Origin: Amphiscolops sp. MND2022
Taxonomy: Eukaryota
Direction: 5' to 3'
Assembly (NCBI GenBank): GCA_964187785.1
Contig: OZ076409.1
Location: 43,836,001-43,900,000, forward strand
Length of the DNA: 64,000 nucleotides
In this document: positions 1-64,000 of the stretch, one piece after another
Layout of the letters: each line of letters begins with the position of its first letter
Position numbering within the stretch: position 1 is the first letter of the stretch
Notes under the pieces: model-generated
Told to the model about the DNA's origin: nothing
What the model saw: only the letters and a program-made list of their open reading frames with translations
Database searches by the model: none
Made by a program: the position numbers and the translations under genes

Positions 1-1320
1 CTCAGGTACTATGTAAAATCCATTACACATTGGATTTTGTCTGAAAATGTTTGTGGTTTTATTACCTATGTTAGAATATTCTCTTTTATTATTACATTCG
101 AAATCACCATAGATCCTGAAATATAGTGGGATCTTATGAAAGTGCTTCTTCCACATTAAATGACTATCCTTGCTAACTCTGATAGCTGTGATATCTTGTT
201 GCTTACATCTTTCAGTATGTTTCACCAAAACGTTTTCATTTGTAAAGCAACTTAGACATCGACGACAAACAAATTTTGAATCCCTTTTTCCTAAGAATAT
301 ATGAAGTTTTTTAATGAGGGCATAGTGATTTTTATATATCACCAAATCAATCACTGTTTCTGAATTGTTCTCACTAACCTCAATAGGAATCAATTTATGT
401 TTCCACTTTTCCCCCTCTTGATAGAACTGTAACTCAAATATATTAATAGCTAGATTATTCATCTTTTCAAATTTAGAAACATCTGATGTTTTAAAAGGGA
501 ATTCCAATCCATCTGTTTTCAATTCTCTAAAATATTCTCGATAGTTTGAAACTCTATTAGGGTGAGAATTCTCACAAGGATGAAGGTGAGCTAAGATGCT
601 CCATAGAAAACAGTACTTATCATTATTTTCAATGTTTAAAATAGCAGCGCTTCTAAGAGGTATTTTAACATAACTGCTACCATTCAGTTCAACAGTTTTA
701 TAAAAGTATATAGTCATCGATGCAATTTTACAGAATCTCCAACCACTATCTTTCATCTCCAGATTTTCAATCAATGCATTTGTTTTTCCTTCTAGATCAT
801 ACTTTTCAATATCATTCCAAGTTAAACTCTGATTGACCTCCAAACTAACATACTGTTCTAACTCATCTCGAGTCTCCTTATCGAAAATAACTGAGAAGAC
901 AACTTGATATTTGAATTTATATTGCTCAATTAACCTAGCATATATTGCTGACATTTCTTTGAAGATATTATTCAGATCGAGCAATTCAATAGGGAGATCA
1001 TATTTAGGTTTGACAGTTATCTTACTATTTAAGTGTTTGGGGTGGTGTTGATCAAGATTAACATCATATTGAGGTTCATATCTTTTAGAGAAGTAGTATG
1101 GATTTATCATATGTTTTGCCAACTCTTTTTCTGAGAGATTGACTTTAGCTCTCGCTAATTGTTTTAGTGTTGGGACCGATCGCGCCCTTCGTTGTATAGG
1201 GTCTCCCGGTACAACGCCAATATTGTGTAAATGAATTTTAGATTTCTCATGTCTCGAGAAAGATGCTGTGTGAATGTGTTTATCACACACTTCACAATAT
1301 TTGGTATTCGTTGTGTTCAT
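1..1320 (-). CDS. Protein-primed DNA polymerase B, N-terminal part (continues past left edge)
   Basis: Manually translated open frame from ATG at 1320: N-terminal CxxC..H..H finger, GSSYVKIP...NIENNDKYCFLWSILAHLHP, VCRRCL, and Exo I-like IYGDFEC. Colinear with PolB of element B. Absent from the ORF track because it has no stop in the window. Confidence 0.92.
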   Translation of the reverse strand, partial: MNTTNTKYCEVCDKHIHTASFSRHEKSKIHLHNIGVVPGDPIQRRARSVPTLKQLARAKVNLSEKELAKHMINPYYFSKRYEPQYDVNLDQHHPKHLNSKITVKPKYDLPIELLDLNNIFKEMSAIYARLIEQYKFKYQVVFSVIFDKETRDELEQYVSLEVNQSLTWNDIEKYDLEGKTNALIENLEMKDSGWRFCKIASMTIYFYKTVELNGSSYVKIPLRSAAILNIENNDKYCFLWSILAHLHPCENSHPNRVSNYREYFRELKTDGLEFPFKTSDVSKFEKMNNLAINIFELQFYQEGEKWKHKLIPIEVSENNSETVIDLVIYKNHYALIKKLHIFLGKRDSKFVCRRCLSCFTNENVLVKHTERCKQQDITAIRVSKDSHLMWKKHFHKIPLYFRIYGDFECNNKREYSNIGNKTTNIFRQNPMCNGFYIVPE

Positions 1321-1352
1321 TTACTATATAAATTTTTATTCAATTGTTTTTT

Positions 1353-1658
1353 CTATTTTTCTATTTTTATAATAATTTCTATATTTCTCCGATTCCGTTT
1401 TGGGGGGATAGGTCGAGCTCGAGGTTGTTGTTGTTCTTCCACTACTGGTAGAACTCTAGGTTCTTGTTGTTCTTCCACTGCTGGTAGAACTCTAGGTTCT
1501 TGTTGTTCTTCCACTGCTAGTAGAACTCTGGGTTTTTGTGGGATTACACCTACATTTTTCTGTAAATGAATTTTAGACTTCAGATGCTTTGCAAACGATG
1601 ATGTGTGAACTTGTTTATCACAAGCTTCACAATATTTCCTATGATATGTTTCATCCAT
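1353..1658 (-). CDS. Small C2H2-type zinc-finger protein with 3x12-aa repeat (chimeric duplicate)
   Basis: CEAC..H.....H finger like the PolB N-terminus; 36-bp repeats (PRVLPAVEEQQE); C-terminal tail near-identical to the upstream acidic ORF; TAAATG start. Confidence 0.7.
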   Translation of the reverse strand: MDETYHRKYCEACDKQVHTSSFAKHLKSKIHLQKNVGVIPQKPRVLLAVEEQQEPRVLPAVEEQQEPRVLPVVEEQQQPRARPIPPKRNRRNIEIIIKIEK

Positions 1659-1689
1659 TTACTATAAAAATTTTTATTCAATTGTTTTT

Positions 1690-1863
1690 TCATTTTTCTA
1701 TTTTTATAATAATTTCTATATTTCTCCGCTTCCGTTTTGGGGGGATATAGTCTTCATCTTCGCTCTCCGAATCATCGATAAAGTCTTCATCTGAACTATG
1801 TAGAGATTCATCCTCAGAAACCTCACTTTCAGGATAAATTGTTTCACCTTCACTATCGCTCAT
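1690..1863 (-). CDS. 57-aa acidic protein with NLS-like basic tail
   Basis: MSDSEGETIYPESEVSEDES...PPKRKRRNIEIIIKIEK; homologue in element B at 28104..28301. Confidence 0.75.
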   Translation of the reverse strand: MSDSEGETIYPESEVSEDESLHSSDEDFIDDSESEDEDYIPPKRKRRNIEIIIKIEK

Positions 1864-2387
1864 TTATAAACAAGAAAACTTCTTTCCTCACAAAGAGCTG
1901 TTCCCCCTTCATATATCTTAAAGTAGTTGCTATCAAGTCATAATAGTTAATGTTTTCATAATACCTAGCCGAGACCAACCACTTCATCATCCTAAGTGCA
2001 TCTCCAGCTTTGTGAATTCCTTCAGATGCAGCGAAGACATTTTTTTTCGAAATCATCAGGCATGTCATCAAACTTGTTTAGGATTTCTTCTAAGATATTT
2101 AGTCTCTTCTTTTTAAGATATGTCAGGACAGCTGCGAGAACGTCTATATCATTGGTTTGAACTAATGAATTAACTTCCATACAAACACCAATTATTTTCG
2201 GAGTTGCATATGTTAATCTCCCTTTAAAATTGATATTCTTTTTTCTTTGAACTTTTGTCAATTGATTTTTAGTTTTTATAACATTGAATTCACATACATA
2301 ACAAGTGAATTCATACTCGTATTCTAGTAGAGCATTTCTATTACATCTCCTACACATGGTAGGATTTAAAAATTCTTCTTCATCCAT
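1853..2387 (-). CDS. CxxC/CxxC zinc-ribbon protein, split by a one-base frameshift in an A8 run
   Basis: ORFs 2022..2387 and 1853..2071 are joined in one frame in the element B homologue (28288..28611). Confidence 0.75.
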
Positions 2388-2585
2388 TTATTTCGTTACA
2401 ATATGAAGAGATCCGTCATCTAATTCAATTATATTTGATTTTTTATCTAATTTAACACCATTCATAACTTCATATTTAGATTTCAATGACTTGGGAGGAG
2501 ATGTTTCTCTCAGAATTTTACCATCATTGATAATGTACTTTGGATTATTAACTTCAGTGTAAAATTTATTATTTATGTACTTCAT
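2388..2585 (-). CDS. 65-aa hypothetical protein conserved in both Mavericks
   Basis: TAAATG start, stop abuts the next ATG; decayed homologue at ~28835..29030. Confidence 0.7.
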   Translation of the reverse strand: MKYINNKFYTEVNNPKYIINDGKILRETSPPKSLKSKYEVMNGVKLDKKSNIIELDDGSLHIVTK

Positions 2586-2676
2586 TTATTATATATTATT
2601 TATTTAAAATAAATTTTCAATTTTTTAATTACAGATTCGTTTTCATCTAATGTTTTTATATTGATGAATTGATGAA

Positions 2677-3901
2677 TTATAAAAGATCAAAGTGTCTTTG
2701 TCCGTCACTACTAATACTTATTAACTTGGGTGTTAGTACAAGGGCATAAGCTACATAATCTGCTACACCAAAAGCAGCACTAAATTTAAATTCTAATCTA
2801 ATAGGATGCTATAGGTGGTTTTTGCTTAGATAGGTCAAATACATAAAAATTGTAACTCGTTCGGAATTTGTGCAAACTGATAAACGGATTGAGTAGATTA
2901 GATTCAGAATGTAAGTTATAGAAGTTTTCGATTTCATAATAAGCTTGATCGTATTTGTCGCGGTCGTAGTCACATTCTATTCCATCATCGGGATATTTTT
3001 CTGATCCTATTTTACAAACTGCATTACTAACCGAAAGTCGATCGAATGTTGAGTTGTTATGTGTTTGTGAATCAATTTTATTTCTAGCTTGAAATCCAAC
3101 TATCACGTATGTTGGTGTCGATTCTCCACTGTTGCCTAATTCAAATGTCCAATTATTATTGGTGTTAACATCTTTTCTAAAGACAGTTCGTTCTATATAA
3201 TACAACTCGGTTGGGTCTTTATCTAATATTTGATTAAGGACAAGCTGCTGGTTTTCCATACTGGGTACATAGTGTGGAATGTGCCAAGCAATATCTTTTA
3301 TATCTATTTTTGCAGCATCTACACCGTTGTCCCTGATGATAGGGTCGTTATTATTATTACGTTTTAATGTCAGAGAATAACCCAATCCGTAAGTTATTTT
3401 TTCTTGATCAGCAAATCCAAACAAGTCTTTTAGTTTTATTCTAACAAAAAAGGTTCCTTTTTCTGTTTTGTGGTTTGTTAATTCTAATCGCCTGGTGTTT
3501 TCTGATTCTTCAAATCCGTACATCAATTGACTTGTTTGTTGGTTGCTAGTCAAAAGCTTGTACATTAAACATACTGGGTGTAGGTTATCAACTTTCTCAA
3601 GATGCTTTCCTGATGATGTCACAAGTTTAGCTTCACTAAATAAAGCAACAGGCCCAAAGTTGACCAAGCTTATTTGGTCGTTGTCTACGTAGCGTGTGTT
3701 ATCGTTTTTAAGAACTTCAAATTCTAGACTAATGTATGAGTTTTGTAAACAAATATAAGCATCTTCTCTTGGGAAAATGATGGAAATATTTGAATTATTG
3801 TTGTTGATTGTAGCTAAACTACTAGGCGAGTATTTAATAAAATCAATTTTATGAATTGGATTATCGAGAACATATTTATTTTTCAAAGAAAATAATTCCA
3901 T
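2677..3901 (-). CDS. Double-jelly-roll major capsid protein (PY); frameshift near 2806
   Basis: Polinton MCP-like motifs (LFSEAKL...LEKVD, PTYVIVGFQ, FYVFDLSKQ). The tail PIRLEFKF...ISSDGQRHFDLL* lies in another frame ending at 2677 and matches the element B MCP end. Confidence 0.85.
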
Positions 3902-3959
3902 TTATATACAAAAAATCATGATTTAAAATTTATACTGATATTGTTTTTACTAAATAATG

Positions 3960-4496
3960 TTAGCCTAAAAAAGTAAACTCAGAATTTAGTTTAGTTTTGT
4001 TCGTTTTGTAAGTATCATAAGATTGTTTTAGTTTGTTATATTCATTCAGATCGATTTTATTGTCTTCTAAACATTTTGAATGTAGTTTACAGAAATCATG
4101 TAGTGTTCTACCAGCAAGGGTATATTTCTTAAGATTGTGTTGTTCTTTTCTTTTCAGGTACTCACCAAGAAGCTTACTGATTAAACATAAACCTGCACCA
4201 ATACCACTAGCAACGGGGACAACAACCAGTCCAACTCCAGTAATGCTGAGAGTGACACATGTTGATGATACAGCTAGTATTGAAACACCATCAACAGATT
4301 GTATTAAACAATTTATGAGCTTGTATTGTTTACTTTTCTTTTTATACTTTTTGGCTTCATGATTATAAAAATTTTTAATATCTTTTATATTTTGAATTGA
4401 ATTATTGAAACTATTTATTTCTTTCAATCGTAGGTTTAGGTGTTGCTCTAAACTATCTACTTGTGGTTGCAAACTGGGGTATAATTTTTCATTCAT
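3960..4496 (-). CDS. Membrane protein with Gly/Ala-rich hydrophobic hairpin
   Basis: Central ~45-aa hydrophobic stretch (LSITGVGLVVVPVASGIGAGL) between coiled/basic helices; homologue in element B at 31240..31983. Confidence 0.75.
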   Translation of the reverse strand: MNEKLYPSLQPQVDSLEQHLNLRLKEINSFNNSIQNIKDIKNFYNHEAKKYKKKSKQYKLINCLIQSVDGVSILAVSSTCVTLSITGVGLVVVPVASGIGAGLCLISKLLGEYLKRKEQHNLKKYTLAGRTLHDFCKLHSKCLEDNKIDLNEYNKLKQSYDTYKTNKTKLNSEFTFLG

Positions 4497-4500
4497 TTAT

Positions 4501-5190
4501 TTAGTCAAAAAGTATGAAATTGATTTCACTCGTGGTTAGTTTCATTCTATATTTAAGGTCAACTATATCTTTGTATTCATCTTTTTTTAAACACTTCACA
4601 ATATCTTTTCTCGTTGAATAGTCCAAGTCTGATAAATAATACACACCATCTGATGTCTTTATTTCTGTTCCGTATTTTTCAAGCAAGTATTGGTTTGAGA
4701 AGGTCAAATACGACTGGAATATTTGGTCCTTATTTTCAAATGAGTCAAACAATCCTTTGCTGTACAGTAGTTGTATAACATCCTTGACTGCTTGGTTTTT
4801 GCTTTTTTCCAATTCTGAAATAAGGTTTCTCTCGAAACTATTTCGCAAAATGGTTTGTTGTTCTTCTACCAACTTGGCAGCATCCAAAATTATTTCTTTC
4901 TTCTTTTCTAATAATTTATTTTTAATATCTTGTTCTAAGTATTTCAAATTTATTTTTATATCTTCTATATTTTTGTTTATGTCTACAAACGTTTTTGCAT
5001 TGACTAATACCTTTGTTTCACCGTTGTCAAATATAACTTCTTGTAGGTTATTAAAATTTTCTAAATTATTAGACAAATCATAAAGTTTTAAGTTGAATAA
5101 TTTGGTTTGTGACTCCAATTCTTTTTCAAGATTCTCAATCTTGTCTTTTTGTAGGCTTTCAGCACTATAACCAAACTTATGTAATGACAT
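4501..5190 (-). CDS. Coiled-coil protein, possibly fibre-like (N-terminal HKFG motif)
   Basis: 229-aa ORF. MSLHKFGY resembles MTDKFGR at the start of the element B fibre-like gene. Confidence 0.6.
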   Translation of the reverse strand: MSLHKFGYSAESLQKDKIENLEKELESQTKLFNLKLYDLSNNLENFNNLQEVIFDNGETKVLVNAKTFVDINKNIEDIKINLKYLEQDIKNKLLEKKKEIILDAAKLVEEQQTILRNSFERNLISELEKSKNQAVKDVIQLLYSKGLFDSFENKDQIFQSYLTFSNQYLLEKYGTEIKTSDGVYYLSDLDYSTRKDIVKCLKKDEYKDIVDLKYRMKLTTSEINFILFD

Positions 5191-5210
5191 TCTTATTTAT
5201 TTTAGCATAA

Positions 5211-6062
5211 TTACTCAAACTGATGGAAAATATTCATACTTTCTAACGTTTTGTTATTAGATTCAAAGTTGAATACACTTCTTAAAAGTTCTTGTTCATA
5301 ATATTTTCCTGCTATTTGCTCGTTGTTTTCGTCTTCTAAAGTATAGGTTATGGGGTTAGTTGGATTAATTTTTTGTATTTTAAAAAGTTCTCTATTCCAA
5401 TTTGTTGTATAGCCTTTTGAATAAATGTTCCTTTTATCAGGAACTCTTACATAGTCTCCCACTTGAAATTTGGGTTGTTTCGGTTTATTAACAAAAGTAG
5501 GTGGATCTATTGGTTTATTACTAGCTTCAAACGGTGTCATGCGGGTTGTGGTATGCACACGATTATTATACTTATCCAAAGCACTGTTAATATGATTCAA
5601 CCAACAAGCTTTACCTTCAATATACATCGGTTCTTTGATAAGATCTAATAATGTTCTATTGAAACGTTCAACAAAAACAGCTTTCGAATCTGAGTGAGTT
5701 GAATAAATTTGTATTTCATTTTGTTTAAGAAAATCCAAAAATGTTTTATTATAGAACTCTTTACCTCTATCCGACCACACTTTTTCAGGTTTTCTTTTAC
5801 TAGTTTCTATTAGTTTCTTGAATGCAGTCGTTGTACTTTTTCCTGATTTATCTTTAAGAGGAATCGCCCATGCAAATTTAGTATGATTGTCAATTATTGT
5901 AAAAATAAATTTGTAGTTTTTGTTGTATTTTGCTAAGCTAGATCGGTCTATCAGATCAATACTCCAACACTCATCTTTATAGTGAGTTTGAATTTGGATG
6001 CGGTCAAATTTTTTAACTACAGGAGAGAATATTTCTTTAGCTATTTTTTGTTTCAGGTTCAT
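5211..6062 (-). CDS. Retroviral-like (rve/c-integrase) DDE integrase
   Basis: WSIDLID, WSDRGKEF and VERFNRTL catalytic motifs; FQVGDYVR..KGYTTNW C-terminal domain. Confidence 0.95.
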   Translation of the reverse strand: MNLKQKIAKEIFSPVVKKFDRIQIQTHYKDECWSIDLIDRSSLAKYNKNYKFIFTIIDNHTKFAWAIPLKDKSGKSTTTAFKKLIETSKRKPEKVWSDRGKEFYNKTFLDFLKQNEIQIYSTHSDSKAVFVERFNRTLLDLIKEPMYIEGKACWLNHINSALDKYNNRVHTTTRMTPFEASNKPIDPPTFVNKPKQPKFQVGDYVRVPDKRNIYSKGYTTNWNRELFKIQKINPTNPITYTLEDENNEQIAGKYYEQELLRSVFNFESNNKTLESMNIFHQFE

Positions 6063-6098
6063 TTAATAATTTAGAATGGTTGAAAGTGGTATTTTTAT

Positions 6099-6591
6099 CA
6101 CTAAGTGTTGGGTCTTAGTGACTCTTAGTGACTCTTAGTGATTCTTAGTGTTTCTTATTCACTAAGAGGTGGGTCTTAGTGACTCTTAGTGATTCTTAGT
6201 GTTTCTTATTCACTAAGAGGTGGGTCTTAGTGACTCTTAGTGATTCTTAGTGTTTCTTATTCACTAAGAGGTGGGTCTTAGTGACTCTTAGTGATTCTTA
6301 GTGTTTCTTATTCACTAAGAGGTGGGTCTTAGTGACTCTTAGTGATTCTTAGTGTTTCTTATTCACTAAGAGGTGGGTCTTAGTGACTCTTAGTGATTCT
6401 TAGTGTTTCTTATTCACTAAGAGGTGGGTCTTAGTGACTCTTAGTGATTCTTAGTGTTTCTTATTCACTAAGAGGTGGGTCTTAGTGACTCTTAGTGATG
6501 CTTAGTGTTTCTTATTCACTAAGAGGTGGGTCTTAGTGACTCTTAGTGATTCTTAGTGTTTCTTATTCACTAAGAGGTGGGTCTTAGTGAC
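6099..6591. repeat. 51-bp tandem array (~9.5 copies) built of TCTTAGTG subunits with an internal hairpin
   Basis: Unit CACTAAGAGGTGGGTCTTAGTGACTCTTAGTGATTCTTAGTGTTTCTTATT starts at 6160, 6211 ... 6568. The first copy (6099) has an extra 10-mer. Confidence 0.97.
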
Positions 6592-6639
6592 AAAAAATCG
6601 TCTTAGTGATTCATTTTACAACGGAATTTTACTAAATAA

Positions 6640-7461
6640 ATGAACAGTTTAAATTGTGGTAATAAAAAAATCTGTAAAGGGTGTAATATTTTTAAATCTG
6701 AAGAAGATTTCTATAAATATAAAAATGGTGATGTATATATTAAGTGTATTAGTTGTTTTAATAGGAAGATGAGGTGTGAATTTTGTAACCGTGAATTCAA
6801 TAAAACATATTTGTCAAAGCATATAAAAAACATTCATAAAACTGATACAAATAATACAATTGAGGCTGATGCATTAAATCGAACATTAATAGTTGGTCCT
6901 TCATTTTGTGGTAAGACTTTTTTGTTATTAAACAAATTACAATTAATTCGCTTGGATAACCCAGAACAACAAATAAAAATCATAACTAGATCTCCGGAAC
7001 AATACGAGAACATACAACTAGAAGACGTTTCAGTGGAAGACGATCTAGAATATAGAACAATACAAGATTTTCAAAATTGTTGTGTTGTATTTGATGATAT
7101 GTTAGACTCGAATCAGAAATTAATAGATCCATTTTTTACTAGGGGAAGACATAATGATTTAGATGTTTATTATTTATCACAGTCATATTTCGATTTGCCT
7201 AAACGCACCATACGCAATAATAGTAATATCATAATTTTATTTCAACAAACATTGAAAGATGTAGAAAATATATACAGAGATATTGCAGGTTTTGATATGT
7301 CTTATGATGAATTTAAAAGTTTGTGCAGGGAGGCATGGAAAGAAAAATACAACTATTTATTAATAAACAGGCTAGAAGATAAAAACGGATGTAAGTATAA
7401 ACTGTGCAATGAATCTAATCCAGAGTATAAAATCTTTAATCCACAAACTGATCCTTTTTAG
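6640..7461 (+). CDS. FtsK/HerA (A32-like) DNA packaging ATPase with N-terminal zinc module
   Basis: Walker A GPSFCGKT, Walker B VVFDD, RGRHN motif, LSQSYF..PKRTIRNN. Confidence 0.93.
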   Translation: MNSLNCGNKKICKGCNIFKSEEDFYKYKNGDVYIKCISCFNRKMRCEFCNREFNKTYLSKHIKNIHKTDTNNTIEADALNRTLIVGPSFCGKTFLLLNKLQLIRLDNPEQQIKIITRSPEQYENIQLEDVSVEDDLEYRTIQDFQNCCVVFDDMLDSNQKLIDPFFTRGRHNDLDVYYLSQSYFDLPKRTIRNNSNIIILFQQTLKDVENIYRDIAGFDMSYDEFKSLCREAWKEKYNYLLINRLEDKNGCKYKLCNESNPEYKIFNPQTDPF

Positions 7462-8356
7462 TAAAAGCTGAAACAATGTTTTGATGTTGATTTGTTGTAA
7501 TGCATTGGTATTGTAAAAGTTTATCAGCAATTGCTATGATTTGTTCGCTCAGCATAGGATTATCATTTCCTCCTACTTTTTCTAACACGATTAGTTTAAG
7601 TTGATCTACAAGCTCATCTGGGTCAGATGGGAGGAAGATATACTGATTTAATCCACTTCCCGATTGGGATTGTTGATATGTGTATTGATTAATCAAATGT
7701 TTAATGAAATAATACCTCTTTGATTTTTTATCTCCATAATTAAGATCATATTTCATATCTTTTAAAAAATTATAAATAAGATTCTCGTTTTGTATTTTTT
7801 GATCTATTTGTGCATTAGTTATAAAAGATGAAAGATCCGGATCATTTAAATTATATGTGTTACCATTCTGGAAAGTCATCGTTGAACCTTTGATTTGTAC
7901 TAGTTGAGGATCAGTGTGGTTAATTGTGAAGAAATTTGAACTTCCTAAAACAGGTTCTAAACTAAATTGACTTTTGTTTTTGTCATTGAGAAGGTTGGAA
8001 ACTGTTTTAACAATTGAACTGTCTGCTTGGTTGGAATTAGCATCTTTGATAGATTTTTGTAAATTTTTATTTAAAATATCACTACTGTGTTCTATTGCTC
8101 TTGCCTGATTTTCGATTGCTTGTGTTGTAGTATGAGTAGAATCACGTAGCGCTTGTATTTGCTTTTCAGAAAGTTCTTGTTGTTTAGTTTGGTTTTGTTT
8201 CTGGTTTTCAGTAACGGGTTCAAAAACTTCTTCCATATCGTAATGAAAGTCTTGCTTCCCAAGTTTCTCTTTTAATCTTTCTTTGTGGAGTGAAGATTTT
8301 GTTTTTTGCAATTTTTTTAATTTTTCTAAATCATCACGATTATGTATTGAATACAT
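7436..8356 (-). CDS. Conserved Polinton protein (FLPSDPDELVDQL...GGNDN motif)
   Basis: 306-aa ORF; decayed homologue in element B at ~36480..37330. Confidence 0.75.
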   Translation of the reverse strand: MYSIHNRDDLEKLKKLQKTKSSLHKERLKEKLGKQDFHYDMEEVFEPVTENQKQNQTKQQELSEKQIQALRDSTHTTTQAIENQARAIEHSSDILNKNLQKSIKDANSNQADSSIVKTVSNLLNDKNKSQFSLEPVLGSSNFFTINHTDPQLVQIKGSTMTFQNGNTYNLNDPDLSSFITNAQIDQKIQNENLIYNFLKDMKYDLNYGDKKSKRYYFIKHLINQYTYQQSQSGSGLNQYIFLPSDPDELVDQLKLIVLEKVGGNDNPMLSEQIIAIADKLLQYQCITTNQHQNIVSAFTKKDQFVD

Positions 8357-8371
8357 TTATTAACCATAAAT

Positions 8372-8773
8372 TTAATGAATTTTTCCCAAATATAAGCCTT
8401 TTCCTTGATGAACAAATTTTATAATATCAGGAGCAGTTGCAGCTATCATTCGTGGATTTTTACTTGCTGCTGCGGTACCAATATTAGCTGCGAGTTCTAG
8501 TGCTCTACCAGGATTATTGAGTATTTTCTTTCCAACATTCTTTGCAGCTTTGCCAATATGTTTAAAGAAGTCACCCAATCCATCGGCTGAAATAGTTTGA
8601 TCAGATACTATAAGGGATTTATTTCTTTTACATGTTACACACACACCACGTAGGAGTTTAACTGGCATGCCAGTTTTTTTATTTTGAGAAATATCTCCTC
8701 GAATATTAGTTGTAGCAGAATAGTGTTTACCACCAACACAATAAGACTTAGTTTTAAATTTATTGAAGCTCAT
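8372..8773 (-). CDS. Basic putative core/cement protein (zinc-ribbon plus amphipathic GLGDFFK helix)
   Basis: YCVGGKH...CVTC, GLGDFFKHIGK, GKGLYL; homologue at ~30660..31235. Confidence 0.65.
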   Translation of the reverse strand: MSFNKFKTKSYCVGGKHYSATTNIRGDISQNKKTGMPVKLLRGVCVTCKRNKSLIVSDQTISADGLGDFFKHIGKAAKNVGKKILNNPGRALELAANIGTAAASKNPRMIAATAPDIIKFVHQGKGLYLGKIH

Positions 8774-8782
8774 TTATTTATA

Positions 8783-9949
8783 TTAAATCTTGATGATTTG
8801 AATTGTGAATGTGAGTGTCTCGTTGTTGAAATCTACTGGGTTGTGGTTGGAGTCTTCAAGAAAAAATTGTATCTGGTCTAATCTTGTTTTGTTTATCTTT
8901 TTGTACAAAACAGTAGTCGGATTATTTATAATTTTATATCCCGGAGGAGCACTAAGATTAAAACTAAACAGGATTTGTTCTCTAATTCCATTAACAATTG
9001 AACCATCTACGCAGTCGCACTTCAGGTGAACTTTATCGGTGGTCGTTATCATAACTGGTTTCTCTGAAGTGTGAGTTCCGGGTGGGTAATCCTTGTTTGT
9101 AAATCCCAAAAGAATGTTAAGTCTGGAGTTAAAATGAATAGAGTTTGAGGTTGTTAAAACTGATTTCATTGATATTGTGTCGGGTATTATATCAATTTTA
9201 AAATCATAATCACTTTCATGAATTTTTTGTTTAATTGCATTATTTATATCAACTAGTTCATAAACTCCTGGTGTTAGTTGTATTCCAAAGAAATCGTTTT
9301 CAATAATTTCAAAGGGGGGTAAATTTATTTGATTTATTTGGTTTATTTCTTCTTGGTTTATTTCATCCAAATTTATTTCCTCCCAATTTATTTCGTCCCA
9401 ATTTATTTTTTCAAGTTTTAGGTGGTCTTTGTATGCTTGAATTATTCTTTCTTGATTGAGGCGTTCTTTATATATTTGATTAAGTGATTCAATTATCTTT
9501 GTTAAATAGGTAAAATCTACTCTAGTAAGTTTCTTCTTTTTAGAATAACTATTAGTTATAAGTTTATTAACCTTTTCTATAAATTCATTATACTTATAAG
9601 GTTTAACAAAATAGGCCTTATATAAATCTTCGACAGACACTAATAATTCACTGTCAAGGTTAAGTTCTTTGAGTTGTTGATCATTCAGAACAATCTCTAG
9701 TTTGTTATTGCTATTAGTGATATTATAAACTGTATTATAGACTTCTAAACTTGTTACTCCCATCATCCAATTTTCATTTAGTTGGAGAGGAACATCGAAT
9801 GAAAAAGATTCTTTTTGTTTAGTCATTTTAAATTCTAGAGTTTCTTGTGGTTTCGAATGAGTATTTTCAACAATTTCTTGATTAGATTTAGCAATATTCA
9901 GCAAAAGAGATTCCTTTTTATCATAAGTTACAAAGTTTGATAGATCCAT
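8783..9949 (-). CDS. Minor capsid protein / penton (PX) with large internal insertion
   Basis: HLKCDCVDGSIVNG..ILFSF...PPGYKI...P...LY...DFNNETLTF C-terminal jelly-roll signature. Confidence 0.85.
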   Translation of the reverse strand: MDLSNFVTYDKKESLLLNIAKSNQEIVENTHSKPQETLEFKMTKQKESFSFDVPLQLNENWMMGVTSLEVYNTVYNITNSNNKLEIVLNDQQLKELNLDSELLVSVEDLYKAYFVKPYKYNEFIEKVNKLITNSYSKKKKLTRVDFTYLTKIIESLNQIYKERLNQERIIQAYKDHLKLEKINWDEINWEEINLDEINQEEINQINQINLPPFEIIENDFFGIQLTPGVYELVDINNAIKQKIHESDYDFKIDIIPDTISMKSVLTTSNSIHFNSRLNILLGFTNKDYPPGTHTSEKPVMITTTDKVHLKCDCVDGSIVNGIREQILFSFNLSAPPGYKIINNPTTVLYKKINKTRLDQIQFFLEDSNHNPVDFNNETLTFTIQIIKI

Positions 9950-9952
9950 TTA

Positions 9953-10120
9953 TTATGCATGAAAGTGTTTAAATCCACTAGCAGCTATGTTATTTATAAA
10001 TTCTTGTCTATCTTTTGATAATTTTTTCTCATTCGGAATACCATTCGTATTATTATTTTTTGAATGATCTTTTGGATATATGACTTTAAACTGAGCTGAA
10101 TAAGTATTAATTTTCTTCAT
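9953..10120 (-). CDS. 55-aa hypothetical protein
   Basis: MKKINTYSAQF...AASGFKHFHA fills the penton-protease gap exactly and has a TAAATG start. Confidence 0.55.
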   Translation of the reverse strand: MKKINTYSAQFKVIYPKDHSKNNNTNGIPNEKKLSKDRQEFINNIAASGFKHFHA

Positions 10121-10123
10121 TTA

Positions 10124-10534
10124 TTAATGACAAAATGTCTGATAGTATAAACTTAAAACTGCATTTTTAAAGCCTATACTTTGTGTAAGATATAAAACAT
10201 ATAAACAATACGCTGCGCAATAGCTATCATTTTTTTGAATTTGATATTCTGAGTATTGACCAATATTAAGATAGTTGAGTATGTTTATTGGAGGTGGGCA
10301 GCCATATGAATCGAAGTAATATTCCTTAATAAACATGACCCAGTGTGTTCCCACTGAGGGGTGTAAATTTACAATTCCTGAATCAGTTGTAAATTTATCA
10401 TCTCTCATGTACACTTTACAGGAATCATGAATTTGTCTATTTATTATGTCTAGTATACCTTTTATTTTTACATTAGAAGTTGCTTCGTTTTTTAATCCAT
10501 ATTTCTTGACAAATTCTTTGAATGTTAAATTCAT
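10124..10534 (-). CDS. Adenain-like cysteine (maturation) protease
   Basis: GTHWV (His), YFDSYG (Asp), IQKNDSYC (Gln/Cys). Confidence 0.92.
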   Translation of the reverse strand: MNLTFKEFVKKYGLKNEATSNVKIKGILDIINRQIHDSCKVYMRDDKFTTDSGIVNLHPSVGTHWVMFIKEYYFDSYGCPPPINILNYLNIGQYSEYQIQKNDSYCAAYCLYVLYLTQSIGFKNAVLSLYYQTFCH

Positions 10535-11170
10535 TCTTTATTTAATTGGACATGAAAATGTCTATGACTAAAAAATACAAGACACATAGGCATGCGCAAT
10601 GGTAAACCTACACTGATAATCACAGACTACATGTTTTAAATTTGAATAGTATTATCAACGTTTATTTGGTTATAAGCATATTGGCGTCTCGTGTTTGTTT
10701 TGAGCCGGCACATCATGAAGTGAAACGCGACTATAATACTGACTCTTTTTTCGAATCCACACGAAAACATTCAGTAACTAGATAAAAGAGTATTACAAAT
10801 GTTCCAATTAAAGGGGGTGTCTTTCTTCCACAGCAACAGAACCAAAAAGTCAGTCGTTATATGTTTTCCCGAATAATACAGAAAATTGTCAAAAGATACA
10901 AATAAAATGATTATATGCAACACAGTATTGTGTGCTGAAAATGGCAACCTTTATTTGGTGAACAAAAAACATAAAATTCGATTGTCTTTTTTCATCAGTA
11001 TTCTTCCACCTTAGTAGATTTATTCAATTCTGTACAGTTATTCTAGAAAAAACTGAAAATTTGAATATATTTTTTCCGGTGTATTTTATACATTATACAT
11101 GATTATACACAATATTATGATATGACCGCCAACCTGCGACTATTACCATGGTAAGATGGTAAGTCCTATC

Positions 11171-11285
11171 CTTAAACATGTGGATATAGGCTATAATGTA
11201 TAAATCTCCGTTCAACGGATACTTAAACATGTGGAGATAGGCTATAATGTATAAGTCTCGTTTCAACTGATACTAAAACATTGTG
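11171..11285. repeat. 51-bp tandem repeat, ~2 copies
   Basis: CTTAAACATGTGGAnATAGGCTATAATGTATAA at 11171 and 11222. Confidence 0.85.
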
Positions 11286-11334
11286 ACCATAGACTAAATT
11301 CATTTCAAACTCACCAAACAGATAGAGGGGAATA

Positions 11335-12075
11335 TTAAATTTTAATGTTTTCACAGGCGTCTTCAAAAGAGCCATCTTGCTCTAAGAATTCCTTTAAACT
11401 GACTGCCAACCTCGTTTTCATGCTTTCGTCATCTTTTATCGCCCCTTTGAATTGATTTGTGAATTTGAACCATTCTGCTTTGGTTGCTCCGGATATGAGC
11501 ACTCTCGGGTACAGTTCCACCAGATCGTAAAACTGAATATGGTTGTTCACCGTCGTGTATGAGAGTTTCTGTCCAGCGAGATATTCTCTCCATGTGATAT
11601 TTTTCAGGAGACAATCTTCTTTCATTTTGGAATAAATGAAACCTCGGTCAGCAGCAAGAAACAGCAACACTCGGTTGGCTTGACCTTCAAATTTGTAAAT
11701 TTGCGAGATATAGCGCTTGTAGTACATCGGATCAAAGCTGTCATAGAGACTTGTCTTGAATTGGAGATACTCACCTGATGAAAACATCAAGCTGTCCATT
11801 CTGTCTGATTCCTCATATGCGTGAAGCTCGTTTCTGAATGTTGAGAAGAAGGCTTCAAAATTTGGTGCGCCCGATGTGGTTTGATTTGTGGGTTTATCAT
11901 CTTCAATCTTGATATTGTTAGAGAGCTGATCCATTTTGCCTAGAGCAATGGTGATATTTGCCTTCTCTTCTTCTGTCAGTTGGTCTGCCACACCTGCCAA
12001 AACAGCCTCCTGACGGGATCCGAGTTTCTTTATTTTTTTGGCAAGGTTGATATTCGTTTTGAGATTGTCACTCAT
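11335..12075 (-). CDS. 246-aa accessory protein of unknown function
   Basis: Uninterrupted ORF from ATG at 12075, visibly less AT-rich than the core genes; no counterpart in element B. Confidence 0.75.
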   Translation of the reverse strand: MSDNLKTNINLAKKIKKLGSRQEAVLAGVADQLTEEEKANITIALGKMDQLSNNIKIEDDKPTNQTTSGAPNFEAFFSTFRNELHAYEESDRMDSLMFSSGEYLQFKTSLYDSFDPMYYKRYISQIYKFEGQANRVLLFLAADRGFIYSKMKEDCLLKNITWREYLAGQKLSYTTVNNHIQFYDLVELYPRVLISGATKAEWFKFTNQFKGAIKDDESMKTRLAVSLKEFLEQDGSFEDACENIKI

Positions 12076-12133
12076 GTTGATAAGAGAGTGTGGCGACTGA
12101 GTTGTAATTAATAATACAAATGAATGTTTGGAG

Positions 12134-12463
12134 GATTCATGCAATGGTTTGCTATCCACCTATCCATACCTAGGAGCGCGCGTAATTCAAAAATCGCACA
12201 TGCTCAAATAACTAGCATGGTCAAATTAGATTTTTTGATTCGTGCAATGGTTTGCTATCCGCTTATCCATACCTAGGAGCCCGCGTAATTCAAAAATCGC
12301 ACATGCTCAAATAACTAGCATGGTCAAATTAGATTTTTTGATTCGTGCAATGGTTTGCTATCCACCTATCCATACCTAGGAGCGCGCGTAATTCAAAAAT
12401 CGCACATGCTCAAATAACTAGCATGGTCAAATAACCAGCATGGTCAAATTAGATTTTTTGATT
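12134..12463. repeat. 103-bp tandem repeat x3
   Basis: GATTCrTGCAATGGTTTGCTATCC... at 12134, 12237 and 12340. Confidence 0.93.
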
Positions 12464-12700
12464 TTATCTTGTTTCAAATGAATGCGTTTGGTGATGGGTT
12501 TTGTTAACTACTCGGCGGATTTTGCTCATCGACATCTCTTTTTACTCGTATGGAAGAGAGGATCACAATGGTGAAAACCCCATCTCTTAAAACCCAGTAG
12601 AAGTGGAGATAATTTTTGAAAATGTTGGGTGTTTTTATTGATTTTTGGTGTAATTAAATTCACTTCAGTGCTCAAGTTTTTCTCGTTTCTTTTTAATTGT

Positions 12701-12898
12701 TTTGAAAATCAATATTTACATCTACCTTCTAAACTAATTGGCAGTCTGGAAGAATTTCGTTTGAAAATCAATATTTACATCTACCTTCTCAACTAATTAG
12801 CAGTCTGAAAGAATTTCTTTTGAAAATCAATATTTACATCTACCTTCTCAACTAATTAGCAGTCTGAAAAAATTTCTTTTGAAAATCAATATTTACAT
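12701..12898. repeat. 59-bp tandem repeat x3.4
   Basis: TTTGAAAATCAATATTTACAT at 12701, 12760, 12819 and 12878. Confidence 0.93.
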
Positions 12899-13029
12899 TT
12901 ACAGAGTGAAATTCATAGAAATTTAGCAGTTCAAAAGAATTTCAGCTTTATTCTAAAACATGGTTAGTAGAGTATTACCAAAGTAGTGTAAGAAATCGTA
13001 TTTAACGATAGGTGTAAGGATGGTAAAGA

Positions 13030-13163
13030 AGTAGTGTATATAATCGTATTTGACGTTAGCGCGAAGTAGCCATGAGCGAAGCGAATGGCGAAGCAAGGGG
13101 GCGAACGAAGTGAGCCAGCTTGCGCCCTTCGCGCTGGCGTCAAATACGATTATATACACTACT
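13030..13163. repeat. Terminal fold-back hairpin of Maverick A right TIR
   Basis: AGTAGTGTATATAATCGTATTTGACG (13030-13055) and its exact reverse complement (13138-13163). Confidence 0.95.
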
Positions 13164-15109
13164 GATTCCCCCTTCAGTTTCTTTTGATACTTTGCAACAA
13201 ATGGGTTGTTAAAAAGCCCAAAGAGTTCTTGTACACTTTTCGGCATTGTGGGAATTTTTTTAAATGTCTTTAAATTCTCAGTTTCCTCAATTAGCCTAGT
13301 ACGCCATATACGAACGTTTGACGTTATATCCGAAACAAATTGCGTTTCATCAAAGAGTTGGTCGACGCTCGAAAATGATGCGCTACGTCCGAACTTTCGA
13401 CGTTACTTTCGACGCGTTTTTCTAAAGAGGAAGCGAAGGATCAATAAAGCGTTCCCATGTAAGCCAGCACAGCACGCTATTATCAAACTTTTGAAGCACG
13501 AAAGGCACCCTTTGGTTGTTTCAAAACTTTGTTTTGAGTCTTTCATGAAAAAGTCCAGGGCATATTTTTAAAACTTTGCGCTTCTTCAGCCTTTAGTATA
13601 GCGCCGACTTTAGATGTTCCATCTTGTTTAGTATCTTGGATCGAAAAGGTTATTGGTAAAGATAACACTTTATCTGAGCACCTTTAGTTTCACACCACCA
13701 CATTTCAATAATGAACACCACCCGTGTTTCACTGGTATACGTGCATCAACGTTTTAAAATTTTTGAGCGTTAAAATTCAACTCAGCTGTTTGAACGGAGT
13801 AATCACTAACAGTTAAAACTATTTGAACTAATTAAAACTCAAACTATTTCGCCGTGGAACCCTATTCAAGCAAAAACACGATCATGTTCGTCAAGTTCCA
13901 TATAAGACACAAAGCTAAAAAGCGTTAAGTTCAATTTTTTGAAGTTATATCTGAAAGTTTATTGTTATAAACCGAATAGACAAAACCAGTGAACTTGAAT
14001 TTGAAAGACAAACCAAAAATTTTTAGTCTGAGCGGGATTCGAGCACATGTGAACGACAATTGGCTAACTGAACTTTTAATTTGAAATGTTTTGTACAGCA
14101 GAAAAGATTGATGAGAAAAATTTCAAAAAGACACCTTTTGAAACTAAAAGTTTTCATTGGTTCGAGGATTGGAAAAAAAAGAAACATGGAATAAGCAAAT
14201 TTCATGGATTTGCTCGGCGGGTTTCTGGCTACTTAAAAAAACCATTCCTGTATAGTTAATGTTTTTTTGCATGCTGTTACCCACAAACGCATATGCGTCG
14301 AATTTTTAATATTTTATCTATGTAACGACAAACTATATTCATAAAATGTTGTCAGAAGCAGACAGTTTGAAGCAGAACAGAACGACCAAAGGCAAAATTG
14401 TAAAAAGAAAGTTGTGAACGACTATGGAAACAATCGGAAATGGATGGAAATTGACTTTTCCCTGGAACTTGAACCTCACATAAACCCTTGTGAATAATTC
14501 TTGTCGTTTTTGAATCTATGTCATGTTAGAAAAGTTACTTTATTCAGTGAATAATTGAAATTACAAAAATAACTAATATCAGAGAATCAGTGAATTTGAG
14601 GCCATCACTCCAGTTTGCTCTAAGCTGTTTGGAGGTCATTTTTGGACACATAATTGCAAGCCTCCGTGAAGTTGACCTGGATTTTCCCGTCGACTTTGGA
14701 CGGCGCCCACTGTTTTTCTTGGCGCTCATTTCCCTGCTTCTCGGTATGTTTTTGGTATCCGCTGTACTGTTCGTATATGCAATTGCAGTTCACTCGCAAA
14801 ATCTTCTGGGAGACAGTTTTCCAGTAATTTTTTTATTATTGAGTTTCCGCATTTCTATGGATGTCTATTTGAAACCTATTTAATAGAAGACAAAATGCAG
14901 AATACTATATTAAAACGTTTTTGGTAAGGTTGGCAATAACGTGAATTTTGAGTTTCATGAAACAAAATTTCGAAACCAATTGAGCTCTAACTGGGACCAT
15001 CAGATTGGAATGAACATGCAATGCTGAAAAGAGATGACAAGAATTATTCACAAGGCTTAATTTTTCATTTGACTGTTTTCATCGATATTGTTATTTTCCG
15101 CCCACATAT

Positions 15110-15360
15110 GATGGGGGAGCAAAATCTTGATTTGTGACGCGTTTTTTCCAAATTCTGCCAAATCTCCACGATCTCCATGGCTCCCAAGTTGCTCATCCCC
15201 AAACGACTCACAACGTTCTCCCACTACTTGACTATTTTATATAGTTACTTGACTATTTTAGTTACTTAAACTGGCAGACACGAGGTCGTCGGTTCGAATC
15301 CGGGCTGATGCGTTACATTTTTAGCGGAAAATACTCCGGTGCTCAGCGGGCGTCTTGTTC
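15110..15360 (+). repeat. Dispersed repeat containing a tRNA-like B box; related copy at ~50003..50320
   Basis: Shared ends ATGGGGGAG...CCAAATTCTGCCAAA and CCGGTGCTyAGCGGGCGTCTTGTT; GGTTCGAATCC near 15290. Confidence 0.55.
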
Positions 15361-16017
15361 TGAATAGGGCATTTTGTGTGAATCTCTCGAAAAGCCGCGT
15401 CCTGACTGTTTTTGATTATTAGAACGTTACAATTCGTTTAACTTTGGGATGAATACACCTTATTCAGCGAAATTGCATGTTTACTGATGTACTTTCACCT
15501 ATTCAATAATGTTTTTGCTCAGCTTCAATTTTGCTACGAACTAAGAAAACAGTAGGAAGGTACGTAGTAGTCAGAGAATGATATTAAGGTGCTTGAGGTA
15601 GTCAGATCCCACTTCGAGGTCTCTTTTGCCCGAGGTTCAGCTTTTGTTTTGAGGGCATTGTACAGCCCTTCTCTAACTTAATTAGAGCTAATAAGGCATC
15701 CGAAGATTACTCTCTTTTGTACGCGGGCAACACTTTTTCAATTCAAAAAATTACTCCTATCTTTCAAAGAAAACGTAACTCACGCAGATGTTTCCCCCAA
15801 TTTGCACCGTCGGAGACAATATACGCATTAGCAGGACAAGTTGCGACAAAAACATTTTATGGAAGAGTAAATTTTTTCCAACAGAAATTTTATTCATATA
15901 CCAGGTAGTTTCAGTTTTTGTTCGCAAACTTTGTTAGTCGATCTATTCCAAAACTTAACTTCAACAAGAATATTTCGCGGTGAAAACTTGTGAACAACTT
16001 ATTACTTTTAAAAAATC

Positions 16018-16123
16018 GTTCCATTACTCCTTTTCCACAAGCTTTTGCTAAGCTCTCATATGAGTAATTGCAATTACTCATATGAGAGCTTAGCAAAAGC
16101 TTGTGGAAAAGGAGTAATGGAAC
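16018..16123. repeat. 106-bp perfect spacerless palindrome
   Basis: Checked base by base; centre at 16070/16071. Confidence 0.98.
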
Positions 16124-19100
16124 CATGGTCACGTGGCATTCTTGAAAAAAATGCGTTCCCTCCTACCGGTAAGATAACAGGCCAGTTCCGTAAGAGCACA
16201 GTAGTAAGGCGCCACTTGACCGGTAATTAAAAGTGTGAGCTTATTGCGCATTACTAGAAGCAATTACACGCCGGAGAGTACAATGGATGAAGTTTTCGAA
16301 TGATATCATTTTTTAATGATCAATTTGATTGATATCACAACAAAGCTTCTTTTTGGGCATTGTGCCTTAGGTGCTTCGTGCCTTTAAGTCCTGGACTAAA
16401 CGAACTCCTTAGATTTTCTTGGTAGCAGTAGCGTCCTTGGCAATGTTCAAGTTACATCAGGACTTGATGAAATTGCTTCTAAAAAGTCAATTTGTTTGTT
16501 CGATATATTTAGTTTCTCGAAGTTACTACTTGAAGAGAATGAAGAGAATGGGTTTGGAAAACTGAAACTTCTTACCTCCATACTACGTGGTTTCCAAAGA
16601 CTCCTCACTCTTTGATAAACTGGTTTCCCAAACACTTCACAAAGTTCCACTTTTTGTCTGGGTTTAATGAAGAGAAAAAATGCGCTTTGAGAATTGGGAG
16701 CAGATTTATGCGTACAGACTTAGAAGACTTCGGTTATTCTCAATTTCAGTTTCAATGCTTTATTGTCGTCTGTAACTGACTAAACGGCTGTTTCTTTTAA
16801 AACTGTTTTTCGTTTCAAATTTCCACCAATTAAATTATTGCAGTGTCACAATTCTGGGGTAGGGAATGCTCGAATAATGCAAAGGTAAGCGGCACTCAAT
16901 TGTAGGCAGATGAATCTATGGAGTAATGATGGCAACAAAAAGCAGCGAATGCATGAATGTGTAGCGATGACGAGCACGAAATGATTTGAGAAATCAAAAG
17001 CTTGTGTCTATTTACGTCATTAAAAGTAATAGTGTATTGGATACAGCATCAAAGCTGACACGAAACGAGAGAGGCAGGCGAGAGATGCAAGGGTACTGAC
17101 TGTAACAGGCGGGCATGGACTGGTAGATAGAGGGTAGGGGTAGCAAAGAGGCAACAGGAAGGGGAACTTCGAGCAGCGGCGAGAAAGGCCGCAGCAGCAA
17201 CGTTTTTAACTAGTTGTAGTTGTTTTTTTTACAATTGCCATCGGCAAAGACACAGCAACTAATTTCAGTTTCATTTGCAGCACCATTTTTTGCACGATTT
17301 ATTCACGTGATTGCATAATAAGGTCTTGATGGCAACTTCCGTTTTGTGACCGCCCGCCAAACCGCTCGACACGGAGATTGCAAAGAACAGTAAGAGTTGC
17401 AAGCGTTTTGTGAGAAACTGCAGCAGCAATTATTATCAACAAATGTTCGATTGAAAGTGCCATTATCTTCAAAATATGTTTGAAATTTATGATTAATTTG
17501 AATAGTGCTACGTACGTGCGTTCACGACAAAGCAAATATACAAGCACCCCTTAAGTGATGAAAATGTAATCGAAATTTGGCGTCCTTGGCAGCTAAGTAC
17601 CAACCGCGCAACCTTGAAAGGGGAACAATTTATTAGAAAAGCGCGGTTACTGGAAGCGATGGCGTGAAAATTCTTGAATGCTCAGAAATGGGGTTTCTAA
17701 GGTCACTACCTTCAAGGCAATGGTAGATATTTGTACTAGAACCTCGAACCTAAACTTCCCCGATTACGCGAGCTCAGTATTTATCTATCCTCACTGCTCT
17801 CAAAATGAATCATTAGGTTGAATAAATTTATTTAAATTCCACATCGATCCTAACAGTACAACACTGCCTTCAGAAAACAGAAGAGACCTTCGAACAAAAC
17901 ATTAATGGATACAAAGGTTCGAAAAGTCTTTTTGAGTTAAGTAGAGGCATTTTTGACAATTTTTCAAAAAGAACAATCGTCATGTGGAAACTAGAAGTTC
18001 TGCGCTAAAGAAGTTTTTTTGCTATTTACCATTTAGAACAGAATGTTGGTTTTTTCAGAAAAACGAAATAATGTATTGAAAAACAAAACTTTATAGGAGA
18101 ACAGATTACAATTACTTTTATTCTCAACTGTAACAAGGAGAAGTTGTTAGATGAATTTCATCAAAACGAATTGTTTCGACCAGGTTTGGTCCTCGATGCA
18201 GGTTGTGCTACGATGACCGCAAGGTCGTTAGCCACAGTTGAGTCACTGTTTACAAGGCGATTGGAGTGATTGCGTAGTAGGAGAAAAATGGGACCCGTAT
18301 GATACTACAACCGATTGCACTACAAAAAGCACGAAAACCAAAATGACAAAAAAAATAAAGTTTCCAACGAACATTAATGGTTAGACATGGTCTACAATGA
18401 AACACTGATGCACTTCTACAAAACCTACCAAAAGCATCAATGACAGGTCCATGACAATGCATATGAGAACCTAATGTGTCGTAACATAATTCACTAGTTT
18501 GGGAGTCTACTGAGCTTTCCCTTCGTACAGTACCTTCGGGCAGAAGTGTACAGTATCGGTGAAATCAAATGAAGGTCCTTTCGTTGACGGATCACGTGGA
18601 GGCCATGAAACCCAGAAAGTAGGGAGTTATGATGCTACATATACCGTTTACGTCGCTAAAACTATTGTAAGCTTGATATTTAGGGTGAAACATTACGTCA
18701 CCTGCTACAAGTGATCTAAAAACAGTTACAATAGCAATACTACATGCAAAAAGTTTTAGATGTCAGTGGTTGGTGAAATATTGCAAGATAATTACATAGC
18801 TACGTGCCTTCCAGCTCTGAATTAAATATTTATAAGCAAGATGTAAGGTCAACAAGTAAAGTCCTTTTAGCTACAGCGTGAATGGATGTAACACTAAAAC
18901 AGCAACGTTATTGGTTGATGGGAGTGTGGACAACGTGTCAGCTGGACTGAAGCGTTAGTCCAGTTGAAGACGTTTCCTATCTCACAGTAATTATTTATTT
19001 CGATTGAAACTAGTACCAGCATTTCAACTTGACAAATATAAGAAATGGTAGAGCACTAATTACGAGTAACCTTAAAAAACATGGTCTTTTATAAAACAAA

Positions 19101-19153
19101 TCTGTTTATTTGGTATTAGATTGTGGCAGTCGTGGCAACTTCTGGCCCCAAGC

Positions 19154-20732
19154 TGTCATGATCATCCCTACAGTCTAATGAGCTTAGTGAGCAATCTCTA
19201 GATTGGGGATGATTGTTTGAATTTGATTGTACTCTACATTTGGTATTTTCCCAAACACTTTGGTGTTTTTTACCTTCGGTGTTCCTGCTTAGTCTACTAG
19301 ACCTTGAGTCCACATTTGTCCCTAACCCACTATTTTGTCCGGACAATGAATTTTGGATTGAAGGAAGGATCGAATCGTGAATTGCTGAGTTAATAGACTC
19401 TGTGATTTGTGTGTCCAGATTCCTTTTCAGTTCATCTATTTTCCTATTCATTTGGTAAGATATTTCCTCAGAGATGAGCCTATTAGTTTCCATTGTCATT
19501 TCACATCTATTTCTATCTTCTGAAGTTAATAACTCCTAAAATCCTCACAATTTCTGACCTTGTCGGTCCTTGTCCCATTGGACCTTGAGTCCACTTCTAC
19601 ATTTTCTTTCAGATCAACGTCTGATTGATTTTCTGGGTTTTTTCCCAACATTACATTCATATTTTCAAGATCAGACAATACGTCTGATTGCCTCGCTCGC
19701 TTTTCCTTAGCTTTCTGTTTCCTTGTGGAAGGCATTCAGAAGGTGTTGACCCAAACAATAATTTATTGTTTGTAGCAGTTTTATCAACAACTGAACAAAG
19801 TATAAATGAGAACTAATATCGTTATTTGAAACAACGCTGACAAAGTACAGGTGGACGTTGAGTACAAGAATGAACAAATTATTGCAAATAATCACTGATT
19901 GAGATTTTGGTGTGAGTATAGCGTCTCGAATGATTATCGGTGACCTGTGGTCCCTGTATATATAGTTAGGATAGCATGACACGCAAAATTGTTGCCATCA
20001 CTTTCCCAAAAGTAGCATCTTGTCCTGACATCACAGTGACGCTACGGACGTAAATCTAAAATTAGCACTTCTTTGTGGGCAAGTAGGGCTAAGTACTAAA
20101 AATAGCAACAATTGATAGACTCAAAGGCTAATAGCACATCAAACGACTAAATGGGGGGGGCGGTTAGCCTTCCAATCATCTCTTTCATTATGTCCCAAAC
20201 TATATTATTTACATAGTAGTAATAACACGTACATGTAGTGGACTGTCGGTCCAAAGCAACTAAGCGAGACTAATGGTGAACAATGCACTGCAATATGATT
20301 GGTTAATTGGTTAATGTACCACGCGTCCAAGTTGGCCAATACTGACTACGATTTGAACACGTTTCCAATTAATCGTACAGTTTGCTTTATCGTTTACATT
20401 TCTACTGCTATTCCAATTTCAACTAACTGGTTTACATGATAAAATATACTATAATACATGTATAATCAAACTAATATGATGTACATTGTTAGCTCCGGAT
20501 AAGTAATGATTCGACTATACGTCTATTGTAGACAGGTCGACCTAAGGTCCATAAACTAATAAGTAATTGGTTAAAACAGTACATAAGAACAGCATAATAA
20601 TAAGAGTTGTTTTAAATGTACTAGCAGTCTCCATACTTTAAAGTGGCAACACTCCAGTAGGGAGGTATAATCCGTTGGCTTCATTTGGGGCTATTTGGTA
20701 ATTGTTTCCATCGCAGGCGGCAGTCTGCGACA
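19154..20732 (-). mobile_element. Candidate solo LTR / retroelement relic containing a frameshifted coiled-coil ORF
   Basis: TGTC...GACA ends flanked by CAAGC direct repeats (19149-19153, 20733-20737); TATA-like motif near 19960; broken ORF MPSTRKQKAKEKR... (19735 to 19154). Confidence 0.4.
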
Positions 20733-21524
20733 CAAGCCTTATAGGAAGAACAAAATCCTGGTTAAGTAGATGTTTATATGCAAAAATTTGATAAAAAATT
20801 GAACAATACAGTCTAGCTTCATTATTTTAATTCTAGTCAAAGGGATATAGGGTCTCTGCATTGATTTTGCAAAGCACCTGGAGGAGGGCTTGAATTGTCT
20901 TACTCAGGTGAGATCTGGTAAAATAGTCTGTCACAGGCAGCAGCCTGCGACACCCTGTAAAAATTAAAAAATGCGGGTCCGACTCAAGTCGTCGTCTAAC
21001 TCATGTTTCAACAGAACACGTTTCTTGAGTATGCAAAGGACACTAATGTCAGTACCGCAAAATATCCGAAGGCATACCCATTAGACTCGAAATTTCGAAA
21101 AGTCAATAAATCTAATGAAGTGAAGTAATGAAGGGGTACACTTTGACCAAACTTTTTTTCGACTGAATGTCGCACAAGGTTAAAAAACCGTAAGTATTTT
21201 CCACAATTCTTCTGAAGAGTGTCATCTGTTCCATAGGGCCAAAATATTATTCATTGGGGTCACACTTAGGACTCGGAAAAGGTATTCATTACAGAAAACA
21301 TTTAAAAAATGAAATAGCTGAATTATTTCAACAAAAAATTCAAATGCTTCGATAGATTGTATTGTCCCGAAAACCCTTAAGGTGGCCCTCTCCGCTCGCA
21401 AAAATGATCCTGCTAAAAATCCAAAAATGGTACGTCGATTGAAAAAAATGCCTAAAATATCATATTGTGCTGAAAAATTTCTAAATGCGGACCTTCGGTC
21501 TCCTTTTTTACATATAAAAATTTC

Positions 21525-21620
21525 AATTCATTGCGAGACTCGAACCCAAGTACTCCTGTTTTTCAGACCTCTCCACCAGTACTGGAAATCCGCTTTAAAA
21601 ACTTGGCCAAGTGGCAGAGA
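21525..21620 (-). repeat. tRNA-derived SINE-like head; related copy at ~61825..61905
   Basis: B box GTTCGAGTCTCGCA on the minus strand in both copies; A-box-like TGACCTATTGG in the second; no cloverleaf. Confidence 0.45.
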
Positions 21621-22525
21621 GAAGTTACAAACTTATAGAATAGGTCAAGGGAAACTTTGAGTTCGCTTGTCTGTAAAAAACTCCGTAATAGTGCATTATT
21701 TTCGAACCTCCTCCTCAATGGAAGGCAGCATTTTTCGAATATACAGTCAAAGTTTCAGATATAGAGTTCTGGGTCACCTCCCCTCCAACTTCGACCTCCA
21801 CCTTGGTGAAACGCAATTGAAATTCTGTATGTAGGGTCAAAGTTTGGATATAGCGCAATAATTCCGCTCCTCACCTCCTCTTTAAGAAAACGCAACTGGT
21901 TTCGTTTATAGCGTCAATAACATTAAAAGGTTCCTCAAAAACGGTAAATGAGGATTACGTTATATCGGTCAGTGTAGTCTTGGATAGACTCGCATAATCA
22001 ATTTTTCCTGGGCTACCATTGGGAAAGGCCTTAGAAATGCCACCTCTGTGATACGCAAAAATGTTTCTACAAGTCGCCCGCTAACCACCCCTTCTATTTT
22101 CCAGCAAAAACGCTACTCGATGGTCAAGAGTAGCCATTGCACGATGAAAACGCATAGAAAATTATTGAAAAAAGTTTGACACTCTCGATAAATGTCATAC
22201 CATTTTAGAAACAAACACTCCGAGAAAACACTAAACACCTTTTTGTATTGTTGTCGCCTTGTGTGGATACCGAAATCAAACCGACCATTTATTTATAACT
22301 TCGCACGAATACTCACTGAAAACCTCGAAAAGTTTCAGAAAACTTTGATTTTTTTTACAACTTTGCGGTCTTTGAGACATTTTTCTAAGAAACTGCAGAT
22401 GCCATTTTAAAAACGGCTGCTTCTGAATACCGGGTTCAGTTGTTGTTGAATTACGAAAATGCTTGAAAAGTCTACAAAATTTTTCAATTTTAGGAAATTT
22501 TTCGATTTTCCGGTTATCTGAAGTC

Positions 22526-22759
22526 AGTAGTAGGGAAAGGGGGATTTGACGCCAACGCAAGGACGCATGGCGCCTCGCCTCATCGTTCACGCTCCCTCTT
22601 CGGCTTCGACCCCATGCTTCGCCATTCGCTTCGCTCATGGCGACCTTGCGCTAACGTCAAATCCCCCTTTCCCTACTACTTAGGCATAACACTAAACTCA
22701 AGGGCACTCCCACACTCACCCTCACATCACTCACAACATTCTCACGCTAACGTCAAATC
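22526..22759 (+). repeat. Left TIR of Maverick B with internal hairpin (22526..22680)
   Basis: Reverse complement of 39253..39487 with scattered mismatches; 26-bp perfect internal inverted repeat. Confidence 0.95.
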
Positions 22760-22813
22760 GCATAAAAAATTGTTCATCCATTTTAAAGTAAACTAACTAC
22801 ACTAAAATAAAAA

Positions 22814-25800
22814 TTACATCCAAGGAATACTTTCAGTGTTACGTTTTTCGTCAAATGCAGATAAAGAATTCTTAGTCACCTTTTGAAGAAACATATCATA
22901 TTTTCAACAATTTCGTAGTCACCTTTTGAAGAAACATATCATGATTTATAGATTTGATTACAAAATTTTCACACTCTTTTCTATAATCGCCCTCAAACAA
23001 GCATTTGTGATACTCTTCAAACGTAATATTCTTACTCTGAGATTTTGAGATACCTTTCAATTTAATTTCATTTTTACACCCACATTTATAAGAATACGAT
23101 CTACTTCTCAAACAAACAAATTCATCTATCTTAACAATCTCAAAAGTTTCAATTTTAAATTTACCAAGTACCTTTTTATTTACTTCACCAAATAATGTGT
23201 GCTCTCTGCTTAAATTGCTGAAATCAAAGTAATCTCTCAGAATATATAAAACCATAACGATACCTTTCGTGTTAACACTCAAGACAAAACTGTCCGTGTT
23301 GTGAACGATTAACGGATACCCACAAATGAAGTCATGAGATTCTGTTTCTAAGTCATAGACATAATCACTCTTCCTACCTCAATTTACTGCTTTTTGTACT
23401 TTCTCATCACTCATCTTATTACCAATAATTAGTATGAAAACATTGAATTTATCATCTTGCATAGCAATTGCAGTACTTAATCCCTAAGACTGACAGAGAT
23501 AATTCAAACCAGACATTGTAACTTTATTCTTTTGAGACAACGATATATTTTTCTCTTCTCCTTTCGATTCCCATCAGCTACATAGAACCCGATCTGGTAC
23601 CACTTTCTAGTCTCAAGTAATTCATTCAAGATGTAGGATGGAATTCTTTTCTCCTTCTCCTTCGTAAAAAATTCTTCAAACTCTAAAGCCATATTCTTCT
23701 TACCTGAAGCAATTCTACAAACATGATTCGATTCTCTAATATCATAACTTTAAAATATCTCTTTCCAGACTTCATCGGCGTATCGCTTTAACTTCTCAAT
23801 TATTCTAAAATCTAGATTCTTCAAAGTGCAGCAATTCTTCAAACCTGAACTGTAGTTGTATAATCCAGAAGTTCCATCTCCTAAAAAGAATCCTTTAACA
23901 GACATCACTTTCTCTTATAAAGCAGTAGCTTCTGTGTTGTAAAGTTTATCAATAATCTCATCAAACATCACACAAGACTCTCTAAACTCAAAATAATTAT
24001 GCAACAACTCTTCTTCTAAAATCAAATCAATAGGCTTAACCACTTCTCTGTTCTTGTTGAGTAGACTATGATCTTCAGTTACATCAACGATGTTTTGTTC
24101 TAATTCTGAAGATATCTTTCTCAGTCTTATGTCTCATAACCTTCTTGATTTCCCTCCAACCCTCACTGGTCCACACTTGAAGATCCTTAACATCACTGAA
24201 TTTCTTATCGTTTCCCCAAGGAGTTGTAACACTATCGTCTTTATACCAATTTTCATCTCTAACAATCGCATCAATTCTTAAAGTTTTCACATTCCCATTC
24301 TCCATTCTCCTCTAAATTAAAGTTGTATCTCCTGTCACACTATCCATATAGTGGCAAGGTAAATTTTCTTCTCCAAAACATGGCTAAAATATATCATAAT
24401 ACGTTTCATACTTGAACAGCTTGCCCAGTTCCAATACCGAAAATCCAAGACATATTGGTTTGTCCATTAGCACCTCATTCTCTTTAAATGTAAAACTATC
24501 ATTATTCTCATAAGTTTTATGAATCCCACTAAACCCATCTTCTCTTCTTCTTCCTTTTTAATGAACTCGATCTTACTCCTAATTTGCACATTCTCCATTG
24601 ACTTTCCATAAACCGCATTGTTTAATAGTTTGTAAAAATCTTCTTCGAAATCGTTTTTTTTATTTCGTTTCTGAGTATTGAAATTGATATTAATTTTTGA
24701 CCATTTACTCTGTTTAAAAGAATTTACTTCATGAACTTCTTTCAACAGTCATACCCTGTCTCACATAAAACTTCTACATTCTATAATGAACTTGAATCAG
24801 TTACTTCTTCTTATCCGTCTAATCACATATTATCTTCTTACATTTGGTGTGACTCCCCTGCTTCAATTTTTTCATATAGTCAGTAAACTTATCTTGAGGT
24901 GAAAACTTATTCTCTGGACAGAATGGAGAGTTCTTAGCATTCTTTTTTATCTCATCAGGATATTCCAGATCATAGTTTCAGATTCAAGGAAAAACCAACT
25001 TTTCTATCATCTGAAGTGTTCAAAATATCTTCTAAATTAACATTATCAACAAGTTTAATTTCATCATATGGCAAATTCTGACTCATCGCCCATCCATACA
25101 AATTATATACCCACTCAGTATATTTCAAACCACATTCCCAAGTATACCCTGAAAGACTCAGATGATGGAGGGGGTTGACTATAAATTCATTTAATGATAC
25201 CTTTATGAACTTCTCAAACACATCTGCTACTAAATTTACATCAGTTTTCAAATACAACTCAGTCAACTCCTTTCCAGTTTTAATCTTAAAAGTATGAAAG
25301 ATCTCATTTGTCCTTTGAATTTCACCATCCTGAGGTTGTCCATTTTTCAATCTTTTGAAGTAATCTTCTTTTGTAAGATTTGTAATCGGTAAGTTGTAAC
25401 CATCATATGATTTAAAGTATTCATAGGGATATGCTAACTTCTTACTTAAGAACTCACAGTTATTAGAAAAGTCTTTCTTCAAAATAGTCAGCTCATCAAC
25501 TGTTTTAACCAAATCATCTAAACTATTTTGTAGAAATCTATACGAATCTATAAATCTATTACCTCCATATGAAATTGAGATATATTTTTCATTCGTTCTA
25601 GGTATCACATGAAGGGGAATGTTTTCTGGCTTCTTATCAATCAGTGTTATAAAGAACAAGTGACAATCAAAGTTACTGAAATTGTGAAACATAAACGGTA
25701 TGAAAATACTTTGTTCTGTCTCAGATTTATATTGCACACCTCAAATGCAGCTCTCCGATACCTACCATAAAAATGGCAGTGATCTCTGACAGCTCTCCCT

Positions 25801-27339
25801 CCTAAAGGAAGTTCACAAAACCAACAGACTGTACTGTTCTTGAAATCCTCCTCATCTTCTTGACTCGTTACATTATTTTTCTTTGTATTCTTAAAATAGA
25901 AATTCATATTATTCTCGATCTTTATGACTTCATTACCAAACCTTTCAAAATTAATCTCACCAAGACTACTCTGATATCCAGACTGTAGAACATCAATCAA
26001 CTCAGATACTATGTAAAATCTATTACACTTTGGGTTTTGTCTAAAAACAATTTTAGTTTTGTTACCCATTTGCTGCAACTCAGCAATGGTGTTGTCACAT
26101 TCGAAATCACCATATATCCTGATATATAGTGGAATCTTATGAAAGTATTTCTTTTACGTCAAATGACTTTCCTTACTAAGTCTGATAGCTGTGAAATCTT
26201 GCTGTCTACATCTCTCAATATGTTTAACCAGAACATCCTCATTCTTAAAGCAAGTTGGCCATCTACGACAAACGAATTTAGCGTTCTTACTTTCTAAGAA
26301 TACATGTAGTTTCTTAATCATTGCATAATGATTTTTATAAATCAATAAATCAGTGACTGTTTGCGAAATGTTCTCACTAACCTCGATAGGGATCAGTTTA
26401 TGTTTTCAGTTTATCCCCTCTTGATAGAACTGTAACTCAAATATATTGATAGCTAGATTATTCATCCTTCGAAATTGGTGACATCTAAAGTCTTGGAGGG
26501 GAATTCTAACCCATCTAATTAATTTCACCAAAATATCCCCGATAGTTTGAAACTGTTTGGGTGACAGTTCTCAGAAGGGTGAAGGTGAGCTAAGATGCTC
26601 CATAAAAAACAATAGTTATCATCATTTTCAATATTCAAAATAGCAGAACTTCCAAGAGGTATTTTAACATAGCTGCTACCGTCTAGTTCATCAATTTTAT
26701 AGAAGTAGATCGTCATCGATACAATTTTGTAGAACCTCCATCCACTATCTTTCATCTCGAGATTTTCAATCTTCGCACCCGTCTCTTTCTCGACATCATA
26801 CTTCTCAACATCACTCCATGTCAAATTCTGAGTAACCTGTAAACGTATGAATTGTTCTGTCTCTTCTGAAGTCCTTTATCAAAGATGGTGAAATACACAA
26901 CTTGATGTTTGAATTTAAACTGTTTTAGCAATCTTTCAGGGATCTTAGCCATCTCTCTGAAAATATTATTCAGATCGAACAATTCAATGGGAAGGTTATA
27001 TTTAGATTTGATGGTTATCTTGCTATTTAAGTGGTTGGGATGGTGTCGATCAACGTTAACCTCATATTGATGTTCATACCTTCGACTGAAGTAATATGGA
27101 TTTAACATGTGCTCACCAACCTCTTTATTAGAGAGATTGACTTTTGCTCTCGCTAACTTTCTCAATGTTGGCACAGTTCGAGCTTGTTGTGCCCTTTGTC
27201 GTATCGGTTCTTCGAACAAATTTGGAGAAATTAAGAGTGCGTTCGCCTCATGGAGCTTAGATTTGAGATGCTTCGCGAACGATGATCTGTGTATCTGTTT
27301 ATTACAAACGTCACAATGCTTATATTGTGCGTCTTCCAA
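22814..27339 (-). pseudogene. Protein-primed PolB with endonuclease VII-like (DHCH) insert and intein
   Basis: Fragments: N-terminal zinc finger, IYGDFEC, CWFC...VRDHCH, FHNFSNFDCH, FIDSYRF, KLAYPYEY, KTDV, NLYGWAMSQ, KLLNNAVYGK, YMD/TDSF, LGKFKIE, KGISK; many stops and frameshifts. Confidence 0.93.
23298..24341 (-). mobile_element. Intein with LAGLIDADG homing endonuclease in PolB motif C (decayed)
   Basis: Block A SVTGDT after YMD; block B VDVTEDHSL; GFFLGDG (~23873-23893) and GFYVADG (~23571-23591); blocks F/G YVYDLETESHDFICGYPLIVHN followed by extein TDSF. Confidence 0.93.
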
Positions 27340-27418
27340 TTATTATAAAAGGATTTATTCAAATGATTGATTTCAATTAAAGAAACCTAAGCAAATGAGT
27401 TATTGCATTGAGGATTTG

Positions 27419-28075
27419 ATGAATAATGACCTAGTTAAAATCTGTTCCAAATGTGGAATCGTACAACTGAAAATGAATTTTAATAAAAATAGGAGTTGTA
27501 AATGTGGTTTGAGTAGATGGTGTAAAAGCTGTTGTAAAATTTATAACAGAATGTAGTATCAAGAAAACCATTAACATATAAAAAGACATAACGATGAAAA
27601 TCGTGAAAGACATTGTGAAAATATGAAGAGATATCATCAAACAAATCGTGAAAATATGAAGAGATGTTATCAAAAAACTCGAGATCACAGGCGTGAATAT
27701 GAGCATAATATAAGCTAACAGACTCAATCTATAAATTAACAACTAACTTAAGAGCTAGAACAGTTCAAGCATTCAAAGCTCAAAATGTATGTAAGAATAG
27801 TAAAACAGTGGTTATATTAGGTTGTTTTCATTCCTTCTTGAAACATTGGATCGAATTTCAACTTTATGGTGAAATTTGGCATATCAGTCATTGTGTTCCT
27901 ATATTAATAGGAATTCCCAATAATCATAATTTATTCAATGAAGATGAGGTGAGAAAGTGTTTTAATTGGAAGAACCTAAGACCGATGTATTCGAACGATA
28001 ACTCAGAAAAGAGTAATACAATTATATCAGATTCTATTTGTTACAGGAGATTAAAACTATGTATTTCTTAAAGAT
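27419..28075 (+). pseudogene. HNH endonuclease 1 (giant-virus type)
   Basis: ICSKC...WCKSC, LGC...LKHWIEFQ, WHISHCVP, CFNWKNLRPM..DN..K. Confidence 0.8.
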
Positions 28076-28103
28076 CTGGATATAAAACTTTTAACTTCAA
28101 TAT

Positions 28104-29030
28104 TCAAATTTTAATTTTAACTGTAATTTCAACTTTATCTATTTTTTTAATCTTTCTGAATTCTGAAATATAATCTTCGTCTTTGCTTGCGGATTCAGAA
28201 TCTGAAGTTTCTGAATCATCGATGAACTCCTCATCTGAGTTATGTAAAGTTTCATCTTCAGAAATCTCACTCTCTGAATAGATTGTTTCACTGCCGCTCA
28301 TTTATATACAAGAAGAGTTCTTTTGTTATGCATAACCTTTCTTCTTTCATGAAAGTAAGAGCAGTACCAATCAAATCATAGTGATTCACATTCTCATAGT
28401 ATCTAGCCGAGACCAGCCACTTCATCGTTCTCAGGGCATAGTTTCCAGCTTTGTGAATTCCTTCCGTTTCTCTCACAAGGGCATTTGTTTCAGAATCATC
28501 AGGCGTATCATCAAACTTTTTGAGGATTTCTTCTATAACATTTAATTTCTTCTGTGTAAGATATGTTAAGACAGCTGCAAGAACGTCTATTTCATTGGTT
28601 TGAACTGTCAATTTAATCTCCTCTCGGCAGATAGCTATTATTTAGGGGGTTGCATATGTCAATCTTCCTTCAAAATTGACAATCTTCTATCTTTGGGTTT
28701 TTGTCAATTGATTCTTTGTTTTTATAACATTAAATTCACAGACTAAACAAGTGAATTCATACTCATACTCAAAATAGAGCATTCCTATTACATCTCCTAC
28801 ACAAGGTAGGGCTACCAGCAACATCTTCCTCCACTATTTCGTTAGAATTCGAAGAGATCCATGATCAAGCTCGATTACATTCATCTTTTTCTCTAGTTTA
28901 ACACCATTCATAACTTCATCTTTTGTTTTCAATGACTTTGGAGGGGATTTTTCTCTCAAAACATTTCCTCACTGATAATGTATTTTGGATTGTTGACTTC
29001 AATGTAAAGTTTATTAGTTATGTACTTCAT
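28104..29030 (-). pseudogene. Cluster of three small genes homologous to element A 1690..2585 (acidic protein, zinc-ribbon protein, 65-aa protein)
   Basis: Alignable at nucleotide level with element A, in the same order. Confidence 0.85.
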
Positions 29031-29034
29031 TTAT

Positions 29035-29898
29035 TATATATTATTTACTTGAATTAAAATTTCAATTTTTTAATTACAGTTTCATTTTCATCTAATGTTA
29101 ATTTACTCTTCTTCAAAAAAACTTCGTTATAGCGTTCAAGTAAAAAATCAATATGATAACCGGTATGATATTGTCAATAATTTCAGTAATTGTGTAGAGT
29201 TTATAGCTCCAGTTTGTTGAATCTTCCTCAGAGAAAATACTTCTCTTTTTCTGCTGTTCTAACAAAGTCTCCTATTTCGTATTTTGGTTTTCGTTTGTTT
29301 CTTTTGTCCCGTAGAATATTATATATTTCCTCTTTTTTTGAAGCATCTATTGGAGTCATTTTTTTGAATGTTGAATGGTGTTATAATTTTTCTTTATAAC
29401 TAATGGAAGTTCATCTAACCAATTACAATTACTTTTCTCAAAAACAGGTTTTTTCAAAAAATTTCTAATTGTTCTATTAAACCTTTCAGCAAAAACTGTT
29501 CCTTTATCGGTATAACGATTATTTTTTTTATTATCATTAACTTTTAGAAAATCATTAAAGGTTCTATTATCGAATTCTTTGCCATCATCTGTTTCTATTA
29601 ACTTTGGTTTTCTCTTTGATTTGTTTATAATGTTGGAAACTTCATCAGTTATCGTTTGAGCGAATTTATTTTTCAATGTAACTACCCATCCAAATTTACT
29701 AAATTTGTCTATAACTACTAAGAGGTATCGATAACCTTTGTTGTTTTTAGATCCATAATCAACAATGTCTAGTAGGTCCATACTCGAAGTATCATCATTG
29801 TGTTTCACTATTATTGTTTTGTTTGTGAGATAGTACTTTTTAGGTGGATTAGCATAGATTTCATGGATAAAAATGTCAATCAGAGATTGTCTCACCAT
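29035..29898 (-). pseudogene. rve integrase
   Basis: SMDLLD, ETDDGKEF, AERFNRT; frameshifted C-terminal part (KPKYEIGDFVRT). Confidence 0.9.
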
Positions 29899-30640
29899 TT
29901 AACTTTTCGAAACAATTTGCTTTAGTCTCTCTAGTAGATATAACCAAAGATCTATTTTGGCTCCTTTTGACAGATTTTCTTTAGATCGCCGTGGTCTCAG
30001 TTTAATCCATCAAAAACAACTTTTGAGTTCAGCTTCATTGAACAGGTTAAAGGAAGATATAGGAAGACAATGGTAGATGTACCATACTCCACCATAATTT
30101 TCAATTGTCATCTCATCGAAAAGCTGAAATTCAATCCATCGCTTAAGAAACTGTTGAGAACAACCTGACAATTCAAATGTTTTGTTATCCCTTTTCACAT
30201 TCTGTTCTTTAAAGGCTTCTCTTGTTCTGTTTTGCAAGCTACAAACCAATTTAAATAAAGGATCAGTTTTTCTTCTACGATAAAACTCTCTGTATTATTC
30301 ACATTTATGGTAATTAATACAATCTTTACAATTTCTTCTAACACCTAATTCAGTATCTTTTCTTCTAGTGAAACATTCAATTTTTTTTACAATTTCACAA
30401 AATCTATCTTTTAATTCTTTTAATTGAAAAACCCACTCATACTTTTCTGGTTTTTGTTTCTTTAACTGTTTCTCTCTTTCATAGGTACAAGTTTTTACAA
30501 GCGTTTTCGTAACGGTTATTGTCTTTTCTAATACTGAAGTTAGAGATTACACCAACAACTCCACACTTACTACACTTCTTGACTAGATTATAATCGAATA
30601 AATCCCTAATCGAAAAACTCTTTTACTTGATTTCATTCAT
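29899..30640 (-). pseudogene. HNH endonuclease 2
   Basis: Two CxxC modules, TDPLFKL, GCSQQFLKRWIEFQ, ENYGGVWYIYHCLPISSFNL, CF.W..LRP...ENLSKG. Confidence 0.82.
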
Positions 30641-30659
30641 CGTCGTGGATGTAAAAATA

Positions 30660-31235
30660 GACCTTAACCTGATGTGAGTGTTCCAATCTTAACAGCTCCT
30701 CATTCCCACTAACAAATCAACCAGCTTGCATAGCAGAAGATAACATTGCTTGAGGATTTCTAGAGCTCACACTCGCTCCAAATTGAGAAGCAACTTTGAA
30801 AGCTCTCATGGGATCGTGTAATTTTGTTACCATTATCCTTACCTAAAGGCTTCAAACCTTTCTCCCTAACATTCTTATAAAATCTCTTGATACTATCGCC
30901 CTCGAGATTACGTTGTTACGTAGTATAAGGTAAAGACTTTTTCCATAGCACGAATGACAATACCCTCGCGGAGGAATAGATTTCCAGATCCTGTCTAATG
31001 ACCATAGGGTCTATCAGATTTTTCATTCCTTCCACATTTGCATTTGGAATTAGCTAAAAAACTAGTACAACGGTTCATTTTTATGAAAGAAATTGACTTT
31101 CAATCCTTCCACATGTTTCACAGATACCTTTATCGAATATAACGATTTTTCCTGTTTTAGAATTGATTTTCAAAGACCTAGTTGAGTTTTCTGTTTCACA
31201 ATGATGTCTTCCGGCTTTACAGAAACTTTTCATTC
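30660..31235 (-). pseudogene. Homologue of core-like protein 8372..8773
   Basis: GRHHCET...KTGK...GICETC and DPMRAFKVASQFGASVSSRNPQAM. Confidence 0.65.
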
Positions 31236-31239
31236 ATTA

Positions 31240-31983
31240 CTAACAAAAACGTTCCTCATAAGTAGGTGGAGCTGAAGGTTCAAAATTGTTTCCATTTTCT
31301 TTGAAGATGAAATTAAATTTAATTTTTATATTTACTTCAATTTTGCAAAAAAAGGCATTGAACGTTTGTATCTGTTCTGCATATATGTTCTCTACAAGAT
31401 CTAGATTACCAAAAATATCCTGGACTGTAAATTTGGTGCTATCCATGATTTCTTTTCTCTCAGTTATGTAATGGTTATAGATACTTTTCACTTCTTCACT
31501 TTCCTTTTCATCAATCTTTTTATCCACCAGAGACTTCTCGAGAGTTTTCTCATATAGAAGTTTAATCATCCTAATGTGATCTCTCGGGTTCCGATAACGT
31601 GATTTCAATCTTGAGAAATATTCATTGGTGAAGAGAACAACCACCGATATCACAAAGCCGGATACTCCCGCTATCGGTACACCAATCTGCGTTCCTACAC
31701 CAGTACTGGCAAGGTACTCCCGACAACTACTCCACTCGCTCCCGCTAAAATTTTTGGGATCGAGATATAGATTTTCTTTTTATTTACAGATTTATATTTC
31801 TTTTTGTAGAATTCGTTATCGATTTCAAGACTTTTGAGAATATTTGCGTCGTCATGGTTTTCTGCTTTTTATTTCAAATCTTTAATTTCACCATCTTTAG
31901 TTTTTACTTTTCATATAGTGGTGTGGACAAGTTCTTGATTTTGAAGGTTGTATGAAGAGGTCTTTATTGTCTACAAATTCCAT
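31240..31983 (-). pseudogene. Hydrophobic-hairpin membrane protein homologous to 3960..4496
   Basis: STGVGTQIGVPIAGVSGFVISVV...KSLVDKKIDEKE. Confidence 0.7.
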
Positions 31984-32280
31984 AGCCTAAAAATCTTTTA
32001 ATGATTTTTGTCTATGAACTTTCTGTAGAGCAATGTCTTTGATTATTCTATAAAATAAACTGTGAGACAAATTGTCTTTTATCTCACTTTCTGTATATCC
32101 AGACTGTTTGAATATACCTTCATCAGTTAAACCTAGATTCCTCCTCATTTCTCTGTTCTTCATAAAACTCATCATTTGTCTTAGTCAATGATTCAATTTA
32201 TCTTTTCTGCAACGATTTCACATGACTTCTCCCTAACCCACATTCTTCAACTAGATTGGGATCTGATAGAAGACAGGTGG

Positions 32281-33715
32281 CTAGGACAATTTTCTTAACA
32301 TCTTTAATTGAAATTATCTGTTCCTCCAACCAATTCATTTATCTAGGAAAATTGTACGATATAATAATGTTAGAGAAAACCATATCAGATTCAATATTAA
32401 AATTTTCATCAAAATAAAATCTTATCCTTTTATCATCTTCTGAAGTCGTTTCTTCCAATAAATCCCAACCATCACTTTGTTCTTTGGCAGGTAAAGTAAC
32501 TTTATCTTTTCATTGATCATCCAGTGTTTGATATTGTAGTCTAAATCGACACATATTGATACCATATGTATGATACCAAAGTTTGACCTTTATAATGTTT
32601 TGATGTTTAGCATATGTAATATGAGCATATCTATTGACACCATTATTTGGAGTAAATGCTTCAATGAAAGCTTGGTGGTTACCAATTGGGGGTAGAGTTT
32701 CGGGTCCCATTCCCGTTGAGGCGGTATTAGAATCAGAAGCTTTGAAAAATCCAGCAAAAGAGGTCATTCCAATAGCAAGTTCTAGATCACAGTCTAAATA
32801 TAAATCTGTTCCAGTATTGTTTGTGAATTCCAGTATCATTTGAAGTACATCATATACAAAATTATCAACATATTGTTTTGTAGCAAGTGGAAAAGATAAT
32901 TTTCCACTCGTTGTTTTGATGATTAAGGGAACGATATTGGATGTGTCTGATACCAGACTATCCTGTTTCAATCCACTATCAACATACTTCTTGTTTACTA
33001 CATCACTATCATTTATGGGGTAATCCACATTTGTATTTATATGGTTATTAAATCATTACCTCTATCTGTTCAATCTAAATTTGTATTTAAAGGGATTTAG
33101 AAAATAGTTTTAGGGGTAGTCAAATTACTTTCTAATGTAATATAGTCTTTTCCATCAAGATTTAGTTTTTCATCTTGATGTAATCTCAAAAGAGAAAACT
33201 CATCATTACTTGTTGTTACAAATTCACTAACAACAGATTTGGGTACTATGTTATCAATTTCATAGTCATTAAAAATTGTTTAGTAGGATCTATGTTAAGA
33301 GAAAACACAGGGTTTACTTTATTGATTTTAACGAAAGAACTTTCATCTATTAAAGTATCAGTATATTGTTTAGTTGATAATTCTAAATCATATTTCAGAT
33401 CTCTATCCACGTAAACACTTTCGCAAACCAAAATTGTTTTACCAATAAAATTATTCTTTTTATTTGCTCTCACAGTTGTTGTATTGTCAAATTCACTATT
33501 GGGGACTGAGTCAAGTGTTTTGCTGTCTACATAGTGTTTTGTAGCAGGATCTTGAATAACTGTTGGATTTGGAAGATTTATTATTTTAAACTGATTTTCA
33601 TATCAATAACTTCCTCAAGGTTTCATTCGCAGTAGTTAGCTCGGATGTATGTTTTGGTTACTCCAGAAGCACTCGCTGAGGTGCTAGAAATCGATCTTCC
33701 GAATTTATCTGTCAT
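32281..33715 (-). pseudogene. Fibre/spike-like protein with repeated (A/V)xKxYVD motifs
   Basis: MTDKFGR start; PATKHYVD, STKQYTD, VNKKYVD and ATKQYVD repeats; beta-rich C-terminal domain. Confidence 0.65.
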
Positions 33716-34124
33716 TTATTATCTTCATAATTGTTCTATAAAAACTATTGTCTTGCATGAGAAATAAGAAGAAGAGGCAGTAACTCGCACAGTTAGCATC
33801 GTTTATGTTCTGTATCGAGTTCGATGAGATGTAGCGTTCGCAGAAGTTTTGGGGATGACGTTCTGCAAGCTGGTTTGAGATTATTCTTGGAGGCTCTGCA
33901 GAAGCTATCGAAGTATATTTTTTTTGGAAAGCGATCCAGTGGGTACCATTTTTATAATCATCTGTTAAGTTTATACCTCCTTGATTAGAAGTTAATTTAT
34001 CTGTTCGTAGATAGATATTAAAATCTTTTAGACCTAATTTATTGGCGACTTCTAATATCTTAGCGCTCGATGTCGATTCTTTTTTTAAATTGTGTCTTTT
34101 CATGAAGTTGTTTAAAGTACTCAT
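33705..34124 (-). pseudogene. Adenain-like protease
   Basis: GTHWIAF and IQNINDANCASYC; the Asp motif region is locally frameshifted. Confidence 0.85.
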
Positions 34125-34350
34125 TTACATTCCGGAAAAAGAGGGGGGTTTTCCTTCTTCTTTTCGTGACTGTGTTTTTTTTGGTTTTGTGATCTCCGAC
34201 AATCACAATTCACATATCGGCAGTTTGTACAAATCTCTTTTTCAAAGGAGCTCATATCCATTTAATAGGTTGACTTCTCGAGCTTTTCTGAAAGGATATT
34301 CATCAATTCATTTACCAAGATAGCATGTTGTTCATTCATGTTTATTTGAA

Positions 34351-35626
34351 TTAGACGAGATCGAAGTGCCTTGCACCATCACTTGAAACGCTGATAATTT
34401 TCTGAGTTAAAACTAGAGTTACAGCTTGATAGTTGTTGGCAACAACATCAACACCAGCTCTTAATTCAAAATTCACTCTTATTGGCTGAGCAGCTGGGTT
34501 ATCTCTCTGAGCTCTGAGATCTAATACATAAAGATTAAACAGCTCTTTAAAATCTTATGTAGGGACTAACTTCTCCCTTGATGTAATCTTTGTAAAACCT
34601 TCGAACTTCGTTGTAAACCTCATTATTTTTATTTCTCTGATAATCAATCTGAAATTCATGATCGGGGTATCTCACACACCCGACAATGCAAGTAGCTTCA
34701 ATGACATCTAGTCGGTCAAAGATTGCGTTATACTGATCTTGATCTGGTCCAGTTCTCGCAGCTGATTGAAATCCAACGATAACAAATATAGGTACGTCAC
34801 TACTACTCTCAACACCAATCTCCATCATCCAATTGTTGTTCGAGTTCACAGGTTTATAGCTAATCATCCTTGAAACATATGAATGCTCAGTATTCTTCTT
34901 AGCGAGAATGTGCTAAGATATTGTCGAAAGAGATATTGTCAAACGATGGCGTGTCAAGTCTCACGTACCAGACGATATCTTTACTTTCAAGTTTGGGTAC
35001 ATCACCAATTGTTCGATATATGCTGTTCCCGCTGTCAGCTCGCTTCATTCTGAGGGTAAAACCTAAACCAAAGTTTCATTTATCCAGATGTCTTATCAAT
35101 CCAAACACATCTTTCAGATAAACTCTGGTGAAGATCGTTCCTTTTTCGTCGTTATCATTAAGCATTCTGTTTTTTTTGATACTATCGATTGCGCATGGGG
35201 TTTCCCTTTTATAGATTATCATCGTATCTTCTTCATTATCAGATAAAACTTCATACATTAGGCTACCAAAATAGACATGATCGACGCGGTCTCTAGTTTT
35301 TTCGAACCAAATGACGAAAAACTCATTTCTCTGAATGAACTTTTCCCGAACAAATTGTTTGGATGAATAGCATCATTATCAGCGTATAACGTATCATTTG
35401 CATTTTCAACTATATGAGTTTCAATTTCTAGATATGAATCTCTTAGATCAGCAAAGACATCTTCTCGTGGTATTAGAATGTTGAAGGGACTCTTTCCATT
35501 TACTGCTACTAGAGATGTTGGGCGATATGGGTCATAATCTGATTTAAGTTTTGTTCCATCAATGACTTCAGGTCTATCAAGTTGGTAGTAGGATGATTGT
35601 GTTATCTCTTCAAATCCGTTCTCTAT
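34351..35626 (-). pseudogene. Major capsid protein
   Basis: IPREDVFADL, YLKDVFG, PIFVIVGFQ, AQPIRV...SSDGARHFDLV*. Confidence 0.88.
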
Positions 35627-35738
35627 TTATGAATTAGAATAAGGTGATTTATTTTTGTAGATCACCGAGAACCCCATTCCAGTTAATCTTCTTAGCTTCT
35701 CATAATTTTACCTGGTTGATTTAGTTTCATTTTCTATC

Positions 35739-36512
35739 TTACGCAAAGGAGTGTTTTGAGTTTTAGAACTTGGGTTGAGAATTACCATCGTCATCCTCCA
35801 TCCAGAACTCTATAGAATCAAGTTTTTGTTTGAATGTATGTTTATAGAGAACGAGGTTGGGTTCTCGAACAACTTTAGCTCCTGGCGGTTCATTTAGAAC
35901 TACGGAGAACAAAATGTTTGAGGGGTATCCGCTTCGCAGAGAACCAATAATACAGTCACACCAAAGGTGAAGTCGGTGTAAGTCGATTATGTTGACCTTA
36001 TTATTAGAGTAAACATATGATTCGGTTAGTATTATAGAAACAAATCCTTAAAGGTCTCTCAAAGTACCAGGTTGAGAAAAATCGATATTAAATCCAAATT
36101 CAAGGTGTATGAAAGAGTGAAAGGTGGCAGTGTTGTTTTCAAGTACTATAGGATTAACACTTAAAGATTTGGCTTCAACTTGAAGTTGTCTAGAGATCTC
36201 ATCATTATTCTATTCAATTCCATAGGCCCCACGAAGAAGGACGAGTACCTTCCAATAAAGTAGCCACTCAAAGACTATGATTTTATTGTTTTTAGATGTT
36301 ATAGTAAAAATAGAGATGTATGTGTTAAAATATGAGACACCAATTACGTAAGTGCCATCTGTTAGATCAATGCTATCTTGAAGGTCGATCTTAATGTGAT
36401 TTGTTTCATATTTAACTTCTAAAGGTATTTGAGGTAGAGGGCGACTATTTTTTTCCATTTCAGTCAATATCTTTTCCCTTTACTCAATAAAAATCTTCAT
36501 TACTTTTTTCAT
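35739..36512 (-). pseudogene. Minor capsid protein/penton
   Basis: HLWCDCIIGS, PPGAKVVREPNLVLYK. Confidence 0.8.
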
Positions 36513-37330
36513 ATTCAATTTCTGTAGTCTGTTTCATTCTTTAAAGTTCTTGTAGTACGCCTGAAGCTTCACGAAATGCGTTTGATTTACCTGTCAGTGA
36601 TTCTCCTACGAGGACTTCAAATCGTTCATCTAAAACATTTGAAACTGAAGATAGTAAAATGAAGTTCGTACCATCTCCATCAGTTTCTTGAATGTTAGAT
36701 TGTCTGAAGGATTTAAGGATCTTGTATAAGTTAGATCGCCTATCTCGTTCTAAACCACCTGCATAATCAACGAAAAAGTAGAGCGCATCATATTCTTGAT
36801 GGGTGAAATTACTTGAATATAATGTATCACCTTTATGGAATATTTTAAAGAAACTTGGTGATATCCTAAATTCCTTATCATATTTTATTCTGTCATAGTA
36901 AACTTCGAATGGTTTATCATTGATTTTATAGTTATTAAAATCTTTTTTAATAAACTTCGTCTGTTTGTGGGTGTTAGTTTGATTCAAGAGGGAGGATATT
37001 ATGTCAAAAATCTCACCAATAATTACTTTCGGTTGAAGATTATCTTTATGCTCCAATGCTTCTCATGTTGGAGATTTTTTTGCAGGTGTAGTGATTTCTT
37101 CTAACATTTTTGTTTGGTCTTTGATGGCTCTCGTTTGGTCTGCTTGACCTTTTTTGGTAACTTCAGTTTGATTTTCTTGAAGTTTCAAGATTGGTGCATA
37201 TTCTTCTGCTAGATCATAGTTAAGGGTTGCTTTTGAATCTTTCTGTTCAGTCTTTGTTTTTTGATCCCTTTTCTTCGATTGATGAGTCTTTTCAATTTAT
37301 CAAGTTCTTCTATATTCTTTGGTGTGTAGA
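36480..37330 (-). pseudogene. Homologue of conserved Polinton protein 7436..8356
   Basis: YDLAEEYAPI and ILLSS.SNVLDERFEVLVGE...G.SN. Confidence 0.65.
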
Positions 37331-37339
37331 ACCTAATTT

Positions 37340-37885
37340 AAAAAACCTAAAATATTCATACTCATAAAGTTTTTCATTTTGGATGGTTAAATAGTGCTCA
37401 AGGTAATTTGCACCCTTCTTACGATTATCATGTTTTAAAAGGGGTTGGATACTCGAAAAACGAGTAGCTTCTTTATATTGATTGGGATCTGTTAGATCGA
37501 ATGATGATAGAGATCAAACGTGGTCGAGATCTATTTTCTTCCAAATCATATCGGGACTCATTAGATATTTTAAGTAGTTTTTGCATTCTTCGAACGAAAT
37601 TCCCAGTAACTCTTCAGTTTTGGAATTCTTTTTAATTACTTGTTTTAGTACTGCTTGATATAATCGTGAGCACAAAGTACATGCTATTCTAAAAGTTTCA
37701 TCTTCGGCTCTTCTTCTCTTCTGGTTACGATTGCATTTTTCGCGATTGTTTTTCAACCATTGGGATGCTTGGAAAGAATTGCATCTCTTGCAAAGAGAGT
37801 GAAGATTATCCTTTGACCTTGAGTTCTTGTTGAAGTCAGTAGAATATTTTTAAACTTCACACTTTGAGCACTTTTTCAAATCCAT
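37340..37885 (-). pseudogene. HNH endonuclease 3
   Basis: KKCSKC...LCKRC, KTEELLG, IDLDHV.SLSSFDL, IQPLLKHDNRKKG. Confidence 0.82.
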
Positions 37886-37914
37886 ATTTATTATAAAATG
37901 ATAATTTCAATAAA

Positions 37915-38645
37915 ATGGATCGCTAGAAGGTAGAAAGAAAACGAAGATTTTGGCGGTACTTGCCATCATCTTTTTTTCGTCAAATCAATGGTTATGAAGT
38001 TGAAGTCTTCGCTCCATACAATGTTGCAAAAATCTTTGAATTCCTTTATTAGCATATCAGTTGATGTTAATTGACGATGTATGCTTTCGACGTTTGCAAA
38101 ATTATTTGTGATGAAGTGATGGATGATTGTAGAGTTTTCTCGAATAGTATCTTTGGGATGTTCGTAGAAGCCATGAGTGATGACGAAGGTTGAAAGGTTA
38201 TTGTATTTTGAATAACATCTGTACTCTTTCATCGTTTAACTGTGGCTTCTTCAAGTCGTCGAGTATAATTACGTTGTGAAGATCTGGACCGTAATCTTGA
38301 GCGTTTTTCAATTCGTTATTGTCTTCATAACTTTCACATTCTATTTGTTATGATTCGAAGTCTTCATCAATAATAAATTCTTTTATTGTTCTGTCTAATT
38401 CATCAAGAGGTATGCCTTCTCTGAGAATATTTTGTATGACATTCAAAGGAAGAAATTTGTTGAAGCACCCAATTATCGTTCTGTAAACTGGTTCATGAAT
38501 CGTTGAAAAAATAAATGAAAATCTAATCAAAGTTTTTGATGATGTTGAGGAGAATCTTGAAAAAAGAATTGATTTTCCCACTTGCTGATTAACCTGAGAT
38601 AATACAGCGCACAGGAGGTTCAAGGTAGAGATATTTTTCCATCAT
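37915..38645 (-). pseudogene. Packaging ATPase
   Basis: RCIISG.SASGK (Walker A), IILDDL (Walker B), PKDTIRENS. Confidence 0.85.
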
Positions 38646-38652
38646 TTATGTT

Positions 38653-38991
38653 TTAGAAATGTGTGGTGGTCTCGTTGGTTGTATCTGTTGTTGTTGTAGA
38701 TGTTTCATTGGGTGTACCTGTTGTTGTAGCTGTTGTTGTAGATGTTTCATAAGGTGTACCTATTGTTGAAGCTGTTGTTGTAGAGGTTTCATTGGATGAT
38801 TGTGTTGTTGTAAATGTTTCGTTAGTTGTACCTGTTGTTGTAGATGTTTCATTAGGTGAAAGTGTTGTTGTAAATGTTTCGTTAGGTGTACCTGTTGTTG
38901 TAGATGTTTCATTTAATGTATTAGTTAGAAATATAAAGATAATTGGTGAGAACATTGTCAAGATTAAGATATTAAAAATGAAAAACGCCAA
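38653..38991 (-). CDS. Signal-anchored Thr-rich mucin-like protein with NET repeats
   Basis: Hydrophobic N-terminus followed by ~30-bp repeats (NETSTTTGTP); start codon uncertain. Confidence 0.6.
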   Translation of the reverse strand: MAFFIFNILILTMFSPIIFIFLTNTLNETSTTTGTPNETFTTTLSPNETSTTTGTTNETFTTTQSSNETSTTTASTIGTPYETSTTTATTTGTPNETSTTTTDTTNETTTHF

Positions 38992-39252
38992 CAGAAATTG
39001 TATTAAAAGGGGGTGTTCGTTTCAAACTTTTTCGTTTTTATAGATTAAAATGTTTATTTTATGTTTGACTAGAAAGGATATGTTCATTTAGTTTTTCCTC
39101 AATCTCATCTCCCTTTGCTTTTGTTCTTTGAAGGTTTGCAATTGAAACAATTTTTTATAAAAGTCTGTGATTGGTTTGTTTATTTTGCAGGTTGTGCAAG
39201 ATTTTGTTTAAATATTTAAAAGAAATAGTTTTTTGCTCAATTAATTGTTGGG

Positions 39253-39487
39253 GATTTGACGTTAGCGCGAGAATGTTGTGAGTGATGTGAGGGTGAGCGA
39301 GGGAGTGCCCTTGAGTTTGGTGTTAAGCTTAAGTAGTAGGGAAAGGGGGATTTGACGTTAGCTCGAGGTCGCCATGAGCGAAGCGGATTTCGAAGCATGG
39401 GGTTGAAGCCGAAGAGGGAGCGTGAACGATGAGGCGAGGCGCCATGCGTCCTTGCGTCTGGCGTCAAATCCCCCTTTCCCTACTACT
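39253..39487 (-). repeat. Right TIR of Maverick B with internal hairpin (39332..39487)
   Basis: Inverted copy of 22526..22759. Confidence 0.95.
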
Positions 39488-41525
39488 GAAGTCGTTCTGA
39501 TGAAGATTTTAAGTACCAAATGGTAAATTACTAGTTAACATTCTTATTTAGCATGCTTTCATTTTTGTTTGCCTAATTAAAACTTTTAGAGTTTTACAAA
39601 ACTTCTCAATCAAAACTTTTTGGTGATTTTTAATCAAAAATCACTGATTTGGAAAAAAAATCGCCAACTTTTCAATTTTGCTTCGACTATTTTGGGATCA
39701 TTTTGAGGCTCTTTTCTAACGTGAAACTGCAACTGACCTTCAACAAGCCAAATGAATAACGCGAAAGTGGAACAGATGGAAATTTTACAAAACATCCAAA
39801 AACTTTTTACAAGAAACGATGAAATTGGGTTTCGTCCTTCTTTACTCATACGGATCATTTTGAAGTGCTTTGAAGCTAGCCACTGCATTTCTCCTTCGAA
39901 AACCATACTGTAAAGCTAGTTACCTAGTTTGTTCGTCTTTGGGTGTTTTGAACCTTCTTACCGACAATTATCTCTAGAAATTATACACAAATTGCATGAA
40001 AAACCACAAACTGGGAAGACTTTGTTTTTCCAACTTTTGGGGTGTATTTGAAAAACATCTCTAAGGATAATTTATTCTTGTAAATGCCCAATGGGCAAAA
40101 TTTTTAAATGTCGATGAAACTTTTCAGTTTTCTTCACAAAAGTTTCAAAATTTTGAAAACAAAAATTGCGTTGAAAAACTCAAACGTTTTAAATAATTTT
40201 CACTCTATGTATATTTTGGGGTCATTTTGAGGATATTTTCGAACACGAAACTCCACCTGATTTTCAAAAAGTCTACTCTATTCTGCGTTCGTTTGCTGTT
40301 GAATGTTTTCATTCTTGAATTAAACGAAATTCACGAAACTTCCAACAAAACTTCTTCTTGAAAAACGTTTTGGATTTTCGACCCCTTTGGGTCTTTCTGA
40401 GATAAAGTTCTTCATGGAAATTTTAGAAAAACATACAAATGCGTATTGCATAGCTGGAATATTCGTCTGGAGCTTTGGGACCGTCTACTTCACGAAACGT
40501 TTCACAAACAACCACTAAAACTGTCAAAAATTGGAAAATTTCGATGTTTTCAACAATTTCGGGTCATTTCGAGACAATTTTCAAATACTTCCCACAAATG
40601 CCAACCGTATATCAACAGCAATCCTTGATGAACCATTGTTTTGTTTTAACCCTCGAAACAACTGGAAAAGTTCACAGATTTTGCGCAACCTTCGAACCTT
40701 CTTATTCTCAAAAACTGTACTTTATATAACAAGAAAAGCAAAATAAACTGAAATTTTTTGAATTTTTCTACTGTTTTGGTGTCAATTTGAAGCAAATTAT
40801 TATCAGAAAACTGCATTCTTCCTTTCAAAAAACCTACTGGACAAAGTTTTTTATTCTTCTTTCATGAAAACTCTTGACAATTTGACAAGAAACTTGGAAA
40901 AATTGTGAAGTTTGGAATTTTTGTCAATTTCGGTTGTGATCTGAGACTTTTTTATTGGAACAAAGCGTTTTATTCTTCAAAAAATCCAACCGGACAACAA
41001 ATTATTGCCTAGTTGAACAATTACAACATTCTAAGCTATCGGGTATTCGAAAATTTGACAAAAATTCTATAAAACGTAAATAATCTGAACTTCTTGGAAA
41101 TTTTGCCAATATCGGTCTCAGTTGCAGGCTTTTCCATTAAAAAATTGCATTTTTTTTTAAAAAAAGGCTCTTGGACAACGAATTCTTTCCATCTTGAAAG
41201 TTGTCAGTTTTCGAAACCACGAACTCTATCGAAAAATGGACAAAAGTTGCATAAGAACGGTAAAAATTGGAAAATTGTGCAGTTTCTGTCACTTTTGGGT
41301 TCATCTTTGGGTCTTTCTTGTGTCTTTGGGGTGAACTATAAAAGGCCACAAATCTCTACAAATACATATCGTTTGATACTAATTTCACAATAGTTGAATT
41401 CTTTGGGTGAAACCCTTTAAGTTGGAAATAAACTTGGAACATGACAATTTTTGTTTGAAAAAACACGGTTGATTCAGATAAATTCCTTTCTCATATGAAA
41501 TATGAACGGCAAATAAAAATGTTTG

Positions 41526-42874
41526 GACCATTTGCAATTCAAGTGAGAGAAAAGGCACATCCAAGTTAGTCAAAAAATACATTCAAGTGAGAACATGCCG
41601 TAAGTGACATTCAAGTGAGAATTCGAACATTCAAGTGAGAGAAAACGGAAACTCAAGTGAGAGTGTTCCTACTTTGTTCAGAGGCTCTCCAAATTTTTTC
41701 ATTCTGAACAACTACTCGTCCAAATCATGCCCTCCAAAGTCCCAGTTTTTGCCAAAAAAAAGAATTATCGCTGCATTTTTGAGCGGCGAAGAAAATTTTC
41801 TCGAAGTTGCCGAAATATTGAACGTGAATTCGAGCACGGCAAGCGTTATCAAAAATTTGATGATGAAAAGAAAGAAAAAGCAGCCGATATACTCGGCGAA
41901 AACCCCCTCATCACACTCAAGTGTATGAACGAACGACTGCGTTAGGAGCTCCCAGAAAAACCTCAAGTACATAAAAAAACATTAGCAAATGTCCGGGACG
42001 GACTTGCATAGACCCTCAAGCAACCGCGTGACGTACCGGCAGACAGAAACAGGGCCGATGTCATAAACGAGAGATATGAATATGCGAGGTGGCTAACCTC
42101 GTAATAAAGTAATAAACATTCACACAAAGAGGAACCAAGCACGCAGTATTAGAGGAACTAGGGCATGCCGCACCGTATCAGGACAGAAGGGACAGAACGT
42201 GACAGTTTGTTTGGGATTGTGTATTATGAGATATACAGAGGGGGCATGACCATGTCCAGATACCAACAATTCGTTGGGTTATGTTGTGGAAATCTGATAG
42301 CGGAAAATGTGTCAGGATAACCCCCCAGCACAAACCAGCCCATCGTGACATTGAATTGCTGAATATGGATCAAATTAGCTTCAGGCGTTAGCCAAAGTAC
42401 AGTCCATTTTTGAACCCCGTGGAAAAGGCCATTTCATGCTGGAAAAATGAGTTCAAGAATCAGCTCCCTTCAAGGCAAAACGAGTTCTTTGAGATGGCAC
42501 CTAATGGAGGAACGCTGGTCGATCAGAGATTCAATTTGATTTCAGAGATATTACAATCTACCAAACACGTAATAACTCCTGAAAAATGCAGAGCATGGAA
42601 ACAGTTCATACTTTCATACCTACCTTCTTTTCTGGCAAAAGAAAACATCGACGGCTGAAACATTCTTTCGAAACTTTACATGTTAATATAGAAATTCTTT
42701 CATTTAAATTACTCTATAATCGTTAATTTATGAACACTCACACTCGAATTTCCGTTTTCTCTCACTTGAATGTTCGATTTTTCACTTGAATGTCACTTAC
42801 GGCATGTTCTCTCTTGAATGTGCTTTTTCGCTCACTTGAATGTGCCTTTTCTCTCACTTGAATTGCAAATGGTG
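41526..42874 (+). mobile_element. Decayed IS630/Tc1-like DNA transposon with ~145-bp TIRs
   Basis: TIR (C/G)ACCATTTGCAATTCAAGTGAG.../...TTGCAAATGGTG followed by TA on the right; internal transposase fragments incl. HTH-like N-terminus and YSPFLNPVE. Confidence 0.85.
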
Positions 42875-44491
42875 TATTAAATTCATGAAAAACGCCATTG
42901 GTTATTTTCTGGAATAGTGCTCGAAGATCATTCAGTTTGCTTCATGATAAAAATGTAATAATTATGGATGTTAGAAATTCAAATTTATCAGTTGATTCAA
43001 ACTTTTTGACGAAATACTTCGCTGTTAAATGGACGTTTTTGTAAGTTGAAAAATTTCTCAGAGAATGATTTTCTTCAAATTCTCCGCAACACCGCGTCAT
43101 GGTGGTAAGAATGAGGAAATTCGTGAGTTCTTGCTCCAAATGTTTTTTGTTCCATGGCTTTCACTCTGCATAATGGACTAGAAAACTGACTTTTTTCATT
43201 ACTAACTTCATGTTTCACCCGACACGTATACAATTTTTTCAGAATACATCACGTGACAAGACTATATCAATATTTGACACCTAACAGATATAAGTGTTCA
43301 AAAGCTCCCTCTGTGAAACAAAAGTATTTTGCGGTCATGACCTCGCACTGTTTTTGTGTTGTCTCTTCTTATTTTCTTGGCACTCTAAGTAAAACTACAA
43401 ACGTACTAAGGTTCGATCTTGCCATCACTGCATTAAGTTTTCTTGAGCATTTTTTCTCCTGAAACCTTGGTAAAATGTTGTTCAATCTTGCTTCGTGTAA
43501 ACTTGTTGATTTCTTGAAGAAGGGGAAATTTTCCATGAACAAGAAATCATGTTAGCAGTCTAAGATCCGTGTAGGCAAGCACAGTGGTATCTCCGGTGTA
43601 CCATTCGTATCGAATTGGCTGCTCTTGCAGTGGCAGCCGCTAAACGGCCGGTAGACAGCCGGAGGAAACTTTGCAAGTTTTATACAAAATCATGCAAAAT
43701 TCGTAGTGTGACATCTATGATGTATTTCTTGCCAGTCCAGCATTTCACCTATCTGCTATCAGCACTTATATTTGGTTTGTTTTGACTGAGCTACAGCATT
43801 GCGATTTCAAGACAGATCGTGCCAAAAAGTCCTTCATGCTATGGGAAAATTAACGTAATTCGGATTCAATATTAGAACTTTTTCTGCCATTGCTTGAATT
43901 TATCTCGAAAAGTTTCCACCGGTCTAAACCGGCTGCGCGTCGACGGCTATGCCTAGAAATAGTGACTGATGATCTAAAATTGTCTCCTTAAATTGAATTT
44001 TATTGTTAATCCTTAAACCCGGTTTCATAATTACATATTTGTTCAACTCAATCGCGTCATTTCCCGTGTTGACATTTTCTCTCATTCTCAATAGCTGCAA
44101 AATGCACTAGACCATTTGAAGCTTTGTTTTCACGGTCAACAGTGAAACTTCATTAATAGTTTGTCCATGGATCGGAGCAATCATACTTTATGAATGAAAC
44201 ACTTTAACTCTTAGAGCCTGGAAATTCCACGCAAAGTTTACCTGGAGAAAGATTCAAGATGACAAGTTTGCGAGTCATGCTGCTAATGAAGGATGTCATA
44301 ATTATGTTCACAAATAATCTCCAAAATATCAATAACCAAAGACAACAAACATTTAAACAAAGCCATTCTCATTCAAACGAATAGGTGATCTTTAGTCGTT
44401 GCAAACTCCAACCATTGAGCCACGATTGAATAATTGTAGAAAATAAATACGCGGGGGTTAAATTATCTCTTGAACTTGAACTTACTGAACA

Positions 44492-45358
44492 ATGGCTTAC
44501 GAACGTGTGGCTCTCAAACTATGGTCTGTTATGGTTTTCGTTGCCTTTGGTTTGTGTTTTTATGCCTCTACTCATTGCGATTGGCTTGAGGGGATTGGCG
44601 GAAACAGTGACCATGATACGACAGGGGATCCAACCTCGGAAACATCAACAGAATCCGTTGCCACTTCAAGCAGTCAGGGGGTCTTAAGAAAATGTTCTTT
44701 CATAGGCGACGAGGTTGAAGAAGACGAAAGCACAGCTTTCCTCATGCTTGAAAACCCACCCACTAAACTGTGGAAAGCGTCTGCGGTTACTTTGGGAATG
44801 GCTAACGGTGTTGGCTTCGTTTCTTGTATCTTAGCCCTGGTTATTCTCATTTCATGCGCCAAGTGCACCGATAACATTATTGCCAGAATCCAACAGGTTG
44901 CATGCATAATCGTCTTGATTCTTGAAATCCTCGCTCTGGTCTTTTTCCTGGCTGGGATAGACAATGACGAAACGCATGGAAAGTGTGGCAGTAACTTCGG
45001 ATTTTTCAAATCTGGCAACTGCCGATGGGGTCAATCGATAAACCTGATGATTGCATCAGTTTCGATTCATTTAGCTGGTATTGTTTTATCTTTTATTCTC
45101 TGCTACGTTGGTAAAGTTCGTGATGCCAAAAAGAATTTAGATAGAGGTTTAAATGTGATAGGTATGAAGAAGAAGAAGGCGAATAAAAATTTCAAGTTTG
45201 ATCACTTTGGTGACGACTCAGATGAACCTGATACGTCAGATCCCTTGACAAAGGAGCAAACCGAACAGATTCTTCAGCAGATGGCGAAAAACCCTCAAAT
45301 GGCGCAATTACTGGCTCAAATAGCTTCTCAACCGAGTGGTGGTAGCAGCACCTCATAA
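44492..45358 (+). CDS. Host LHFPL/TMHS-like tetraspan membrane protein (claudin superfamily), single-exon ORF
   Basis: Four hydrophobic helices; W in the first loop, PTKLWKAS, CG...F..GNCRWG second-loop Cys pattern. Confidence 0.75.
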   Translation: MAYERVALKLWSVMVFVAFGLCFYASTHCDWLEGIGGNSDHDTTGDPTSETSTESVATSSSQGVLRKCSFIGDEVEEDESTAFLMLENPPTKLWKASAVTLGMANGVGFVSCILALVILISCAKCTDNIIARIQQVACIIVLILEILALVFFLAGIDNDETHGKCGSNFGFFKSGNCRWGQSINLMIASVSIHLAGIVLSFILCYVGKVRDAKKNLDRGLNVIGMKKKKANKNFKFDHFGDDSDEPDTSDPLTKEQTEQILQQMAKNPQMAQLLAQIASQPSGGSSTS

Positions 45359-48300
45359 TTTCAGTTTTTCTACATTCACAGTCGAATAAAGGGAAACTTG
45401 ATGTTCACAAAACTCAACCATACCGTTACCAAAGATGGCATTCTCAATTGAAGGTTGTACAGTATTAAATTAGCATAATAGATATTAGCTGATTATATAA
45501 GTAGTTCTGGGTTTTCGAAAGAAATTTGTTAACACTGCAGTGAATGAATGAAAATTCAATTTATTTTGCAAATGAATTTTGTGCTTCTCAGCACATTTAT
45601 TTTTATACAAATTGCCATTTTAGTTTTATCCAATTTGAATTGATTGTTATAAATTACAAAGTTTTTGAGTATACTTCAAGTTATTTATCATATTTCCAGA
45701 CAAAATCAAAAACCTGGAAATTTCATAGAGTTTTGAATGTACTGATATGGTCTACATGTCATTTCGAAGCACTGGAAAATACTTCATAAGTGCAAACACC
45801 AATTAGTTGCTATTTATTTTTTTGAAACACATCTGATGACTTGATAAGTTAGTTTAATTGGATGAACATGATTCTCGTTAATACAAGGAAATTGGATTAC
45901 TATCCAATTGAGATGGGAAAGGAGCTTAATAGCTCTTCGAGTTGCCACCCTTGACTGAAATATGACAACTTCGGTAAACTTGAAACGGTTTCTGAAATAG
46001 TAACGAGCTAAAAAAGCTGCATGTTTTGAATAAGTTTTGGATAAAAAGTTCATCGTTGAGATCAAGTGCGGATAACAAGTGGAACCCATTGGAACCAAAC
46101 ATGAACTGTTGCTATTTGTGAAGTTTTTCGAAGAAGAAATCTCGAAAATAAAAAAAATGCGCATATTAAGACACATGTTAAGACGCTGAAAAATCGCAAA
46201 ATGACAACCAAAATCAATTAGATGAAAGATCAAATACTTAAATACACAACCAGAAATTGAAATGTGACATTCATGGAACACCACGCATTTCATGGTTAAA
46301 AACTTAATCTTCCCGTTGAAATTCACGGCAAATTTCAAACAAGTCGGCGGCGTGCTAAAGGCTGAAAAATAGCAAAAGGACTTCAAAGCGTGAAGTATTC
46401 TCTTCCACAGTTCATCAAAAACCCAAAGGAGGACCGAACTGGTTCACCCTTTGCAAAGAGATCGATCGGGTTGCAAAATATAAGTAAGAGAAAATTGAAG
46501 GAGGCCCTTAAGTGAAATTACCAAATTTCCGAAAAAAGTCTTACAGTACAAAAAAATTGAAATGGGGACCCTCCAGTCTCGTCCGGTTTTGTGAGTTACG
46601 CTAAAAAAGGAACAATTATTATTGTGCAGTGCCCTGAACCAAATGGTACAATTTGGCCTATCACAAATTTGTAGAACTTTGTGGAACTGTTTTGGTCAGT
46701 TCGTATGGATTGAAAAAATCTCACTATTTTAGTCGCGTTTCACTTCATGTAGCGCCGACTGAAAATAGGATTTCACGGACTAACAAGACGAGAAGGACTC
46801 ATGTCGAAGCCCCGCTTAAGGCTCAGAAAGTGCAAAGTTTCAAATATGCTCAAAGTGGCTTCAAGCAAAATCTCAGGACTTTTAGAGAAATCTAAAGATC
46901 ACCCTGTAGCACCCAAAAATGATTTTTTTCTTTCTGGGTGAAATATTCCGAAAATACAAATTTGATGTTTTTTTTTCAAAACAATCTTTTTCCCCAAAAC
47001 TCTCGCGCAGAGCCGAAAAACTCAAAATCTTTAGGCTCTTTAAACGTTTTTTCTTAAGTTAAAACAGTGGGAAAATGGAGAGGGACCATTTAGTGAAATG
47101 AACCTTTCTCTGAAAAAAAGTCGCAGAGTGCCAAAAAATCTCATTGGTGAGGGGGGGGGTAACTTTTGCTAATTTTTAGCCTTGGCGATGTTTCACTGAA
47201 GTTACAATGAACAATTTGAAGATCAACATTTAGTGTGAGCAATGGTAAAAAAGAAAACTTGTCTCTGAAAGAGTGCGCCACTTTTGTATTTCAAAAAGCG
47301 TCGACTAAAAGTCACTTCTTCTACATTTTGTGTTCTTTACCTAAAGAACAGAGTTCTCACGATCGACGATTACATCTTTCACAAAGTATGAAAAAGTTTC
47401 TCACATTTGAGTTATACCAAAAATCTGCAGACTTTGTTGGGTTATCGTCTTAGTGATAACTGGCAAGAAAAAAGTTGTCATTGAGCGAAGTTTTTGCAGG
47501 AAAATTACCAAAAAGTAAGCTTCTTAATTTTGATTGTCATGCCATCTTGAATCAAAAATATGGAAGCACGATGATTTTGGAGAACGATTTTGATTGTTGT
47601 TTCGTAAACGTCCTATTCGATTGTCAACTCGGTGTGATCTTGCTATCAAGAAAATTTTGATAATCTAACGAAAATAACCAGTTAGATAATATAAATAGCT
47701 GGTGATAGTAATACAGTTTCTACTTTCTTCTAAAAGATAAACACACAACTGCTTGACCAAGAAATCAAGAATCTTTCTTAGTTTTCGTTGGCATTGACAT
47801 TGGTAATGGTTGCTTCTCTACGGCAGAGGCTTGAAGAGTTTAATCAGCTCCTCTTCTATCCTATTTGTGTGAAGATGTATTTGTTCATGTTCTTCACTTA
47901 TAATTTTTTCAATACACAAACAAATACACTTTCTTTCTTCTATCAAGTTTTTTTTTCTCAACAATATCATTTTCAGCCGACCTCGCTGTTTTTATCAAAA
48001 CCCCAATTATGTTTTGAATTCGCAATAATACTGAAATTGTATTGAAAATATTTTGGCTCTATTTCGAAATCACATGTTTTGAGAAACCATTTCGAAGTTC
48101 AATATCCAAAAACAAGTTCATACTCTACAAATTACTTTATTTCTGAAGTTCGAAATGTCCCATAGAACTTTTTATCAAAATTATTTTGAAATCAAATGAG
48201 TTGATGAAAAGTTCGGAAACATGAAATCGTTGTAGTAAGTTTAGCTCTGAGCCAGTAAAATGAGCCTGTGAGACCTTAATTAACCAATGAGGTTAGCTTA

Positions 48301-50637
48301 TTTGCTCTCTTTCCGCATGCTATTTTGCTTTTTTGCTAATATACTACTGTGTTTGAAACTGCAATTTCTGTATGTCTTGAAAACGCTTTTCACAAAAAAT
48401 AACCCAACCAAAAATTCAATAACAAAATTCTTATAAAAATTTTCAGAAAGGGAATTGTCAAAAACCGCAAACAAATTACAATTGACTTTTGGCCAGCAGT
48501 TTTTTTTCAGTAAAGTTTAAATTATTAATGAAGCAAACTAGGGACACCTGAAAAAATTGATTTTTTAAAAGTCGGAACTTGGGGAAATTCTGAAATTACA
48601 GAAAATGAAATCGTAGTGTAGATTTCGTCGGAAGCTTTTTTTTTGACGAATCGTGTAAAAGTTACGAAGCTCGAGTTGAATCAATAAACGAGAAGGACAT
48701 AAGTCTTTTGATAATGCTCAAAATTGTTTTCGTAAAAGGCCGAAAAATTAAAATGACCGTTTTTAACTTAAACTTGAGAAAAAAATTTTGGAATCAAATG
48801 CGAAACGAACTTTGAAAAGAATTCTAAATATTGAAAATTCTTTAAAGTTTGATTTGAAAAAAATAGTTGTACCAAAAAGGCCGCAGAAAATTTTAACACA
48901 GTGAACGTTATTTTGTTCTTTCATGGCGAAATTTTCTGCCAACCCACATCATAAATCTTGAGTTTTGGACAATTTTCAGTTGTTTCTGAAGATAGATGTC
49001 GAAAGAGCCAAATCAAACTCTGAGTTGATCCCAGTTTCTCCGATGTCTCATTTATCGAGAGTCCTAACAATCAAAATCACCAATTCTGCTTCTAATTATG
49101 ACCTAATATAATCGTAACTGACCGATGTGTTTTAATTTGTATAAGCAAACCGAATAGTGTGCTCTTAATCATTGCGAATATCACTTTCGGTTTCAGTTTC
49201 CAAATTGTTTTTTGAATTCAACCTCAGTACTTTCAATTTCAATATTTAGTTTCGTTTTCTGTTTGAATCTAACAAGAATTCACTTATGGCTTCTATGAAT
49301 GATGACATCACTTGAACGCTTACACCGCTGTCCTTATTTGCCGGTGGGTCACGGTATTAATTGCAGAGGGTCCAATTGAATTATTGAGGCAATAAACCTC
49401 CCCAAATTAGTCCCCGATAAAAAGGATGCATGAGTGTCAAAAAGGCGTGTATTGTACGGAAAGGGGATCTTTTTGAACGCTTACTGGAGTGAAGGTGGCA
49501 ATTCAACTTCCCATTTCAAGACGCCTCCCAAGCCCCATTAGGAAATTTCCAAGCTGGAAAAATGTCTAGATTTTTCATAACTGATCTACCTTCAATTCAA
49601 CCTCAGCCTATCAAGGGCTATAGCTAATATATACCTATTATAATAGCTGAACAACCAAATCGCTTCGTACCTGGAAAAATAGATTAAGGTTTTGCAGTCA
49701 AGTAAACTTTTTTCAATCCGCTAAATGAAAATGGCGAGTTCGATTGAGGTCACTCATTTCCAGGAAGCGCTTGTCCGAACGTGAACTTGCATTTCCAGTT
49801 AATTCGGAAAGTTTGAAAAGGTCAGTTGAGGCTGTAGCATGTACACTTTGATGAGAATTTTATTAAAAATTGATTGTCGGAGTTAAGTTTTGCATTGAAA
49901 AACAAGGGTTTCCTCTGCGTTTGAGCACCGTGCCGAACGTTTGAATCAGGTGCAAAAAAAATCAGCAGACTTAAATTTTATTATTTTGCGACCCACATTT
50001 TCAATGGGGGAGAAAAATCATCATCTGTGTTGCGTTTTTCCAAATTCTGCCAAAACTCCACTTTGTACAACTCCACTCCACTTACTCAGTCTCCCTGCTC
50101 AGCCTTCATCCTTCATACTGAGATGATAATATCTAAAGTAAAAATGGGATTAAGATCTAAAATTTCAGGACGGGAATAAGATCTAAAGGGAATAAGATCT
50201 AAAATCACTAAATTTTAGATCTTATTTAGATCCTTTTCCCCTCCCAAAATAGCTATGGCTCAAATGATGAAGGCGAAAAGGGAGGAAAATATCCCGGTGC
50301 TTAGCGGGCGTCTTGTTTTGTAATACTTGTTGACTTTCAATCATATTGCTTGGGAGAACGTAACTTGATCTTTTGGTCTAACGTAAAAACAAGGGTTTCC
50401 AAATTGACTATTAAATTATTCTAAACTACTGGAAATCTAAAGACACCAAAATATGCTACAAGTTACAAATTACTCATTTAAGTCTTTGCGTTTGCTTTAA
50501 AATAAGCGACTGCGTTCGCTTTCGAGCAATTCGTCCTGTTTCGTTCGAGGCGCGAATTACCTTCAATCCAGCTCAGTTGGGCAAAACATCGAAGCTGTGC
50601 TTCTGAAGACAACTCGCTCTTAATTTCGAACTCTTTC

Positions 50638-51268
50638 CTAACTCAGTTGTTCACCTCTCAGTTTCTGTCTCTGTGGCGGAATTGATTCACCAGCTTGAAT
50701 AAATCGTTCATCCAGGGGCTCGTGAGGGGGTATCGGGGGGAGAAAATCACGTGATTTTTGATCGCGCGTTGCCTGATCCGTGGATCCTCGTCTGGAACTG
50801 TCCCCACTTTCATTTACTTGCACGCACCGGCAAGTGACATTTTTCGGGAGACTTCCAAAGTCCGAGGAACAGTTGCTCTGCATTGACTCACGTCTTCTTT
50901 CGTTGATCGCCATCGGGGGGCTCAATTTTTTAGGTCTATCATCAAAGGAAACATGAATGTCTGAGAAACGTTTTTGATTGTTTTCCACATGGCTGTTTTC
51001 CTTTTCGGCTAATTTGTCCTGGTGTTCCAGAATGGATAAGAGAGCATAATTAATGGAGAAGCTGGAGCTTCTTTGTACTGGCAGACTTTGGCGACAAAAA
51101 GGGCATTTGGAGTTTTTCCTGCGGTTGCCAGATAGTCGACACAGCTTGTAGGAGCACTCCAGACATACAGAGTGACCGCAGGGTAGTACGCATGGGGTCT
51201 GGTTGCCGTCTGTCGAATACTCACAGAAACAAACCGGACAGTCATAGACACTGGGCATCTCCGTTTTC
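50638..51268 (-). CDS. Host RING-HC finger protein (E3 ligase-like), main exon
   Basis: CPVC...PCVLPCGHSVCLEC...CPFCR; splice acceptor TTTTTTCAG immediately upstream. Confidence 0.8.
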
Positions 51269-53841
51269 CTGAAAAAAATCTCAAATTTAGTTAACTTTCC
51301 ATTACAAATGAAATCTTTATGAAATTGAGAAATATTCTACAGCTTACAAATTGCACGACACTAAAATTGTGTCATTGGAATCAATTCTTTCCCAAGCGCT
51401 GCATCAACTATAACTAGCACAAAACTGAAATTAGTCTTCAACTTTTACTAAACGAGTTTCACTGAAAGTATGATTAAAAGTGCTTGTTATGGGCCCAATT
51501 GTTCTGAGCAATTGTCGAATATTGATTGACTTTGAAGCTTGGAACTATTGTAGAAAGTCTGACTGAATTGTTATTCAAAGTAAAAATTCACATCTTGGTT
51601 CACATCTGATTAGACTTGAAAACTCACCTTTCAGTGGAGGGCAGGAATGAAGTGGGTGCAATAGTTCTGTAATCTTCTGGAAACAATGATTTGATTCTGA
51701 TTCTGAAGATTTCAAGTCCGAAATGATCGTAGCAAGGATTCAACTCGAAGTCACAGAGAATTGGTTCTTTGCGTTTGCAGCTCTGATGCAGCCTAAATAA
51801 TACCATGTTATACCGGGGTTGAAGAAAGATTAAAACAATAGCTACACTAACTCCTATGTTTGACTTACAGATATCATTGTTTCATTGAAATTGATTTACA
51901 ACCAATCGAATTCTATCAGGACCATAAATTCGGTTTCTGAAAGAACTTTGAATTCTTAAATTTTAATGATGCGAAAATACAGATGTAGATGTTGATCAAA
52001 TTCGGAAATTCAATGGGTGATCAGATTATACTGATCAGATTAAAATCCGTAAGCTTTAGAACGCTACAGTGCTCCATTCAAAAGTTTGATTTAGGAAAAT
52101 AGTCTTGATTTCGTTGAGATTTTGCACCTATCACCGCGCTTGCAGCAATTTTTACCTCAAAATTTCCCGCAAGTTCAGCCTTTTTATATTTCAAAAGAAT
52201 TCCTTATCATCGACAACTGCATGAATAATGAGATAGTTGGTAAAATATCTCAAGATATAGTATAAGTTGGCAACTAACCAGCAATTAGATTGGTGACATT
52301 CCTGAGGCCTACTGGTTCCAAGACACAAGGTGAAGCATTTGCGCACCGAGGAGAAGGCTGAGCGGAAATGTCCCATTTTTCCAAAAAAGGAAATTGTTCG
52401 ATTGTTCACCTCTCTTCTATCCATAGCCCAATAAATCAGTTTCTTTCAGGTTGATGGCGATTGACCGAAAAGCAAACTTTGTTCACGTATCGGCAATTGA
52501 AGTTTTAGTAATCGTTTGAAATTGTTTGCAGCCAGAAGATGGTTATCAAATATCAAAGCTAGATAATCTTTGCAAAACTGGGTTGTTCGAATATTTATGG
52601 CAATTCTTTAAGTTCGATTTATTTGTATTCAATTGCAACAGAGATAATGTATTTGTGACAGCAGTGTGCATTTTATTATTCAACAATATTCCAATTCTAC
52701 CTGTCCGCAAGGACGTTTGGTCAGATTTTAGAGGTCTTTTGTAAAAATTCGTGGATATATAAAGCTAATGTCCAAAAGAGCAGTTTGTCATCGGATTAAG
52801 TTCGTTTTAGACAACAAGGTCATCTTCACAACATTCACATGTTTTGCACGTACAAAATTGACCAAAAATTACGTAACTTCTCGTTACGCGCTGAGAGTTA
52901 GAAACCAAATCAATCAATTTTTGATGACGTCACTTGCATGAACTTATCTTGAATGATATCAGTAGAGGTCATGGAGTTATTTTATACAAAAAAAATCACC
53001 TTTACACGTTCAACTATTTCAGTGCTAATGCGAGAGAAGTAATTGAATAGTCAGACGACCATAATTAATTCAATTGCAAGGTCGTATGAAATTGTAGAAA
53101 AAAAATGTTTTGCAATAGACACTTGAAATGAAAGGGCTGAATAATCTCGAATTCACTCAAGAGTAAAAAGTTTATTACATTCGTGAGTGCCCCAATTATG
53201 ATTTAATGCTTTTGAGATCGAGAAAAGACTGTTTTTATGAGCAATTTGACATGAGAGACGCAGTGTACCAAGATATTATTTTGAGTGAATTTTCAGCCGG
53301 CCTTTCATGAACTAAAATGCGACTATTATAGTGACTTTTTTTCATCCACGAACTGGCCAAAATAGTTCTTAAAGTTCTACGAAATATTGAACGATTTGGC
53401 CTAGCGAACTGAACCAAAAAGGTTTTTTTTCTTTTTCCGGGTAACATGCAATACCGGGAGAGACTAAAGGGCCCCCCTTTGGTTTTTTCGGCATTGTGAC
53501 ACTTTTTTCGAAAATTTTTTAATGTCTTCAAAGGACCTCCTTCAATTTTTAAAAATATTTTGCAACGGAATGGATGTTAAAAAATCTCAAAGGGCGCACC
53601 AGTTCGGTCCCCTTTGGGTTTTCCGGTACTGTGGAAGAGAATACTTGACAATTTGAAGTCCTTTTGCTATTTTTGAGTCTAAGATATGGCACCGACTTGG
53701 GCCGTTCCCGGCTCGTAAATAGTTCATTTCAACAGGAATGAAAGTCATTCAATTCACTTGATCACTTTCGAAAAAGCAATAATGGTCTTCTGTCGAATCA
53801 GATGTCTATTTACTTCGTTTTTTTCCACCATTTCATCGCTA

Positions 53842-54477
53842 CCCTGGTCGAGAAAAAGAAAACATATCTTGCAAGAATCTTGCAACACAATCATGGAAAA
53901 TGTGAAATACTTGCATCATCAAGAAAAATTTCTTGCAAGATTTACATCACTATGCAGACAAAAATTCTGCTGCAAGATGAGAAGTTTCTATGGCCATGAA
54001 CATAAAGTAATAAAATAGATACAAACCTCAAAACCAACTATTTTCATTTGGGATTTTAAACATCGCACAAAAAATTGTTTTTCAACGGCTCTGGTTCAAT
54101 TGTCACAGGAATTGCATCTATTTGTACCGGATGAACTCCAAACAAAATTTTCAGCATTGAACCTTTTCCGTTTTGAAGGGAATGACTGTTTCAATTGCCA
54201 AAATAATTTATGGAGGGGTAGCCTATGAAAAACAACCACCTTTCGAGGAGTTCAAGAGAAACGTCTCAGGTTCATTTTCTGATTCCATTCAAGATCTGAT
54301 TGATGTTTTTGGCCTCTGTAAAATGCTTTGTCGTTCGTACGACGATCAACGAGCTGGCAGCTGTTTGAACGTTGCAATATTCTTGCAAGAAATCGGCCAG
54401 GTTAATGCATTCAATTGCAAGATCTTGTAAGAACGTCTGCCAGAATCTTGCAAGATTTGTGTTTTTCCCAATCAGGG
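53842..54477. mobile_element. Non-autonomous TIR element (MITE-like), TA-flanked
   Basis: TA|CCCTG...CAGGG|TA with ~40-bp imperfect TIRs and repeated TCTTGCAAGA palindromes. Confidence 0.65.
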
Positions 54478-56499
54478 TAGACCATTCAGCACTTTCATGA
54501 GTTTGAAGTGTTTCCAACAAAACGTTTTGATTGCGCAGTTAAATACATGGATTCTTCAGCCCATTTTCAAAGCTTCCCCGATTATTATGGTTATTCGATG
54601 ATAAAGAAAGCCGTAATATTAATATTGTCGATTTGGTTCTTCAACTTTGTTTCGAACGAAAAACTCGGCTTTCCTTTTGCTTGCCCGGTACCTTGCATCC
54701 TCAAAACACCGATTTTTTTCATTTTCTTCGTCTTTCCCGATTCCCTCGGGTGATTTTTAAAATCTGTTCAGTGAAGTCGGTTCACAAAATTTTATTGCAC
54801 AATCGAGTTTCTTTGGAATGTTGTTGGTATATCTGCTTGCCGTAAAAGTGTAAAAGTGTCCGAACACCATTAAACTATCCTCCAATCAATCGAGAACGGC
54901 ATAATTCAGAGAGTCTTTTTGCGCTAGAACATTTTTTTGCTTGCATTTCAAAAATGCTAAACGCTTGTTTTCATGAGAGTTTGGAAGATCCACAGAGTCG
55001 AAAACAACCGCGCCTTTGAAAGTGTTTTTTTCTCACTGAAAAAAACTCTGATTGAGGATAAAATTTTGAACAAGAAGTCCGCTGACAAGCGGGATATTTT
55101 CCGCCTCGCACTGTTATACTACGACATGATTTTGAGGCTCAAAAATAGCCAATGAACTATCAAAGTGCAAAAACCTTGAGTAAAAGTTTTGAAAATTTTC
55201 GATTCATCTTACGCACTTTTTGAAAAACTCCTGATTTAAGAATACGCTAAATACCGAACTGTTTAGTTGTTGAAATAATTGAAAACCACTGCCTAACCTA
55301 ACATATATAGAAATAATTATATCCACAAAAAGTCACTTAAAAATTCAACATATGGAATTCTTTAGTTATTCTGACACTTTTGGGCCAATTTGACTGGCTT
55401 TTCAAACAAGAAACTGATCATATCACTTTCAAAATGCCTACTGGAAACCGGTTTCAGTCGATGGTGTATGTTTGCAATGTGTGCAATGTGTGAAAACTTG
55501 CATGAAAACGTCTTGTGCATGCATGAAAACACTTGATGAAATTTAGGAGTAATTCTAGTTTTTCCAACTTATAAAATTGCCAAAAACTCCTTCGAAAGCT
55601 GTACTGCATAGGTAGTTATTTCGTTCGGGCCCTATTAATGAAAAAATATTTACCAAAAACGTACGTTTTCGAAGTTTTCAAATAAAACGTGTAGATGTGT
55701 TAACAGTAGTCCAATTGTTTTTCCAAAAATCATACTCATATCTTCATGTTTTGACCCTGAGCCTATATATTTTCCAATAAAAGGAAAATGTCCGGTAATT
55801 GTCAAAAATTGGGAGTAAGTGTTCGAGAAACTTCGGAAAGTTTTACTGCTTTGATCTCAATTTACAGGAACTTAATCCCAGTTTCTTTCCACAAAGGCAT
55901 TTCGAATATCTTTTGGTTTCAACATTCAGGTCATCAAAAATTCTATGCACAAAAAATTTGTGAATTAAACAAACATCAGCTCTAGTTTGTCAAAAAACAG
56001 GACTTTGCCTTATGACTTTGGGATGTTTTTGGTGGCGATTCAAAAAAATGTTTTTCTTACCTTCAGGAACAAATACTGGTTACCGGGTACAGTCGGTAAT
56101 GAGTTTTCGAACTGTTGTATACCACGAAATTGCTCGAAAATTTTATTTAGAGTGCTGCATAAAAACCTTCCGTTTCAACAATTTGAAATTTTTGGAGTTA
56201 TTCTGAAGTACTTTTCGTCCAAAAAAGGGACCTATTTTTCAAGTGCGTACTGCGACATTAGTCGTATCGTTGAAATCTTTTCGAAACTTCTCACTCACGA
56301 ACCTTTTATTACTTCCAATGCGAAATCACCGATAATAGAAAACGAAAGTTTCGATATTTTCGACTTGTTTTTGGTCAAACTGAGGACTTTTGTAACAAGA
56401 AGTTGCACATGTTTCAAAAAGGTCACTTGCTAATTCTTTTTAAATGTTGAATGCTTATATTATACTAACACATGAACACTTGCGACAGCGTTAATGAAT

Positions 56500-59400
56500 T
56501 TGCAAACTAAAATTGTCAAATTGTCAAAATTTTGCAGTTTTTCGATTTTGTTTATTTGATCAATCAGTGTGGTATTGTTCTTCCTCGAACAATTCTGTCA
56601 GATTCACCAAATTTTGACAAAATATTGCACAAAAATGTAAAGTTGTGTCAAAAGCGATATTTTCGACTTTCAGATCAATTTGAGAAAATTCTGAAACAAG
56701 CAGGCACGACTCTGTTCGAGAAGCCTACTGGAGAAGCATATTAATCATCTTTGACTGTTTTCAACATTCCTGCTACGAAGTGTTCCACAAAGTTCACGAA
56801 AAAAAAACGAAGTTCTTCGATTATTTGTAGCATTTAAGTCATTCTGAACTCTTTTTGGACCAAATCACTGCAAGTTTCTTTTCCAAAAGGTGTACTGCAA
56901 AACTTGTTGTTTCGCCTTTGAACGTTTTGAGCCCTTTAACCCAATAAAACTCGGAACTTGTGGCAAAAATCTACAAAAATTGGAACCTTTTGGACTTATC
57001 GACATTCTCTTGTCAAAGAGGTACTTTATGAGGAAAAAACTAGTTCGTTCTTAACAAAAGCTTTGTTGACAACGAATTTCTTGTTTTAACCATCCTAATA
57101 CACGAATTAAAATGAAAGGTAAAAATAAAAACGTGAAATAAATGAAAATTTCGATTTTATGTTAATCTCGGTCTCGAAGTGAAGCTTTCTTATTGGAAAA
57201 TTGCATTTATTTCTTCAAAACACCCTTCTGCACAACATTATTTTTCTCTTTTGAAAATTTTAATATTCTAGGCCGCGAAGCCAGTAGAATTTTCTACGAA
57301 AAGCACAAAAAACGTGGATGCTGGAAATTTGTGGAATTTTTGTCTATTTGTGTCTCATTTTGAGGCATTTTCATTTCTTTTTCGAAAAACATCCTCGACA
57401 TAAAGTTAACCTTGTTGAATGTTTGTTCCTTTCTAAGCCACGAAGTGTATAGACAATTTGACAGAAATAGTATAAAAACCTGAAAAATTAGAATATTTTG
57501 TAATTTTTATTGATTTTGGTCTCAGTTTGCTGCCTTTTTCATCAAAAAACTGCTTTTGTATCTTCTAAAAAGCATCCCTGACAACGATTTGTTTTCGCAC
57601 GTTTTCAACATTCTAAGCCACGAAGAATATCGATAATTTGACAAAGATAACATGAAAACTTTTTAAAAAAAGGACATTTTCATGGAACTTCGGTCTCATT
57701 TTGCGGTCTTTTCCCCATAAAAAACTGCGTTTATTTCTTCCAAAAAGCCTCCTCGGTCTTACTTTTGTTTCCTTTCGAAGGTTTTTAACATTCGAAGCCA
57801 CGAAGTTCATCGAAAATTTGACAAAAAATAGAAACGTTAAAGAATAAAAACTTTACCAATTTTTGCAATTTTTAGGGTCAATTTTGTGTCATTCTTGGGT
57901 CTTTGGAGTCAAGCAAAAATTTCAGAAAATCTCAAAGAAATACATATTGCATGATACAAAATTTACGTCAGTTGAATTCTTTTAGTGGAACCCTTTAACT
58001 TGGATGTAAATTTGGAACATAGCACAATTTATTTTAAAAAAACAGTTTGGTTTAAATGTTTTTCTTTCCCATTTGGATGATGGGCGGAAAATAAAAACAA
58101 ATCGCGCGCTGCGAAGAAAAGCTATTGAGAAGGATCTTCTATCTCAAAAAAAGATAGATTTTTTTGGAATTTCATATTTTTGAAAAAAGTGCTTAGGGTC
58201 GAAAACGAATCCATTAATGGGTTGAAGCGCGAATACGTTCGATAAAAATTGAAAAAGAGAGGACATTTTGAATGATTTTTGAAATGTTCACCATTTTAGC
58301 CGACCTTCAAAACGATGAGTTGTTTCGTTCGGTTTCTTCTTGACAATTCTAAATTTTGTTTTAGTGACTCCTTCGTATTCCGTGTTTGTGGTCCAAAAAT
58401 TGTGCAACTGTCAGCTAGGTTTCTTGAGTCTCAAAAACTTTGACTGATTTATCTTTTTTCACCAATTATAATACGGGAGATGAAAAAAGTCTTCAGCTTC
58501 GTATTCTACTCAAAGTTTCAATTTTTTAAAATTTGTAGTGCTCTTGCAACGTTTTCTGGAAGTAGTAGTTGGATCGATCTTCAAAACAGGAGAATGCCAC
58601 GGTTCCAGTGGTATTTTCATTCATCGTGTCTTCTCTTGTGTCATCCTTTTCAAGCGAATCTTGAATCCTAAACTTTGGAACTGTTTAGATCTTCGCTGGT
58701 TGTTTTCTCTCATCCAATTGGTCTTTGAAATTGACTATCCAGTCTATCCTGTTTCATATTATTACCCAATTTACAAAAGATGTTCCACGGAAATTAAGTG
58801 CCATAAAAAGGGTTCGTAGAAGAAGTATATGTCGAGATTACTTGAACTTTATTGGAGAACTTGTCCACGAAAAGTTTATCGGAATTCTGCGACAGTGCTC
58901 CAAAAACGTCCGATTTTTTTAAAACATTGTTTTGCGAACGTTTTAAAAAAGAAAAGACCCACAAAGTTCCTCAACGGAGCAATTAGCTATACAACATGCG
59001 TTTTACAGCAGACGTTTCTCGTTTACTCATCAAAATGTCCTCGTGATGCCCTCAAAAAACCTCAGCAATTTCAGGTTTCAACCATTTTAGGCACTTTTCA
59101 CTGTTTTAGAATATTTTGTCAAACGAACATCCACAGAGTTCAAAAACAAGCTATTCAGTTATTCAGAATGCCTCTCATCAGAAAACTCCGATTAGGTTAG
59201 TAAGTCACTTCAAAATTATAGGTTCAAGCCGACCACTTCATAGTAGAATTAATACCGTAGTTTGTTATGAGGAGTATCGAGTATCATGATGAGGCACTTC
59301 TTCAGAATAGCTGAAATTCTTATTCGGGATGCACCCCGACTGTTCCATCTAATATATTTAGTTTTTTGATGACTGTCGCATGAGTATTCGGAGAGTTCAT

Positions 59401-61700
59401 CAACAGATAAATTGAGCCTTAGTAAATTTTTATTCTTGTGAATAGGAGTATGAAATTTTTGTTATTTTCCGCTCATATTCCATATCCTCGACAGTGATTT
59501 TGTCCCCAAATGGGGACAGCGATTTTTTTGACAATCAATGAAATTTTACGCAACGCAAAAAAATTATAGGAAAAGGAAGTTTTGTTTTTCTAATCAACAA
59601 TCTAATGGACTACCTGGGGCGAGTTGTTCTTTGTGTCAGTATAGTTTGTTTTCCGAACCACCGGCAAAAAGGTAACTAGAAAAAAGTGAAATTTTGCGAA
59701 AAAATACTTTTCAGAAAATTAACTTTTTCTCAATAACATAGCAACTGTTTGCTAAGTTACTGTCGTTCTCTAGTAACACAGTTTGCCACCATTAAAACCG
59801 CATATAGAAGTTTTTTATTCGAAGCTTCAGCGAAAAGTTCGAGTATCACTTGAAAGGCCCGGTGGCGCTCTCACCCCAAAAGTGGCGCCAACTCCCAACC
59901 TAACTAGTGCCCATTTGAAAGCTTAGGTAAAGGGCTTTCAGGAGCAGAAAACCGATTTGAGCTGTCGCTATTTTTCGTGGAGAAATTAGGCCTTGAAAAA
60001 TTTTTTGCTATTTTTTGTCACTTTTTCAACTTCTCGGTGTACTTTCGAGGTTATGGGAAAGGAAAATATTCAAATCAAACGTTTTTTTACAAAATTTGCC
60101 ATGTTCCAAATTTATATTCAAATAAATAATATATTCACCCATAAAATTAAACTCACATAAATTTAGTTTCGTGCGATATGTATTCGTAGAGATTTCTGGA
60201 ATTTTTTGAGAATGACGAAAATGACCCCGTAATGACCCAAAATGACACCAAAAAGAAACAAAAATTTCAAATTTTCTCGTTATCTAATGTTTTTTGCAAG
60301 TTTTGTCAACTTTTCGTTACCCCTGGTGGAATAGAATGTTGAAAATGTTCAACAGGGCAAAATTCGCCGTCCAATGGTCTTTTATGAAGAAATAAAAACG
60401 GTTTTTTTGAGAGGAAAATAACCCACATTAACCCCAAAAATGAAAAAAACTTCAAAGTTTCTTGATTTTCAAAGTTTTTATAAAATGTTTCTGAACGTTT
60501 TGACAGAATTCGTGGATTGGAATGTTGAAAAAAGCTGACTTGAAAAGAGTTTGTTGTCCAGTAGGCTTAGTGAACAGATAAATGCTGTTTTTAGTCGGCG
60601 TTTTCGCAATCGGTCCCCTTCTTTGTTCATTTGTTCAACATCGTCAACATGAACTACGATTGTCCAAAATATACTCGAAACGCCAGAACCTCATCCAAAA
60701 CAAAAATATCGACGCCCAGAACCTCGAAAACACAGGATGCCCCTCCCCTTTGGTGTTTTTCACTCCGACTTTGGATTCCACCAAAAGGTCTCCCCTTCGT
60801 TTGTTTTGATATTTTGCTACACAATGGGTGTCAAAAATCCCGGAGGGTCCCCTTTTTTACATTTTTTGGCACCGTGACACTGTTCAAAAATCTCATTTTC
60901 AAAAGTTTCATCGGTACTTTTTTAAAATCTCCCAAGGGTCCCCCTTTAATCTTTTGCAACCTACTGGAGTTTGACAGAGTCAAAGGGTCCCCGCTTTTAC
61001 AAAATTGAGCTTTAGATATAGCGCCGACTTTGCCTGTTACCGACTTTGGCGCCGACTTTGGTTGTTACCGACTTTGGCGTTTTTTGAAAGTTTCCATTTT
61101 TTAACAATTCTATTACTTCTTGCCAGTTTTTCGATAGACTCAATGGATTAGAATGTTAAAACTGTTGAAAAATGGAAAAAAAGGTTGTTTCAGTGGGTTT
61201 TCGTCAAGAGATATATTTAGTTTGTTGGAGAAAATGCCTCGAATTAACGCAGAAAATTTCGCACAATTTCAAGTTCCGTTGTTTTTATTACAATTTCTGT
61301 ACAATTCCCTTTATAATTTATGAGTTGGAAGTTCCAAAGCGTTCAAATGCAAACGAACAATCTATGCAGTACCGTTTTTGAAGAGGAAATGTAGTGTTTT
61401 GCTTCAAAAATACTTCAGAATGACTCCAGATGAGTCGAAAATTTCAAAACTTTCACTATCTTCACAGTTTTCTGCAACGTATTAGTATTTTTTGAGAGTC
61501 AGAATGATCAAAACTTTCAACAACGACTGAACCCATAGTCCAGTAGGTTTTTTGGAATTACTTTCGAAACCTCGATCAGCAAATGTCTAGAAGTGACCGC
61601 TAAAAGTTGGAAATGTCAAAACTTTTGTCGTTTTCTGAAATTTCCAGTGATTTTTCAATCAAAATCAGGAACGTTTGGAACAAAAAAGTACCAGATGAGA
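56500..61700. repeat. Old AT-rich repeat family in both orientations, related to ~39600..41520
   Basis: Shared segment GTTGAATTCTTT..TGrAACCCTTTAA.TTGGA...TTGGAACAT at ~41392 and ~57971, inverted at ~60090-60160. Boundaries approximate. Confidence 0.5.
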
Positions 61701-63161
61701 TGATATATTCAAATTCGCAGAGTTGAGTTTTGAAAAAAGTCTGAAACAGTCACAAAGCCCCGAAACATTTCTGAACGGGTACTCTTGCTCGCTTCTACTT
61801 TTCCAACAAAAAAGTTTCTCGGTTGAGTGCGAGACTCGAACGCACATACCCTTGCTTCCAAGACCACGGACGATCCGCGTTAACCAATAGGTCATGTGGC
61901 AGTCAGAAGTTATTTGAAAAATTTATGTTTCGGCAAATCAGGTGTATGGAGTAAAATACAGGCGAAAAGCCACGACTTCATGAGGAGAAACGCGAACAGT
62001 TATTGTGATATGTTGGTGACTGGTATCCACATGCTTCAACAACAAAACAGTTAGCGTGTGCATGAACCTTTGGGGCACAATATTACTCCTGCTTTTAGGC
62101 TTTCATGTTCAAAAGTAGAAGGCTAGAAACTATAGAATCTGCAATAACTAGACACTCTTGTTAAATCATTCACTGTCGTACCAGTTTACACGGCCTTCAA
62201 ATCTCGGAGTAAAGAAACTATAACTACTTTTGAAAGCATGCGAGGCTCAGGTGAATGAAAAATCTATACTCGTTCTCTCCATATCATGAATCGACGTACG
62301 AATAATTAACACTCGTTCGGTTCATCTCAAGAACTTGATAAGGAAGCATAGTTACCGACACTCGCTCCTTCCATAGCAACAGAACTGCCGGAACGAATAT
62401 CTAAACTACTCATTTGGTACTCAGATCACTATAAGTAGTCGCCTGAAACACGTTGCCTCTTTCAGATTTCTAAATTGTTCCTGCTATTGCAGAGATAATA
62501 AATATCTAGGCTACACAGTTCAATATGATTGGTTAGGTTTTGGTATCACACAATTCAACAACAAAACAAAAAGGATTTCAAAGTGTTCTTGAAGTGTTGC
62601 CTTCTGAAATAGGATGACAAAAAACTTTTTTTATCAAAATTATTTGCAGTTTTTTTGTGCATTGGCATTTTTTCAGCCTCAAAATTTTGTCCTTGTAGAA
62701 CAGTTTGGGGCAGAAAACATCTGGGTGGTCAGCAGACGTCTTGTTATTATTTCACCTTATCAACTTCGAAAATTGAAATTTATTCTGCCTAAACTAACAC
62801 TGTTCTATTACTATTCGACGAAACAGCCCGATAAAGACACTAATTGAGACTGCTTGAACATTATACATGCTGCAGGCCTGCAAACAGGGTTATTTTCATG
62901 AAACATAGTAAACACATTGAGTATCCGGTAGTAAATTGTGTGGAATTACACTGCATTCTCCACTACTGCATTTATCCTTGAAAGTATTTCCCCCTTCTTT
63001 ACGTAGACAATCACGTTGAATTCACACATTGTTGTCTCGACTACTCATGCGTTTTAATCACCGCAGCTTGAAAGAAGTTGATCACAACAGTCAATTTTAA
63101 CGGTTCCTTCAGAGTATTAGAAATCATTGAAAACGTTGCTGGCAACTTTAAAGAACATTTA

Positions 63162-64000
63162 CAGTACAGTCATTAGAAGTCGAGGCAAGAGCTGAAAACA
63201 AAGTTAAGTGGGAAAAAATGTTTTAGGAACTGGAAACTTTACCAAGTCAAACTGAATGGTCAATTAAAGTAATAATACTTAATGCGTTATCCCCTGTTCT
63301 TGATAACTGCCTTGATGCGCTCGGGAATTGAATCAAATAATTGTTGGACAACTGCGTCAGGAATTGCATAAAATTCACGTCTGAGAGGTTGCCAAAGAAG
63401 ATTCATGTTTTCAAAGCTTTGACCTTCAACGCGGGTGCCCACCATCTTCCACAAGTTTTAATCAAGTTTTAGTCGAGAGGTAGTCTGGTCAATTATTCAG
63501 TATCATTATTCCATTGTTGTGAAGCAAATCCATCAAAGAGGGAGCTTTGTGGGGGGTAGCATTGTCTTGTAGTAACAAACAGTCGTGGTCCCATGTCGGA
63601 AGTAAATAATTGAGAAGCAGTTGCTGGTAACCTTCAGCATTGAGAGCACACGCTTGTCGGACGACCATTTTCCCAAACCCCCCACATTCCACACGATTAT
63701 TTTTTAAGTTGTCCTTTGCAACGTTTGACCAGATATAGAGGCACAAATCTCGTTTCAACAGGACTCTTGGTCGCCGCACAATTTGGCGACGTAGGCGAAC
63801 CATCTCAAAAGTAGATTCCTCAGTAAACACCTGGTCTCGCAGATGCTCAGTTGTAACAATCACGGACTCTTGTTTTCTGCATTTCAGCGGACCATCCTTC
63901 CCATTCAGTAGAAAAACCATAGTTACAAAAAGAGAACTGATAATTTGGGTCATTCATGTGTTGAAACTGCAGAATGATAAAAATAAGAGCATTTGTCAGA
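63162..64000 (-). mobile_element. Decayed Tc1/mariner-like transposon (continues past right edge)
   Basis: LLQDNATPHK motif and C-terminal LFDSIPERIKAVIKNRG; TA|CAGT terminus at 63162. Confidence 0.8.

Follow-up and report, generated by a model that had tools for sequence, protein, structure and literature searches.

Predicted strand-specific Y-shaped fold-backs at the ends of two Maverick/Polinton elements

Two Maverick/Polinton elements, designated A and B, were found within a 64-kb window of eukaryotic DNA, the window being the whole stretch that was analysed. The terminal unit of these elements folded in silico into a Y, with a 37-bp stem and two arms ("ears"); RNA parameters drew the same Y. 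The non-canonical pairs of the Y were suited to the strand that carries the tip at its 3' end. We favour, with moderate confidence at best, a reading of the Y as a local stand-in for the panhandle, serving both as an origin and as a template for end repair.

Elements A and B and their terminal repeats

The left limit of A lay beyond position 1 and its right tip at position 13163, so only its right end was inside the window, whereas both ends of B were present; three of the four ends, from two families, were thus checked. Element A had long open frames. The main features were as follows.

1..1320, minus strand: N-terminal 440 aa of the A pPolB, with a zinc finger; continues beyond the window edge
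2798..3901, minus strand: A capsid ORF, 367 aa
5211..6062, minus strand: A rve integrase (PF00665, E 1e-12)
6640..7461, plus strand: probable A packaging ATPase, with a Walker A-like GPSFCGKT; tblastn matches in Polinton-like viral contigs
22520..22525, plus strand: left copy of the B TSD, GAAGTC (6 bp)
22526..39487, no strand assigned: element B, a decayed Maverick of 16,962 bp with fragmented genes
39488..39493, plus strand: right copy of the B TSD, GAAGTC (6 bp)

The gene set of A included the rve integrase and a double jelly-roll capsid. An rve integrase was also detected in B (PF00665, E 5e-10), and a Pfam scan of the window identified the Maverick/Polinton hallmark PF21738 (E 2e-17) and an LHFPL-like flanking ORF, which makes an animal host probable. 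The polymerase genes of A and B were 78.6% identical. Both elements had (AGT)2 tips (AGTAGT…ACTACT in B), and the TIRs of B were about 234 bp long and 94% identical. Described Mavericks/Polintons likewise have (AGT)2//(ACT)2 ends, a 6-bp TSD, TIRs, rve, pPolB, a double jelly-roll capsid and a length of about 17 kb (PMC8097293). With rve integrase, pPolB, PF21738 and (AGT)2 ends present, and TIRs and the 6-bp TSD seen in B, A and B are ordinary Mavericks bearing an unusual end structure.

Among 120 listed homologues of the A integrase, 59 (the window's own copy included) were 96-100% identical to it. The candidate ATPase ORF and the ORF at 10124-10537 (maturation protease test) had no matching Pfam call, and both gave tblastn matches to Polinton-like viral contigs. 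The capsid cluster 99% identical to the A capsid ORF was 409 aa long, against 367 aa in A, so this copy of A is probably broken there.

Several other repeats and short ORFs were observed in the window. A tandem array of about ten 51-bp units lay between the integrase and the ATPase of A (6016-6693), and three 103-bp and three 59-bp units lay near its right end (12134-12442 and 12697-12902). A near-perfect, loopless 56-bp palindrome was located between A and B (16015-16126), with a perfect 53-bp portion at 16018-16123. A 1.35-kb element at 41527-42873 had 145-bp TIRs that were 91% complementary. Three related short ORFs of B (27709-28071, 30010-30294 and 37514-37849) resembled HNH endonuclease remnants by eye; a Pfam HNH match was obtained for one of the three only and was weak (E 0.03).

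The arms of the terminal units and their further copies were located as follows.

12982..13020, plus strand: A third copy, a degenerate direct duplicate of the inner arm, 48 nt further in
13030..13066, plus strand: A inner arm, 37 nt, with TT at positions 27-28
13127..13163, plus strand: A outer arm and right tip (…ACTACT-3'), with GG opposite the inner TT
22526..22680, minus strand: B left fold-back unit, 155 nt (arms 22526-22551 and 22655-22680, 26/26 complementary)
22745..22759, minus strand: incomplete third copy of B at the left, inner portion of the arm only, at the inner TIR boundary
39250..39271, plus strand: incomplete third copy of B at the right, inner portion of the arm only
39332..39487, plus strand: B right fold-back unit, 156 nt (arms 39332-39357 and 39462-39487, 26/26 intact)

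The initial annotation had reported that the first 26 bp of each tip recur in inverted orientation inside it. This held for all three ends, where the repeat was perfect and the units measured 134-156 bp; in A, positions 13030-13055 and 13138-13163 were complementary at 26/26. The stem also continued past the TT/GG mispairs, as had been noted, and in A it reached 37 bp. The outer arm read GACG-CC and the inner arm GACG-TT in 3/3 ends, which gives a G·T wobble on the 3'-end strand. In each of the three ends the stem was flush with the last base of the element, that is, with the element-host junction. The fold-back had the same orientation in all three (flip/flop check, n=3, a sample in which a mixture could have been missed).

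The chance of such an inverted copy within 300 nt was about 1e-13 to 1e-14. Perfect inverted repeats of at least 16 bp with arms less than 400 nt apart were limited, in the 64 kb, to the end units and one unrelated palindrome. DNA folding gave z scores of -12.0, -11.9 and -7.0, and none of 200 shuffles per end was equally stable. The loop motif said to be shared was confirmed as a 15-nt sequence, exact in all three ends and absent elsewhere in the window; TTTGACG was present three times per TIR. The CpG observed/expected ratio was 1.7 and 1.2 in the units, against 0.64-0.69 inside the elements.

Degenerate third copies of the arm had also been proposed. They exist, but they are unlike each other and those of B have no AGTAGT. 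In A, 12982-13007 was 22/26 identical to the arm, AGTAGT included; the left third copy of B had 16 substitutions relative to the inner arm and ear, of which 8 were C>T. These unpaired copies have decayed.

The Y fold and its strand bias

The two ears of the A unit lay between its arms.

13067..13091, plus strand: ear 1, with a 5-bp stem, tandem GA/GA, 2 bp and a GAA triloop; GCGAAGC inside; common to B
13093..13123, plus strand: ear 2, with a 5-bp stem, a GG/AG loop, 3 bp, tandem GA/GA, 2 bp and a GAA triloop

In B, ear 1 of the left end was found at 22643-22619 on the minus strand, which is again the strand with the tip at its 3' end. Two ear-1 pairs were broken at the right end of B, as is expected in a dead element after selection stops. 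The ear motif occurred three times in the 64 kb when both strands were searched, always inside the units and always on the 3'-end strand. Among 200,000 shuffles of the A loop, one ear was recovered in 28 and two ears in none. Stable DNA motifs include GNA triloops as well as sheared G·A pairs that stand in tandem within pyrimidine-GA-purine steps (PMC10085684), and GCGAAGC is a DNA mini-hairpin according to the title of Hirao 1994, cited in the same paper.

On the 3'-end strand of A, all 11 non-Watson-Crick oppositions were G·A (8), G·T (2) or G·G (1); ten came from the fold listing, and the eleventh was the G·A closing the GAA loop of ear 1. On the opposite strand of the unit the same 11 positions became C·A, C·T or C·C. 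The 3'-end strand folded more stably than the other strand at the three ends, by 3.1, 5.9 and 5.7 kcal/mol. The restriction of G·A, G·T and G·G to the 3'-end strand points to a selected, strand-specific single-stranded DNA end structure. The earlier suggestion of a selected or homogenised terminal structure acting as ssDNA is thereby supported; the strand bias and the GAA mini-loops argue for it more strongly than compensation in the stem does.

Symmetry of the arms, replication proteins and occurrence elsewhere

Alignment of A with B showed identity at 6/6 positions of the tip, 15/15 of positions 19-33 and 31/32 of positions 40-71. The central 12 nt had been described as different between families with perfect stems in each: positions 7-18 matched at 3/12, and all nine differences were mirrored on the partner arm. 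To call the stems fully compensated between families goes further than this, since the nine mirrored changes come from two families and form one contiguous block, and may therefore stem from a single copying event, or from a few, instead of nine compensations. Block 7-18 is about as different as random sequence yet symmetric, which suggests that one arm was copied from the other, and stepwise compensation would slow change in a stem. The nine changes are thus better explained by arm-to-arm copying, which cannot extend over positions 27-28, where the TT/GG mismatch has been kept.

Outside the terminal arms, the base stem of ear 2 contained one compensated pair between A and B (A-T/T-A), which arm copying cannot explain. 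Comparison of the two B ends showed differences at 0/52 arm sites and 13/182 sites elsewhere (one-sided Fisher p = 0.035; two-sided, 0.078), which hints weakly at some homogenisation that may go on in the chromosome. A covariation shuffle test gave 0/500 on three sequences, two of them from one element, and was not counted as evidence.

The window fragment of the A pPolB alone gave no Pfam call, while PF03175 is present in full-length proteins that match it at 99% and 98% identity. In the model of its N-terminus (pLDDT 72, pTM 0.45), Ser192-Gly lay between helix two and the final strand of an alpha/beta domain; the next domain held Cys237 and His332 and is a probable vOTU. This topology matches that of the terminal-protein and vOTU domains of pPolB described in PMC11071308. 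Fold matches of the N-terminus in the PDB were weak (Y-family polymerases, E 0.004 or worse), and those to viral proteins were strong (adintovirus, MELD and mavirus proteins, E 2e-23 to 4e-5). From the model, family A probably keeps a terminal-protein domain. No Pfam family of HUH nickases (NS1/Rep) was found in the ORFs scanned (18 + 14 proteins, with the left part of A outside the window and B fragmented). With a probable terminal-protein domain in pPolB and no HUH nickase found, the element appears to be protein-primed yet parvovirus-like at its ends.

Inserted domains were also observed in the polymerases. The B polymerase (22896-23749, minus strand) contained what remains of an intein, its HN end lying immediately ahead of the TDS motif. 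The family A polymerase cluster (1537 aa, 136 members) had Intein_splicing, Hom_end and LAGLIDADG matches; P0394 had no intein. Homing-endonuclease insertions in polinton pPolBs are mentioned in PMC11071308. An endonuclease VII-like domain was observed inside pPolB in P0388, P0394, P0444 and P0479, and in the window at 25650-26153. It was above the Pfam cut-off in P0444 only, the family pPolB matches being sub-threshold (E 0.002 and 0.0004); this domain is a possible cutter of branched DNA.

Searches for the structure elsewhere were mostly negative. In viral contigs, the integrase query gave no relatives among 5 candidate stretches, the three end patterns gave 0 matches each, and a distant capsid alignment gave 0/45; two broader capsid alignments had no usable conserved stretch. 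Bacterial genomes gave 0/32 in one scan and 0 matches in another. Polymerase and integrase motifs pulled out 44 viral loci (28 + 4 + 12), three of them with recognisable ends. In the first motif scan, pPolB was present at 28-36% identity in 23/28 loci, most of which had no ends.

The only AGT-repeat start was found in a distant Polinton-like contig (L004, 1-160), with an imperfect and earless inverted copy of the tip at about 137-158. Its inverted-copy score was 26 against a control maximum of 24 (284 stretches), in a test chosen after L004 had been seen. Two complete-looking Polinton-like contigs with TIRs (L017 and L046) had no terminal fold-back, although their tips may be trimmed. The lack of a fold-back in these two and the weak one in L004 indicate that the structure is not universal among Polinton-like elements.

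A metagenome scan gave 5 matches, none of which was a Maverick. Loci L029, L030 and L032 held GC-rich, probably bacterial palindromic repeats with the same GAGCGAAGCGA ear, which we take to resemble REP-type repeats. In L031 (9783-10332) and L033 (9793-10345), a palindrome of about 550 bp lay inside an element with 41-bp inverted ends; its loop held a multi-GA ear with a GAA tip, and no Maverick genes were present within 10 kb. The presence of the GA-GC-GAA-GC-GA ear in unrelated repeats marks it as a recurrent hairpin motif.

Related systems and interpretation of the ends

The available text of PMC8097293 describes no fold-back inside the Maverick/Polinton TIR, and the standard model pairs distant TIRs. 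Nothing on such ends appears in the accessible parts of PMC11296320, PMC12220804, PMC6061790 and bioRxiv 10.1101/697771. The literature covered, apart from the founding Polinton/Maverick papers, Repbase and most subscription papers, contained no branched, strand-specific ends for animal Mavericks; among the papers listed for the ear string, none was on mobile-element ends, judged by title. The Y-shaped fold-back end thus seems to be undescribed for Mavericks.

A close description among relatives is that of terminal palindromes beside the TSD in the TIRs of Halocafeteria seosinensis virophages and PLVs (bioRxiv 10.64898/2026.07.28.741278). These, too, adjoin the TSD of integrase-bearing elements, and hairpin priming was proposed for them; however, they are near-perfect, have gaps no longer than 10 nt, or 52 nt in one subtype, and, in the text available, mostly belong to non-pPolB elements. 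The A and B ends, with a branched, strand-specific loop of 60-82 nt and a pPolB, fall outside this type. Palindromes are sometimes contained in casposon TIRs (PMC4046053), and for bidnavirus ITRs it is stated that no hairpins form (PMC4061559).

Among working systems, the nearest analogue is the typical Streptomyces telomere, a 3' single strand in which the tip pairs with an inner palindrome across two sheared-G·A hairpins, with priming by a terminal protein and the ability of the fold-back to self-prime in vitro (PMC4513846). In silico, the A and B ends show the same pairing of terminal sequence and inner palindrome across G·A-closed hairpins; this likeness is structural. Unlike A and B, Streptomyces replicons are linear bacterial molecules patched by Tap/Tpg after internal initiation, without integrase or capsid (PMC4513846).

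In the modelled fold the unit is a Y-shaped 3' fold-back with a flush 3'-OH, as in a parvovirus-type telomere. The 3' (left-end) rabbit-ear hairpin of autonomous parvoviruses such as MVM is also a Y fold-back, with a conserved stem mismatch, and is reported in one orientation only (PMC1185569, PMC4513846). In contrast to A and B, parvoviruses self-prime and resolve their ends with the HUH nickase NS1 (same sources), whereas the A/B type has the same Y at each end of an integrating dsDNA element of 17 kb. Adenovirus and PRD1 share with the proposed scheme a protein-primed strand displacement and a regenerated duplex end for re-initiation or homology repair; their ITR panhandle joins the two genome ends (PMC11886824), whereas here each end pairs with itself over 134-156 nt.

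In the preferred reading, the element would become single-stranded during protein-primed, strand-displacement replication, and the last 134-156 nt at the 3' end of each strand would then fold into the Y ("rabbit-ear"). The fold would rebuild the duplex of the terminal 26-37 bp from one end alone, replacing the long-range TIR panhandle locally. It would also shield the free 3' end and offer the terminal protein and pPolB an origin at …ACTACT-3', and the G·A/GAA ears may nucleate folding or bind a protein. If the folded 3' end were trimmed and re-extended on the inner arm, the inner arm would be copied onto the outer arm; such copying would let the unconstrained block 7-18 drift between families yet stay symmetric, and the TT/GG wobble would mark its limit. 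We infer that the structure forms in vivo, is used as an origin and directs end repair.

In Streptomyces, a terminal protein is documented to prime on a 3' overhang with G·A rabbit ears (PMC4513846). The panhandles of adenovirus and PRD1 have been invoked for re-initiation and restoration of homology, with direct evidence described as lacking in the available text of PMC11886824. Against the preferred reading, a flush 3'-OH on a template is an ideal self-primer too, so terminal-protein priming is not singled out, and the 234-bp TIRs could form an ordinary panhandle anyway. In addition, the feature is seen in two families and three ends and is not general, and the PDB fold matches are weak.

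The folded 3' end might instead be extended directly, as in parvoviruses, by a U-turn in which the nascent strand switches template at the last arm; we consider this unlikely, though it is the main rival. Duplex intermediates capped by Y-hairpins would result, and through them the element could leave the chromosome as a copy, with no excision; the integrase would cut after ACTACT and link that 3'-OH to target DNA, leaving host repair to restore the TIR from the strand that is not folded. Such a U-turn accounts for the templating of exactly the distal 26 nt, for a stem flush with the integrase end, for the tuning of the 3'-end strand and for the single orientation in 3/3 integrated ends. The Streptomyces telomere provides a precedent for fold-back extension in vitro (Form x; PMC4513846), and the hairpin priming proposed for the Halocafeteria palindromes (bioRxiv 10.64898/2026.07.28.741278) provides another, although those palindromes mostly accompany non-pPolB elements. 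The arms of the MVM junction are made unequal by the stem mismatch (PMC1185569), as TT versus CC would make them here, and the sub-threshold endonuclease VII-like domain of pPolB is a candidate junction cutter. However, no HUH/Rep nickase was present among the ORFs scanned, the (AGT)2 tip, which is typical of protein priming, is retained along with the probable terminal-protein domain, and no intermediate has been observed.

Carried further, these Mavericks would pass through parvovirus-like Y-hairpin intermediates both to replicate and to leave the chromosome, with no HUH nickase: a nascent-strand U-turn at the far end would copy out the element, and the capped end would be opened at ACTACT by the retroviral-type integrase as it integrates. 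This extended scheme is speculative and rather doubtful. If true, a single replicon would combine DDE integration with both protein priming and hairpin priming, and the "racket" model would be replaced for the clade.

A third reading, which appears quite improbable, is that of a ssDNA excision substrate. Each end would fold at the host fork and present the integrase with a duplex tip at the host junction, so that local folds would replace the 17-kb racket of the standard Polinton model. The stem does stop exactly at the element-host junction in 3/3 ends, and integron attC sites are strand-selective folded substrates of this kind. The standard model itself requires a single-stranded intermediate (PMC4196379). 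However, excision on one strand needs both a 5' and a 3' unit, and only the 3' unit is optimised; nor does this reading alone explain the symmetric drift of block 7-18.

There is little probability that the ends are a functionless by-product, in which an ancestral snap-back or template switch duplicated the tip and quasi-palindrome correction kept it symmetric. The third copies reveal a tip that is readily duplicated, and the contrast between arm sites and other sites in B is a weak hint of homogenisation without selection; but correction should erase the TT/GG mismatch, which was kept in 3/3 ends, and neutrality gives no reason for two GA/GA-GAA ears on one strand or for 31/32 identity in the loop.

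Least probable are a nested MITE, paired dsDNA protein-binding sites or an RNA hairpin: the AGTAGT…ACTACT ends, the MITE-like size, the three TTTGACG copies per TIR and a stable RNA fold (z -13.5) speak for them, but dsDNA binding needs no G·A/G·T strand bias, GCGAAGC is a DNA mini-hairpin by the title of Hirao 1994 (cited in PMC10085684), no Rfam family came near threshold (best 29 bits versus 200), and no unit had its own TSD. At the unit flanks, TAAAGA stood against GATTCC in A, and the inner flanks TAGGCA and AGCTTA stood against the TSD GAAGTC in B; as a TSD was present around 0/3 units and no solo copy in the window, the MITE-sized inserted unit suggested by the initial annotation is largely refuted there. 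As to its "second inward origin", the inner AGTAGT points towards the element end, so that a start there would copy only the 134-155-nt unit.

In the available text of PMC4196379 and bioRxiv 10.64898/2026.07.28.741278, the exit of Polintons/Mavericks from the chromosome and the start of their replication have never been observed, and the standing model is a racket of distant TIRs. As a 134-nt object, a strand-specific Y at each 3' end is open to direct probing, and reading the end as a Y leads to distinct predictions about the ends of free DNA, the ratio of flip to flop and the substrates of the integrase. As family A is young and abundant, judged by its integrase homologues, these predictions can be checked in one assembly. 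The ends described here would add another independent instance to the G·A rabbit-ear ends of parvoviruses and Streptomyces, and the Y fold hints at how Mavericks copy their ends.

Follow-up and report, generated by a model that had tools for sequence, protein, structure and literature searches.

What is the 1044-nt insert that splits the catalytic motif C of a protein-primed DNA polymerase B (pPolB) gene in an animal genome, and do functional relatives of it survive? In the window, meaning the whole 64,000-nt stretch of DNA that was analysed, the insert reads as an intein, an element that, according to a review, metazoan genomes lack (Green, Novikova and Belfort 2018, PMC5784728), an absence that has served as an argument for intein inhibitors as safe antimicrobials (PMC5784728). 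The literature searched contains no description of an intein in an animal Maverick pPolB, and the original prediction's statement that no case had been described holds within that literature only. An intein in a Polinton polymerase may have been noted earlier, by Kapitonov and Jurka in 2006, Pritham et al. in 2007, Krupovic and Koonin in 2015 or in the Repbase Polinton entries. Taken together, the sequences and a predicted structure make it highly probable that the insert is a canonical class-1 pol-c intein (Ser1 ... His-Asn / Thr+1), now dead, in an animal Maverick pPolB, and that its living relatives would splice and would likely home.

A decayed intein in motif C

The insert (23298..24341, minus strand) is a class-1 intein that has decayed; it includes a LAGLIDADG homing-endonuclease domain and separates the two halves of motif C, ..CHYMD and TDSF... 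Three-frame translation of the minus strand places the end of the N-extein (...CHYMD) at nucleotide 24342, followed by block A at the intein start (SVTGDT, 24341-24324), block B (TEDHSL, 24079-24062), two LAGLIDADG motifs (GFFLGDG, 23893-23873, and GFYVADG, 23590-23570), block F (YVYDLE, 23363-23346), block G at the intein end (IVHN, 23309-23298) and the first extein residues after the intein (TDSF, 23297-23286). Both junctions share one frame. The original prediction had read a split motif C, SVTGDT, TxxH, two LAGLIDADG motifs and IVHN at this locus, and each was recovered at its position.

The copy is certainly dead and non-functional. It carries five in-frame stops, the first at intein codon 10 and the others after ..TAL (~23917), ..EIF (~23752), ..CQS (~23486) and ..AVN (~23381), together with two frameshifts (~24091 and ~23555), a count that agrees with the earlier description of a decayed copy with a stop at codon 10 and frameshifts. 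The sequence resemblance of the insert to an intein is nonetheless far greater than chance: it has 82.5% DNA identity to open inteins of 346-348 codons in the same genome, and its pieces have 74-76% protein identity to them. The window copy, like every open copy, retains S1, TEDH, HN and T+1. The C-terminal piece matches the Pfam family Intein_splicing with an E-value of 0.0024 and 18.1 bits (cut-off 35.8), the N-terminal piece has no Pfam match, and the 209-aa middle piece with both LAGLIDADG motifs has no Pfam match to a LAGLIDADG family; the profile support for intein identity comes from intact paralogues, the window's own copy lying below the Pfam cut-offs.

An integrated Maverick in a metazoan genome

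The insert is carried by element B (22526..39487; 16,962 bp), which is bounded by terminal inverted repeats (TIRs; ~22526-22759 and 39253-39487) and flanked by a 6-bp target-site duplication (TSD), GAAGTC (22520-22525 and 39488-39493). The TIRs are 94.5% identical over 237 nt, a value that gives no age for the element, sameness of Maverick TIRs at insertion not being established. The pPolB N-extein (24342..27339, minus strand) is fragmented into at least eight frame pieces with 60-74% aa identity to a full, open pPolB ORF of 1538 aa from an intein-plus copy (P0003). It contains an N-terminal zinc finger/terminal-protein region, an OTU-like stretch, a weak HNH/Endonuclease_7-like insert, the exonuclease motifs and the polymerase motifs up to ..CHYMD. 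The C-extein (22896..23297, minus strand) starts with the remaining half of motif C (TDSFVLSVNTKG) and ends at the natural stop. Further, element B has an rve-type integrase (29225..29898, minus strand; PF00665, 39.9 bits, cut-off 32.6) and a double-jelly-roll major capsid protein (MCP) gene in four frame pieces (34354..35587, minus strand), with 33-50% aa identity to the MCP of a young Maverick family that itself matches PF21738. The sole candidate for a packaging ATPase is a weak, below-cut-off AAA_14 match in a zinc-finger ORF (E 0.0031); Pfam finds no protease family for a Ulp1-like cysteine protease, and several ORFs have no family. A pPolB, an rve integrase, a double-jelly-roll capsid, TIRs and a 6-bp target duplication are all present, as expected from the earlier identification of the carrier as an integrated Maverick; part of this defining set reportedly goes back to Kapitonov and Jurka in 2006. 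Part of it is also given in PMC11161782.

The host genome is metazoan because it has Wnt genes on several chromosome-size contigs and a BEL/Pao element; with the LHFPL-family gene inside the window, these support what had been called an apparently animal genome. The window also contains element A (1..13160, minus strand), a young Maverick from the same superfamily that is 97.5-97.8% identical to the young family and extends past the window's left edge within its own pPolB. At the motif C junction of that pPolB, which lies 2 kb beyond the window's left edge, there is no intein and the frame is open (..HHYTD-CDSMVLS..).

Intact inteins elsewhere in the genome

The intein has 34 DNA matches on the chromosome-size contigs of the 1.07-Gb genome, corresponding to 28 young copies and five old ones, one of which is split in two. 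The young copies are 95-100% alike, the intein copies are spread over at least 10 chromosome-size contigs, and 20 of the 28 young ones keep an open frame throughout the intein, the C-extein and 1500 nt of N-extein, with in-frame length variants of 346, 347 and 348 codons. An open copy exceeds the Pfam cut-offs for Intein_splicing (PF14890; 41.9 bits, cut-off 35.8), Hom_end (32.4, 21.1), LAGLIDADG_3 (31.1, 22.5) and DNA_pol_B_2 (53.5, 25.8), and its LAGLIDADG motifs are GFFLGDG and GFYAADG (families PF14528 / PF05204). In a 42-row intein alignment, S1, H90, D255, G256 and N347 are invariant, and T87 and D155 are nearly so. Moreover, the AF2 model of an open intein (pLDDT 94.7, pTM 0.93) has the intein-endonuclease fold; its top Foldseek matches are 2cw7 (E 2.7e-17), TliVMA, PI-PfuI and PI-SceI, and its nuclease half matches I-DmoI (TM by target 0.70-0.75). 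The identity of the insert as an intein with a LAGLIDADG homing-endonuclease domain is supported by these data, and the profile comparison and genome search proposed with the original prediction thereby gave positive answers, the latter returning both intein-plus alleles (20 open) and intein-minus alleles, element A included.

Overall, this animal genome contains at least 28 near-identical intein genes, 20 of them with open frames across the stretch analysed, and every one sits in the polymerase gene of an endogenous virus that has amplified recently. That the Maverick family is alive with the intein elsewhere in the genome, and polymorphic for it, lay beyond the view of the first reading of the locus.

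Judged by polymorphism among the 20 open copies, the intein is under purifying selection comparable to that on the exteins, with a pN/pS of 0.13 for the intein and 0.16 and 0.17 for the exteins, values biased somewhat downward because the copies were picked for being open. By part, pN/pS is 0.11 for Hint-N, 0.20 for the endonuclease and 0.06 for Hint-C. Shared polymorphisms are mostly synonymous (28 synonymous versus 13 nonsynonymous), as compared with singletons (15 versus 24).

Proposed splicing and homing

In living members, the intein and the polymerase would be read as one continuous frame. Because the insert falls between the two catalytic aspartates of motif C, a working polymerase would require protein splicing. 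Splicing would begin with an N-O acyl shift at Ser1, continue by transesterification to Thr+1 and finish with Asn cyclisation, joining ..YMD to TDS..; we infer this chemistry in the living copies from the conserved residues, the modelled fold and the signature of selection. If splicing were conditional, it could act as a gate on Maverick replication.

The insertion site has a distinctive pattern of alleles. Natural intein-less alleles of the same family are colinear through motif C (...QYFD-TDAMVLS... and ...HYTD-CDSMVLS...), and removing the intein gives a colinear pPolB that reads as they do, the outcome anticipated for a true intein. Intein-plus and intein-less alleles are 99-100% identical across 1500 nt upstream, and upstream haplotypes are common to copies with and without the intein; divergence is confined to a zone from -21 nt through ~+300 nt around the insertion site. 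Over the 30 flanking nucleotides, the abundant intein-less alleles depart from the intein-plus sequence at 10 and 14 positions, and the intein-linked C-extein haplotype is found beside inteins only (28/28).

From this allele pattern, we infer homing by the endonuclease, which most likely would cut intein-less pPolB alleles with a cognate site, after which recombination between Maverick genomes, whether replicating or chromosomal, would copy the intein gene into them. Our tentative proposal, which we hold at somewhat less than an even chance, is that a living homing intein parasitises a Maverick family in an animal germline, moving by endonuclease-triggered gene conversion and remaining polymorphic for presence and absence, and that the intein-less alleles escaped through a change in the 30-nt target. 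Such a target change in the escaped alleles would account for the three junction haplotypes on an otherwise identical backbone. If so, this would be the first natural intein system of Metazoa, and it would offer a natural instance of an animal genome in which a site-specific nuclease faces dozens of potential target sites on the chromosomes. Alleles with and without the intein that share one backbone and differ only near the site could in any case serve as a natural system for the study of homing, co-conversion and target-site escape.

It may instead be, and we regard this as possible while short of probable, that the intein is splicing-competent and homing-dead, a passenger that entered long ago and was inherited vertically, and that ordinary recombination of co-resident Maverick lineages produced the site pattern. 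The old intein-plus copies have 77-90% identity to the young family, about equally in N-extein, intein and C-extein, as vertical inheritance would predict. A search of the genome for cognate sites, using the natural intein-linked C-extein haplotype as the query, found no intein-less allele with a cognate site among the 40 scored of 124 candidates, so that ongoing homing would lack a visible substrate in this assembly. Element B and the young family have only the pPolB module in common (aa identities of 60-78% for pPolB, 35% for the integrase and 33-50% for the capsid), indicating that module exchange happens anyway, and among the three intein parts pN/pS is highest for the endonuclease. Its value of 0.20 and mostly synonymous shared changes are still those of a clearly constrained domain, however, and both catalytic Asp-Gly pairs are kept. 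Furthermore, the insertion site lies exactly at the centre of the divergent zone, which begins only 21 nt upstream, a pattern that general recombination does not predict.

A domesticated, non-splicing Hint + LAGLIDADG domain that the mature polymerase keeps, perhaps as an accessory nuclease, would have precedents in the fixed HNH/VSR nuclease domains of Polinton pPolBs (PMC10748475), and an Endonuclease_7-like stretch also occurs in this pPolB; but the insert parts the two catalytic aspartates, the splicing residues are conserved (S1, H90 and N347 invariant, T87 nearly so, Thr+1 after the intein in open copies) and functional-looking intein-less alleles coexist with it, making this explanation very improbable, and we reject it. 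An RNA-level intron, for which no evidence was found, or contaminant or chimeric giant-virus or protist DNA, to which the giant-virus contigs of the nearest non-pPolB relatives might point, is rejected as exceedingly improbable, since the frame is continuous across both junctions in 20/28 copies with selection at the codon level, the exteins are pPolB and not giant-virus rPolB, element B has its 6-bp TSD and adjoins host genes on a 104-Mb contig, and at least 10 chromosome-size contigs carry copies.

Relatives and probable origin of the intein

Returning to the reading as a pol-c intein, its closest relatives are predominantly in RNA-primed polymerases (rPolBs), which host 114 of the best 120 database relatives. 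The ...D / TD[SC] junction is common to 117 of these 120, in agreement with the earlier assignment to the pol-c site, which is defined as YGD/TDS (Ogata et al. 2005, PMC549080). The inteins hosted by pPolBs (n = 5) form one clade (support 100/99). Among the best 80 IMG/VR loci, the top 14 are GVMAG contigs (23/80 in total), 76 have rPolB exteins and none has pPolB exteins; the best viral-contig relatives are thus GVMAG contigs, as the description of a giant-virus-type intein had implied.

A metagenome scan with P0005 alone as the query found no match, and with alignment A1 it found 80 loci, comprising one pPolB host (L132), 75 rPolB hosts and four whose flanks are too short to identify the host. 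A junction-spanning search of 1.84 billion representatives returned mostly intein-less pPolB N-exteins in its top 150, where the only true junction-spanners are the short fragments P0149, P0160 and P0166. Matches extending 35-47 residues beyond the junction were rejected because their C-extein had been aligned with the first intein residues; one of them, P0165 (1319 aa), matches no intein family. In addition, P0197, P0211 and P0276 were set aside as rPolBs.

These relationships suggest that a pol-c intein, otherwise found in rPolBs (many on giant-virus contigs), probably crossed once into a pPolB lineage, and that it has since passed down together with its host gene in several of the genome's Maverick lineages. 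The switch from rPolB to pPolB is the likely direction, read from an unrooted intein tree that does not prove it. The crossing carried a pol-c allele between the deeply separated RNA-primed and protein-primed polymerase families, at their one common motif, and supports the idea that viruses sharing a host exchange inteins.

Comparison with known systems

The pol-c inteins of Mimivirus PolB, archaeal PolI (position III) and the Nanoarchaeum split intein interrupt the same Y-x-D / T-D-S point (PMC549080). Like the Maverick intein, pol-c inteins have an SVTGDTP start, an ..IV[KH]N end and a LAGLIDADG domain in the same place, and the two share 35-43% identity, the best PDB sequence match being NEQ068. 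Their hosts differ, being DNA_pol_B/exo1 polymerases for pol-c inteins and a protein-primed PolB (DNA_pol_B_2) for the Maverick intein, which, unlike the pol-c inteins of rPolBs, is carried by an animal-integrated element and belongs to the separate clade of pPolB-hosted inteins.

HNH and VSR nuclease domains are fixed components of Polinton pPolBs (Jeong 2023, PMC10748475), and Krupovic et al. 2024 (PMC11161782) wrote of pPolB2 nuclease domains 'suggesting ... intein invasions'. These are likewise nuclease modules, and an Endonuclease_7/HNH-like stretch is also present in the Maverick pPolB family described here; according to the available text, however, the HNH/VSR domains of pPolB2 are fixed and without Hint, whereas the Maverick insert is a complete intein that is polymorphic for presence. 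The available portions of Jeong 2023 (PMC10748475) make no mention of a LAGLIDADG or Hint intein.

Anaeramoeba, a protist, has 45-103 nuclear inteins in many host proteins (Gallot-Lavallee et al. 2023, PMC10710043). As in the present host, there are many nuclear intein copies, with viruses implicated in their spread and with intragenomic movement; in contrast to its many host proteins, here a single allele was multiplied with a repeated endogenous virus in an animal. The available text of that study (PMC10710043) does not mention Maverick, polinton, metazoa or animal.

Finally, the solved intein-endonucleases PI-TkoII (2cw7), PI-PfuI (1dq3), PI-SceI (1vde) and TliVMA (7qsu) combine, as the Maverick intein does, a two-lobed Hint with a pseudo-dimeric LAGLIDADG domain. 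They match the AF2 model with Foldseek E-values of 2.7e-17 to 1e-9 (TM by query 0.4-0.64) at only 12-17% sequence identity. At 347 aa, the Maverick intein is shorter than PI-SceI and PI-TkoII, so that its extra DNA-recognition region would be small or absent.

An integrated Maverick in an animal genome

The insert is carried by element B, a Maverick/Polinton of 16,962 bp (22526..39487) that integrated with a 6-bp target duplication. In particular, a 237-nt end (22524-22759) is repeated inverted at 39489-39253 with 94.5% identity; the element begins AGTAGTAGGG at 22526, the complement of AGTAGTAGGG closes it at 39487, and GAAGTC flanks it on both sides (22520-22525 and 39488-39493). Between these ends lie the genes for the protein-primed polymerase (pPolB), an rve integrase (29225-29898; PF00665, 39.9 bits) and a double-jelly-roll capsid, the last in four frame pieces (34354-35587). 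The inverted ends, the duplication and the gene set therefore identify an integrated Maverick, as originally predicted, and rule out a contaminant or chimera. Within the termini (22526-22680 and 39332-39487), 26 nt are also internally repeated in inverted orientation (22526-22551 versus 22680-22655).

The host is an animal, as had also been proposed, because the 1.07-Gb genome (1929 contigs; the window lies on one of 104 Mb) yields seven Wnt-family matches on four contigs (best 163 bits) and a BEL/Pao retrotransposon adjoins another Maverick copy, the reference young copy (L049:109-3894); both Wnt and BEL/Pao are animal-specific. An LHFPL-family ORF (44489-45358, plus strand) and a RING-finger ORF (50638-51336, minus strand) occur in the window, and a nucleoside-transporter exon lies beside the reference young copy (L051:8818-9684).

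A decayed intein and its living family

Three-frame translation and motif mapping place the pPolB gene on the minus strand, with an N-extein ending ..NLPCHYMD at 24342, a 1044-nt insert from 24341 to 23298, and a C-extein starting TDSFVLSVNTKG.. at 23297, in the same reading frame at both insert junctions. Every intein motif named in the original prediction was located inside the insert on this strand: SVTGDT (24341-24324), VDVTEDHSL (with TEDHSL at 24079-24062), GFFLGDG (23893-23873), GFYVADG (23590-23570), YVYDLETESH (with YVYDLE at 23363-23346) and IVHN (23309-23298). The predicted decay is equally evident, as the stop at codon 10 is joined by four further in-frame stops and the frame shifts twice, near 24091 and near 23555; the polymerase gene outside the intein (27339..22896) is likewise split into many frame pieces. 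In Pfam, the last intein piece matches Intein_splicing at 18.1 bits (E 0.0024; cut-off 35.8), the N-terminal piece matches no family, the middle piece with both LAGLIDADG motifs matches no relevant family, and all DNA_pol_B_2 matches on the window's own pieces are sub-threshold. The expected Hint and LAGLIDADG profile matches hold for an open paralogue, but the window's own pieces stay below cut-off or without a match.

The window copy is a fossil of an intein family that is alive elsewhere in this animal genome. Intein DNA matches 34 places in the genome: 28 young copies with a mutual identity of 95-100%, the window copy (82%) and four other old copies (78-87%). All five old copies are broken, with longest open frames of at most 242 aa, and one lies in two parts about 18 kb apart (L047, C13:40391523-40391878; L048, C13:40409868-40410540), its intein having presumably received a later insertion. 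The intact intein-plus alleles sought in the genome are present: the frame is unbroken in 20 of the 28 young copies over the region examined, which spans 1500 nt of N-extein, the whole intein and the C-extein as far as its natural stop. Intein lengths are in frame in 11 (1038 nt), 5 (1041 nt) and 9 (1044 nt) young copies and frame-breaking in three. One locus holds a complete 1538-aa ORF (protein P0003), neighboured by a capsid gene (PF21738, 74.8 bits), an rve integrase (48.2 bits) and a zinc-finger/AAA-like ORF. The young-copy termini (3′ flanks of L002-L043) carry GC-rich, AGCGAAGCG-like short tandem repeats of variable length, so that the copies differ in terminal length.

The polymerase also contains an Endonuclease_7/HNH-like stretch (CWFCELPL..DHCH..; window 25647-26153, minus strand; P0003 residues 488-533). 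Its match falls short of the cut-off here (E 0.002-0.009) and exceeds it in the relatives P0017, P0026 and P0177, so that a fixed insert of HNH type accompanies the intein in this pPolB family, as in the Polinton pPolB2 class described by Jeong et al. 2023 (PMC10748475).

Intein identity and selection

The open copy exceeds the Pfam cut-offs for Intein_splicing (41.9 versus 35.8 bits), Hom_end (32.4 versus 21.1), LAGLIDADG_3 (31.1 versus 22.5) and DNA_pol_B_2 (53.5 versus 25.8). Across an alignment of 42 intein sequences, S1, H90, D255-G256 and the terminal N347 are invariant, while T87 and D155 of the first LAGLIDADG motif are nearly so. Foldseek comparison to the PDB of an AlphaFold2 model from this alignment (pLDDT 94.7, pTM 0.93) returns intein-endonucleases first, led by 2cw7 (E 2.7e-17) and followed by TliVMA, PI-PfuI and PI-SceI, with I-DmoI matching the nuclease half; the best PDB match by sequence (E 0.007) is NEQ068, which forms the N-part of the split polymerase intein of Nanoarchaeum. 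The insert family is an intein with a LAGLIDADG nuclease, and both protein splicing and nuclease activity are probable.

Among the 20 open copies, Nei-Gojobori pN/pS ratios are 0.16 for the N-extein (pS 0.025, pN 0.0042), 0.13 for the intein (pS 0.083, pN 0.011) and 0.17 for the C-extein (pS 0.076, pN 0.013), values that selecting copies for openness biases down, though not to the observed degree. By part of the intein, the ratio is 0.11 for Hint-N, 0.20 for the endonuclease and 0.06 for Hint-C. Polymorphisms common to at least two open copies are 28 synonymous and 13 nonsynonymous; singletons (15 and 24) are nearer neutral, in line with decay after insertion. The open copies are under purifying selection, and the intein, including its nuclease, appears to be kept functional in the replicating lineage.

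The early Polinton literature may contain a mention of an intein in a Polinton polymerase. In the papers covered from the searchable intein, Polinton and Maverick literature (PMC3671162, PMC11161782, PMC5718144, PMC12220804, PMC10748475, PMC5784728, PMC549080, PMC9939771, PMC4104785, PMC13768754, 10.1101/299784 and PMC10710043), no Hint/LAGLIDADG intein is described in a Polinton polymerase or an animal genome. Green et al. (PMC5784728) state that inteins are absent from metazoan genomes, and Krupovic et al. 2024 (PMC11161782) report 'diverse homing endonuclease domains' in polinton pPolBs, 'suggesting ... intein invasions', citing Jeong et al. 2023 (PMC10748475), whose account is confined to HNH and VSR domains.

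Intein-less alleles and the mosaic insertion site

Intein-less alleles coexist with the intein. A search with the last 600 nt of the N-extein found 164 candidates in the genome; among the 40 scored, 14 outside the intein matches have no insert and encode a colinear pPolB, the outcome predicted for removal of the insert, and 10 of these are open to the natural stop. Nine have a type 1 junction (..ENIQLHYTD-CDSMVLSIKTED..) and five a type 2 junction (..ENIQCQYFD-TDAMVLSIKTKD..). Junction-specific searches found at least 15 type-1 copies (40 scored of 92 candidates) and at least 26 type-2 copies (40 scored of 114), each at 95% identity or more. The intein-less state extends to element A (1..~13160), a second, young Maverick 9 kb from element B and 97.5-97.8% identical to the young family; its pPolB frame is open, and its junction, in L212 (2-5 kb left of the window), is of a fourth type (..HHYTD-CDSMVLSIKTRD..) that resembles a product of recombination between the abundant types 1 and 2. 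Motif C of type 1 (L021-L029), and likewise that of L212, reads Y-T-D-C-D-S, a form carried by at least 15 copies, most of them open, with Cys in place of the usual Thr between the catalytic aspartates and at the would-be +1 position of the intein.

Upstream, alleles with and without the intein share 99-100% identity over 1500 nt, up to 21 nt from the site; downstream, identity is 71-81% in the first 100 nt, 88-95% at 100-300 nt, and 98-100% beyond 300 nt as far as the end of the element, save one 83% bin in type 2. Compared to the intein-plus flanks, the 30-nt site flanks have 14 differences in type 1 and 10 in type 2. The intein-linked C-extein haplotype occurs only beside the 28 inteins (next best match 91%, 40 scored of 124). 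The classes also have upstream haplotypes in common: for example, that of all nine type-1 copies recurs in several intein copies of 1044 nt, and that of the 1038-nt intein copies in type-2-like copies; intein presence and backbone have therefore recombined. Among intein-plus subtypes, N-exteins are 99-100% and inteins 94-98% identical.

General recombination between Maverick lineages may have made this mosaic, and element B exemplifies such exchange: its protein identity to the young family is 60-78% in pPolB, 35% in the integrase and 33-50% in the capsid, its DNA identity (~80%, to L049-L051) is confined to pPolB and one small ORF upstream of it (28210-29099), and its gene order differs, which points to a polymerase module exchanged between lineages. 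Judged from these sequence comparisons, the site probably reflects an old presence/absence and target-site polymorphism on a backbone kept uniform by recombination, the pattern that putative homing with co-conversion and target escape would produce.

Relatives and origin of the intein

A search of 5.8 billion proteins returned 838 matches to the intein region. Six of the 120 best listed relatives are pPolB-type, with overall identities to P0003 of 26-53%; by intein identity they are P0004 (96%), P0026 (61%, truncated, on the 4198-bp contig L132), P0005 (48%), and P0016, P0017 and P0019 (42-44%). Four of the six show DNA_pol_B_2 or the Endonuclease_7 insert in Pfam; P0016 shows intein families only, and is assigned to pPolB by its 40% overall identity in alignment A1. 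The 136-member cluster of P0004 also holds 1186-1193-aa forms, the length expected without the intein. The remaining 114 carry PF00136, usually with PF03104, and are RNA-primed polymerases (rPolB). TD[SC] directly follows the intein in 117 of the 120 best listed relatives, bearing out the proposed pol-c site.

Of 596 pattern matches in IMG/VR, 549 code for a relative; the 14 top-ranked loci, and 23 among the best 80, are on giant-virus MAG (GVMAG) contigs, and of these 80 loci 76 have rPolB flanks and none pPolB flanks. The five pPolB-hosted inteins form one clade (SH-aLRT 99 in a 118-row tree; 100/99 in a 44-row LG+C20 tree), related to the inteins of rPolBs, many of which lie on giant-virus MAG contigs. 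The original observation is confirmed, and its interpretation, a giant-virus-type intein that entered a protein-primed polymerase lineage, is supported. One switch between polymerase families suffices; the tree is unrooted, and the far greater intein diversity on the rPolB side suggests a direction from rPolB to pPolB. The intein of P0019 (43% identical, versus 26% for its exteins) hints at later transfer among pPolBs. Two separate intein-splicing matches, two inteins in one polymerase, occur in the rPolB relatives P0197, P0211, P0276, P0009 and P0053.
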